This document shows, in pieces, positions 1 through 45,020 of a stretch of 45,020 nucleotides of DNA (its first letter is position 1; the number at the start of each line of letters is the position of its first letter). The notes under the pieces were generated by a model. The model saw only the letters and a program-made list of their open reading frames with translations. It was not told the origin of the DNA and did not search any database. The stretch is taken from contig JADHXV010000002.1 in NCBI GenBank assembly GCA_016782785.1, forward strand, positions 1 through 45,020, in the 5' to 3' direction. The stretch is from Planctomycetota bacterium. GTDB taxonomy: Bacteria; Planctomycetota; Phycisphaerae; FEN-1346. A program made the position numbers and the translations under genes.

Positions 1-159
1 CCCGTGGTTGAGCGTGCGGCTCGTCAGCACGCCGCTCAGCGTCACGTCGCGGAGCATGGCCTGGACGAGGACCTGGTGCGACGTTTCGCCGTCGCCGTAC
101 GAGCGGATGACGGTGTCGACGGCGTCGGCGAGGGCCGCCGCGTCCGCCGTCGGGCGGGT
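1..159 (-). CDS. Fragment of a PEP-utilising-enzyme-like (PPDK_N / ATP-grasp type) gene. Start is unresolved and the gene runs off the window. It may be 5'-truncated.
   Basis: The minus-strand frame reads TRPTADAAALADAVDTVIRSYGDGETSHQVLVQAMLRDVTLSGVLTSRTLNHG, with nearly every codon ending in G/C. The pattern V-x-V-Q-x-M...S-G-V-x-T resembles the nucleotide-binding domain of PEP synthase/PPDK-type enzymes. There is no ATG/GTG/TTG between the in-frame TGA at 178-180 and the ATG at 54-56. The ORF is absent from the track because it leaves the window. Confidence 0.3.
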
Positions 160-177
160 GTATGTTCCACCCGGATT

Positions 178-1089
178 TCAACGCATTTGACGTGCGGTGC
201 GCCACCGCGCGCAGATTTCTCCGATGGATGCAATCCACGCCCCCAGGCGTTGGCATTCGCGGATGATTTGGGCATACATGGCGGGGTAGTCCTCGGGTTC
301 CCATGGGTTGAAGAGGCACTGGTGCCAGTTGAGGGTCAAGACCCCTCCTTCGCCTCGGGCCTTTTCGATACACCGCCACACCTGCTCCTGTGGCCGTGCC
401 ATCTCCATAAGGGGTCGATCCATTACAGTCAGGGGAACCTCAAGGACCATAATAGGTTTGCGCGTTGTCGGGTCTACGGGATAGAACGGGCGGCTCGTGC
501 CCGCGCGATAGCCGATCCTTCGGGTGTAACCGAGGGAGGAGTCATACGCAAAACCGAGGCGAGCGTGTATCTGCCAGGTCTGTGGTACCCGGAGACGCAG
601 GTAGTGTTGGCGTACGCCGAGGACGGGATGGCCGAGGATGGTCTCAAGCCTGCCCTTCTCGGTGCCGAGCAGGCTTTCGTCATTGAAGGAGCGGTACGAC
701 CCGTGGAGCCCGATTTCCCAGCCACCCGCTTCAAGGTGCCGGATGACATGTTGGATCTTGGGGTCGTCCAGAGTATACCGGCCGCGGTACAAGGTGAACG
801 TACGAGGTCGCAGGGGATTGAACTTGCCGCGTTCGTCCATGAAGAAGAAGGTTGATCGGACGCCGATATCGTCCTCGAATTCCATAAGGCGCTCGAAGTT
901 CCAGTATGGGTTGTTGCCGGCCATTTGGGCTGCCAACGAGTGGAGGTGTTTCCGGAAACCGCGGTGGTCCAGGTGGCTGACACTGCCAGATATATAGTAG
1001 AGGAATTGGGCCCAGCCCTTGGAAGCACGGTCCACGTCGTGGCTCAGGGCCAGAGCGAAGGGCCGATTGTCGGGCCATGGCGTGCGCAT
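178..1089 (-). CDS. polysaccharide deacetylase family protein (NodB/CE4-like)
   Basis: 303-aa ORF. Motifs LALSHDVD, STFFF and EIGLHGSY are typical of the polysaccharide deacetylase fold. GC3 is high. It lies 16 nt downstream of the preceding cistron. Confidence 0.8.
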   Translation of the reverse strand: MRTPWPDNRPFALALSHDVDRASKGWAQFLYYISGSVSHLDHRGFRKHLHSLAAQMAGNNPYWNFERLMEFEDDIGVRSTFFFMDERGKFNPLRPRTFTLYRGRYTLDDPKIQHVIRHLEAGGWEIGLHGSYRSFNDESLLGTEKGRLETILGHPVLGVRQHYLRLRVPQTWQIHARLGFAYDSSLGYTRRIGYRAGTSRPFYPVDPTTRKPIMVLEVPLTVMDRPLMEMARPQEQVWRCIEKARGEGGVLTLNWHQCLFNPWEPEDYPAMYAQIIRECQRLGAWIASIGEICARWRTARQMR

Positions 1090-1104
1090 GGAACCAGCCT
1101 GTTG

Positions 1105-2442
1105 TCAGCGGAATGGAACATCGGCGGGGTCTGGGGCCGCGACGTCTCGCGTTGCGGCCGCCCGCCGCACATGCTTCTTGAGAAACCGGTATGCATAGCG
1201 AGGCAGGTCCACGATCGCTTTCCGAAGCCAGAGATACCGGTATCGGCCGTCCCATTGCAGGCGGGTTTTCGCAGCGAATTCCCGGTCGAATCGTGCTGCT
1301 TCGCCCAGTGAAACCGGGCGTGCAGCCGGCCTGTTGGCAGCGAGCATGTGGGGATGGAAACGGCCCGCCCGGCTGAGATACTCGGCGTAGGCATAGGCGA
1401 AATCGCCATAAGTCAGGCTGTGTCCCTGCGAGATGACGATATCGGCCTCGCGGCCGTGGCTGCTGTGAATGCGCCCCCCGCTCTTGAGCCGCGCCATCAG
1501 CGCCGCTGTCTCGGGCGTACGGCACACGACCAGGCTGACGCCGGTCTTCGTATGCGCCACGCGGGGAAGCCACGCATCGCCCACCACGATGTCGGCCAGC
1601 AGGTTCAGGTGGTCCACGCAGAGATGGCATCGCGGGAGGTTGAACGAGCGGTCGAAAGCGACCAGGTAATCGTAATCCCAACGGCGAGAGACCTGCCGCT
1701 CGCCATCAGGGAAGGTCATCCGCAACCGCCCCACGGGCCCACCGCCTCGAAATGCGATGTCCTGGATGCCATCGGCGTCCCACCCCTTCAACCAGCAGAT
1801 AGCCCGCACCGCGTGGTGCGAGTACGTCCATCCGCAGACAAGGCCAATGATCGCGTGAAGTCGCGGAAGCGACTCCCGGCGCCGGTGCATCAGGAACTTC
1901 AGGATACCTTCCACCTGGCAGGGCAACGCGACCAGGACGTAGCGGCCATCCTGCTGCTCGAGGAGGCGAAGAGCATTTTGGAATGGAATGTTGTGGTAGA
2001 TGGAGCCCGGCAAGGAGTCGACCTGGTTGGGGTCAGTGAGCAGTCGCGGCTCGAAGCGGAGCCCTTCCAGATGATCGAGAACGATAGCGCCCGTCACGCC
2101 CTCTTCGGCGAGATAAGCCCTCAGGAGTTCGCGGATGACGCCACCGGAACTTGCCCGTATGTTGCGGTCATGGTCCGTGCTCTGGGCCAGCAGGATGGAC
2201 TCCACAGGTCCAAGAGGAGTCGGCGCTGCGTGCGGAAAGCGCTGCCGGTGCAATTCATCGAAATCCACGCCTACAGCCGGACACACGGAGGCGGCCGCCT
2301 CACCTCCCGGCTCGGATGGGCGGTAAATCAGGCGCTGGGGATCGAGCACCAGGCGGAGGTTCTTCTCCGCTGCAATACAGGCGCCGCAGCCGATGCACCA
2401 GCCCTCTGCGATGACATCGCTTAAGTCCGCCGACTTGCTCAA
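1105..2442 (-). CDS. coenzyme F420 hydrogenase/dehydrogenase beta-subunit-like (FrhB-family) Fe-S protein
   Basis: 445-aa ORF. The N-terminal CIGCGACxxxC...C cluster motif is followed by an FrhB-like core. Apparent TTG start with GGAG about 9 nt upstream. This family commonly sits next to polysaccharide pyruvyl transferases. Confidence 0.7.
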   Translation of the reverse strand: MSKSADLSDVIAEGWCIGCGACIAAEKNLRLVLDPQRLIYRPSEPGGEAAASVCPAVGVDFDELHRQRFPHAAPTPLGPVESILLAQSTDHDRNIRASSGGVIRELLRAYLAEEGVTGAIVLDHLEGLRFEPRLLTDPNQVDSLPGSIYHNIPFQNALRLLEQQDGRYVLVALPCQVEGILKFLMHRRRESLPRLHAIIGLVCGWTYSHHAVRAICWLKGWDADGIQDIAFRGGGPVGRLRMTFPDGERQVSRRWDYDYLVAFDRSFNLPRCHLCVDHLNLLADIVVGDAWLPRVAHTKTGVSLVVCRTPETAALMARLKSGGRIHSSHGREADIVISQGHSLTYGDFAYAYAEYLSRAGRFHPHMLAANRPAARPVSLGEAARFDREFAAKTRLQWDGRYRYLWLRKAIVDLPRYAYRFLKKHVRRAAATRDVAAPDPADVPFR

Positions 2443-2464
2443 AGCAGGTTCTCCGCGCCGAGGT

Positions 2465-3418
2465 TCAGGATGTCTCGGACTGATGGTTGCCCGTACCGCG
2501 GCGGATGATCAGCACACCGAACACTGAGCCCAAGACCAGAAACGCCGCCGTCGAGATGGCCCGCTGCAAGAGAGTAACAGCCATGCCCTCGGCAAACCCG
2601 AGACCGGTTATCTCGGAGATGAACCCCACCATCACCTCGCGGATGCCCAGGTTTCCAGGCGTGAGCGAAAAGAAAAAACTGAGCTGCGTGGCGATGCCTA
2701 CGAAGATGACCGGCAGCAACCGGACGGGAAAGGAGAGGGCGGCGTAGGCCACGTACATCCATGCGGCAAAGATGGCGGAACTGACAACGATCAGGCACGC
2801 CAGGGAGAAGAGCAGTCGGCGGTTCGAACGCAAGGTCCGCCAACCTTCCAGCAGGACCTTGATTCGCGCGGCCAGCCAACCCTCCCGCTTCAGGAACCGG
2901 TCGGACAGGATGGCGAACGGCACCGCCACGATGCCGACGGCCAGCACCACGCCGAGCACCTTGACATTCCAGGTGCCATCGACGATACCCATGACCAGCA
3001 GAACCAGACAACCCTCTGCCGCTAAGACAATCGCCATCAGGACCGCGTTCCCGTACATGATGCTCACAAAATGCAGCATGGCTAGGCCGTACCTTCGTTT
3101 CAGATACGCGGCGCTGAAGAGGACGTCCACCCGTGCCGGCACAAACTGCTCGATGAGGCTGGCGAGCATCGGCAGTCCGTACCAGTCCACGAATCTCAAG
3201 CGGACGCCCAACCCCTTGGCCATCATCTTGCGGACCAGGCCTCGCGGGATGGATAGCCCCAGCCAGCAGGCCAGCAGACCGATCAGCGCCGCAGGCCGCA
3301 GGTCCAACAGCCGGGCAAACTTCTCTTGGTTCCGGAAGATGGCATAGGCTACGACGCTCAATAGGGCCAGCGTCAATAGCCAGGACAGCAACACGCGCAC
3401 GAGATGTCGCCGGATCAT
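2465..3418 (-). CDS. flippase-like / lysylphosphatidylglycerol-synthase-TM-region (UPF0104) membrane protein
   Basis: The ORF 2465..3673 is trimmed to the internal ATG at 3416-3418 (MIRRHLVRVLLSWLL...). That ATG forms an ATGA overlap with the stop of the upstream gene. The protein is polytopic and hydrophobic, with the family-typical TPGNLGIRE motif. Confidence 0.75.
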   Translation of the reverse strand: MIRRHLVRVLLSWLLTLALLSVVAYAIFRNQEKFARLLDLRPAALIGLLACWLGLSIPRGLVRKMMAKGLGVRLRFVDWYGLPMLASLIEQFVPARVDVLFSAAYLKRRYGLAMLHFVSIMYGNAVLMAIVLAAEGCLVLLVMGIVDGTWNVKVLGVVLAVGIVAVPFAILSDRFLKREGWLAARIKVLLEGWRTLRSNRRLLFSLACLIVVSSAIFAAWMYVAYAALSFPVRLLPVIFVGIATQLSFFFSLTPGNLGIREVMVGFISEITGLGFAEGMAVTLLQRAISTAAFLVLGSVFGVLIIRRGTGNHQSETS

Positions 3419-4728
3419 GATATGTCTCGGGAGAACACGGTATGGCCCCCCTTGTGGGAAGCGGCTGCGGTCTTCAGCACCAGGCGGACGTTCTCTACCG
3501 CTTGGCGGTGAACCTCTGGGAGGCGCTCCGCAATTTCCCTGCGAACCGCTTCGCGCTCTGCCCAGAGCCTGTGGATCAGGCTGTGGAATGAGGCCGTCTC
3601 GGCCTTCTCCCAGTTCAGCGCGAAGCGGTCCTGACCCAGCAGGCTCATCATCTCGACGTACTTGTGGCTCCAACCGAGGGCCGCCGTCGGCACGCCCGAC
3701 GATAACGCGGCCACGAGCATGTGGAACCGCGACCCCAGCGCCACCGTCCCCCGAGCAATGATGCCCTTCAGCACCGGGGCGCCAAATGCGTCCTCCAGTA
3801 TGTGGATACGCTCAGGCTGCTCCGAGAGCGAGCGGATCCGATGGCATACATGTACATCATCCAAGCCCGGCGTCGTGGAAACAGAACGCGCGTGCGGCAC
3901 CAGCAATACCGGCTGACCCGAGAGCCGAGCCAGAATGTCGCCCCCTTCCGCCATCAGCCGGGCGTATCCGTCAGGCCCGTGTTTCGGGCGCATCAGCGAC
4001 TCGACCAGATAATTCGGCCCGACAACGCAATAGGGGTCGCCCGGCGCCAAGCCTGCGGTTTCAAGGGCGCGGTCGACTTCGTCGGGTGGAGCGGGTTCCA
4101 GGCCAAAAGCTACGTCGGGCAGTTCGTGTACGGTCCGATGGGGCAGCAGCGCGCGGACCAACGAGGCGCTGCGAGGGCCGCGGGCGACCAGAACGGCAGC
4201 GCGATCCAGCAGCCAGCGGCCTGCCCACCGGACCCAGGGCTTGGTGAACGGCCCCATCGCTTGCGAAGCCTTGACGAACGGGATACCCGTGGCGGTGGCC
4301 GGAAGCAGCCACAAGGAGTTTATGACCAGGCCTGAAACCGGCCGGTCGTCCGTGAATGAAATCCCGGAGAGGTCGACCAGCACGTCGTGCGTGGCGTAAG
4401 GCCGGAACGGACCCCGTGCCAGCCATCTGTGCGGCAGGTGGAACCGCCGCAAGAGGCCGGCGACAGCCGAGAATGGCACACCCAGGAACATCTGGACGTA
4501 GGTCGGGAAGCGGAACATCTGCCATCCCAGCGTCCGGCATATCTCTTCTTCCTCATTCGGATATTTGGACAAAATGGTGATCCGAATGTTCTCGTCCAAA
4601 CGGCGCGCCGTCTGGGCCATGGTCAAATAGAGTGCCGGCCCGCCCATGTTGCCCGTCAGGCAGGCTCCGCACAGAAGGAGACGAACCTCATGGCGGCCCG
4701 CGTTCGATTCTTGTGGCGGTTGAGTCAT
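3415..4728 (-). CDS. polysaccharide pyruvyl transferase family protein (WcaK/CsaB-like)
   Basis: 437-aa ORF. The N-terminus is LLLCGACLTGNMGGPAL and the length and layout resemble WcaK-type pyruvyl transferases. ATGA overlap with the methyltransferase stop. Confidence 0.75.
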   Translation of the reverse strand: MTQPPQESNAGRHEVRLLLCGACLTGNMGGPALYLTMAQTARRLDENIRITILSKYPNEEEEICRTLGWQMFRFPTYVQMFLGVPFSAVAGLLRRFHLPHRWLARGPFRPYATHDVLVDLSGISFTDDRPVSGLVINSLWLLPATATGIPFVKASQAMGPFTKPWVRWAGRWLLDRAAVLVARGPRSASLVRALLPHRTVHELPDVAFGLEPAPPDEVDRALETAGLAPGDPYCVVGPNYLVESLMRPKHGPDGYARLMAEGGDILARLSGQPVLLVPHARSVSTTPGLDDVHVCHRIRSLSEQPERIHILEDAFGAPVLKGIIARGTVALGSRFHMLVAALSSGVPTAALGWSHKYVEMMSLLGQDRFALNWEKAETASFHSLIHRLWAEREAVRREIAERLPEVHRQAVENVRLVLKTAAASHKGGHTVFSRDIS

Positions 4729-5285
4729 TTCGCGACTTTCATATGCAGCATCAGGGTGTGTCCCAGCCGAGGGAGGCGCCTGAACAGATGCTCCAGGGGG
4801 AGAAAGCGGATCTCGCCCTCCACGGTGCCATAGCGCCTTAAGTCATCGACCGTGTATTGTCGCACAATGCCTTCTTGGCTTTGCCATGTATCCATGCCAA
4901 GCCATCGCTTGAACACGTCCCACGGCGACTTGCCATTGGGAACCAGGACAAGCACGCGCCCCCCCGGACGCGTGACGCGGGATGCTTCACGCAGGAAGGT
5001 GTCGAGGTGAACGTATTGGATGACCGCGCAGGCCCAGATGCAGTCAAACGTGTTGTCGGCAAAGGGCATCGCTTCACAGGTGGCTACGATCTTCTTGGGG
5101 TGGTCCAACAGGGTGAGTACGTGCAAGTTGAGGTCCAGAACTGTCACGTCCCCCTTCAGGTAAGGCAGGTAGTCGCCGATCCCGCCGCCGCACTCTAGGA
5201 TACGACCGCTCAACCGCCGAGCCCAGTTCCGGCGAAAGGGTGTGAGGAGTGACCGGTGTTTGGAAAGTCGCGACTTCGGGATCAT
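4725..5285 (-). CDS. class I SAM-dependent methyltransferase
   Basis: 186-aa ORF with the SAM-binding motif ILECGGGIGDY and an acidic post-I loop (VTVLDLN). Confidence 0.8.
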   Translation of the reverse strand: MIPKSRLSKHRSLLTPFRRNWARRLSGRILECGGGIGDYLPYLKGDVTVLDLNLHVLTLLDHPKKIVATCEAMPFADNTFDCIWACAVIQYVHLDTFLREASRVTRPGGRVLVLVPNGKSPWDVFKRWLGMDTWQSQEGIVRQYTVDDLRRYGTVEGEIRFLPLEHLFRRLPRLGHTLMLHMKVAK

Positions 5286-5557
5286 GACTCTGCCAGTTTG
5301 GTTGGCATCTTCCGATTACTCGGCCTGTGCGCGGGCAGAATCTGTCTGATCTGTTCCCGGCTGCCGGAGGCTGGAGACCATTTGGCTTGGCTCCGGCGTC
5401 GGTATGCCGCCCCGCCTTCGTGGGGCATCAAAGCGGTCATGCCGTCTTGTTCCTCGGTCTGAGCCTGCATCTCCTATTCTCCCGGAATCAGCGCCACGGG
5501 CAGGTTGGGATTCTGCGTATAACGTTCTCCGCGAACCTTCCTCGGGTGTGGCGCATC

Positions 5558-5586
5558 AGTATCGTCACGTCTCTTGTCTCTGTCAA
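5558..5586 (-). promoter_or_regulatory. sigma-70-type promoter upstream of the methyltransferase-pyruvyl transferase genes
   Basis: The minus strand reads TTGACA, a 17-nt spacer, then GATACT. The -35 overlaps the DUF354 stop codon. It shares the extended TTGACAGAG with the 6868 promoter. Confidence 0.45.
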
Positions 5587-6653
5587 CAACCGTTTGACGC
5601 GCCCGCGGGTTCCTCCGGCGGCGGCACGGTTCGCTCGACCAGGTCCACCATCCACTGGGTGACGTCGATCTTGTCGCGGAGCAATCGGGCGCGGCGCTCG
5701 GCCCAGGTGCGTTTGGCCCCGGGGTCCGAGGCCAGCCGGACGGCCTCGTCGATGGCCTCGCGCTTCGACTGCGTGGCCACGACCAGGTGGTAATCGTCGC
5801 GCAGTTCCTCGAAGTTGCCCATCGTGCCGACCAGCGACGACAGGTAGACCGACGGCGTGCCGAGAAGGGCGGCCTCGGTGGCCATCGTGGCGCCCTCGCC
5901 CACGTACACCGCCGCGTAGTGCAGGAGGTCGTGGAGGCGTTCCGGCGGCAGGGGGCACCGGTACGGCTCCAGCGCGGGGTCCAGGGCGTCTTCCGCCACC
6001 ACGAGCACGCGCGCGTGCCGCTCCAGCGACGCCACCAACTCGCGCCGCGACGCCGGGTCGAACCCGTGCTGGCCCATGTCGTGCACGGCGCCCCATGAGA
6101 CGAAGCGGACGACGGCCAGCCGCTCGCCCTCGGCCGCGCCCAGCGCCTCCAGCACCGACGGGTCCGGCCGAAAACGCGACGGATGCAGGTACGCCAACTC
6201 GTGATACCCGTTGTAGCGGACCTGTTTCGGCCCCAGCGACCGGCGGTAGCAGGCGGGCGTGCACACGACGTCGGCGAACGGCAAGTACAGGCGGACTTCC
6301 CACTTCGCGTGTTCGGTGTCGTCGAAGATCACGCTCCGCCGCCGCAGCAGGAACCCCGCGTGGGCCGCCCGGACCGACGCCACCCCCAGCAGCACGTCCG
6401 GCCCGAACGCCCGTGCCGCACGCACCATCCGGCCGTCCATCACCGGCAAGGTGACCGCCTTGCCCCACAGCGACGTGCCGTACCGCCCGAGCGGCGTATA
6501 GGCGAAGCCCTCGGCTCGCAGGAGGTCGCAGGCCACGTCCTTCTCGCTCGCGGTGACCATCAGGGCGTGGCCGGCCTCCTGCATCTGGCGGATGAAGTGC
6601 TTGAAGAAGTGCACGTGGGCGGGGTGATTGATGTCGACGACCATCCGCATCAC
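5583..6653 (-). CDS. DUF354 domain protein (predicted GT-B-like glycosyltransferase/epimerase fold)
   Basis: 356-aa ORF. The N-terminal VVDINHPAHVHFFKHFI is the signature start of DUF354 proteins. Confidence 0.7.
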   Translation of the reverse strand: MMRMVVDINHPAHVHFFKHFIRQMQEAGHALMVTASEKDVACDLLRAEGFAYTPLGRYGTSLWGKAVTLPVMDGRMVRAARAFGPDVLLGVASVRAAHAGFLLRRRSVIFDDTEHAKWEVRLYLPFADVVCTPACYRRSLGPKQVRYNGYHELAYLHPSRFRPDPSVLEALGAAEGERLAVVRFVSWGAVHDMGQHGFDPASRRELVASLERHARVLVVAEDALDPALEPYRCPLPPERLHDLLHYAAVYVGEGATMATEAALLGTPSVYLSSLVGTMGNFEELRDDYHLVVATQSKREAIDEAVRLASDPGAKRTWAERRARLLRDKIDVTQWMVDLVERTVPPPEEPAGASNGC

Positions 6654-6839
6654 ACGGTCCTCGCGGTGCCGTCGCCCTACGGGCCCGGCGGTTCCGGCGG
6701 CGAGGCGCCTCGCGGACCCCGGCCGCCCCGGCTCCTGGGTTCACCCCCGAGCGGGCCGGTGGCGGTCTCCTTCGGCCGGGTCTCTCGGCGGCGCCGGGGA
6801 CGTGGCGCCGAAACGGCGCTCCCTGTTCAGGGTCGGGGC

Positions 6840-6868
6840 ATTATCCCGGCGCGGGCGCGCTCTGTCAA
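6840..6868 (-). promoter_or_regulatory. sigma-70-type promoter upstream of DUF354 / the glycan island
   Basis: The minus strand reads TTGACA, a 17-nt spacer, then GATAAT (full -35 consensus, near-consensus -10) in an otherwise very GC-rich spacer. It lies about 190 nt upstream of the ATG at 6653. Confidence 0.5.
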
Positions 6869-7027
6869 GCGCGTGGAGGGACGGGCCGGGGGACGGGGGG
6901 ACGGACGGGTGAAGGAGGTGTGCCTGCAACGACACGGCCCGCCGCGATGGATGCCGGCGGGCGCTCGGAACCGCGTCGCCGCGCGCGGCTCCACCGCCAC
7001 CGCCCGCGCCCGGCGACCCGCCAACAA

Positions 7028-7390
7028 CTACTCGCTGATGGCCTTCCACCCTTCGTTCAGGTCGCGGAGGCAGTCGATGACCTCCTGGATGCGCTGCGGG
7101 TCGCGGCGGGTGTTGGCCTCGCTGAGGTGGCGGATCATGAAGTGATAGAGTCCGCGGAGGTTGGCCGCCACCTCGCCGCCGATCTCCACGTCGAGGCAGG
7201 CGTCCAGTTCGTTCAGGATCGCCAGGGCCTTGTTGATGAATCGGCCCTTGGCCACGCAGTTGCCGGCCGCCAGTTCGCGCTTGGCCTGCTCGAGGAACTT
7301 GATGGCCCCTTCGTACAGCAGCACCACGAGCCGGCCGCGCGTCTGCGTGGCGACCGCGTGTTCCTGGTAGGTTCGGATGTCCCCGTTCAT
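7028..7390 (-). CDS. fliS: flagellar export chaperone FliS
   Basis: YQEHAVATQTRGRLVVLLYEGAIKFL... is a four-helix FliS pattern. It sits directly after fliD. I chose the start at MNGD (AAGGA 8 nt upstream). An alternative ATG lies at 7399. Confidence 0.9.
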   Translation of the reverse strand: MNGDIRTYQEHAVATQTRGRLVVLLYEGAIKFLEQAKRELAAGNCVAKGRFINKALAILNELDACLDVEIGGEVAANLRGLYHFMIRHLSEANTRRDPQRIQEVIDCLRDLNEGWKAISE

Positions 7391-7409
7391 CTCACACATC
7401 CTTTCTGTT

Positions 7410-9068
7410 CTACTCGCTGAACCACATCGCCAGGGCGCCGCGCTGGGCCTCGATCATCGTCAGGGTGCGCTCGAGCCTGGCGAAGCGGTCTCGCAGGGAG
7501 GCTTCCAGCCGGGTCAGCCGGGCCTGCTGCCGTTCAATGTGGTCGTCGATGGTGTCGATGGCGCTCTGACACCGATCTTTGACCAGCGTGACGGCCCCGT
7601 CGGTGGCGTCGAGCAGGTCGTCGATGGCATCGTACAGGCGGCCGGCGAAGCCCTGCCGCACGCGGACCTCGGCCTCGACCGTCCCGGTGCCCGCGTACGA
7701 GGCGGTCACCTGGAGGAACGCCTCGGGGTGGTTGGCGTCGCCGATGATGACGCCCGCCTGGACCGTGGCGTCGCGCCAGGCGTCCTGGCCTTCGTCGGCG
7801 CCCTTGATCTGGGCCGAAACGAGTACGCCGCTCTCGAAAACAGCCCGCACGTCGTATGTGCCGGGCTCGGTCGGGCTGCCTGCGCCGTAGAAGCGGAGAA
7901 TGTCCGAGTCGCTCGCGCCCGTGCGGTTGGCCCCGAAGAGGCCCAGCAGGCCCAGGTAGTTCTCGCCGATCGCCTCGTTGAACGTCCCTTCGTCGAACTC
8001 CAGCGTCCCGTAGCGGTCGATGCTCAGGCCCACCTGGCCGGCCAGCGTGAAGGCGTCGGCGCCGTCGAGGAAGCCCTCGGCGGCCTCGATCAGGGGCAGG
8101 CGGATGGCCCGGTGGACGGTGTTAGGCGTGAACTCGCCCATCAGCACGCCCGCCGTGTTGGTGGCCGCGTCGTACGCCGTCTTCTGCCGGATGTACCCGA
8201 CGACCGAGTTATAGGCGCTCGTGAACGCGCTGATCTTGGTCTTCAGGCCTTCGGTGTCGCGGCTGAGGCTGATGCGGACGGTCTCGTCGTCGCCCGTCGG
8301 GGCATGCAGGTTCAGCGTGACGCCCGGCAGGATGTCGCTGATCGAATTGGTGCTCCGCGAAATCCACGCCCCCGACGGGTACCCGTCCACGCGCACCTGG
8401 GCGTCGCGGGCCGACTGGGTCTCGGTGAACGTGCTGGTCCGCAGGTCCACCGTGCCGCCCGTGCCGTCCAGGGTCGTCTGGGCGTCCTCGAGGGTCACGG
8501 CGTAGTCGGCGCCCGTGTCGTTGCCGCTGAGGACGAGGTGATACACCTGGTCGCCGCCCGCGTCGTACCGGAGGATGCTGGCGGTGACGCCCGGGTTGCC
8601 GCCGTCGTTGTTGATGAGGTCGCGGAGGGCCTCGAGCGTGGTCTCGTCGGTGGTCTGGATGATGCGGGTCTCGCCGTTGTAGGTGTAGGCCAGCACGCCT
8701 TCGCCGACGAGCGTGTCCAGGCCGGCCAGGCCGGCGTGGACCTGGCGTTCGGCGGCGGCGAGTTGGTTGATTTCGATTTCGTGGGCGCCCTCGCTGGCGC
8801 CGGTGCCGACCGCGACCGTAAGCCGCTCGGTGTTGTTCGACGCCGCGGTGTAGGCCCGGAGGCTGGACGTGGTCCGGATGGCGTCGACGGCGGACCGGAG
8901 CGACTCCAGGCGGGTCTGGAGCGTCGCGAACGCCGCCTGCTTGCTTTCCCAGTTGGACCGGCGGGCCTGGAGTTGTTCCAGCGGCCCGCGCGACGCCGCC
9001 ACCAGTTGCTGGACGATCAACTGGGTGTCGATGCCGGTCTGGAGTCCTGGCAGTGTGATGGTCGGCAC
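7410..9068 (-). CDS. fliD: flagellar filament cap protein FliD (HAP2)
   Basis: 552-aa ORF with FliD N-terminal (GIDTQLIVQQLV) and C-terminal coiled-coil regions (RFARLERTLTMIEAQ). GTG start. Located between fliC and fliS. Confidence 0.92.
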   Translation of the reverse strand: MPTITLPGLQTGIDTQLIVQQLVAASRGPLEQLQARRSNWESKQAAFATLQTRLESLRSAVDAIRTTSSLRAYTAASNNTERLTVAVGTGASEGAHEIEINQLAAAERQVHAGLAGLDTLVGEGVLAYTYNGETRIIQTTDETTLEALRDLINNDGGNPGVTASILRYDAGGDQVYHLVLSGNDTGADYAVTLEDAQTTLDGTGGTVDLRTSTFTETQSARDAQVRVDGYPSGAWISRSTNSISDILPGVTLNLHAPTGDDETVRISLSRDTEGLKTKISAFTSAYNSVVGYIRQKTAYDAATNTAGVLMGEFTPNTVHRAIRLPLIEAAEGFLDGADAFTLAGQVGLSIDRYGTLEFDEGTFNEAIGENYLGLLGLFGANRTGASDSDILRFYGAGSPTEPGTYDVRAVFESGVLVSAQIKGADEGQDAWRDATVQAGVIIGDANHPEAFLQVTASYAGTGTVEAEVRVRQGFAGRLYDAIDDLLDATDGAVTLVKDRCQSAIDTIDDHIERQQARLTRLEASLRDRFARLERTLTMIEAQRGALAMWFSE

Positions 9069-9106
9069 GGGTCACCCCCGGCGTGGGATGGCTGTCGCAA
9101 TGGTGT

Positions 9107-9158
9107 GGGAGGCGGCCTCGTACCCGCGGAGGGGAAAGTGCGGACGAGGCCGCCCCCC
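9107..9158 (-). terminator. stem-loop between fliC and fliD (terminator/attenuator candidate)
   Basis: GGGAGGCGGCCTCGT (9107-9121) pairs with ACGAGGCCGCCCCCC (9144-9158), giving about 13-15 bp. It starts 13 nt after the fliC stop. There is no clear U-tract. Confidence 0.45.
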
Positions 9159-9170
9159 GACCGTGAACGG

Positions 9171-9998
9171 CTACCGCAGCAGCGAGAGGGCCAACTGCGG
9201 CATGGTGTTGGCCTGGGCCAGCATGGCGACGCCGGCCTGCGCGAGCACCTGGTTGCGCGTCATCCTCGCCATTTCCTGGGCGACGTCGACGTCGGAGATG
9301 CGGCTTTCGGCGGCGGCCAGGTTCTCGGCCTGGATGTTGAGCACCGACACCGTGTTCTCGAGGCGGTTGATCTTGACGCCGAACGAGGCGCGGGCCTCGT
9401 CCTTGTCATCGATGGCCGTCCCGAGCGCCGCCAGGGCCGACTGGGCCTTTCCCATGTCCGTGATGGCGAGGCTGGAGAGGCCCAGACCCGTCTTGGACAC
9501 GTCGACCTTGTTGACCTCGATGTAGTCGACGTTGGCCGTTGAGCCCGACCCGACCTGGATCTTCACCGCCGTCCCCGCGCTGTCGTTGAGCAAGCCGATG
9601 CTGTTGAAGGCGGTGGACTTGGCGATACGGTCGATCTCGTTGGCCATTTCCTGGAACTCGTCGTCCATCATGGCGCGCTGCGTGGTCGAGTAGGACCCGG
9701 TGGCGGCCTGTGCGGCGAGTTCTTTCATCCGCACCATGCAGTCGTCGATGGTCTGCAGGGCGCCTTCAGCGGTCTGAAGCATGCTGATGCCGTCCTGGGC
9801 GTTCGAGGCGCCCTGCCTCAGCACCGCGATGTCCGCCCGCATCAACTCGCGGACGGCCAGACCGGCCGCGTCGTCCGCCGCACTGTTGATGCGGAGGCCC
9901 GACGACAGCCGCTCCACGGACTTGGCCAGCGTGTCGTACGACGTGGCCAGGTGCCGCGCTGCGTTTTCTGCCATGAGGTTGTTCTTGATCGCGAGCAT
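9171..9998 (-). CDS. fliC: flagellin (short, D0/D1-only type)
   Basis: MLAIKNNLMAENAARHL...LSSGLRINSAADDAAGLAV at the N-terminus and ...VLAQAGVAMLAQANTMPQLALSLLR at the C-terminus. The protein is 275 aa. GGGAG Shine-Dalgarno sequence upstream of the ATG at 9998. Sigma-28 promoter upstream. Confidence 0.95.
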   Translation of the reverse strand: MLAIKNNLMAENAARHLATSYDTLAKSVERLSSGLRINSAADDAAGLAVRELMRADIAVLRQGASNAQDGISMLQTAEGALQTIDDCMVRMKELAAQAATGSYSTTQRAMMDDEFQEMANEIDRIAKSTAFNSIGLLNDSAGTAVKIQVGSGSTANVDYIEVNKVDVSKTGLGLSSLAITDMGKAQSALAALGTAIDDKDEARASFGVKINRLENTVSVLNIQAENLAAAESRISDVDVAQEMARMTRNQVLAQAGVAMLAQANTMPQLALSLLR

Positions 9999-10143
9999 GG
10001 TTTTCTCTCCCTTTAACCGAACCGAGTTTTGGCGTTTGTGCGAGCCCCAGCAGCCCACACCTCTGACACGTGTTCATGTGGCGGCGCGACCGTCGGCGGC
10101 ATCCTGCGTCCGATGATTGTCACCGCCATGCTTCGGGATTTCA

Positions 10144-10170
10144 TTATCGACGGGCCGAAACGATACTTTA
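10144..10170 (-). promoter_or_regulatory. sigma-28 (FliA) promoter of fliC
   Basis: The minus strand reads TAAA-gtatcgtttcggccc-GTCGATAA. This is TAAA, a 15-nt spacer, then 7 of 8 matches to GCCGATAA. It lies about 145 nt upstream of the fliC ATG. Confidence 0.75.
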
Positions 10171-10435
10171 GGACTTTCGCCGACGCCCCTTGAGTTCACG
10201 GGGTGAAATCCCGCTCAGAAGACGCAGCACGGGGGTGATGGTCGTGAGCCCGCCGCGGAAGCGGCGGGTCATCCGCCTCGGCCAAGGCCCGTGACATGCC
10301 GAGGGAACGTGACCGGCCGCTCCCGCGGCCGGCTCGCGGCGCGCCAGGAGGGCAAGAAGAAGGCCTGGCACCCGATATATGGGGGCCAGGCCCTGTCATT
10401 GCCCTCTATGATGGGCTACTACGCGGTTTCCGGGA

Positions 10436-10726
10436 CTAGATGCCGATCGTCAGGATCGCCTCGGCCGCCCGTTCGGCCGCCTCGGCCGTATCCAGGGCGC
10501 CGGAGGCCAGGAGGCGTTTCGCCTCGGCCACGGCCTCGGCCCGGACGGCTTCCTCGTCGCCCGTACTGGCCTGGGCGAGGTACGCCTGAAGGTCGGCGGC
10601 GTCCGGCCGGTCCGTTTCGTCCGGTTTCGGGCCGGCGCCATGGGCCGCCGGACCCGGCGGCTGGGGCTGACGGCTGCCGTCCGGCAAGCCGAGGGGGTCG
10701 GAGCCTTGTGTCGGTTCGATCTGCAT
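10436..10726 (-). CDS. flgM: probable anti-sigma-28 factor FlgM-like protein
   Basis: 96-aa protein with a disordered Pro/Gly-rich N-terminus. The C-terminal VRAEAVAEAKRLLASGALDTAEAAERAAEAIL matches the FlgM pattern (V..lK.aI..G.y.vd.e.iA..il). GGAGAGG Shine-Dalgarno sequence. It is the last cistron of the fliA array. Confidence 0.55.
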   Translation of the reverse strand: MQIEPTQGSDPLGLPDGSRQPQPPGPAAHGAGPKPDETDRPDAADLQAYLAQASTGDEEAVRAEAVAEAKRLLASGALDTAEAAERAAEAILTIGI

Positions 10727-10817
10727 AACGGCCTCTCCGTCTGAACCTTCGCCACCCGTATTTTCGTGGTCCCCGGCGACGACTTGAGAACAAAGTTGGC
10801 CGACAGCCGGATTTTTT

Positions 10818-11474
10818 CTAAAGTTTTCCGGCGGCCACTTCCGTCCTGTCGGGCGGCCGGCACGGCAGGGTCTCGGTCGCCTCGTGGGCGACGAACTTCT
10901 GGAACGCCCGCGGACTGACGGTGCCGAGTTCCCATCCGAACGGTTCGGTGCCTTCGCCGGCCTCCCGGCAGAAGAAGCGGCGGAGGCGGCGCTGGGTGTG
11001 CTCGTCGGTCGTGTCCCAGACGTGGTCGACGGCCCAGAGGACGCGGCCGGTCCGCAGGTCGACGAGCCGCAGGTACAGGCCCATCTGCATCCTCGGGTAC
11101 GGCTGCCAGCGGGTGACGGCTCCGGCCAGGACGGCGTCGGCCCCGAGCGTGCTGCGCAGTCGGGCCAGGTCGGTCAGCGTCATGGGGGCGGTGCCGACGT
11201 TCGGCAGGTCGGCGGCCCGGGCGGCGTCGGCCGGCACCGGCAGCACGTGAAACAGCCGGCAGGCCTGGACGGCCTGAAACAGTTCCTCGGTCAGGCCGAG
11301 TTCGGTGCCGGGGTGGTCGGTCTCGTTGGTCAGCGGCAGGAGGGCCACACGCTGGACCGAGACGATGTCGCGCCGCGGGGCGGCATAGTGGCCCACGCGG
11401 TTCATCGCTTCGGGCGCGCACCCCGCCAGCACGAGGACGGCTGCGAGGACGCCGATGTTACTGGCCCGCGTCAC
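10818..11474 (-). CDS. lipoprotein, LpoB/CsgG/FlgO-like alpha-beta pattern (function unknown)
   Basis: GTG start. Lipobox LVLAGC at residues 15-19. The pattern VALLPLTNETD...TEELFQAV...DAVLAGAVTRW...LYLRLVDLRTGRVLW is typical of small periplasmic lipoproteins of that fold. It overlaps the upstream gene by 17 nt. Confidence 0.6.
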   Translation of the reverse strand: MTRASNIGVLAAVLVLAGCAPEAMNRVGHYAAPRRDIVSVQRVALLPLTNETDHPGTELGLTEELFQAVQACRLFHVLPVPADAARAADLPNVGTAPMTLTDLARLRSTLGADAVLAGAVTRWQPYPRMQMGLYLRLVDLRTGRVLWAVDHVWDTTDEHTQRRLRRFFCREAGEGTEPFGWELGTVSPRAFQKFVAHEATETLPCRPPDRTEVAAGKL

Positions 11475-12048
11475 CGGTGGCTCCTTCCGAGGCTGTGCCG
11501 GTGGTTCCGGTGCCCTGTTCCGCGGTGGCGGTGGGAGTGGAGGCGGCGGTGGCGGCCGGGGCCGATTCGGGCACCTCGCCGCCCAGCAGCCGGAGCACTT
11601 TGTGCAGGGCGTCCAGTTCCGCCAGGTGGGCGCCGCGCATTTCGTCGCGGTAGCCGAGGACGTCGGTCTTCCACTTGTCGTTGGCGCGGCGGACGTCGAT
11701 GAGGAGGCTGTTGGCGTCCTGGAGTTCCTTCTGGGTCTGGGCGAGTTCGCCCCGGAGACCGACGACGGTCTGGCCCAGTTGGCGGTTTTCGTCGGCGAGG
11801 CGGCGGTTCTCCTGCTCGCGGCGCGAGATCTCTTCGACGGCCCGGGCGTATTTCTCGGACCAGACCAGCGCGCTCTCGACGGCCGTCGGCGTCTCGGTCT
11901 GCCCGTCGGGCGCCATGGCCGTTTCCTTCAGATACGGGGCCTGGTCGGTGGGCGACAGGGCCTCGGCGGGCCCATCGCGCCGGGTGCCGAACGAGCAGCC
12001 GGCCACGGTCAATGCCAGGGCCAGGGCGACGGGGACGATGCGTTTCAT
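11458..12048 (-). CDS. coiled-coil lipoprotein (function unknown)
   Basis: Trimmed to MKRIVPVALALALTVAGCS (lipobox), with AAGGAGG 7 nt upstream. The centre is a heptad-rich coiled coil (EQENRRLADENRQLGQTVVGLRGELAQTQKELQDAN). The tail is Thr/Ala/Gly-rich. Confidence 0.65.
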   Translation of the reverse strand: MKRIVPVALALALTVAGCSFGTRRDGPAEALSPTDQAPYLKETAMAPDGQTETPTAVESALVWSEKYARAVEEISRREQENRRLADENRQLGQTVVGLRGELAQTQKELQDANSLLIDVRRANDKWKTDVLGYRDEMRGAHLAELDALHKVLRLLGGEVPESAPAATAASTPTATAEQGTGTTGTASEGATGDAGQ

Positions 12049-12341
12049 CAGGTTGCCTCCTTGTTTGCATGGCGGCCGTTGTCGGGCGCGCCGGGGCCAT
12101 CGCCCCCGGCGGCCTCGGGTACCGGCCATCGGCACTCGACGTACATGACGTTACCGCAGGGGCAGTGCACTTCCAGGACGGCGTGGTCGTCGTGACGGTG
12201 CGCGATGCGGACCTGGGCGTTCGCGCCGTCCGGCGGCGCGGCGCCCGGCCTCGGCCCCGGCCGAGGCGCGGAGCCGGCCGGCGAGGCCGGTGCGGTCCGA
12301 ACGCGATGTTTCTTGATGACGGAGGCCATGTTGGCTGGCAC
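12048..12341 (-). CDS. small conserved-looking hypothetical protein with a CxC...C motif
   Basis: 97 codons with high GC3. GTG start with AAGGA about 10 nt upstream. Core sequence is VRIAHRHDDHAVLEVHCPCGNVMYVEC. Its stop overlaps the start of the next lipoprotein gene. I recognise no family. Confidence 0.45.
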   Translation of the reverse strand: MPANMASVIKKHRVRTAPASPAGSAPRPGPRPGAAPPDGANAQVRIAHRHDDHAVLEVHCPCGNVMYVECRWPVPEAAGGDGPGAPDNGRHANKEAT

Positions 12342-12373
12342 GGCAGATGGTTCCTTTCGTTCGTTTCAGGCGG

Positions 12374-12631
12374 TCAGGCCAGGGTGTCGACCACGTGGTC
12401 CTTTCCGTTGCTGGACGGTTTCGCAGGCGTCGGCTCCTGGACGTTGGGTTCGGTGTCGGCGGGCACGGGGGCAGCGGCCGACGTCTTGCCCTTGCCGCCG
12501 CGTCGGCGCCGGCGGGAGCCGGGCGGCGTCCGGTTCGGCAGCCGCTTGTCCTGTTGCGAGATGGGCGCGGTCTCGGCGATTTCGCGTCCGCGGTCGGGCC
12601 CGTTGACGGCGTAGTTGCTGGCGCTGGTCAT
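12374..12631 (-). CDS. small basic, disordered hypothetical protein translationally coupled to fliA
   Basis: The internal ATG at 12629-12631 forms an ATGA overlap with the fliA stop. It has 85 codons, about 90% of them ending in G/C. Sequence is MTSASNYAVNGPDRG...RRRRRGGKGK... I recognise no family. Confidence 0.45.
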   Translation of the reverse strand: MTSASNYAVNGPDRGREIAETAPISQQDKRLPNRTPPGSRRRRRGGKGKTSAAAPVPADTEPNVQEPTPAKPSSNGKDHVVDTLA

Positions 12632-13410
12632 GACGTCTCGCCCCCCAGTCGCATGGACAGCCTGAACAGGGCGCCGGCGTGGACCTGGCTGACGCGGGAC
12701 TCGGTCACGCCGAGCACCTCGGCCACCTCCTTCATGGTGAGGTCGCGTTCGTAGTACAGGAGGACGACGCGGCGTTCGCGTTCGGGCAGTTCCTGGATAG
12801 CCTGGGCCAGCCGGCGCGTCGTCTCGCGTTTCTGGGCCTGGTGGTCGGGCGAGGTGGTCGTGGCGGGGATAAGGTTGGCCAGGCACGGTTCATCGTCACC
12901 GAGGCCGTAGATGGACAGGAAATGCTGCCGGCGGGCCTCCTGGACGGTGCGGTAGTAGGCCTGCAGGGACAGGCCGGCCCGGTCGGCCAGTTCCTGGTCG
13001 TTCGGAGGCCGGCCGGCGTCGGCCAGGAAGGCGGCGTGGGCCTGGCGGATGCGGCGGACCTGGCGGTGGACATCGGTCGAGGCGAACGACCGGCTCCGCA
13101 GTTCATCGATGACGGCCCCGCGGACGCGGATGTAGGCGTAGGTCTTGAACTCGGCGTGCCTGTCGGGGTCGTAGGCGCGGGCCGCCCGCACCAGGCCCAC
13201 GGTGCCGGCCGAGACGAGGTCGTCGGTGTCGACCCGTCGGCCGAGGTGGGCGGTGACCTTGCGGACGATGTGGTGGACGAGCGGGATGTACTCGACGATG
13301 AGCCGGTCCTGGAGGGCCTGGGCCGACTCCTGGGCGTAGGCCGCCTGCGCCCGGCTCTGGACGTGGGCGTTGGGGGGGTCGGTCACGGTCGGTTCCATGG
13401 GCGCGCTCAC
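12628..13410 (-). CDS. fliA: flagellar sigma factor FliA (sigma-28)
   Basis: Region 2 (LVSAGTVGLVRAARAYDP...FKTYAYIRVRGAVIDELR), region 3, and region 4 (LPERERRVVLLYYERDLTMKEVAEVLGVTESRVSQVH) are all present. GTG start at 13410. An alternative ATG lies at 13398. Confidence 0.93.
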   Translation of the reverse strand: MSAPMEPTVTDPPNAHVQSRAQAAYAQESAQALQDRLIVEYIPLVHHIVRKVTAHLGRRVDTDDLVSAGTVGLVRAARAYDPDRHAEFKTYAYIRVRGAVIDELRSRSFASTDVHRQVRRIRQAHAAFLADAGRPPNDQELADRAGLSLQAYYRTVQEARRQHFLSIYGLGDDEPCLANLIPATTTSPDHQAQKRETTRRLAQAIQELPERERRVVLLYYERDLTMKEVAEVLGVTESRVSQVHAGALFRLSMRLGGETS

Positions 13411-13634
13411 CGCAGGTGCTCCTCACGCCGATGCGACGGGTTCGGGCCGCTGCGGATGACCGAGACGAGGATGCGGATGGCCATCCGGCCGGCGATGGTC
13501 GTCAACACGTAGGCCACAAACGCCCCCGCCAGCGCCCGCAGGCTGCAGACGAAGGGCGGCACGCCGCTGGCCGTCCCGATGGCGGCCAGCAGGAGGAGCG
13601 TGAAGACCGCGACGCTGGTGGCGATGCCTCTCAT
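13407..13634 (-). CDS. small two-TM membrane protein (function unknown)
   Basis: 75 codons with high GC3 and two hydrophobic helices. Its stop overlaps the fliA GTG (GTGA). It occupies the flhA-fliA interval where flhF/flhG usually lie. Confidence 0.5.
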   Translation of the reverse strand: MRGIATSVAVFTLLLLAAIGTASGVPPFVCSLRALAGAFVAYVLTTIAGRMAIRILVSVIRSGPNPSHRREEHLR

Positions 13635-13673
13635 CGGTTTCGTGGTTCCCGGCTGGTGCTACAGGGCTACTTC

Positions 13674-13704
13674 CCGCGCGGTGGGTCTCCTGACCCGCCG
13701 CGCA
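13674..13704. repeat. GC-rich palindromic element (REP-like), inverted copy
   Basis: GCGCGGTGGGT-CTCCTG-ACCCGCCGCGC. Its reverse complement matches the CGCGGCGGGT-nnGGAG-ACCCGCCGCG family. Confidence 0.7.
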
Positions 13705-13722
13705 CGGCTGCGTTCGCCCTTC

Positions 13723-13752
13723 TCGCGGCGGGTGCGGAGACCCGCCGCGCGG
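13723..13752. repeat. GC-rich palindromic element (REP-like)
   Basis: CGCGGCGGGT-GCGGAG-ACCCGCCGCGCGG, with a perfect 10-bp stem. It lies between flhA and the small 2-TM ORF. Confidence 0.7.
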
Positions 13753-13766
13753 CACTCGTCTCTCTA

Positions 13767-15947
13767 TCACGTCGCGCCGGCCGCCGCAGCGACCGGGGTC
13801 CGTCCGGCGCGGCCCCCCTTGGCCGCGGGCGGCGCCACGTTGGCGGCGGCCGGCGCGGCCGGGGCGGCGGGGACGGTCGCCACCGAGTCCACCGGGGTGC
13901 CGACGGCCACCTCGTCGTAGGCCAGGATCGGCAGGTCCGGCAGTTGCCGCGACAGCATCGCCGCCATGTGAGGCCGGAGCCGGTAGTCGCACAAGAGGAC
14001 GGCCTTCTCGTGGCCCTCGTTCATGGCCTTGTGCCAGGCCTGGCCGATGCGGCGCGCGAGGTCCAGGGCCCGGTCCGGGGCCAGGGCGAGCGTCTCGCTC
14101 GCGCCTTCCTGCGCCAGGAGGCCGCGGAGTTCGTACTCCAGGCTCGGCTCCAGGACGACCGCCTGGACGTGGCCGAGATCGTCGGCGTGCTGCTCGCTGA
14201 CGGTCCGGGCCAGAACCTTACGGACCAGTTCGGTCAGCAGCGAGGGGTCCCTGGTGCCGGCGGCATGGTCGCCCAGGGTTTCGATAATCTGCGGGAGGTT
14301 GCGGATCGGGATACGGTCCTTCAGGAGGTTCTGGAGGACGCGGTGCAGGAGGCCGAGAGGCACATTCTCGCCCACCACGCCGCCCACCAGCGTCGGCTCG
14401 CGTTCCCGCAGCCGGTCGACCAGGGTCTGGACGTCGTCGCGCGACAGAATCTCGTGGGCGTGCCGGCGGAGCGTCTCCGACAGGTGCGTGACCAGGACCG
14501 ACTCGGGGTCCACGACGGTGTAGCCGGCCAAGGTGGCCTCTTCCTTCTGGTCGGGCGTGATCCAGAGGGCCGGCAGGTTGAAGACCGGCTCCTTGGTGGC
14601 CTGGCCCTTGATGGGCTGGGTGACGGTGCCGGGGTCCATGGCGAGGAACCGCTCGGCCTCGAGCCGACCGGTCGCCACCACGTGGCCGTGGATACGGATT
14701 TCATAGACGTTGGGGTCCAGGGCCATCTGGTCGCGCAGTCGCACCAGGGGCAGGACGATGCCGTAGTCCTGGGCGAACCGGCGCCTGAGCGGCCCGATGC
14801 GGTGGAAGACGCTGTCCTTGCGGCGGGGGTCGACGGTCCGAATGAGCCGGGCGCCCACCTGGACGGCGATGCGGTCGACGTCGAGCATCGTCTCGACGGG
14901 CGGCTCGTCGCCCGGCTCGGCGGCCTTCGGTTCGGGCGGCTTGGCCAGGGCGCGGTGTTCGCGCTGGGCCAGCGTCCGGGCCAGCAAGCCCGCCCCGAGC
15001 GAGAGCACGATGAACGGCACCTTCGGGAATCCCGGCACGAAGACCATGGCGCCGAAGAGGACGGCCGCGATGCCGATGGGCCGGCTCCGGGCGAACATCT
15101 GGCGGACCAGGTCGTGGCTCAGGCTTTCGAGCGTGGAGGTCTTCGAGATCAGAAAGCCCGCCGACGTGGAGATGACGATGGCGGGAATCTGGCTCACCAG
15201 GCCGTCGCCGATGGCCAGTATCGAGTACGTTTCGGCGCTCTGGGCCAGGCTCATGCCGCGCGTCAGGCCGATGACCATGCCGCCCACCAGGTTGACCGCC
15301 GTGATGATAAGGCCGGCGATGGCGTCGCCGCGGATGAACTTGCTGGCACCGTCCATGGCGCCGTAGAACTCGCTCTCGCGGACGATCTTCTCGCGGCGGG
15401 CCTTGGCCTCGTTTTCGTTGATGAGCCCGGCGTTGAGGTCGGCGTCGATGCTCATCTGCTTGCCGGGCATGGCGTCGAGGTTGAACCGGGCGGCCACCTC
15501 GCTGATGCGCTCGGCGCCTTTGGTGATGACGATGAACTGGATGACCACCAGGATCAGAAACACCACCAGGCCGATGGTCAGGCTGCCGCCCGCCACGAAC
15601 TGGCCGAACGTCTGGATGATGCGGCCGGCGTCGCACTGCATCAGAATGAGGCGCGTGGACGCCACGTTCAGGCTCAGCCGGAAGAGCGTCAGAAACAGCA
15701 GCAGCGACGGGAACGTCGAGAGTTCCACCGACTCGCGCGTCGAGAGGACCACGATCATGGTCCCCACGGCCAGGGCGATGCTGCACGCCAGCAGCAGGTC
15801 CAGCAGGAACGTCGGCAGGGGAATCAGCAGCGTGGCCAGGACCATCGCCAGGCCGAACGCGAACAGGATGTCGTTGTGCGCCACGAGGCGCCCAAAGGTG
15901 CTCGTGTCCTTCGGGCCGGCGTTCGGGATGGGGGTCAGGCCCGGCAT
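13767..15947 (-). CDS. flhA: flagellar type III export gate protein FlhA
   Basis: 726 aa. Conserved FlhA TM region (FPSLLLFLTLFRLSLNVASTRLIL), FHIPG-like linker and cytoplasmic domain. Confidence 0.96.
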   Translation of the reverse strand: MPGLTPIPNAGPKDTSTFGRLVAHNDILFAFGLAMVLATLLIPLPTFLLDLLLACSIALAVGTMIVVLSTRESVELSTFPSLLLFLTLFRLSLNVASTRLILMQCDAGRIIQTFGQFVAGGSLTIGLVVFLILVVIQFIVITKGAERISEVAARFNLDAMPGKQMSIDADLNAGLINENEAKARREKIVRESEFYGAMDGASKFIRGDAIAGLIITAVNLVGGMVIGLTRGMSLAQSAETYSILAIGDGLVSQIPAIVISTSAGFLISKTSTLESLSHDLVRQMFARSRPIGIAAVLFGAMVFVPGFPKVPFIVLSLGAGLLARTLAQREHRALAKPPEPKAAEPGDEPPVETMLDVDRIAVQVGARLIRTVDPRRKDSVFHRIGPLRRRFAQDYGIVLPLVRLRDQMALDPNVYEIRIHGHVVATGRLEAERFLAMDPGTVTQPIKGQATKEPVFNLPALWITPDQKEEATLAGYTVVDPESVLVTHLSETLRRHAHEILSRDDVQTLVDRLREREPTLVGGVVGENVPLGLLHRVLQNLLKDRIPIRNLPQIIETLGDHAAGTRDPSLLTELVRKVLARTVSEQHADDLGHVQAVVLEPSLEYELRGLLAQEGASETLALAPDRALDLARRIGQAWHKAMNEGHEKAVLLCDYRLRPHMAAMLSRQLPDLPILAYDEVAVGTPVDSVATVPAAPAAPAAANVAPPAAKGGRAGRTPVAAAAGAT

Positions 15948-16005
15948 CGCGCTCCCCTACGGGTCGCGGCTAAAAGGGTATGGCCGGTTGGCTGTCGGCT
16001 GCGGT

Positions 16006-17082
16006 TCATGGCCTCGTGCCCTGTCGCTTGCGCCGGAGGCGGTAGATCATGGCGAGGATCTCCGCCACGGCCACGTAGAGCGGTTCCGGGATCGGCCGGC
16101 CGACCTCCACGGTCCGGTAGAGCGTGCGGGCCAATTCCGGCCGCTCGACGATCGGCACGCCGTGGGCCCGCGCGATCTCGCGGATGCGTTCGGCCAGGTA
16201 GTCGGCGCCCTTGGCGGTGACCTGCGGGGCGTTCATGTCGCCGGCGTTGTACTTCAGGGCCACGGCCACGTGCGTCGGGTTGGTGAGGACGACGTCGGCC
16301 TGGGGCACCTCGTGCAGCATCCGCTTGCGGATCATCTCGAACTGCATCCGGCGAAGGCGCGACCGGACCTCCGGCGCCGCCTCGTGCTGACGCCGCTCTT
16401 CCTTGACCTCCTGCCGGGTCATCCGGAGGTCCTTGCGGTGCTGCCACCGCTGGTACAGCACGTCCAGGAGGGCAATGACGAGCATGGCGGCGGCAAAGCG
16501 GGCGACCAGCCCGAAGATGACCTCCATGATGACCTTCAGCGAGGCCAGCGGCGTGGCCCACGCCAGGGCCAGGCACTCGTCCAGCCGGCCGCGGAGGTAC
16601 GTCAGGGCGATGGCCGCCATCACCCCCAGTTTCGCCCACGACGCCACCAGCCGCACCAGCGACCGGGCCGAGATCAGTTTCTTCAGCCCGTTCACCGGGT
16701 TGATGGCCTGGGGGTTGAAGCGGATGGCCTTCGGCGCAAACGCCCAGCCGCCCACCAGCAGGCCGCTGGCCACGCTCGCCACCCCAAGGGCCACCATGAA
16801 CGGGACGATCGTCATCAGGGCGTCCCATCCCCTGGCCGAGAGCAGGGCCGACACCCGGCCCACGTCGAGCCGATGGTCGGCCCCGAACGAGACGCCGGCC
16901 GTCATCTGCTCGGCGAACCACTGCCAGATGCCGCCGGCCGACAGCCCCAGCGCCACCAGCAGCATGCCCAGCGTCAGCGCCAGGGCCAGTTCCTGGCTCT
17001 GCGGGACGCGGCCCTCCTCGCGGGCCTTCCGCAGGCGCCCGGGGGTTGGGGGTTCGGTCTTTTCGGCGGCCGAGTCGGCCAC
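16006..17082 (-). CDS. flhB: flagellar export switch protein FlhB
   Basis: 358 aa. EKTEPPTPGRLRKAREEGRVPQS at the N-terminus and an NPTH autocleavage motif (VLTNPTHVAVAL). GTG start with GAGGAG upstream. Confidence 0.96.
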   Translation of the reverse strand: MADSAAEKTEPPTPGRLRKAREEGRVPQSQELALALTLGMLLVALGLSAGGIWQWFAEQMTAGVSFGADHRLDVGRVSALLSARGWDALMTIVPFMVALGVASVASGLLVGGWAFAPKAIRFNPQAINPVNGLKKLISARSLVRLVASWAKLGVMAAIALTYLRGRLDECLALAWATPLASLKVIMEVIFGLVARFAAAMLVIALLDVLYQRWQHRKDLRMTRQEVKEERRQHEAAPEVRSRLRRMQFEMIRKRMLHEVPQADVVLTNPTHVAVALKYNAGDMNAPQVTAKGADYLAERIREIARAHGVPIVERPELARTLYRTVEVGRPIPEPLYVAVAEILAMIYRLRRKRQGTRP

Positions 17083-17097
17083 GGCACCGTGCTCCTC

Positions 17098-17850
17098 TTA
17101 AGGAATGAGAACGCGGTCGATCCACTGGCCCAGTTCCGTCGTGAAGCCTTCCAACGAGGGCAGGAGGGCGGCCGCCATGAACAGGCCCAGCCCGATGCGC
17201 AGCGGCAGGCTGGCCATCAGGATGTTCATCTCCGGAAGAATCCGCGCCAGGATCGCCAGCACCACTGCCAGCACCAGGAACGCCGCCACCATCGGGGCCG
17301 CCAGTTTCAGCGAGAAGGTCAGCATGGCCAGGCTCGCCTGGAGGACGGCCTCGGCCGCCACCCCCAGGTCCGGCCACTGGCCGACCGGCCAGGCGTCCCA
17401 ACTGCGGGCCATCAGGCGGAGCAGCAGCCGGTGCCCGCCCGCCGACAGAAAGAGGATCGTAAAACACGTCTCCATCAGGTGGCCGACCGGCTGCGACGGC
17501 TCGCCGCTGACCGGGTCGATCTCCTGGGCCACCGCCAGGCCCATCTGCCGCGTGACGATCATCCCCGCCTGCCGAACCGTCGCGTAGAGCACCGCCACCG
17601 CCACGCCCAGGGCGGCGCCGGTCAGCACCTCGCGGACCACCATCAGGGCGACGGTCGGCCAGGCGGCCTCCCCGAGCGCCGCGTCCACCGGCAGGACCGA
17701 CGCAAACACGATCGCCAGCACCAGCGCCAGGCCCGCCCGGATGCGGAGCGGGATCGACGGCCAGCCGAACAGCGGCAACGCCGCCACGAACCCCGAAACC
17801 CGGCCGAGCACCAGCATGAACGGCACGACCATCCGGGTCAGCGGTTCCAC
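17098..17850 (-). CDS. fliR: flagellar export apparatus protein FliR
   Basis: Polytopic FliR pattern (FMLVLGRVSGFVAALPLFG). I chose the GTG at 17850, immediately after the fliQ stop. An alternative ATG lies at 17832. The track ORF extends to 17922 but would overlap fliQ. Confidence 0.88.
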   Translation of the reverse strand: MEPLTRMVVPFMLVLGRVSGFVAALPLFGWPSIPLRIRAGLALVLAIVFASVLPVDAALGEAAWPTVALMVVREVLTGAALGVAVAVLYATVRQAGMIVTRQMGLAVAQEIDPVSGEPSQPVGHLMETCFTILFLSAGGHRLLLRLMARSWDAWPVGQWPDLGVAAEAVLQASLAMLTFSLKLAAPMVAAFLVLAVVLAILARILPEMNILMASLPLRIGLGLFMAAALLPSLEGFTTELGQWIDRVLIP

Positions 17851-17852
17851 GG

Positions 17853-18122
17853 TCAGTGTCCCATGGTTTGCACATGCGAGAAGACCTCGTGGGTGAACTC
17901 CATCACCACCTGCAGCGACCACCCGGCCGTCAGCAGCACCGTGATGCCGACGCCGGCGAGTTTGAAGATCATGCCCAGCGTCATGTCGCGGACGCTCGTA
18001 ACCGCCTGGAGCATGGCCGTCAGAATGCCGATGACCATCGCCACCACCAGCACCGGGGCCGACACCAGCAGCGCCGTCTCCAGCGCCCGCCGGCCCAGGT
18101 ACAGGACCAGGTCGCCGTCCAT
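17853..18122 (-). CDS. fliQ: flagellar export apparatus protein FliQ
   Basis: 89 aa with two TM helices. Typical FliQ sequence. GAGGAG Shine-Dalgarno sequence. Confidence 0.93.
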   Translation of the reverse strand: MDGDLVLYLGRRALETALLVSAPVLVVAMVIGILTAMLQAVTSVRDMTLGMIFKLAGVGITVLLTAGWSLQVVMEFTHEVFSHVQTMGH

Positions 18123-18137
18123 CGCAGGCTCCTCACG

Positions 18138-19010
18138 TCAGTAGAAACTCATCACCAGGCTCTGCACGAGCAGCGCCCAGCCGTCGACCAGCACGAACAG
18201 GATGATCTTGAACGGCAGGCTGACGATGATGGGCGGCAGCATCATCATCCCCGCCGACAGCAGGATGCCCGCGATCACCAGGTCGATCAGCAGAAACGGA
18301 ATGAACAGCAGGCACCCCATCTCGAACGCCGTCCGGAACTCGCTGATGGCGAACGCCGGAATGGCCACGTGCATCGGCACCGCCTCGGGCGTTTCCGGCG
18401 GCGCGGCGTGCGCGAAGTCCAGGAACATCACCAGGTCGCTCTCGTGCGTCTGCCGAAGCATGAACTGCTTGACGACGGCGAACCCGCGGTCTATCGCCGC
18501 CTGGAACGGCACCTGGCCGGCCAGGTACGGCGCGAGGGCCTCGTCGTTCAGGCGCGAGAACGTCGGCGCCATCACGAACAGCGTCAGGAACACCGACAGG
18601 CCCACGATGGCGATGTTCGGCGGAATCGTCTGCGTCGTCAGCGCCCGGCGCACGAACGACAGCACGATCACGATCCGCGTGAAACTCGTCATCATGACCA
18701 GCCCCGCCGGCACCAGCGCCAGCCCCGTGAACACCACGGCCAACTTCACGGGGGCCGACCAGTCGCCCGAGGCGTCCTCCTCGCTCGTGACCTTGTTGAC
18801 GGCCTCGAGGAGGGCCCCGAGGTCGGGCAGGGCGTTCGCGTCGCCGCCGTCCGCGCCTGTCTCCCGCGAACCGTCCAGCGTCGGGGCCGCAGGCGCCGCG
18901 ACCGCCGGCATCTTGGGCGGCTCCGGCGGACGGGCCGCACCGGCCGCGCCCAGCGCCAGGACGCCAACGGCCACGACCGCCGCGAACGCCAGGATGAGGG
19001 GCCGGGCCAT
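18138..19010 (-). CDS. fliP: flagellar export apparatus protein FliP
   Basis: Trimmed to MARPLILAF (signal peptide). Conserved core is TSFTRIVIVLSFVRRALTTQTIPPN...PFKIILFVLVDGW. TGATG junction with fliO. Confidence 0.95.
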   Translation of the reverse strand: MARPLILAFAAVVAVGVLALGAAGAARPPEPPKMPAVAAPAAPTLDGSRETGADGGDANALPDLGALLEAVNKVTSEEDASGDWSAPVKLAVVFTGLALVPAGLVMMTSFTRIVIVLSFVRRALTTQTIPPNIAIVGLSVFLTLFVMAPTFSRLNDEALAPYLAGQVPFQAAIDRGFAVVKQFMLRQTHESDLVMFLDFAHAAPPETPEAVPMHVAIPAFAISEFRTAFEMGCLLFIPFLLIDLVIAGILLSAGMMMLPPIIVSLPFKIILFVLVDGWALLVQSLVMSFY

Positions 19011-19555
19011 CACCGCACCTCCGCCCCGATGTCCGGGATCATGAACCGCGCCCGCGGCTTCTCCCCGCCGGCGGGCTCCGGCAGCGCCACGTCGACCGAC
19101 CCGGTGACGTCGGCCACCAGCGTCAGCCGCTCGCGGGTGCCCGAGACCAGCAGCGTCCGGTCGCCCACCTGGACCAGGTGGAGTGCCTTGCGGGGCCCCA
19201 CGTAGACGGTTTCCACGATGTGAATGCGTCGGCCCTGGGTCACGCCGAGCCTCGGCAGCAGCCGCTTGATGACGAACAGGGCGGCCCCGCCGAGCGCCAG
19301 GATGACCACCACGGCCGCCAGCGAGTGGCTGAGGAGGCTGCCCGTATCGTCGCCCCGGTTGGTCAGGCGGTCGTCGCTGCCTTTCTGGGGCGAGCCCGGC
19401 TCGTTGGGCGAACCGTCGGCCGGCGCCGTCTCTTCGTTGGCCCAGAGCAGGGAGGCGGGCCGTTTCTCGGCAGCGCAAGGCGTGGCGGCGGCCGCCAGGA
19501 CGGCGGCCCCGGCCGCTCCGGCCAATATAATAAGGTAAAGGCGTCTGGCAGACAT
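19010..19555 (-). CDS. fliO: flagellar biosynthesis protein FliO
   Basis: Trimmed to MSARRLYLIILAG. It has a single TM followed by IKRLLPRLG...IHIVETVYVGPRKALHLVQVGDRTLLVSG, which is the FliO core. Positioned before fliP. Confidence 0.75.
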   Translation of the reverse strand: MSARRLYLIILAGAAGAAVLAAAATPCAAEKRPASLLWANEETAPADGSPNEPGSPQKGSDDRLTNRGDDTGSLLSHSLAAVVVILALGGAALFVIKRLLPRLGVTQGRRIHIVETVYVGPRKALHLVQVGDRTLLVSGTRERLTLVADVTGSVDVALPEPAGGEKPRARFMIPDIGAEVR

Positions 19556-19597
19556 CGTGCGCTCCGGCCGTACAGACACTGCTCCGGTACATCCATG

Positions 19598-19613
19598 TGC
19601 ACATGGCGTGCCA
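19598..19613 (-). promoter_or_regulatory. internal sigma-54 promoter upstream of fliO
   Basis: The minus strand reads TGGCAC-GCCAT-GTGCA. The -24 element is perfect and the -12 element has GC with the correct spacing. It lies about 43 nt upstream of the fliO ATG. It shares CGTTTGGCACGCC with the 36375 promoter. Confidence 0.55.
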
Positions 19614-19618
19614 AACGC

Positions 19619-19659
19619 AAAAACGCCCCTGGCGTGGCGAAAACGGCTGTTTTCACGCC
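19619..19659 (-). terminator. hairpin plus U-run just upstream of the fliO sigma-54 promoter
   Basis: The minus-sense RNA is GGCGUGAAAAC-AGCC-GUUUUCGCCACGCC, followed by AGGGGCGUUUUUG. An alternative short stem ACGCC/GGCGU lies directly before the UUUUU. Confidence 0.3.
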
Positions 19660-19699
19660 TGGCGGGAACAAATAAGCGGACAACGTTCAAAAACTTGAC

Positions 19700-19858
19700 A
19701 ACGGCAGGCAAAAGGCAACAGCGAAAAGGCAATAGGCAACGGGCAACGGCAGCAACGACAGCAACGACAACAACAGCCGACAATAGTTAGCCGCCGCGCT
19801 TGTCCTTGTTCGGTACGGACCCGTCTGGGCGCGGCGTGTGTTGTTTCGTACGCGCCCC
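19700..19858. repeat. GGCAAC-heptad-rich dispersed intergenic element, copy 1
   Basis: AACGGCAGGCAAAAGGCAACAGCGAAAAGGCAATAGGCAACGGGCAACGGCAGCAACGACAGCAACGACAACAACAGCCGACAATAGTTAGCCGCCGCGCTTG...GCGTGTGTTGTTTCG. The fliN-fliO spacer. Confidence 0.65.
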
Positions 19859-19861
19859 GCG

Positions 19862-20260
19862 TCAGTCGCCGCCGTTGGTTCCTGCCCAGGCCGCCTCGTC
19901 GGCCCCGTTCTGCTCCACCGCTTTGACCTCCGTCAGCCGGACCGCCAGGTGGTTCTCGACGACCACCAGGTGCCCCTTGGCGAACGGGATACCCCCAAGC
20001 AGCACGTCCACGGGGTCCCCGACCTCGCGGTCGAGCAGGATGACCGAGCCGGTGCCCATCCGCAGCAGTTCGCCGATGGGCATCTGCACGGACCCCAGCG
20101 TGGCGGAGACCTCGACCGTCGTATCGAGCAGCAGGTCCATCTTGCCGGCGCCCTGATCGTTCTGGCGATAGGCGGTCTCGGGGAGCGGCGCTTCCTGGAC
20201 GTCTACCGCGGCCTCGTCGTGCGGGGCGGCGGCCGGGTCAGTGGCGGCGGTCTGGGTCAT
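19862..20260 (-). CDS. fliN: flagellar motor switch protein FliN
   Basis: The C-terminal SpoA/FliN domain is VEVSATLGSVQMPIGELLRMGTGSVILLDREVGDPVDVLLGGIPFAKGHLVVV. I chose the start at MTQTAATD, with AAGGAG 7 nt upstream. The track start is 20281. Confidence 0.92.
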   Translation of the reverse strand: MTQTAATDPAAAPHDEAAVDVQEAPLPETAYRQNDQGAGKMDLLLDTTVEVSATLGSVQMPIGELLRMGTGSVILLDREVGDPVDVLLGGIPFAKGHLVVVENHLAVRLTEVKAVEQNGADEAAWAGTNGGD

Positions 20261-20353
20261 CGGACGACTCCTTCCATGCAAGCGGTTTCACGTTTCTGCG
20301 GCTCGGCCGGCAAGTGCCGCGCCTGAACGGCCTTCCTTCCCGCTTCCTTTCGT

Positions 20354-20383
20354 GCGCGGCGGGTACGGAGACCCGCCGCGCGG
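20354..20383. repeat. GC-rich palindromic element (REP-like)
   Basis: GCGCGGCGGGT-ACGGAG-ACCCGCCGCGCGG, directly abutting the fliM stop codon. Confidence 0.7.
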
Positions 20384-20384
20384 C

Positions 20385-21515
20385 TCAGACGGCCAGGTCC
20401 AGCCTCGGGTACCGCCGGAGGTCCTGCACCTCGACGGCGTAATGGCCGCCGCAGCAGGCGGGCTTGGCCCGGGCCACCGGCTGGCCGTCCACGGTCAGCG
20501 TTATGGGCTCGTCCAGCGTCCTCTCAAGGACGATGACGTCGCCCGGTTCCAGGCCGAAGAAGTCGCCGACGGCGATGGACGCCGAGCCGAGTTCGGCCAC
20601 GACCGTCACGGGCGCAGCCTCGATGCGGCTCGCGATACGGGCCTGGATCTCGTCGGGCGTCACGTCGTCGGCCGAGGCGGGGGCGTCCTGGGCCAGCGGG
20701 GCCAGGAACGCGCTGGTCAGCAGCAGCGTCGGGGCCGTTTCCTCGGCCTGGGCGGCCGGTGCAGCGACGGGCTTGGCGGGCTTTGCGGGGGCGCCGGCCT
20801 CGTCGGCGCCCGCCTCATCGGCGTCGTCCCGGCTGGCGCGGCCCTTCTGGAAGGCGTCTTCGGCGGACTCCACCGCCTCGACGGAGGCCAGAACGGCGGC
20901 CGAGGCGTCCTCCTTGGCCGAACGGAAACTCAGCCGGCAGAGTTCCTCGGCCGGGTCGACCGGCAGGGCCTCCGCCCACGTGGCCAGCGACGGTTCGTGA
21001 CGGAGGGCCGTTCCTCCCGCGGCCGTGCAGGCGCCCGAAATGGCCTTGACCATGGCGGCGGCGATGTCGAGCAGCAGGCCCGCTTCCAGCGGCGAGAGGT
21101 CCTGGACCTCGGTCCGGGCCGACGTCGTCCCGCCCAGGAGGCTCTCGACCCACGCGGCCGCCAGCGGGGCGGGGAACCGGATGCCCCCGACCGGTGCGTT
21201 GTCGGGCGACCGCAGGGGCACGTAGTAGGCCGGGCGGTCGGGGGGGTCGACGGCCGACGGGAAGCACTCGTCCACCGGCTTGGCCACAAAGCCGGTGTCG
21301 CTTCGGAGCAGGGGGCCGAGGGCCTTGCCCAGGTGGTCGGCGATCTGCCGGGCCGCCGCCTCGAGCCGCCCGCGCTGGCCCGCGGTGAAATGGTGCGGCC
21401 GGGACCAGTCGTAGTCGACGACGTTCTCGGGCGGCTTGGGGGGCGGGCCGCGGCGACGGGTCGCCTGCCGCATCCGCGTTAGAATGGCCGGGGCCTGGGG
21501 CGTCGGAGCGGTCAT
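20385..21515 (-). CDS. fliM: flagellar motor switch protein FliM
   Basis: 376 aa. DYDWSRPHHFTAGQ (FliM middle-domain start) and a C-terminal SpoA-like domain. ATGA overlap with fliL. Confidence 0.92.
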   Translation of the reverse strand: MTAPTPQAPAILTRMRQATRRRGPPPKPPENVVDYDWSRPHHFTAGQRGRLEAAARQIADHLGKALGPLLRSDTGFVAKPVDECFPSAVDPPDRPAYYVPLRSPDNAPVGGIRFPAPLAAAWVESLLGGTTSARTEVQDLSPLEAGLLLDIAAAMVKAISGACTAAGGTALRHEPSLATWAEALPVDPAEELCRLSFRSAKEDASAAVLASVEAVESAEDAFQKGRASRDDADEAGADEAGAPAKPAKPVAAPAAQAEETAPTLLLTSAFLAPLAQDAPASADDVTPDEIQARIASRIEAAPVTVVAELGSASIAVGDFFGLEPGDVIVLERTLDEPITLTVDGQPVARAKPACCGGHYAVEVQDLRRYPRLDLAV

Positions 21516-22135
21516 TTGACGGCGAATTCCTTGAAGAGCACCTTGCGGATCCTCGGTTTCTGGTCGGGCCAGAGTTCCTGGTTAAACGCGTCGAGGATTT
21601 CGCGCCGCATGCGGTTAAGGCTGGCCGGTCCGCGGACCTCGTCCAGCGTCAGGCTGGCCAGGTACACGGTCAGCCAGTCGCGCAGGACGAGCATCTTGGC
21701 GTCGACGACCAGTGAGGCGGCGGCGAACTCCTCTTCCGGAATCGCCAGCGTGAGGCATGCGTGGACGTACCGGGCCAGGCGCGGCTCGTCCAGGTTGACG
21801 GTGATGGGCTCGAGGTCCTTGTAGAGGCACTTATCGGTGTCATCGGCGACCTGGCGGGCGGCGGGGGCCGGGGCCGTGAGGCTGGCCGGGTCCGCCGATT
21901 CGTCGGCCTGGGCGGCGGCGGGCGCGAGCGGCTGGCCGCCCGTCGTCAGAAGGGCGACGCCATAGCCCGCGCCGCCGGCGGCGAACGCCACGCCGGCGCA
22001 CAGGATCACGAAGCGTTTGCCTTTGCCCTTCGGGGCGGATGCCCTGGCCTCGTCGCCTTCGTCGGCGGGAGGACGCCTGGGCGTCTCCTCGGCCGCGGCA
22101 GCCTCCGGGGCGGTGTCGGTTTCGGGATCGGGCAT
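21512..22135 (-). CDS. fliL: flagellar basal-body-associated protein FliL
   Basis: Trimmed to MPDPETD. It has a single TM followed by LEPITVNLDEPRLARYVHACLTLAI...LRDWLTVYLASLTLDEVRGPASLNRMRREILDAFN, which is the FliL domain. Confidence 0.88.
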   Translation of the reverse strand: MPDPETDTAPEAAAAEETPRRPPADEGDEARASAPKGKGKRFVILCAGVAFAAGGAGYGVALLTTGGQPLAPAAAQADESADPASLTAPAPAARQVADDTDKCLYKDLEPITVNLDEPRLARYVHACLTLAIPEEEFAAASLVVDAKMLVLRDWLTVYLASLTLDEVRGPASLNRMRREILDAFNQELWPDQKPRIRKVLFKEFAVK

Positions 22136-22137
22136 CG

Positions 22138-22890
22138 TTAGCGCTCCTTGTTGGGCGACTCCATCATGGCCAGCACGATGAACGTCTGTCTGGGTCCGGA
22201 CCGGAGGGCGTCGAGGCCGGGTCCGGCGGGCCCGGCGCCCCAGGAATCGACGCGGGCCCGGCGGTTGGGCGGCTGCTGGGCCAGGTGCTGCTCCAGGCAG
22301 GCCTGGACGGCGGCGGCCCGGCCGGCCGACCACTGCCACTGGATAGCCGGGTCGTCGGCGTCCGGGGCCAGGCCGATGACGTAGACGATCGGGGCGGCCG
22401 AGGCGCCGACCCGGATGTCGGAGGCGAAATCGGCCAGGTAAGCCCGGGCGGTCTCGCGCAGGCGGGTGTCGCCGGGGTCGAACGTGATGGGTGTGGCCAG
22501 GAGCCGGGCGGGCGGGCCGTCGTGGTTCGAGGCCTGCATCCGCTGGAGGCGGCGGAGGTCCTCGAAGAGCCGGCGGATCTTTTCGTCCTCGGCGTCGATG
22601 ATGCGCCGGCGATCGAGGTTCGTCGGGTCCTCCTCCACCGGGTGTTTCTGGAGGGTGAATTCGCGGGGCACCGATTCGCGCTGGCCGTAGAGCCAGTCCG
22701 GGATGCCCAGGCCCTCGATGGCCCGGCGGAACCCCCCCTGGCCGCGCAGGAACAGCTCCGGGTCCCGGACCTTCGCGAACACCTGGAGCAGAATGAAGAA
22801 CGACAGGAGCAGCGTAATCATGTCGGTGAACGAGACCAGCCACCCGGGCAGTTCCTTGGAGTCGCCTTTTCGTCTTCGGCCGAGTCTCAC
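22138..22890 (-). CDS. MotB-like stator protein, second paralog
   Basis: The GTG at 22888-22890 overlaps the upstream stop (GTGA). The plug/TM region is ELPGWLVSFTDMITLLLSFFILL, with the conserved Asp. The C-terminus is OmpA-like (WSAGRAAAVQACL). The long N-terminal extension in the track ORF is not coding-like. Confidence 0.8.
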   Translation of the reverse strand: MRLGRRRKGDSKELPGWLVSFTDMITLLLSFFILLQVFAKVRDPELFLRGQGGFRRAIEGLGIPDWLYGQRESVPREFTLQKHPVEEDPTNLDRRRIIDAEDEKIRRLFEDLRRLQRMQASNHDGPPARLLATPITFDPGDTRLRETARAYLADFASDIRVGASAAPIVYVIGLAPDADDPAIQWQWSAGRAAAVQACLEQHLAQQPPNRRARVDSWGAGPAGPGLDALRSGPRQTFIVLAMMESPNKER

Positions 22891-23558
22891 GGGTACACCT
22901 TGCCGTTGAGCATGGCGATGCGGACGGTGGCCTCGGCGACGTTCTCGCCTCCGTCGGGGGCGGCGGAGACGGCGAACCGGCCGGCGTCCAGGTTCTCGGA
23001 CTGGGCCAGGTACTTCATGACGGCCATCGCGCGTTTCAGGCAGAGGCTCTGCGTCAGGCCGGGGCCGGGCGTCTCGCGGATGACAACGCGGCAAGGCATG
23101 GCGCGGAGAAAGTTGGCCACGTGGCCGAGCAACTCGGCCGCCTGCGGCTTCAGGGAGTCGCCCAGGCCCCAGAAGAGGAGGTCGCTCGGGATCGAGAGGA
23201 CCCGGCGGTCGCAGTAGGCGTCCTGGTTCAGCGGGTCCATGGGCGCCCGCGGGACGCGGGTCGGCTCGATGAGTTCGGTGTCGGGGAACTCGGCGCCTGT
23301 TTCGGTGCGGTCCAGGAGCATGTCTTCGTCGGGCAGGAACGACTCCTTCGGCGGGCGCGGGTCGTTGAACGGCGAGGACCGGGAGGCCATCTCGAACCCA
23401 TCGAACACGTGCGTCAGGTCTTTCTGATCGAACGAGGAGAACGACAGGAGCAGGACGAAGAACGTGAGGAGCAGCGTCATGCAGTCGCTGAAGGTGACCA
23501 TCCACTCGTTGCTGGGGCCGCCTTCGGATCGCGGTTTTCGGCGCCGGGGCCTAGACAT
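22887..23558 (-). CDS. motB: MotB-like stator protein, first paralog
   Basis: 223 aa. NEWMVTFSDCMTLLLTFFVLL carries the conserved Asp. The C-terminus is OmpA-like (LCLKRAMAVMKYL). It overlaps the end of motA by 8 nt. Confidence 0.85.
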   Translation of the reverse strand: MSRPRRRKPRSEGGPSNEWMVTFSDCMTLLLTFFVLLLSFSSFDQKDLTHVFDGFEMASRSSPFNDPRPPKESFLPDEDMLLDRTETGAEFPDTELIEPTRVPRAPMDPLNQDAYCDRRVLSIPSDLLFWGLGDSLKPQAAELLGHVANFLRAMPCRVVIRETPGPGLTQSLCLKRAMAVMKYLAQSENLDAGRFAVSAAPDGGENVAEATVRIAMLNGKVYP

Positions 23559-24321
23559 TGGGCTTGATTTCCTCGCGCTGCTTGGCGGAGAGGAAGGCGT
23601 GCATGCGTTCGCGGACGGCGGTGGGGCTTTCGCCTCGGGCGATGGCCAGCAGGCCCTCGATCATCATCTCCTTCTGGAGCGCCTCCTTCTTGGACCTGAG
23701 GCCGAGTTTGCCGGCCAGCGGCAGGAAGAGGAGGTTCGCCAGGATGGCGCCGTAGAAGGTGGTGATGAGCGCGGTGGCCATGCCCAGGCCGATGGAGTCC
23801 GGCGAGTCGAGTTGCCGGAGCATCTGGATCAGGCCGATGAGCGTCCCGATCATGCCGAACGCCGGGGCGCTGCCCCCCATGAACTCCAGGATCTTCTTGC
23901 CGTCCTCGTGCCGCTCCTGGAGGTACTGGACATCGATGGCCAGTTGCTGCTGGATGGTGTCCTCGTCCTGGCCGTCGATGAGCATCTGGAGCCCCTTGAT
24001 GAGGAAGGGGTTGTTGGTCTGGGCCATCTGTTGCTCCAGCGCCAGGGCGCCGTCGCGGCGGCTGATGGCAGCGTAATCGACCAGGCGCTGGACCACCTCC
24101 TGCTCGCTGCGCAACTGGTTCAGGATGGTCTTCTTCAGGAGCGAGAAGATCTGGAAGACCCGGCCGAGCGAAAAATGGATGAGCGTGGCCGAGACCATGC
24201 CCCCGACGACGATCATCAGCGACGGGATGTTGAAGAACATCCCCGCCCCGCCGCCCGAGAAAATCGCCACGGTCACCAGACCGAAGCCGGCCAGCATTCC
24301 GATAACGGTTGCGAGGTCCAC
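23551..24321 (-). CDS. motA: flagellar stator protein MotA
   Basis: 256 aa with four TM helices. The conserved region is APAFGMIGTLIGLIQML...GMATALITTFYGAILANLLFLPLAGKL. GTG start with AAGAGGG upstream. Confidence 0.94.
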   Translation of the reverse strand: MDLATVIGMLAGFGLVTVAIFSGGGAGMFFNIPSLMIVVGGMVSATLIHFSLGRVFQIFSLLKKTILNQLRSEQEVVQRLVDYAAISRRDGALALEQQMAQTNNPFLIKGLQMLIDGQDEDTIQQQLAIDVQYLQERHEDGKKILEFMGGSAPAFGMIGTLIGLIQMLRQLDSPDSIGLGMATALITTFYGAILANLLFLPLAGKLGLRSKKEALQKEMMIEGLLAIARGESPTAVRERMHAFLSAKQREEIKPNV

Positions 24322-24324
24322 GGC

Positions 24325-24993
24325 TTAGCCCTCTTGTTTCGGGTTGTGCATGCGTTTCATTTTCTGCGTGATACCGGCGACAAGGTCCTTGTCCTTGATG
24401 GCTGCCAGCACCTTGGCGGCCGTCCGCTCCTCCATGAACTGGAGGATCTTGACGGCGTCGGCGTCCTGGGCGTTCTTGCACATGCTTTCGATGATGCCGG
24501 CGGCCTCGGCGGCGTCCATCTTGTCGTAGATGGCCGCCGTGCGACGGAGGCTCGACTGCTCATCGGCGGCGACGATCAGGCGGGTCTGCTCCAGGGCCTC
24601 CCGGCTTTCGCGGAGTTTGGCGGCGGCGGTGGCCATGTGTGTCCGCAGCGTCTCCAGTTGCTGGGCCTCACGGCGCAGGTCATCGCAGGCGATCTGGATC
24701 CGTTTTTCCTGGGCCGAGAGGTCCTTCTCGCGGTCGCGGCACTCGTCCATTTTGGCCCGGACCTGGTGCACCAGGGCCATCAGGTGCTTCTCCTCCAGGT
24801 GGGCGGTGGCGGGCGGGGCCGGTTCCTCAAGCGGGGCATCGGCCAAGGCCGCGTCTTTGGCGGCGTCGCCGGCCACCATGGCGGCCGCGGTCCCCACCCC
24901 GGCCCCCAGCCACAGGCTCAGGCCGTACGAGACACCGAACGTGGCCGCCCCCAGGCCCATCAGGATCAGGATCGCCAACTTGCCGCTGGTCAT
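24325..24993 (-). CDS. MotE/YlxF-family flagellar protein (MgtE_N-like domain)
   Basis: Trimmed to MTSGKLAILILMG (TM), with GGGAG upstream. It has a coiled coil followed by AAIYDKMDAAEAAGIIESM...AVKILQFMEERTAAKVLAAIKDKDLVAGIT, which is the MgtE_N-like repeat pattern. It holds the same post-fliJ position as Bacillus ylxF. Confidence 0.7.
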   Translation of the reverse strand: MTSGKLAILILMGLGAATFGVSYGLSLWLGAGVGTAAAMVAGDAAKDAALADAPLEEPAPPATAHLEEKHLMALVHQVRAKMDECRDREKDLSAQEKRIQIACDDLRREAQQLETLRTHMATAAAKLRESREALEQTRLIVAADEQSSLRRTAAIYDKMDAAEAAGIIESMCKNAQDADAVKILQFMEERTAAKVLAAIKDKDLVAGITQKMKRMHNPKQEG

Positions 24994-25069
24994 GGTTTTC
25001 TCCCACTGCTTCCGCTTTCTGACGCCCGCGGCCCCGGGGCCGACCGCCGGTGCGGATGCGCCGTCCCGG

Positions 25070-25579
25070 CTACGCGGCGGAGAGGTCCGCCGGCCACGGC
25101 GTCGCCTCACGGGCGGCCGTGTCGCCCGTCGGGCTTTCCGACCGTCGGCGGGCATACGCCACGTGGGCGCTTTCGTCGAACGTGGCCTGTTCGCGTTTGC
25201 CGACCTCCCGCACGTACGCGCGGTACGCCTCCTCGCGCAGGCGGACCAGCATCTTGCACGAGGCCCGGACCTCCAGGAACCGCTGCTGCGTTTCGGACCG
25301 CACCTCGTCCAGTTCGTGCCGGCGGGCCTGGAGGCGGCGGATGACGGCCTCCTCGACGCCCGCGAACTGCATGAAGACCGCCTGCTCGGCGATGCGGTCG
25401 GCCAGCGACCGCCGGGCCAGTTCCTCGAGCACCGTCCGCAGGCGGGTCCGGCGTTCCAGGATGGCCTCCTGTACCCGTGCGATCTCCTGGGCCAGCATGA
25501 ACAGGTCGTGACGCAGCGCCCGTTCCCGCTGGCGCTTGATGTCCAGGACGCGCTGGAGTTTCCACCGGAACCGTTTCAT
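25070..25579 (-). CDS. fliJ: flagellar export chaperone/stalk protein FliJ
   Basis: MKRFRWKLQRVLDIKRQRE... is the characteristic FliJ start. The protein is coiled-coil throughout and lies downstream of fliI. Confidence 0.8.
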   Translation of the reverse strand: MKRFRWKLQRVLDIKRQRERALRHDLFMLAQEIARVQEAILERRTRLRTVLEELARRSLADRIAEQAVFMQFAGVEEAVIRRLQARRHELDEVRSETQQRFLEVRASCKMLVRLREEAYRAYVREVGKREQATFDESAHVAYARRRSESPTGDTAAREATPWPADLSAA

Positions 25580-25635
25580 CGTGTTTCACCTGAGGCGGTG
25601 TACGTTGTGATTGCGAACGAGCGTGGCGGCAAGTT

Positions 25636-25740
25636 GTCATTTCGACCGAGGCCTCGCGGAGCGAGGCCGAGCGGAGAAATCTCGGTGTTCGAGCAGTGAG
25701 ATTTCTCGACTCGGCCCATGCGGGCCTCGCTCGAAATGAC
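25636..25740. repeat. 105-nt imperfect long inverted repeat (MITE-like or structured RNA)
   Basis: GTCATTTCGA...GAGAAATCTC, a 14-nt loop, then GAGATTTCTC...TCGAAATGAC. Inner pairings are CGAGGCC/GGCCTCG and GGCCGAG/CTCGGCC. A nested hairpin GGCCTCGC-GGA-GCGAGGCC is also present. It lies in the fliI-fliJ spacer. Confidence 0.65.
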
Positions 25741-25760
25741 ACGCAGTGTGCACGCCAAGG

Positions 25761-27134
25761 TCATGTTTCACGTCCCTCGACAACCTGGCCGGCGTCGTCG
25801 TCGGCCGGCATCAGGTAATCCCACGCCCCCGTGATCTCCACGAGCCGGCGGACCGTTTCCTGGAACGGCGACCGCGCCCCGAGTGGCTGGATCAGGAACG
25901 CGTTGATGCGGTCGATGAGGCTGACGGCGCTGTCGATCCGCGGGTTCGCCCCCGGCTTGAACGCGCCGATGTTGATGAGGTCCTCGGCCCCCTGGTAGGT
26001 GGCGTAGACGGCCCGCAGTCTCTGGGCGGCCAGGTAATGCTCGCGCGTGGTGCAGGCGTCCATAAGCCGGCTGATGCTCTGAAGGATGTCCACCGCGGGG
26101 TAGTGGCCCAGTTCGGCCAGCCGGCGCGACAGGACGATGTGGCCGTCCAGGAGCGACCGCATGCAGTCGGCGATCGGGTCGTTCATGTCGTCGGCTTCAA
26201 CCAGGACGGTGATCATGCCGGTGATGCTGCCGACCTCGGCCGTGCCGAGACGTTCCGTCAGCCGGGGCAGGAGGCTGAAGACGCTGGGGCAGTAGCCCTT
26301 GGTGGTGGGGGGTTCGCCGGCGGCCAGGCCGATCTCGCGCTGGGCCTGGGCCAGCCGCGTGACCGAATCCATCATGAAGAGGACGTCCTTGTCGAGGTCG
26401 CGGAAGTACTCGGCGACCGAGATGGCCAGCCCTGCCGCCTTCACGCGCTGGATGGGGGCGGTGTCGCTCGTGGCCACGACCACCACGCTGCGGGCCAGGC
26501 CCTTCGGGCCGAGGCTGTGTTCGAGGAACTGGCGGACCTCGCGGCCGCGCTCGCCCACCAGGGCCAGGACGTTGACGTCGGCATCCGAGACGCGGGCAAT
26601 CTCGCCCAGCAGGGTGCTCTTGCCGACGCCGCTGCCCGAAAAGATGCCCACCCGCTGCCCCTTGCCGCACGTCAGGATGCCGTCGAACACGCGGATGCCC
26701 AGGGGCAAGGGCTCGGTAATCGGGCGGCGACTCATGGGCGGCGGGCTGGTGCCGTCCAGCGGACAGGCGTCGCGGCCGTCGAGCGGCCCTTTGCCGTCGA
26801 TCGGCCGGCCCAGGCCGTCGATGACCCGGCCGAGGATGCCCGGCCCCAGGCGGATGACCCGCGGGTCGGTCCGCGCCACGACGGCGTCGCCGGGCGCGAT
26901 GCCGTCGACGGGTTCCAGCGGCAAGAGGACCCGGTGCTCGTGATGGAAGCCGACGACCTCGGCCACGACGCGCCGGCCGTCCGAGAGGTGAATCTCGCAC
27001 GCCCGGCCGGTGCCGATGGGCGGCCCCTGCGACTGGACCGTCAGCCCGGCCACGCGCACAACTTTGCCGCGGCAGGCCAGGGGCGTGGTCTGCGCGAGGC
27101 GTCGCCGGTGCCGGTCCCAGTCGATCAGGGTCAT
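25761..27134 (-). CDS. fliI: flagellum-specific ATPase FliI
   Basis: 457 aa. Walker A (GSGVGKSTLLG), Walker B (VLFMMDSVTR) and an F1-beta-like fold. ATGA overlap with fliH. Confidence 0.97.
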   Translation of the reverse strand: MTLIDWDRHRRRLAQTTPLACRGKVVRVAGLTVQSQGPPIGTGRACEIHLSDGRRVVAEVVGFHHEHRVLLPLEPVDGIAPGDAVVARTDPRVIRLGPGILGRVIDGLGRPIDGKGPLDGRDACPLDGTSPPPMSRRPITEPLPLGIRVFDGILTCGKGQRVGIFSGSGVGKSTLLGEIARVSDADVNVLALVGERGREVRQFLEHSLGPKGLARSVVVVATSDTAPIQRVKAAGLAISVAEYFRDLDKDVLFMMDSVTRLAQAQREIGLAAGEPPTTKGYCPSVFSLLPRLTERLGTAEVGSITGMITVLVEADDMNDPIADCMRSLLDGHIVLSRRLAELGHYPAVDILQSISRLMDACTTREHYLAAQRLRAVYATYQGAEDLINIGAFKPGANPRIDSAVSLIDRINAFLIQPLGARSPFQETVRRLVEITGAWDYLMPADDDAGQVVEGRET

Positions 27135-27661
27135 GGCGTTTCGGGGTCCTTCATGGTTCGGCGCAGGTGGGCCAGTTGGTCGTCGGTCCGGGCTTCAACG
27201 GTGCCCTCGGCGGTTTCGACGATGCACTCGCCTCGGCCGAGCGACGCGTCGGCCGCCAGGTGCAGATGCTTCAGCGCGCCGCCGGCCCGGCCGTTGCCGG
27301 CGTTCTCGGCCGCCGCCAGGTCCTCCGGGTTCAGATGGACGACGACCTCGCGCTTCGGCGGGGCCAGGCGGAGGGCCTCCCGCACGATCGGCTCGATGTC
27401 GTGCCGGCCGGCCCGGACCTCCTGGCCGATGACCTTGCGGGCGATGTCGATGGCCAGGTCGAGCAGGTGGTCCTCGCACTCGGCCAGGACGGCCTGCTGG
27501 AGGTCGTCGACCTTGGCGGCGGCCTGCTCCAGGGCCTGTCGCGCGCGGGCCAGGCCGGCGCGCTCGGCCTCGAGGTCCCCCGGGGCGGGCGACCCGTCGG
27601 GTCCGCAGAGCCGGACCGCCGCGAGGGCGGCAGGCAGGTCAACCTGTAGGGCCTGGGCCAT
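27131..27661 (-). CDS. fliH: flagellar assembly protein FliH
   Basis: Coiled-coil N-terminus and a FliH C-terminal pattern (VVHLNPEDLAAA...GECIVETAEGTVEARTDDQL). I chose the ATG at 27661. The track start is 27700. It overlaps the fliG end. Confidence 0.8.
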   Translation of the reverse strand: MAQALQVDLPAALAAVRLCGPDGSPAPGDLEAERAGLARARQALEQAAAKVDDLQQAVLAECEDHLLDLAIDIARKVIGQEVRAGRHDIEPIVREALRLAPPKREVVVHLNPEDLAAAENAGNGRAGGALKHLHLAADASLGRGECIVETAEGTVEARTDDQLAHLRRTMKDPETP

Positions 27662-28679
27662 GGCCGGTCTTGTCCTCGAAGGTGAGTTTGCCCGCGGCAT
27701 TGAGTTGCCGCAGTTCGCTGAGGGTCCTCTCTCTCGCCGCCTCGATGTCCTCCACCTCGGGCTTGCGCATCAGCGAGATCTCTTCGTCGATCATGGCGGC
27801 GGCCCGTTCCGAGATGTTGCTGCGAATCTTCTGCTCGATCTTCGGGTCGGCGCCCTGGATGGCCAGGGCCAGTTGCTCGGCGTCCATGGTGCGGAGGATG
27901 TCCTGGAGGTTGCGGTCGGCCAGGACGAGCAGGTCTTCCCAGGTGACCATGAGGTCCTGGATCTCGCGGGCCTGGTCGGCGTTCTGCTGGCGGATGCTCT
28001 CCAGGAGCGTGTCGCGCAGCTCGCGGCGGAGACGGCGCATCAGGAGGGCCACCCGCCGAAGCCGGTCGTCGGGCGAAGCCTGGGCCGGCCGGGCGCCGCC
28101 GCTCTGCTGCTGCTGCTGCGCTTTCTGCTGGGCATCGAGGCGGTCGCGGATGAGGGCGGCCACGCGGGTCTGGGCCTCGACCGAAACGCGTTCCCCCATG
28201 GCCATCCGCCGGACCGCCTGGCCGCGCACCGACTCCTCAAGCATCGGGATGAGGGTGGCGCTTCGCTCGGGCGGCAGTTCCATCAGGACCATGGCGGCGG
28301 CCTGGGGATGCAGGCCCCGGAGGGCCTCGGCCAGGGCCGGCACCTCGGCCTGGCGGATGGGGATGAACGGGTCCCGGCCGTCGACCATCCGCCGGACCTC
28401 GCCCAGGAGGTCGTCCAGTCGGTCCCGGCCGACGGCGCTGGCGACCATGCTCTGGAGGAACGATTCGGTGTTGCGTCCCCCGCCGTTGTGCAGCAGGCCG
28501 AGGAACTCGACGGCCGGCTGGGCGCCGCCCTCGGCCTGGCCGGTGGCGTCCATGTAGACGAGTTCGGCGACGATCTGTTTGACGACGTCGGGCGAAGTGG
28601 CCTTGAGCAGTTCCCCGGCGATGTCGGGATCAAGGCTCCGGAGGAGCAGGGCGGCTTTTCGGACTCCCGTCTCGGCCAC
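27639..28679 (-). CDS. fliG: flagellar motor switch protein FliG
   Basis: 346 aa. RKAALLLRSL, EVEDIEAARERTLSELRQL and ARM-like repeats. GTG start abuts the fliF TAA. Confidence 0.95.
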   Translation of the reverse strand: MAETGVRKAALLLRSLDPDIAGELLKATSPDVVKQIVAELVYMDATGQAEGGAQPAVEFLGLLHNGGGRNTESFLQSMVASAVGRDRLDDLLGEVRRMVDGRDPFIPIRQAEVPALAEALRGLHPQAAAMVLMELPPERSATLIPMLEESVRGQAVRRMAMGERVSVEAQTRVAALIRDRLDAQQKAQQQQQSGGARPAQASPDDRLRRVALLMRRLRRELRDTLLESIRQQNADQAREIQDLMVTWEDLLVLADRNLQDILRTMDAEQLALAIQGADPKIEQKIRSNISERAAAMIDEEISLMRKPEVEDIEAARERTLSELRQLNAAGKLTFEDKTGHGPGPTG

Positions 28680-30221
28680 TTAAGCGGCTCCCTGCTGCTG
28701 GACCCACGTGCGGAACAGCCGTTTCACCTCGTCGGGGTTATCCTGAAGCGCGGTGGCGATGCGTTCGTTCAGGCGGGCGGAGTCGGCGGAGCGGGGCACG
28801 CCCGGCCCCAGCAGGTGGCCGGCGCCGACGCCCGGGCCGACCTCCATCGCCGCCCCGACCAAGGCGCCCTCGGCGGCGGCCTTGCGTTTCGACCCGCCGA
28901 AGATCTTCAGCGCCACCAGGGCCCCGAGGACCAGGATGCCGACCGAGGCGTGGCGGGCGGCGTCGAGGTAGAACTGGGGATTGGCCAGGAAGTCCACCTC
29001 TTCGGCGGTCTCGGCGGCCGCGTCCGGCCGGTGGAATCGGCAACTGACGACCTTCAACTCGTCGGTTTCCTTCAGGCCGATGGCCCGGCGGATGATCTCC
29101 TCGGCGTCGGTGACCGTCAGCGCAGGCGCCGGCGGGGAGGCCGTCTCCGCCGGCGCCTGGCCTTCTTCGGCTGCACGCGTCTCGGGGGTCGAGAGATCGA
29201 CGAGCGCAGCCACCGACAGGGCAAGAATCTTGCCCGGCATGTTGATGGTCTGTTCAACGGTCCGGCCCACCTGGTACTCGTTGGTGGTGGTTTCTTCCTT
29301 GCTCTGGCCGGCCGAGGCGTCGGCCGTGGCGGGCACCTCGGACTTCGAGGTGATCTCTTCCTTGGTCACGACCTTGGCGCTGGGGTCGTACGTCTCCATG
29401 GTCTTGTTGGTGGTGGTGGTCTCGACCTGGGCGTCGACCTTGACAACGGCCCGCCCAGGCCCCAGGGCCAGCGTGAGCATCTGCTCGGCCTTGCGGGCCA
29501 GGTACTGTTCGACCTGGCTCTTGTAGTCGAGCACCGTGCCGCCGGTCCCCGCAAAGCCGCCCTCGGTGCCGGTTGAGAGCAGGGTGCCCTGGCTGTCGAC
29601 GACGACGACGTGCTCGGGGGTGAGGTTGTCGACGGCGCCGGCCACCATGTGGACGATGGCGGCGACGTTGCCCGGGGAGAGGGTTCGGCCGGGCCTGAGG
29701 CGCAGGGCGACCGTGGCCGAGGCCCCGCTCGTCTCCTTGCGGAACAGGCTTCCTTCGGCCTGGACGATGTGGATGCGGGCGTCGGCCACGCCGTCAATCA
29801 GGGCGATGGTCCGGGCCAGTTCGCCCTCCATCGCCCGGGTGAGGTTGACCTTCTGCGTGAACGGGCTGGCGCCGATCTTCTCGGAATCGATGATGCGGTA
29901 CCCCTGCTGGCCGCCGGCCGGCAGGCCGTCGCCGGCCATCCGGAGCCGGAGCGTGTGGATCTGCTCCACCGGAACGTAGATGCTGGTGCCGCCGTCCTTC
30001 AGGTCGAACGGGGTGTCGGCATCGCGGATCTTCTCGACGATCTCGGCGGCCTCCTGGGGTTCGAGCCGCGAGTACAGAAGGGCCATGTCCGGCTGCTGGG
30101 CCCATCCGACGAGCAGGGCGGCGGCGCCGCCGCAGGCCAGCAGCACCGAAACCAGGCCGATGCGCTGCATGAACCCAATCCGCCGCCAGGCTTCCAGGAC
30201 GCCTTGTAGGGAGTTACCCAC
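28680..30221 (-). CDS. fliF: flagellar MS-ring protein FliF
   Basis: 513 aa. N-terminal TM, RBM domains (LYSRLEPQEAAEIVEKIRDADTPFDL) and a C-terminal TM. GTG start with GAGG 5 nt upstream. Confidence 0.95.
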   Translation of the reverse strand: MGNSLQGVLEAWRRIGFMQRIGLVSVLLACGGAAALLVGWAQQPDMALLYSRLEPQEAAEIVEKIRDADTPFDLKDGGTSIYVPVEQIHTLRLRMAGDGLPAGGQQGYRIIDSEKIGASPFTQKVNLTRAMEGELARTIALIDGVADARIHIVQAEGSLFRKETSGASATVALRLRPGRTLSPGNVAAIVHMVAGAVDNLTPEHVVVVDSQGTLLSTGTEGGFAGTGGTVLDYKSQVEQYLARKAEQMLTLALGPGRAVVKVDAQVETTTTNKTMETYDPSAKVVTKEEITSKSEVPATADASAGQSKEETTTNEYQVGRTVEQTINMPGKILALSVAALVDLSTPETRAAEEGQAPAETASPPAPALTVTDAEEIIRRAIGLKETDELKVVSCRFHRPDAAAETAEEVDFLANPQFYLDAARHASVGILVLGALVALKIFGGSKRKAAAEGALVGAAMEVGPGVGAGHLLGPGVPRSADSARLNERIATALQDNPDEVKRLFRTWVQQQGAA

Positions 30222-30271
30222 GGCTACCTCACGGGTTTATCGGGTGCGTTGGTGGTGCGCGGTTGGCGTCG

Positions 30272-30374
30272 CTTCGCGCCAAACAACACGCGCCGGGCAA
30301 GCCCGGCGGCTAAATGTGGCTGTTCGCCGTTGCCGTTGTTGTTGCCTGATGCCCATTGCCTGTTGCCTGCCGTT
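30272..30374. repeat. GGCAAC-heptad-rich dispersed intergenic element, copy 2 (inverted relative to copy 1)
   Basis: The reverse complement reads AACGGCAGGCAACAGGCAATGGGCATCAGGCAACAACAACGGCAACGGCGAACAGCCACATTTAGCCGCCGGGCTTG...GCGCGTGTTGTTTGG. It abuts the fliE stop in the fliE-fliF spacer. Confidence 0.65.
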
Positions 30375-30680
30375 TTACACCTGCATATTGATGGTCTGCT
30401 TGTACGCCTCGATCATCTTGTTGCGGACGCCGATGAGGAGTTTGAAACTGGCGTCGGCCTTGGCGACGGCGGTGACGACGGGCAGCACGTCCTGCCGACG
30501 GCCGCTGAGGAGCTGCTCGACGCCGGTCGCCGACGCCTGCTGGTCCTGGTCGACCGTTTCGACGGCCTTGCGGACAAGGCTGGCGAAGTCGGTCTTGGGG
30601 CCGGCGGCGTCGGGCCGGGCCACCTGCGGCGGCTGGATGACGGGCGGCGTGCCGATGGCATGGATGCCGGAGAGGGTCAT
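30375..30680 (-). CDS. fliE: flagellar hook-basal body protein FliE
   Basis: 101 aa. FASLVRKAVETVDQDQQASA...VAKADASFKLLIGVRNKMIEAYKQTINMQV is typical FliE. AAGGAAGGAG Shine-Dalgarno sequence. Confidence 0.93.
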   Translation of the reverse strand: MTLSGIHAIGTPPVIQPPQVARPDAAGPKTDFASLVRKAVETVDQDQQASATGVEQLLSGRRQDVLPVVTAVAKADASFKLLIGVRNKMIEAYKQTINMQV

Positions 30681-30693
30681 GACGGCTCCTTCC

Positions 30694-31098
30694 TTACCGC
30701 AGCAGTTCCACCGTGGTCTCGACCATGTCCTGGTAGCGTTTGAGGATGGCGACGTTGGCCTGGTACGCCCGCGAGGCGGCGACCATGTTCATCATCTCGA
30801 CGGGCAGGTCGACGTTGGGCATCTGGACGAAGCCCTCGGCGTCGGCGTCGGGGTGGCCCGGCATGAGCACCTGGCGGAAACTGCTCATGTCGCGGGCGAT
30901 CGAGAGGACGGTGACGCCGCCCGGCTCGTCTCCGGCGGCCCGCAGGACCACGTCGCGCCGCCGGTACGGTTCGCCGCCGGCGGTGCGGGTGGTCTCGGCG
31001 TTGGCGATGTTGCCGGCGATCAGGTTCAGCCGGAGCGACTGGGCCCGCATGCCCGAGACGGCAATGTCGACCATCGGGGCGATCTCGTCGATACGCAC
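30694..31098 (-). CDS. flgC: flagellar proximal rod protein FlgC
   Basis: 134 aa. SGMRAQSLRLNLIAGNIANAETTRT...VDLPVEMMNMVAASRAYQANV. GTG start with GGAGGAGG upstream. Confidence 0.95.
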   Translation of the reverse strand: MRIDEIAPMVDIAVSGMRAQSLRLNLIAGNIANAETTRTAGGEPYRRRDVVLRAAGDEPGGVTVLSIARDMSSFRQVLMPGHPDADAEGFVQMPNVDLPVEMMNMVAASRAYQANVAILKRYQDMVETTVELLR

Positions 31099-31130
31099 GG
31101 CGGTGCCTCCTCCTTACGCCTTTTCCGTTT

Positions 31131-31213
31131 CCCTCTCCCCTGGCGGGAGAGGGCAGGGTGAGGGGGTGTTGGCTTTCACCCTCACCCCGTCCCTCTCCCA
31201 TCGAGGGAGAGGG
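31131..31213. repeat. triple-hairpin palindromic element (CCCTCTCCC/GGGAGAGGG type)
   Basis: Three hairpins in a row: CCCTCTCCC-ctggc-GGGAGAGGG, then AGGGTGAGGGGG-tgttggctttc-ACCCTCACCCC, then CCCTCTCCC-atcga-GGGAGAGGG. It lies in the flgB-flgC spacer. Confidence 0.7.
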
Positions 31214-31230
31214 AGTAAGGGGCCCTGCGT

Positions 31231-31577
31231 TTATCCGTCGCGTCCCACGGCCATGGCCATTTCCATCTGTTGGTACGTCCGGGCCAGCAGCCGCGCGTAC
31301 GTCTTGTAGAGCAGCGAGTTCTTGACCAGGTCGCCGATCTCGGCTTCCAGTTGCACGTCGTTGCCGATCTCGTTGACCTCGCCGGTCATCGGCCGGGTCA
31401 CCTGGTCGAGCAGGTCGCCGTACTGGACGGGCTTGCCCTTCTCGAGGGCGTCGGCGAAGACCTCCTCGAACGGCACGGCGTGCCGGCGGTAGCCGGGGGT
31501 GGCCATGTTGGCGATGTTGCCGGCGATGACCGACTGGCGGAGGTTGGCGGCCCGGAGGCCGGCCTCCAGGTAATCCG

Positions 31578-31599
<22 letters not shown>
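31231..31599 (-). CDS. flgB: flagellar proximal rod protein FlgB
   Basis: Trimmed to MDQSARITDYLEAGLRAANLRQSVIAGNIANMATPGYRR...LVKNSLLYKTYARLL. The rest of track ORF 31231..32820 is a shadow of the regulator gene. Confidence 0.92.
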
Positions 31600-32965
<1,366 letters not shown>

Positions 32966-32969
<4 letters not shown>

Positions 32970-33781
32970 GGACTCACACCTTCCGTCGGCTTCGTTACCG
33001 CGTTCGACGCCGCGGCATTCGTCGCGGCCGCGCCGGGCAGGGGCGCCAGCAGCGTCTGCGGCTGCGTCTGGGTTTGCCACTGGAGGAGGTTCTTGCGGAC
33101 CTTGGCGGCCTCGACCCAGGGCGACTCGGGGTGCTCGGTCACCAGCCGGTCGTAGAGCGCGAGGGCCGCCGCCGCGTCGCTCTGCCGCTTGCAGTTCGCC
33201 GCCTGGTAGAGCACCCACGCCCGGGCCATGGCGCCGAGCGACCCGTCCGCCAGCAGCCGCTCGTACAGGGCGGCGGCCTCGGCCGGGTGCCCGCCCAGGA
33301 ACAGGGCGTCGGCCAGGCCCATCGGTTCGCCCAGGCGGTCGAGCGACAGGTCCTTCACGCGTGTCAGTTCCTCCTCCGTGAGGACCGGCGACGCCTGCGT
33401 CGCGGCCCGAGGCGGCGCCTCGCCGGCACCGTCGGCGGCGGGCGTCGTGGCTGCCTCGGTGGGTTCGGCCGGCCTCGGTTTCGCGATCGGCCGCTCCAGC
33501 GCCTCGCGCAGACGCCGCATCGCCTCTTCCAGGTCGACCGACGGGGCCGAGGGCGGCGGGACGTCGATCTGCGAGTCCATCAGCCGCGCGCGGTTCTCCC
33601 GCACCTCGCGCAGCAGACCGTCACCGGTGGCGTTGCCCGCGCTGTCGCCCGAAACCGTGCCCGCGCTGCCGGCCGCGGGTGCAGTCGCGCCGTCGGCCGG
33701 CCCGCCCGCCGGCGGACCCGCCGCGGCGCTCCCAAGCGCCAAACTCACCACCGCCAGCGCGAGCGCCAGGGTGCGTGTCAC
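32966..33781 (-). CDS. secreted TPR/Sel1-like repeat protein
   Basis: GTG start overlapping the upstream stop (GTGA). Signal peptide is MTRTLALALAVVSLALGSAAA. A Pro/Ala-rich linker is followed by helical repeats (ADALFLGGHPAEAAALYERLLAD...AWVLYQAANCKRQSDAAAALALYDRLVTEHP). Confidence 0.7.
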
Positions 33782-36282
33782 GGCCGATCTCCTTCACCGC
33801 TGTCCGGGACTTTGCCGGCGAACGCCAGGGCCGCCCGGTCGTAATCGTTGCTCCGGAGGTACGCCCGGCCGAGCGTATCGAGGACCCGGCGTCGGACCTC
33901 GGCGGGCGCCGTCTCGGCCAGCACCCGCCGGGCCGTGCTGATCGCCTGCTCGGTCCGGCCGGCCGCCAGGTGGACCTCTGCCAGGTCGGCACAGGCCGCC
34001 TGGGCCAGCGGTCCCGGCTCCAGGTGCGCGACGACCGTCTCGAGCAGCCGGCGGGCGTCCTCGGGCCGGCCCAGGTCCACGGAGCACCGCGCCAAGGCGA
34101 TTTCCATCTCGATGGCGCTTTGCGGCCCGGCGGCCTTCGGCCGGCGGTCCATCAGGCACCGCGTCGCCCGGTCCGCCAAGCCCATGGCCCGCAGCATCCG
34201 GACCTCCAGCAGGGTGGCCCGGTCCACGTGCTCGGCCGGGGTCGCCGCCGGGTCGATACGCGCCACGAGCGCCAGCGCCTCGGCGTACTCGGCCTCGTCG
34301 GCCAGCGTGCCGGCCAGCGCCAGGAGGATGTCGGCCGAAAGGGCGGGTTCGGCCTCGGCCATCATCGCCCGACGCAGCGCCGCCTGCGCCCCGGCCGTCT
34401 CGCCCAGGGCCAGCAGGCTCTGGGCCAGGAGGTACTCGGCCTCGGCCCGGTCGGCATCAAGCACGCCGGCCGCCGCCTCCCGGTATCGCTGGAACCACGT
34501 GACGGCGTCGGCGTGCTCGCCCTGGAGCCAGTAGCCTTTGCCGGCCCCGAAGGCCGCGCCCATCTGCGACGACCGCGAGAGTTCCCAGTAATAGAGTTTG
34601 CGGAACGTGGTGACGGCCTCGGCAAAGAGGCCGGTCTTGAGGGTGGCCTGGCCCAGCCGCAGGTACACCACGTCGGCCTGCGGGAAGTTCGGATGATGGT
34701 TCAACAGGTCGAGTAGCCGGCCGCGGGCCCCCGCGTAGTCGCGCAGGTCGATGCGGATGCCGGCGCTTCGGAGCATGGCCCGCGGCGCCAGGTCCGACCG
34801 CGGATGCCGCTCGGCCAGCAGATTGTACTCGGCCATGGCGCTGGCGGTCTCGCCCTGGTGCTCGTACAAGAGGCCCAGCGCGAAGTGGGCGTACGGGTAC
34901 CGGGGCGCGTCGGCCTCGCGCAGCAGCCGACGCCGCCACATCGAGACGGCCTCCCGCAGCAGCAGGTTCTGCAACTCGGCCGTCGAGCGGATCGCCCGCG
35001 GGTCGTGGATCATCGCGCCCTCGCCCGTCATGCGGGCCACCAGACCGGCCGCGCCGCAGGCCACCTCGATGACGCGGGTATCGGGGGCCCGGTCGATGGC
35101 CAGCAGGATTGCCCGCCGGCGGGCGGGCGCCTCGGCCGTCGCCCACGTCACATCCAGGTTCGACCGGCCCGCCACTTGGTCCAGCAGTTCCTCCAGCGGG
35201 GCCCCCGCGCTCGTGACCGACCAGACGGCCGGGCCGTCGTCGTCCGGCTGCGTCCGCTCGGCCCGCAGACCCACGGCGGCGTCGCCGAGCCGGCCGAGCC
35301 CGGCCTCCAGGAGGGCCCGGACCTGGCCCTCCGTCGGCCCGCCCGCGAACGGGTCGGGCGGCAGGACGGCCGCTTCGGGCAGCGCGTCGTCGGCCCCGTG
35401 GAACGCCAGGGCCTTGCGCGTCAGCGCCCCGGCCACCAGCAGGTCGCACGTGCTCTCCAGGCCCGCCGACCCCGGCACCGCGCCCAGCGCCGCAATCGCC
35501 CGGTACCCGTGCGTGCGTGCCGTCAGGTACTGCCCGTCCGCCTGCGCCAGCCGGGCCAGTTCCACGAGCGCCATGCCGCGGACCACCGGCGACCGGCTCT
35601 CGGCCGCCTGGACGAAGCCGTCGTGCGCCTCCGGCATCTCGCCGAGCGACCGCCGGCACTGGGCCTGCCGCAGCAGAAAGAACTCGACCAGCCGCTCGTC
35701 CTGAGGGTTGCCGCGCGTCGCCGCCAGCAGACGGTCGCATTGCGTCAAAGCCTCGCGATACCGCCCGCCCGCGAACGCCTGCTCCTCCAGGGCCAGCGAG
35801 AAGGCGTCGTCGGTGGGCGGCTCGGCAGGCGTCACGTTGGGCGGATTGTTGCGCGAGGGCGGCGGCACCGCCGGCAGCCGCGCCGGCTCCGGCACCGGCC
35901 CCCCGTGCCACGGACCGAACAGGAACATCCCGATGACCACGCCCACCACCAGCACCGCATTGGCCCCGACCAGCACGGGCCACGAACCCCATCTGTGACG
36001 CAGGCCCGCTGTGAACTCGGGCGGCAGGTCGTCGCCGAATTCCCCCGCCCACACGTCCGCGGCGCCGGGCTGACCGGACGCGTCCGGGGCGTCGGCCGTG
36101 GTGAAGAAGTCGGCGTCAGCGGCCGCGGCGGCGGAGACCTCGACGGCGTCGGAGGAAGGGGCCGCGGCGGTGGCAGCGGGCGCCTGTTCCGTCGCAGCAG
36201 CGTCGGACGGCCCGGGGGCCGCTTCCTCCGGGGCCGGCTCGTTTGCGGCCGGCGGGTTGTCGCGTTTCTCTGTATCAGCCAT
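33778..36282 (-). CDS. membrane-anchored multi-TPR protein (834 aa)
   Basis: Trimmed to MADTEKRDNPP, because the sigma-54 promoter lies inside the longer ORF. It has an acidic/Pro-Ala N-terminus and one TM (WPVLVGANAVLVVGVVIGMFLF). Many TPR-like helix pairs follow, with an embedded beta-alpha segment (APLEELLDQVAGRSNLDVTW...) that resembles a secretin-N0/STN module. Confidence 0.7.
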   Translation of the reverse strand: MADTEKRDNPPAANEPAPEEAAPGPSDAAATEQAPAATAAAPSSDAVEVSAAAAADADFFTTADAPDASGQPGAADVWAGEFGDDLPPEFTAGLRHRWGSWPVLVGANAVLVVGVVIGMFLFGPWHGGPVPEPARLPAVPPPSRNNPPNVTPAEPPTDDAFSLALEEQAFAGGRYREALTQCDRLLAATRGNPQDERLVEFFLLRQAQCRRSLGEMPEAHDGFVQAAESRSPVVRGMALVELARLAQADGQYLTARTHGYRAIAALGAVPGSAGLESTCDLLVAGALTRKALAFHGADDALPEAAVLPPDPFAGGPTEGQVRALLEAGLGRLGDAAVGLRAERTQPDDDGPAVWSVTSAGAPLEELLDQVAGRSNLDVTWATAEAPARRRAILLAIDRAPDTRVIEVACGAAGLVARMTGEGAMIHDPRAIRSTAELQNLLLREAVSMWRRRLLREADAPRYPYAHFALGLLYEHQGETASAMAEYNLLAERHPRSDLAPRAMLRSAGIRIDLRDYAGARGRLLDLLNHHPNFPQADVVYLRLGQATLKTGLFAEAVTTFRKLYYWELSRSSQMGAAFGAGKGYWLQGEHADAVTWFQRYREAAAGVLDADRAEAEYLLAQSLLALGETAGAQAALRRAMMAEAEPALSADILLALAGTLADEAEYAEALALVARIDPAATPAEHVDRATLLEVRMLRAMGLADRATRCLMDRRPKAAGPQSAIEMEIALARCSVDLGRPEDARRLLETVVAHLEPGPLAQAACADLAEVHLAAGRTEQAISTARRVLAETAPAEVRRRVLDTLGRAYLRSNDYDRAALAFAGKVPDSGEGDRP

Positions 36283-36359
36283 GCGTGCGCTCAGTCCTGG
36301 TTCGCGTGTGCCCGGGCCGCTCCGCGCCAGAGCGCGGGCGCAGCCGTGCGGAGGTTGGG

Positions 36360-36375
36360 TGCAACCGGCGTGCCA
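36360..36375 (-). promoter_or_regulatory. sigma-54 promoter (-24/-12) of the TPR-regulator-flgB operon
   Basis: The minus strand reads TGGCAC-GCCGG-TTGCA, an exact match to the TGGCAC-N5-TTGCW consensus. It lies about 80 nt upstream of the ATG at 36282. Confidence 0.75.
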
Positions 36376-36570
36376 AACGGGTTCTGGAACTGCCGAAGGG
36401 GGAAAATCGCTGCTTTCGGCCCGGAAGTGCAATTCGGCGCCAGCGTCGACGCCGCCGTCCGCCCGGTCCGGCGTAAGGATTTCGGCCGGGCGTTCGGTTT
36501 TCAGACGCGCCGCGGGCCAACCCCATATTCGGCGCGGCGGGACTCCGGTCCCGCAGCGTGAAGCGTGAAG

Positions 36571-36599
36571 CGCGGTGGGTCGGGAGACCCACCGCGCGG
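36571..36599. repeat. GC-rich palindromic element (REP-like)
   Basis: CGCGGTGGGT-CGGGAG-ACCCACCGCGCGG. The two arms carry compensatory changes that preserve pairing. It lies between the FleQ-like gene and the sigma-54 promoter. Confidence 0.7.
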
Positions 36600-36625
36600 G
36601 AATCTGTTCGAGCAGGGATGCCGGA

Positions 36626-38094
36626 CTACACGCCGACCTTGCTGAGGCGGGAAGACCGCGAGCACCGGTCCTCCGGGGCGGCCGCCGACGTGCCGGACTC
36701 CCCCGTGCCGTCGGGTATCCGGATCTTGTACCGCTTCAGTTTGGCGTGCAGGGTGGCCCGGGTGATGCCGAGCAGCGCCGCCGCCCGCGTCCGTTGCCAC
36801 CCCGTTTCGCGGAGCGCCCGCGTGATGAAAAGCCGTTCGGCGGTCTGGAGCGAGAAATCGTTCTCGGGTGCAGGGAGGGCGGCCTTGGAGTCGTCCGGCG
36901 CGGCCGCCGGGCCCCGGCCGTCGATGATCAGGCACTCGGGCCGGATGCAGTCGCCCGTCTCCATGATGAGGGCCCGCTCGATCACGTTTCGCAGCTCGCG
37001 GACGTTGCCCGGCCAGTCGTGGGCCAGCAGCCGATCGCGCGCCTTCTCCGTCAGGCCCTTGATGCGGCGGGTGCGGGGAAGGGCACACATCTCGACGAAA
37101 TACTCGGCCAGCAGCGGCACGTCGTCGCGGCGCCCGCGGTCCGCAGCGGCGGCAACTCGACCGGAAACACCGCCAGCCGATAGTACAGGTCCCGCCGGAA
37201 GCGGCCGGCCTGCACCTCGGCCGCCAGGTCGCGGTTGCTCGACGCCAGGATGCTTGCCCGGCATGGAATCGTTTCGGTCCCGCCCACCCGCCGGAACGTC
37301 CGGTCCTGGAGCACCCGCAGCAGTTTGGCCTGGAGTTCCACGGGGATCTCGCTGACCTCGTCCAGCAGGATACTGCCGGTGCCGGCCAGTTCGAACAGGC
37401 CCTTCTTCGGGCCGTCCGCCCCCGTGAAAGCGCCCTTGACGTGGCCGAACAGTTCGCTTTCCAGGAGGTTGGCGTTCAGGGCGGCGCAGTTGACCGCCAC
37501 GAAGTTGTCCTCCGACCCGCCGCGGATGGCGTGGATGGCCCGGGCGGCCAACTCCTTGCCGGTCCCGGTTTCTCCGACCACCAGGGCGGGGTTGCATCCG
37601 CTCTCGGCCACCAGGGCGATGGTCTTCAGCGTCTGCCGCATGGCCTCGCTACGGCCGACGATGGGTACGTCGGCCGGACATTCCGGGGCGAAGTACTCCG
37701 GCCGGCCCTCGGGGCGCGCCGAACGCCGCGCCGCACGCAACACCCGCTCCATGGCGTCGCCGACCGGCGTCGCCGCCACGTAGTCCGTGGCGCCGTGACG
37801 GATGAACATGATGGCCTCGTCCACGTCCGGCCGGTCCGTCAGCACCACCACCGGATGGCCGGGCGCTGCCGTACGGAGCTGTTGAAGAAATTCCAGCGCC
37901 GCCTCCCGCGGAAACGTCTCGCGGACCACCACCAGTTCGGGGTGCGCGGCGTGGACGGCCAGGAGGGCTTCATCGGCGGTGCGGCTCGATATGACGTGGC
38001 GGGCGACCGCCACGAACGGACACGCCTGCGACGGCGGGGCGCTGCCCAGCGCGACCACGGCCTGAAGGGTGGCCTGCGGCGAGGCTTTGGGCAT
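36626..38094 (-). pseudogene. sigma-54-dependent activator, FleQ/FlrA-like, with an atypical receiver. The reading frame is broken near 37125-37145.
   Basis: The N-terminal part (frame of ORF 37051..38232) reads MPKASPQ..., with a REC-like domain where Arg replaces the acceptor Asp (ELVVVRETFP). It has Walker A (GETGTGKE) and GAFTGA, and runs up to VELPPLR. The homology then continues in the frame of ORF 36626..37597: (D)RGRRDDVPLLAEYF...WPGNVRELRNVIERA...AALLGITRATLHAKLKRY (HTH). The span is 1469 nt, which is not a multiple of 3. Confidence 0.8.
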
Positions 38095-38270
38095 CGACCA
38101 CTTCCCCCGACGCTTGCTGGTGGAACGTCCTGAAGAGGGGAGGCGGCACGTTGTCCGGCTGGTGCGGCCTAGTCGTGGCGCGTGGCGGCATGTTGCCCGC
38201 GCCGGACATCCCCCCGCGTGCTCTTGGGGCACTACAGTGTCGGCAAGGACGAAACGCCGGCTTTAGCCGA

Positions 38271-38300
38271 ATTATCGGACGGGCAGGAAAATTTACTCAA
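38271..38300 (-). promoter_or_regulatory. candidate sigma-70-type promoter for the FleQ-like activator
   Basis: The minus strand reads TTGAGT, an 18-nt spacer, then GATAAT. It lies in the only AT-rich patch of the divergent 38.1-38.6 kb intergenic region. Confidence 0.3.
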
Positions 38301-38568
38301 TGTGTGCTTAAACGTGTAATCTGATATTCAGGCATCGCTGTTTGGCCCGTCTCCTGGCTGTCGCCGGCCCGCTGCCGTTCGTGCCGATGTCCGGTTTCTG
38401 TGTTCCGGTGCCGGTGCCGTGCGGCAGAGTCTGCCGCCGACCGGAAGAAACTTCCGCTTCGCCCGGGATCAGGGCCGGGTTTTGGTGACGCCCACCGCAC
38501 CGAATGCGGCACCGTAAGTCATTTCTCGGCAACCGCTTACGAGCATAATGCCCAATGCATGCCCGCGG

Positions 38569-38584
38569 TGGCACGGCGTTTGCC
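38569..38584 (+). promoter_or_regulatory. sigma-54 promoter of the fliK-flgD-flgE operon
   Basis: The plus strand reads TGGCAC-GGCGT-TTGCC. The motif ends 25 nt upstream of the fliK ATG, and the AGGAGG Shine-Dalgarno sequence lies downstream of the predicted start site. Confidence 0.7.
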
Positions 38585-38609
38585 TCCTCTCCAGCCGCAG
38601 GAGGTCACT

Positions 38610-40529
38610 ATGCAGGCCCTCGGTACCGTATCTTTGAACGACATCCTATGGCAGCCCGCCGGCCCCGCCGGGGCGGGCCCGGCCGCCGGTTCCGCCTCCG
38701 ACCGCGGTTCCTGGCGGCAGGAGGACCGTCTGGACCGGCTCCTCGCCCCCGACTGTCCCAACCGGCCGCCCTTCAGAGCCGACGAGTCGGCCGCCCGCGA
38801 CCCCGTCCAAACGGCCCCTCGGCGGGACGCGGTTGATGATCCCTCGCAGTTCGCCTCCCGCAGGTCCCGCGACGAGGCGCCGGCTGACCGAGTCGGCTTG
38901 GCTGGGGACGGCTTGGCGGGGCCGGTGGAGTCGGCAAGAAACTACAAGAAGAGCCAAATCTCCGAAAATTCCGCCGAGGTTTCGCAACGGAAAACCACGG
39001 TCGGCGCAGCCGCGAGGCCGACATCGGCCACCGGAACGGCCGGTTTCGGGCCGAAAAACGTGACTTTTTCGGCAGCAATGGCCGCGCAACTGGCCTCTTC
39101 CTCCACCGAAACCGCCTTGGCGGGCCGGCAGACCCGCACCGCCGCGTCGGCCGGGCTCACCGGGCGTATCGGGATGGCTCCGCAGGCGAAATTGCCCGCA
39201 AACGGCGCGGCCGTGGCGGACGGGAAAGGCGGCCGGCTGCCGTCCGCAACGGCCGGTGGTGAGGCCGAAAAACGGGCCGGACAGGCGTTTGTCGCGGCTC
39301 TTGCGGCAAGACCGGCGGCCGAAGGCGCGGCTTCGCGGGCTGCCGCGGCCGATGCGTCGGCCGGCGCGGGCCGGGCCAAGGGTCAGGCGAAGCCGACAAA
39401 CGGCTCGGGGACCGCGGAAAAGGCGGTTGCACAAGCCGTTTCGCAGGCCGCGGAGCGGGTGGCGGCTGCCGCAGCGGCTCAGGCCAAGACGGTCGTGACG
39501 GCCGAGCAGGCCCGTCCGCAGGGCGAGAAGACGGCGGGCCAGGCGGGCAAGGCCAACGCACAGCGGGCCCGGGCGGCCGATGCGTCGGCCGGCGCGGGCC
39601 GGGCCAAGGGTCAGGCGAAGTCGACAAACGGCTCGGGGACCGCGGAAAAGGCCGTCGCACAAGCCGTTTCGCAGGCCGCGGAGCGGGTGGCGGCTGCCGT
39701 AGCGGCTCAGGCCAAGACGGTCGTGACGGCCGAGCAGGCCCGTCCGCAGGGCGAGAAGACGGCGGGCCAGGCGGGCAAGGCCAACGCACAGCGGGCCCGG
39801 GCGGCCGAGGCCGCGGCGGGGCAAGGCAAGGGGTCGGCCGCGTCGGCAGCCACAAAGGGTGGACGCGAGGGCGAGACGGCGCCGGTCCGAGGGTCGCACG
39901 GTCCCGGGACGGCGGTGAAGCCGCAGGTTGCCGCGATGCCGGCTGCGGAAGGCCGCGGCGAGGCCGTGGCGGCGGCTCAGGGCTCGGCCGCGCCCGAAGC
40001 AGCCGCGGCGGCCCGCGGGGTGGCGGCGCGTCCGGCGGAGGCCGGGCAGGTGGGCGGTGGTCTGGGCGACGCCGCCGGCCAAGTGGCCGAGTCGATCCGG
40101 TCTGTCGGCGGCCAGGCGGACCGGCAGATCCTGGTGAACCTCAACCCGCCCGAATTGGGGCAGGTGCGGATCATCCTGCGAAACGAGGCGGACGGCATCC
40201 ACGGCGTCATCCGGGCCGAGGTGCCCGAGACGCTGGCGAAACTCCAGCAGGAGGCCGCGCCGCTGGTCGCGCGGCTCCAGGCGGACGGCATCGAGATCCG
40301 CCGGCTCGACTTCGCCCTGACCGAGCAGCAGAACGGGAACCAGGCGGACGCGGGTGCGGCGTTCCGCGACGGCCAGGCCCAGGCCGACGCGTGGACGGGC
40401 GAGAACGGGCCGCATTCCGGCGGGTCGGGCGGGCCATCGGACGGGCTCGACGAGGCGGTGGAGACCGACGCCGGGGCGTCGGGCGCGGTCTGGGCAGCGA
40501 CCGACGGGTCGGTGAACGTGCAGGTCTAG
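38610..40529 (+). CDS. fliK: flagellar hook-length control protein FliK
   Basis: Trimmed to MQALGTV, with AGGAGG 6 nt upstream. The N-terminal and central parts are long, Ala/Gln/Gly-rich and disordered. The C-terminal Flg_hook domain is ILVNLNPPELGQVRIILRNEADGIHGVIRAEVPETLAKLQQEAAPLVARLQADGIEI. Confidence 0.88.
   Translation: MQALGTVSLNDILWQPAGPAGAGPAAGSASDRGSWRQEDRLDRLLAPDCPNRPPFRADESAARDPVQTAPRRDAVDDPSQFASRRSRDEAPADRVGLAGDGLAGPVESARNYKKSQISENSAEVSQRKTTVGAAARPTSATGTAGFGPKNVTFSAAMAAQLASSSTETALAGRQTRTAASAGLTGRIGMAPQAKLPANGAAVADGKGGRLPSATAGGEAEKRAGQAFVAALAARPAAEGAASRAAAADASAGAGRAKGQAKPTNGSGTAEKAVAQAVSQAAERVAAAAAAQAKTVVTAEQARPQGEKTAGQAGKANAQRARAADASAGAGRAKGQAKSTNGSGTAEKAVAQAVSQAAERVAAAVAAQAKTVVTAEQARPQGEKTAGQAGKANAQRARAAEAAAGQGKGSAASAATKGGREGETAPVRGSHGPGTAVKPQVAAMPAAEGRGEAVAAAQGSAAPEAAAAARGVAARPAEAGQVGGGLGDAAGQVAESIRSVGGQADRQILVNLNPPELGQVRIILRNEADGIHGVIRAEVPETLAKLQQEAAPLVARLQADGIEIRRLDFALTEQQNGNQADAGAAFRDGQAQADAWTGENGPHSGGSGGPSDGLDEAVETDAGASGAVWAATDGSVNVQV
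39345..39808 (+). repeat. 2 x 228-bp near-identical in-frame tandem duplication inside fliK
   Basis: Copy 1 is 39345-39572 and copy 2 is 39573-39800. The next 8 nt begin a third copy. I counted 4 mismatches by eye in 228 nt. Each copy encodes 76 aa (AADASAGAGRAKGQAK.TNGSGTAEKAVAQAVSQAAERVAAA.AAQAKTVVTAEQARPQGEKTAGQAGKANAQRAR). Confidence 0.9.
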
Positions 40530-40538
40530 GAGCGAGCG

Positions 40539-40940
40539 ATGGCCGAGGTTGCCAGCGTTGACACGGGCAGCGAGAGCCTGCGATTCCAGTTTCTGAAACT
40601 GCTGGTGGCGCAGTTGCAGAATCAGAACCCGCTGGAACCGCTGGACAACGGGGAGATGACGGCCCAACTGGCGCAGATTTCGTCGCTGGAGCAACTGGAA
40701 GAGGTCAACGCGAACCTGGAGGACTTGAAAGGACTCGGGACGACGTTCGCGGGTGCGATGGTGATGGCGGAGGCGCGTTACGCCACGTCGCTCATCGGCC
40801 GCGAGGTGACGTTTGGGACGAGCAAGGGCACGGTCGAGACCGGCCGTGTCTCAGGGGTTGAGAGACCCGACGGGGCATTCATGCTGCAGGTCGGCGCCTG
40901 GCTTGTGCCGCTGGGCGCCGTCACCGGGATTCGGGAGTAG
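40539..40940 (+). CDS. flgD: flagellar hook assembly (cap) protein FlgD
   Basis: 133 aa. FLKLLVAQLQNQNPLEPLDNGEMTAQLAQISSLEQL is the FlgD signature. Confidence 0.93.
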   Translation: MAEVASVDTGSESLRFQFLKLLVAQLQNQNPLEPLDNGEMTAQLAQISSLEQLEEVNANLEDLKGLGTTFAGAMVMAEARYATSLIGREVTFGTSKGTVETGRVSGVERPDGAFMLQVGAWLVPLGAVTGIRE

Positions 40941-40974
40941 GCCGGCCGAGGCCGCTCCCTGAAGGAGGCCGACG

Positions 40975-42639
40975 ATGAGTGATTCACTGATGGCGGCGGT
41001 TTCGGGGCTTCAGGGGCATCAGAAGATGCTCGACGTGGCGGGCAACAACCTGGCCAACGTCAACACGTACGGGTTCAAGTCCAGCCGCGTGACGTTCTCG
41101 GAACTGCTGTCCGAGACGCTGCGCGAGGCCACCCAGCCGCAGGAGCGGGTGGGCGGAACAAACCCGCAGCAGATCGGGAGCGGCGTGACGGTCTCGAGCA
41201 TCGACCGGAACATGAGTCAGGGGACGATGGTGCATACGGGCCAGCCGCTCGACATGGCGATCGAGGGGGCCGGGTACTTCGTCCTCGGCGATGGGCAGAA
41301 GGATATGTACACGCGTGTCGGCACGTTCGCGGTCGACTCGCAGTATTACCTGGTGGACCCGGGAACGGGCTACCGGGTGCAGCGGCTGGACGTCCAGGGC
41401 GTGGCGGAGGGGTTCCAGGACGCGTCCTCGAACGACATCCGTATTCCGTACGACATGGCGTTGCCGGCCAAGCCGACCGAGGCGATCTCGTTCACGGGGA
41501 ACCTGAGCGCCGACGCCGAGAGCCCGCTGACGAACCAACTGACGAGCGGCACCCAGTATACCGTGGGCGGTGCGGTGGCGTCGGTGACGTCGCTCCTGGC
41601 GGACCTGGACCAGGCCACCGGCACCTCGGACGGCGAGACGATCGCGATCAGCGGCAAGGCGGCCGACGGGTCGGACGTCAGCGCCACGTTCACGATCGGC
41701 AGCGGGGCGGGGCAGGACGGCACGACGCTGGGCGACCTGCTGACGAAGATCAGCGGGGCGTTCAGCGGATCGACGGCGACCCTGGTGAACGGCGAAATCC
41801 GCCTGACCGACACGACGGCCGGCTACAGCCAGACCGACATCTACATGGCGTACAACGGGGCGGGGAGCCTGACGCTGCCCACGTACTTCCAGCACCTGGC
41901 GGCGGGCGGGCGCGAGACCAAGAGCGCCAACGTCGAGATCTTCGACGCGCAGGGCATCGGCCACGTCGTCTCGGTCGCCTTCGTCCGGACCGACACCGAC
42001 GACACCTGGGACATGGTGGTGACGAACATGACGGGCAACATCCTGTTCGACAGCCCGGACGACCGGCGCGTGCGGGGCATCCAGTTCAACGCGGACGGCA
42101 GTTTCGCCGGCCTGGGCGGGGCCACGCCGGACGAACTGGCGATCCGGGCGCGGCTCGACGGGCCCGGGTCGACGCAGTCGGTCATCACCCTGGATTTCGG
42201 CACGATCGGCCAGTTCAACGGGTTGAGCCAGTTCGGCGGCCCGTCGACGGTGGCGGCCAGCGGCCAGGACGGCTACGAGGCGGGGTACCTGTCGAGCCTC
42301 TCCGTGAGCCGCGACGGCGTGCTGGTGGGCATGTTCACGAACGGGGTGCGGCGGAACATCGCGGCCCTGAAGGTGGCGACGTTCCAGAACGCGGCGGGCC
42401 TGGAGTCGGTGGGCGGGTCGTACTTCATCGCGTCGGGCAACTCGGGCGACCCGATGCCCACGCAGGCGATGACCAGCGGGGCCGGGGCCGTCAACGGCGG
42501 CTCGCTGGAACGGTCGAACGTGGATACGGCCGAGGAGTTCGTCAACCTCATCCAGGCGCAAAACGGGTACCAGGCGAACGCGCGGACCATCCGCGTCACC
42601 AACGACATGCTGCGGGAACTCTCGAACCTGATCCGGTAA
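40975..42639 (+). CDS. flgE: flagellar hook protein FlgE
   Basis: 554 aa. The N-terminus is GLQGHQKMLDVAGNNLANVNTYGFK and the C-terminus is SNVDTAEEFVNLIQAQNGYQANARTIRVTNDMLRELSNL. GAAGGAGG Shine-Dalgarno sequence. Confidence 0.95.
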   Translation: MSDSLMAAVSGLQGHQKMLDVAGNNLANVNTYGFKSSRVTFSELLSETLREATQPQERVGGTNPQQIGSGVTVSSIDRNMSQGTMVHTGQPLDMAIEGAGYFVLGDGQKDMYTRVGTFAVDSQYYLVDPGTGYRVQRLDVQGVAEGFQDASSNDIRIPYDMALPAKPTEAISFTGNLSADAESPLTNQLTSGTQYTVGGAVASVTSLLADLDQATGTSDGETIAISGKAADGSDVSATFTIGSGAGQDGTTLGDLLTKISGAFSGSTATLVNGEIRLTDTTAGYSQTDIYMAYNGAGSLTLPTYFQHLAAGGRETKSANVEIFDAQGIGHVVSVAFVRTDTDDTWDMVVTNMTGNILFDSPDDRRVRGIQFNADGSFAGLGGATPDELAIRARLDGPGSTQSVITLDFGTIGQFNGLSQFGGPSTVAASGQDGYEAGYLSSLSVSRDGVLVGMFTNGVRRNIAALKVATFQNAAGLESVGGSYFIASGNSGDPMPTQAMTSGAGAVNGGSLERSNVDTAEEFVNLIQAQNGYQANARTIRVTNDMLRELSNLIR

Positions 42640-42670
42640 GGCGAACCATTCGTCAAGGCGGGCTGAGGCG

Positions 42671-43783
42671 ATGATCAGGGAAATCGGGCAACACGTGCTG
42701 GCTGCCGCTCTCAGCCCCACCGAGCGCCTGGAGGCGATGCGGAACCTGGAGTCGTTCCACTTTGCGGACCTGACCCGGCCATCGGTGTACGTGCCGCTGC
42801 TGCTTGTGAGCGTCCTGGCCGTAGCGGCGCTGGTGGCGTACCGCCGGCACCGTGCCCGTGCGGCGCTGGTGGCGGCGTTCGGTCGGGCCGCGGGCCGGGT
42901 GGAGATGACGCCCGCGGAGCGGACCGTGCTGGCCCGGATCGCCCGTGCGGCCGAGCCCAGGGCGCTGAACGAGACGTGGACCCTGGCGTTGGCGTTCGAC
43001 GACGGGATGAAGCGGGTCCTGGTCGACCGGGTGATGCGCGAGTTGGCGCCCGCGGCCCGCCGTCGGGTGCACGAGGTGATCGTGTCGCTGCGCAGCAAAC
43101 TGGGGCTGGCCCCGGCGGGGGAGGCGTCGGCCGAGGCGTCGGGCCTGGTGCGCGACGCCCGGGTCACGCTGGCGCATCCGGGGGCCTCGCCGGAGGTGGG
43201 CGGGACCGTCGTGGGCGTGGGCAACCGCGAGGTAACGGTCCGGCTGGACGAGGCGCTGGAGTTCCGGACGGGGGCGGCGGTGCTGCGGCAGGTGCGCGGC
43301 CGGGAACAATGGGAGTTCAGCGTGGCGGTCGGGCAGGCCGAGGGCGACATGGTCCGTGTCCGGCTCATCGGGACGCCGCAAATGACGAACCTGCGCCGGT
43401 TCGCCCGGGTGGCGACGCGTCGGCCAATCCATGTGGCCCGGTACGATTTCGCGCACGAGGGTCCGGAGGGCCGGCTGCCCGAGTTTGCCGAGGGCACGCT
43501 GATCGAGATCGCCGGGCCGGGCCTGCGGATCGAAGGGCCGATCAAGGCGGCGCTGGGCGAGCGGGTCCTGGTGGTCCTGGAGGTGGACGAGTCGCGGTGC
43601 TTCCGGGGGATGGGGATCGTCCGGCGGTTCACGCCGTCGGACAAGGGGCCGGCCGAACTCGCCGTGGAACTGACGTGCATGAACGAGCAGGAAGTGGCCC
43701 GGCTGGTCAAGGAAACCAACGACACGGCGCGCGATGCCGCCCACGGCGGGACGCCCGCCTCGGCCCGCGCGGCCGCCGCCTGA
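42671..43783 (+). CDS. membrane-anchored PilZ-domain protein (YcgR-like PilZN+PilZ architecture)
   Basis: 370 aa. One TM (VYVPLLLVSVLAVAALVAY) is followed by two beta-barrel-like halves. The RxxxR motif is NLRRFARV and the [DN]xSxxG-like motif is LIEIAGPGLRI. The C-terminal helix is typical of PilZ. Confidence 0.6.
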   Translation: MIREIGQHVLAAALSPTERLEAMRNLESFHFADLTRPSVYVPLLLVSVLAVAALVAYRRHRARAALVAAFGRAAGRVEMTPAERTVLARIARAAEPRALNETWTLALAFDDGMKRVLVDRVMRELAPAARRRVHEVIVSLRSKLGLAPAGEASAEASGLVRDARVTLAHPGASPEVGGTVVGVGNREVTVRLDEALEFRTGAAVLRQVRGREQWEFSVAVGQAEGDMVRVRLIGTPQMTNLRRFARVATRRPIHVARYDFAHEGPEGRLPEFAEGTLIEIAGPGLRIEGPIKAALGERVLVVLEVDESRCFRGMGIVRRFTPSDKGPAELAVELTCMNEQEVARLVKETNDTARDAAHGGTPASARAAAA

Positions 43784-43794
43784 CGGGGAACAAC

Positions 43795-44529
43795 GTGGGC
43801 AGCGAAACGATCTCGGCGCTGACGGGCCTGGGCCACGAGTACGAGGCCATCGCCCACAACCTGGCCAACGCCAACACGGTGGGGTTCAAGCGGCAGATCG
43901 GCGTCTTCACGCAGGAGCCGCCCAAGGTTGGCGTCGGGGCGCAAACGAGCGCGTCGCCGACGTCGGGTCTGCCGGCGACCAAGGCGACGAGCGCCATCGA
44001 CTTCTCGCAGGGGCGGCTGGTTCAGACGGGGCGGTCGCTGGACGTGGCCCTCAGCGGCAAAGGCTTCTTCGTCCTGGAGACGAGCGAGGGCGAACGGTAC
44101 ACGCGCAACGGCGTGTTCCGCGTCAACAGCCGGGGGCAACTGGTGGACGCGGCCGGCCGGACGGTGGCGGGCACCGGCGGGCCGGTGGTGATTCCGTCGT
44201 CGGTGTCGTCGATGGAGGTGGAGATCGGGTCCGACGGCCGCATCTTCGCCGCCGGCACGCCCATCGGCGCGCTGCGGATCGTGGAGTTCGAGGACCCCTC
44301 GGTCCTTCAGCCGGAGGGCATGGGCGCGTTTGTGGCCAAGGGCCGCACGCAGCCCGGCCCGGCGGCCAACACGACCGTCCAGCAGGGCTGCCAGGAGGCG
44401 TCGAACGTCGACACCGTCCGCGAACTGGTGGCCCTGATCAAGGTGACGCGGCTGTACCAGGCCAACGTGCAGGTGATGGCGGGCAAGAGCGACCGCGGCA
44501 AGGACCTGATGCGGGTGGCCATGGCCTGA
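43795..44529 (+). CDS. flgF: flagellar rod protein FlgF
   Basis: GTG start, in the frame of track ORF 42976..44529. The N-terminus is YEAIAHNLANANTVGFKR and the C-terminus is SNVDTVRELVALIKVTRLYQANVQVM. About 244 aa, directly upstream of flgG. Confidence 0.85.
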   Translation: MGSETISALTGLGHEYEAIAHNLANANTVGFKRQIGVFTQEPPKVGVGAQTSASPTSGLPATKATSAIDFSQGRLVQTGRSLDVALSGKGFFVLETSEGERYTRNGVFRVNSRGQLVDAAGRTVAGTGGPVVIPSSVSSMEVEIGSDGRIFAAGTPIGALRIVEFEDPSVLQPEGMGAFVAKGRTQPGPAANTTVQQGCQEASNVDTVRELVALIKVTRLYQANVQVMAGKSDRGKDLMRVAMA

Positions 44530-44546
44530 CCCAGAGGAGGTGAGCG

Positions 44547-45020
44547 ATGCTGCGAGCGTTTTCGACGGCGGCGACCGGCATGACGGCCCAGCAGATGACC
44601 GTCAACGTCATCGCCAACAACCTGGCGAACATGAACACCGCCGGCTTCAAGCGGACCATGATCGACTTCCAGGACTTGGTGTACCTTCGGCTCCAGGAGC
44701 CGGGACGCGAGGTGGCCGCCGGCATCGAGGCGCCCACCGGGTTCGAACTGGGATCGGGCGTCCGGCCGGCGAGCACGCTGCGCGTCTTCACGCAGGGCGA
44801 ACTCGAGAACACCGGCCGCGAACTCGACCTGGCCATCCTGGGCGACGGATTCTTCACCGTCCGCATGCCCAGCGGCGAAGAGCGGTACACCCGCGACGGG
44901 TCGTTCCGCGTCAACGCCAACGGCGAACTGGTGACGGCCAGCGGGTACGTGGTGGAGCCCGGCGTGACGATTCCGTCCGACGCGCGGTCCGTTGCGGTGG
45001 GCGCGGACGGGACGGTGACG
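44547..45020 (+). CDS. flgG: flagellar distal rod protein FlgG (partial, runs off window)
   Basis: ATG at 44547 with GAGGAGG 6 nt upstream. Sequence is MLRAFSTAATGMTAQQMTVNVIANNLANMNTAGFKRTMIDFQDLVY...GDGFFTV...ERYTRDGSFRVNANGELVT. It is not in the ORF track because no stop lies within the window. Confidence 0.93.
   Translation, partial: MLRAFSTAATGMTAQQMTVNVIANNLANMNTAGFKRTMIDFQDLVYLRLQEPGREVAAGIEAPTGFELGSGVRPASTLRVFTQGELENTGRELDLAILGDGFFTVRMPSGEERYTRDGSFRVNANGELVTASGYVVEPGVTIPSDARSVAVGADGTVT

Follow-up and report, generated by a model that had tools for sequence, protein, structure and literature searches.

In a Planctomycetota bacterium, five short open reading frames (ORF1 to ORF5) follow the sigma-28 gene fliA, which raises the question of whether they are genuine genes and, if so, what they contribute to the flagellum. 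We analysed them within a stretch of 45,020 nucleotides, here called the window, the whole of which is one large flagellar cluster (Table 1). A preliminary description of the locus had taken the five for real cistrons of a single module co-translated with fliA. The interval indeed contains five real genes, which are part of the flagellar regulon of Phycisphaerae (Planctomycetota). With moderate confidence, we favour a reading of these regulon genes in which ORF3 and ORF4 would provide an accessory of the basal body, and ORF1 and ORF2 would be linked to sigma-28.

Table 1. Genes and promoter motifs of the fliA-fliC region, with positions in the window.
Feature	Position	Strand	Description
FlgV-like gene	13407-13634	minus	75 aa, two transmembrane helices; stop overlaps fliA start
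fliA (sigma-28)	12628-13410	minus	260 aa; Pfam Sigma70_r2, r3, r4 all matched
ORF1	12374-12631	minus	85 aa; disordered, contains SRRRRRGGKGK
ORF2	12048-12341	minus	97 aa; GTG start, alternatively ATG at 12329; contains VLEVHCPCGNVMYVEC
ORF3	11458-12048	minus	196 aa; lipoprotein, lipobox TVAGC
ORF4	10818-11474	minus	218 aa; GTG start; lipoprotein, lipobox LAGC
Sigma-28-type promoter motif TCAAG-N16-CGAAAA	10761-10787	minus	ORF4-ORF5 spacer
ORF5	10436-10726	minus	96 aa; divergent FlgM (likely)
Near-consensus sigma-28 promoter TAAAGT-N13-GTCGATAA	10144-10170	minus	upstream of fliC
fliC (flagellin)	9171-9998	minus	Pfam match
fliD	7410-9068		after fliC; Pfam match
fliS	7031-7453		after fliD; Pfam match

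Five genes follow fliA in a fixed order

The TGA of fliA and the ATG of ORF1 share 4 nt (ATGA), ORF1 and ORF2 are 32 nt apart, ORF2 and ORF3 overlap by 1 nt (TGATG) with AAGGAGG placed 7 nt upstream of ORF3, and ORF3 and ORF4 overlap by 17 nt with GGAAGGAG upstream of ORF4. Thus, the proposed co-translation with fliA holds for ORF1 to ORF4, which are tightly coupled, but not for ORF5, which stands behind a spacer of 91 nt. Since this spacer holds a sigma-28-type promoter motif, the module is to be seen as four fliA-coupled cistrons and one separately promoted gene. From 9900 to 13800 the minus strand showed no terminator-like site, and no Rfam element was matched anywhere in the window.

That all five are genuine cistrons was borne out in three ways. 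The in-frame GC3 of ORF1 to ORF5 was high (0.88, 0.84, 0.88, 0.91 and 0.86, with GC2 low as usual), the median pairwise dN/dS was 0.23, 0.21, 0.16, 0.13 and 0.14, respectively, and the five genes were also predicted by independent gene callers in two other assemblies. Conservation, dN/dS and the independent gene calls together ruled out that ORF1 and ORF2 are spurious reading frames of GC-rich DNA; both small genes, on whose conservation the preliminary description had staked its reading, are conserved and under purifying selection.

The same description had proposed a search of relatives for fliA followed by these five genes. The order flgV-like gene, fliA, ORF1, ORF2, ORF3, ORF4, ORF5 was invariant in every sufficiently long locus, about 80 Phycisphaerae-type loci with a GC content from 43 to 72% (the sample being the best 80 FliA loci of a genome scan, with Planctomycetia outside it). 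The families of ORF1 to ORF5 were detected in 79, 80, 78, 76 and 71 of 82 loci, respectively, and the start of ORF1 overlapped the end of fliA in 51 of 77. One locus (L027) lacked ORF1 altogether and kept the remainder of the module. ORF1, ORF2 and ORF3 were not seen outside Phycisphaerae-type loci. Throughout the class, ORF1 to ORF4 extend the flgV-fliA operon and are translationally coupled to it.

The FlgV-like gene that opens this order lies outside the reported interval (10436-12631). In 63 loci a homologue precedes fliA, and the second transmembrane helix (TM2) of these proteins begins with a conserved C..RA..GA. FlgV of type 1 (the BB0268 family), which has been reported in Phycisphaerae, is described as having two transmembrane helices, a conserved arginine in TM2 and a polar tail, and as being encoded beside sigma-28 (PMC11607428). 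By inspection, features that fit this description are seen in the 63 homologues, which makes the 75-aa gene a candidate FlgV of type 1. The usual neighbours of sigma-28 are given there as FapA, YjfB and a TM+HTH protein (PMC11607428), none of which matches ORF1 to ORF4.

A lipoprotein and an ORF5-family gene recur in a second lineage

The window is one of two settings in which the ORF4 family occurs beside flagellar genes. In a second lineage, which is of Verrucomicrobiota type by a label taken from other cluster members, another branch of the family is placed between fliD and fliS. The arrangement fliC-fliD-lipoprotein-(gene of about 95 aa)-fliS was found in all 45 such loci examined, 43 of which came from a scan with the lipoprotein only and two of which were L083 and L084; all were selected via the lipoprotein alone, independently of fliA. 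Three Phycisphaerae homologues picked by similarity to ORF4 all lay within the fliA module, and no member of the family that we examined had a non-flagellar context. The genes are lineage-restricted, as anticipated in the preliminary description, and their flagellar linkage is borne out by two independent arrangements; the possibility raised there that the lipoproteins might be conserved only in non-flagellated relatives is answered by a family found solely beside flagellar genes.

The second-lineage gene of about 95 aa is homologous to ORF5 (hhalign probability 96%, E 4e-9). Because the same pair recurs in the Verrucomicrobiota-type loci, the lipoprotein and the ORF5-family gene form a conserved core. 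A sigma-28-type promoter belongs to it as well: the motif T[ACT]AAG-N15-17-CGA[ACT]AA was present in 41 of 68 ORF4-ORF5 spacers, as against 3 matches in 174 kb of coding control, and a related motif was present in 31 of 31 second-lineage spacers. The unit of lipoprotein, sigma-28-type promoter and ORF5-family gene is kept in a second lineage of the PVC (Planctomycetes-Verrucomicrobia-Chlamydiae) group, inside the fliC-fliD-fliS operon.

ORF5 itself is likely a divergent FlgM and a candidate anti-sigma-28 factor, judging from its family profile. It scored only 13.5 bits against Pfam FlgM (PF04316; cut-off 25, E 0.086), and 10 of 29 members of its family matched the same entry (best E 2.9e-5). 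The top match of the family profile was a FlgM structure (PDB 9wsf_B, E 0.0028), and hhalign aligned the profile to the C-terminal helix region of E. coli FlgM (b1071) at E 5.8e-4 and a probability of 29%. Conservation was limited to the C-terminal 45 residues. These profile matches, like the homology with the second-lineage gene, agree with the earlier view that the last of the five genes is FlgM-like.

Judged by the promoter motif alone, ORF5 appears to be under sigma-28 control. In 21 of 27 loci fliC, too, was preceded by a sigma-28 motif. The position of ORF5 behind a sigma-28-type promoter fits the usual feedback loop, in which sigma-28 activates first the gene of its own inhibitor and next fliC-fliD-fliS.

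The lipoproteins ORF3 and ORF4 may form an envelope-anchored accessory

In an alignment of 41 sequences, G18 and C19 of ORF4 were invariant. Its AlphaFold2 model (pLDDT 86, pTM 0.81) retrieved PelC as the best Foldseek match (E 3e-9), then GNA1162 (2e-6), CT253, FlgT, CsgG and LpoB, while the sequence stayed below the gathering score of the GNA1162-like Pfam family (PF05643; 19.6 bits, against 25.9). On this model, ORF4 is a lipoprotein with a predicted alpha/beta fold of the PelC/GNA1162/LpoB/CsgG/FlgT type, and the LpoB/CsgG-like pattern remarked on earlier finds support in the Pfam and Foldseek comparisons. The family comprises at least 2280 cluster representatives at E<=1e-3, and its most conserved motif, SPRAFQKFV...TLP, is borne by the C-terminal helices (residues 158-200).

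ORF3, which overlaps ORF4, combines its lipobox and a disordered linker with a coiled-coil domain of about 110 aa, which is conserved and bears the motif WK.dVLGFRdEmR (alignment of 77 sequences). Against Pfam, the ORF3 consensus returned generic coiled-coil noise only, of which DUF3450 was best and below threshold.

Together, ORF4 and ORF3 would add to the basal body an accessory part anchored in the envelope and produced at the middle stage of assembly, that of fliA. Such a part would be a ring or a scaffold close to the outer membrane or to the L and P rings, comparable to FlgT, FlgP and FlgO of other lineages. The genes flgA, flgH and flgI are found directly outside the window; tblastn with E. 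coli FlgH and FlgI accordingly gave no match in the window and the fetched loci, the genes being outside those stretches. With the canonical flgH and flgI in place, the lipoproteins would be added parts rather than replacements, and we rejected the idea that they take the place of the L and P rings.

Some observations speak against a motor role of ORF3 and ORF4. In structure, ORF4 is closest to PelC and GNA1162 and matches FlgT weakly, LpoB shares the fold, and no ring is missing since FlgH and FlgI are present.

Another explanation, which we consider unlikely, is that ORF3 and ORF4 are helpers of envelope remodelling, such as LpoB-like regulators or adaptors of peptidoglycan synthases or hydrolases, by which the wall would be opened or repaired at the passage of the rod, or penetration of the outer membrane aided. 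LpoB is a regulator of a peptidoglycan synthase, and its fold is common to ORF4. FlgJ is here a single-domain protein of 123 aa with the rod-binding part only, so that the wall enzyme has to be brought in as a separate protein, and the lipoproteins would be expressed with fliA, when rod and hook cross the envelope. However, LpoB matched ORF4 (E 1.7e-4 and above) more weakly than PelC did, no conserved peptidoglycan enzyme gene adjoins the module, and in the second lineage the lipoprotein gene is grouped with fliD and fliS, late genes whose stage comes after rod passage. A basal-body accessory remains our preferred reading of ORF3 and ORF4.

ORF1 and ORF2 as possible partners of sigma-28

ORF1 is disordered throughout, with a conserved N-terminal motif, a basic run followed by an acidic run, and a C-terminal motif x[IVL]D[YF]xA that always forms the last residues, in which Asp is near-invariant and His frequent. 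It had no match in Pfam, NCBIfam or the PDB. Three identities were considered for it and rejected. A second FlgM was discarded because its profile is unlike the ORF5 family and E. coli FlgM. The C-terminal ..ID..A end is one that we take to resemble YjfB_motility; against YjfB (PF14070) itself, 0 of 32 members matched at E<=1 and the family consensus gave nothing at E<=10. An origin as a detached FlgV tail is unsupported because FlgV of B. burgdorferi ends in ...IKTLMSKKE, which is unlike the ORF1 motif; the FlgV-like proteins here have short tails.

ORF2 has at least 865 homologues, every one annotated 'hypothetical', and its residues C60, C62, G63 and C70 were invariant in the alignments. 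AlphaFold2 placed strands at 43-49, 53-59 and 65-71 (pLDDT 83-88), the remainder being disordered. The core is modelled as a three-stranded beta-meander with an L31-like CxCG knuckle, and the protein is predicted to be cytoplasmic. In the PDB profile search L31 came out on top (E 0.13), and hhalign with E. coli L31 gave a probability of 88.8% over 24 columns, covering ORF2 residues 48-71; the fold search returned nothing under E 0.75. ORF2 is not ribosomal protein L31, as only these residues align and the rest is unrelated and disordered. Nor is it a zinc-binding anti-sigma (ZAS) domain, in that its invariant C-x-C-G-x6-C lies on beta strands, unlike the H-x3-C-x2-C of that helical domain. For neither ORF1 nor ORF2 did profile, fold or sequence searches detect a relative of known function.

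We suggest that ORF1 and ORF2 are cytoplasmic proteins produced in step with sigma-28. ORF2 would be a small hairpin that binds metal, and ORF1 a disordered chain with two short motifs for binding. Most likely they would bind to FliA, to the export gate or to one another, thereby tuning the activity or delivery of sigma-28.

ORF1 might instead be a substrate of flagellar type III export, that is, a second disordered checkpoint protein which, like FlgM, leaves the cell after hook completion, although to us this seems quite improbable. Its small size, complete disorder and conserved N-terminus would suit a substrate, as would its tight coupling to fliA, and in Salmonella FliA is the export chaperone of FlgM. 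On the other hand, ORF1 bears no similarity to FlgM, its charged middle, basic and then acidic, appears unlike known early or late substrates, and L027 retains the rest of the module without it. We keep to sigma-28-linked cytoplasmic proteins as the preferred reading of both ORF1 and ORF2.

Two further readings, which we regard jointly as doubtful indeed, extend this picture. ORF1 and ORF2 could be a previously undescribed pair controlling sigma-28, made one-to-one with FliA, in which the ORF2 cysteines and a ligand from a partner, e.g. the Asp or His of the ORF1 C-terminal motif, could complete a metal site; if true, sigma-28 would be under a switch that responds to metal or redox state, in addition to FlgM. 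The ORF4-like lipoprotein and the FlgM-like protein could likewise be a functional couple, with the PelC-like lipoprotein forming a ring in the outer envelope at which exported FlgM is received or gated. That the four fliA-coupled genes are envelope or housekeeping genes unrelated to flagella, which merely share the fliA transcript, would accord with the lack of any match of ORF1 to ORF4 to a named flagellar family above threshold, but is highly improbable given a gene order fixed across the whole GC range, an ORF4 family within a different flagellar operon in 45 of 45 second-lineage loci, and no examined member in a non-flagellar context.

Lineage differences in flagellar motors consist mainly of added periplasmic and regulatory parts. 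In the literature searched, we found no named flagellar accessory parts for the PVC group and nothing relevant on the motor structure of planctomycetes or on PelC-like flagellar lipoproteins. Four families hitherto named at most 'hypothetical' or 'TolB-like' gain a fixed place in the flagellar regulon together with a fold or motif, and with a likely FlgM and the form of the sigma-28 promoter identified, the hierarchy of flagellar genes becomes easier to read from sequence.

Comparison with known systems

ORF5 is comparable to FlgM in size (about 95 aa), has a disordered N-terminal half and adjoins fliA and fliC, and its C-terminal helical motif, V..A..LL.SG.LDTPEAA..AAE.IL, can be aligned with the part of FlgM that binds sigma-28. 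It differs in being very divergent, in being always preceded by the ORF4 lipoprotein gene, and in not standing beside flgN, which is placed with flgK and has no adjacent FlgM gene.

The ORF2 core ENHPEYAVIEVTCSCG.K..I.C aligns to the N-terminal zinc-knuckle hairpin of L31 (RpmE), residues 4-27. The second CxxC of L31 (or its type-B equivalent) and the HPFYTG region are missing from ORF2, whereas ORF2 has an additional third cysteine 8 residues past the knuckle, long stretches of disorder and, in its N-terminal part, a conserved segment VLKK..V..G.

Among flagellar proteins, the closest parallels to ORF4 are FlgT, FlgO and FlgP of the H-ring of the Vibrio polar motor, which are likewise periplasmic or lipoprotein accessories encoded amid flagellar genes, and FlgT (3w1e) and an LPHT-ring entry (8z5n) were among the Foldseek matches (E about 5e-5). 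The match spans one FlgT domain only, with a TM score of 0.26 on the FlgT side. FlgT has three domains and about 350-380 aa and occurs with MotX/MotY and FlgO/FlgP; ORF4 is instead a single-domain protein, its phylum and operon position also differ, and the scanned ORFs of the window and of one further locus (L086) included no gene for MotX, MotY, FlgO or FlgP.

PelC (PDB 5t10, 5t11, 9h80) is nearer in structure: it is a lipoprotein as well and shares its alpha/beta core with ORF4 (TM score normalised to PelC, about 0.65), and both PelC and GNA1162 (4hrv) are outer-membrane lipoproteins of a TolB-N-like fold, from which ORF4 differs by its extra C-terminal helices. PelC belongs to the pel operon (pelA-G), whereas ORF4 has no pel genes nearby and all contexts examined were flagellar. 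In polysaccharide export, PelC works as a 12-mer ring beneath the outer membrane, and by analogy this ring is a plausible model for ORF4 as a ring accessory.

Flagellar gene cluster surrounding fliA

The whole window is one large flagellar cluster. It contains two sigma-54 activators, followed by flgC (or flgB), fliE, fliF, fliG, fliH and fliI, then by motA and motB, fliM, fliN, fliO, fliP, fliQ and fliR, flhB and flhA, and further by a 75-aa gene, fliA, ORF1-5, fliC, fliD and fliS. The opposite strand carries fliK, flgD, flgE, an unknown 370-aa gene, flgF and flgG. On a sister contig flgA, flgH, flgI, a rod-binding-only flgJ, flgN, flgK and flgL come directly next, which accounts for the canonical L and P rings as well as for FlgN. 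No FlgM candidate other than ORF5 was seen in the window cluster or the sister contig. The 370-aa ORF has no Pfam match and was gene-called on two other contigs (L086 and L087). The sigma-54 activator genes lie on either side of a TPR protein gene, ahead of the flgC (or flgB)/fliE block, suggesting that sigma-28 is itself subordinate to a sigma-54 tier. At 13634-13767, flhA gives way directly to the FlgV-like gene and fliA; the usual neighbours flhF and flhG were absent from the window ORFs that were scanned.

Features of the fliA region and of the flagellar cluster, in window coordinates
Feature	Position	Strand	Remarks
FlgV-like gene	13407-13634	minus	75 aa; two transmembrane helices; end overlaps fliA start
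fliA	12628-13410	minus	
ORF1	12374-12631	minus	85 aa; ATG overlaps fliA stop as ATGA
ORF2	12048-12341	minus	97 aa; GTG start; 32 nt after ORF1
ORF3	11458-12048	minus	196 aa; 1-nt overlap; AAGGAGG upstream; lipobox TVAGC
ORF4	10818-11474	minus	218 aa; GTG start; 17-nt overlap; lipobox LAGC
ORF5	10436-10726	minus	96 aa; 91-nt spacer in front
Sigma-28-type promoter motif	10787..10761	minus	TCAAG-N16-CGAAAA; ORF4-ORF5 spacer
Near-consensus motif	10170..10144	minus	TAAAGT-N13-GTCGATAA; in front of fliC
Third sigma-28-type motif match	28683..28656	minus	TTAAGT-N15-CCGAAAA; fliF/fliG junction
Sigma-54 activator gene	31581-33620	minus	
TPR protein gene	33781-36735	minus	985 aa
Sigma-54 activator gene	37054-38262	minus	
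370-aa ORF	42671-43783	plus	between flgE and flgF

The five ORFs are a conserved module

The preliminary description had reported five overlapping or closely spaced ORFs of high GC3 behind fliA, two of them with lipoboxes, and the coordinates, codon composition and independent gene calls agree with it. In-frame GC3 was 0.84-0.91 with low GC2 in ORF1-5, as in fliA and fliC, and on two public metagenome contigs carrying an identical ORF4 sequence the gene caller applied there likewise predicted all five genes. None of the five obtained an above-threshold name from Pfam or NCBIfam; weak sub-threshold matches were to GNA1162-like, CsgG and LpoB for ORF4 and to FlgM for ORF5.

We scanned one genome per species with FliA and took the 80 closest loci, the informative names among which were Phycisphaerae, Sedimentisphaerales or Anaerohalosphaeraceae. 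Plain tblastn detected ORF2, ORF3 and ORF4 downstream of fliA in nearly all of them, and ORF1 only in the four closest. The fliA-ORF2 gap carried an ORF in every locus except L027, and clear common motifs emerged when these ORFs were compared side by side. Iterated profile searches, limited to ORFs downstream of fliA in 82 loci, recovered ORF1 in 79, ORF2 in 80, ORF3 in 78, ORF4 in 76 and ORF5 in 71. The synteny that was to be checked in relatives was found: gene order was invariant, and missing members were due to contig ends, L027 excepted. In L027 (3862-4196), the sole locus without ORF1, ORF2 begins 2 nt past the fliA stop and the remaining module is intact. ORF1 overlaps the fliA end in 51/77 loci (by 4 nt in 26) and starts within 30 nt in 16 further. 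The same module surrounded all three ORF4 homologues picked solely by ORF4 similarity. Since genome GC ranged from 0.43 to 0.72, high GC does not explain the ORFs. By the Nei-Gojobori method, pairs with dS 0.1-2 had a median dN/dS of 0.23, 0.21, 0.16, 0.13 and 0.14 for ORF1 to ORF5, with no pair above 0.49; the two small ORFs, whose lack of conservation in relatives would have spoken against the module, are thus conserved under purifying selection. The five ORFs are real genes and form a fixed module spanning the class.

ORF5 and its promoter motif

Only a C-terminal motif, V..A..LL.SG.LDTPEAA..AAE.IL..G, is conserved in the ORF5 family. The top PDB match of its profile was a FlgM chain (9wsf_B, E 0.0028), Pfam FlgM was matched by 10/29 members (best E 2.9e-5), and the profile aligned with the INLERVEALKLAIRNGELK region of E. 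coli FlgM. The FlgM-like character proposed earlier was thereby supported at the level of sequence, and ORF5 is a putative divergent FlgM.

The motif T[ACT]AAG-N15-17-CGA[ACT]AA was present in 41/68 ORF4-ORF5 spacers and upstream of 21/27 fliC genes, with only 3 occurrences in 174 kb of coding control. ORF5 thus carries a predicted sigma-28-type promoter. Co-translation with fliA, proposed for all five genes, held for ORF1-4 but not for ORF5, which, with its 91-nt spacer and own promoter motif, would be a separately promoted late gene rather than a fifth coupled cistron. The motif match at the fliF/fliG junction may have arisen by chance or may mark an internal promoter.

ORF4 and ORF3

The lipobox Gly and Cys of ORF4 are invariant, and its AlphaFold2 model from 41 sequences was confident (pLDDT 86, pTM 0.81). 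Foldseek against PDB placed PelC dodecamers best (E 3e-9), with later matches to GNA1162, Chlamydia CT253, FlgT and the Vibrio LPHT ring (~5e-5), CsgG and LpoB, bearing out the LpoB/CsgG-type fold suspected from the sequence pattern. CT253, a hypothetical lipoprotein of Chlamydia trachomatis (PDB 6uxc, E 7e-6), has this fold in common; Chlamydiae, also of the Planctomycetes-Verrucomicrobia-Chlamydiae group, possess a type III secretion system and no flagellum.

A search of 1.84 billion representatives with the ORF4 profile gave at least 2280 relatives at a cut-off of E<=1e-3, of which 332 passed E<=1e-30. A distinct branch ends in SPRRFGQY...TLP.R, its names, where any, being Verrucomicrobiota and Limisphaerales, and two members adjoin fliD and fliS. 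A metagenome scan using this branch alone gave 43 loci, which with L083 and L084 make 45 second-lineage loci. Where the contig sufficed, the order was fliC, fliD, lipoprotein, a ~95-aa gene, fliS and a 121-aa gene. The conserved 121-aa ORF (L083 6893-7258; same place in L088-L125) has no Pfam match. Profiles of ORF1, ORF2 and ORF3 had no match in L083 or L084, nor did tblastn with the window ORF1-3 and FliA proteins find any in the 45 loci. The ~95-aa gene is a homologue of ORF5 (hhalign over 82 columns: probability 96%, E 4e-9), and 3/19 members matched Pfam FlgM. T[ACT]AAG-N13-17-[CT]CGAT occurred in 31/31 distinct spacers between the lipoprotein gene and the ~95-aa gene, against 34 matches in the remaining 151 kb of these loci. 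ORF4 is therefore a PelC-fold lipoprotein linked to flagellar genes in two lineages, and the conserved core, as read from sequence, consists of a lipoprotein gene and an FlgM-like gene of the ORF5 family with a putative sigma-28-type promoter between them, and occupies two different flagellar operons.

The lipoprotein ORF3 combines a variable linker with a conserved domain of ~110 residues (AVESALeWS.KYa...eL.q.qkEL.eAN.lL.em..EL..WK.dVLGFRdEmR.Aq.AQleAL.kiL.lLGaE), for which Pfam gave only generic coiled-coil matches; in the window its stop overlaps the ORF4 start. On two contigs otherwise near-identical to the window it has 198 aa (L081 9421-10017, L082 1097-1693), which looks like a small length difference between strains. 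Together, ORF3 and ORF4 would make up a basal-body accessory anchored in the envelope. As the main alternative, they would remodel the wall or serve as adaptors, given that ORF4 has its fold in common with LpoB and that FlgJ here is without an enzyme domain.

ORF1 and ORF2

ORF1 proteins (65-116 aa, median 77) begin with a conserved stretch close to M.D.DY.I.KPVE.L.NI.GL.PV..REERK, followed by a Lys/Arg-rich run, an acidic low-complexity run and the C-terminal end x[IVL]D[YFTLV]x[AVLI]. No match was found in Pfam, NCBIfam or PDB. ORF1 was rejected as a FlgM relative, being unrelated to ORF5 and E. coli FlgM.

The ORF2 profile found at least 865 relatives, every named one 'hypothetical'. C60, C62, G63, C70 and A54 are invariant and K10, V14, G18, Q43, R45 and E57 nearly so. 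AlphaFold2 was confident only in a three-stranded meander (residues 43-71), and the fold search gave no match. The sole sequence lead pointed to ribosomal protein L31, namely its N-terminal zinc-knuckle hairpin (PDB profile match, E 0.13); hhalign against E. coli L31 gave 88.8% probability over 24 columns, and as this comparison was pairwise and computed after the lead was known, the resemblance of the ORF2 core is suggestive only. ORF1 and ORF2 would be cytoplasmic partners of sigma-28; as the main alternative, ORF1 would be a type III substrate and leave the cell. Of all the parts, these two have the least explanation and offer the best chance of something new.

Comparison with known flagellar systems

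The FlgV family has been reported in Phycisphaerae (PMC11607428). The 75-aa gene, which precedes fliA in 63 loci and has a conserved C..RA..GA at TM2, resembles that description in its two transmembrane helices, conserved Arg at TM2, polar tail and position beside sigma-28, and its product fits a FlgV family member, although the tails here are short and have no obvious conserved C-terminal peptide. ORF1-4 correspond to none of the usual sigma-28 neighbours, FapA, YjfB and a TM+HTH protein (PMC11607428), and no description of the ORF1-5 families was found in the searchable literature. Motor lipoproteins peculiar to one lineage are already known as a kind, and so is FlgM, so the set is a variant and not a new category.
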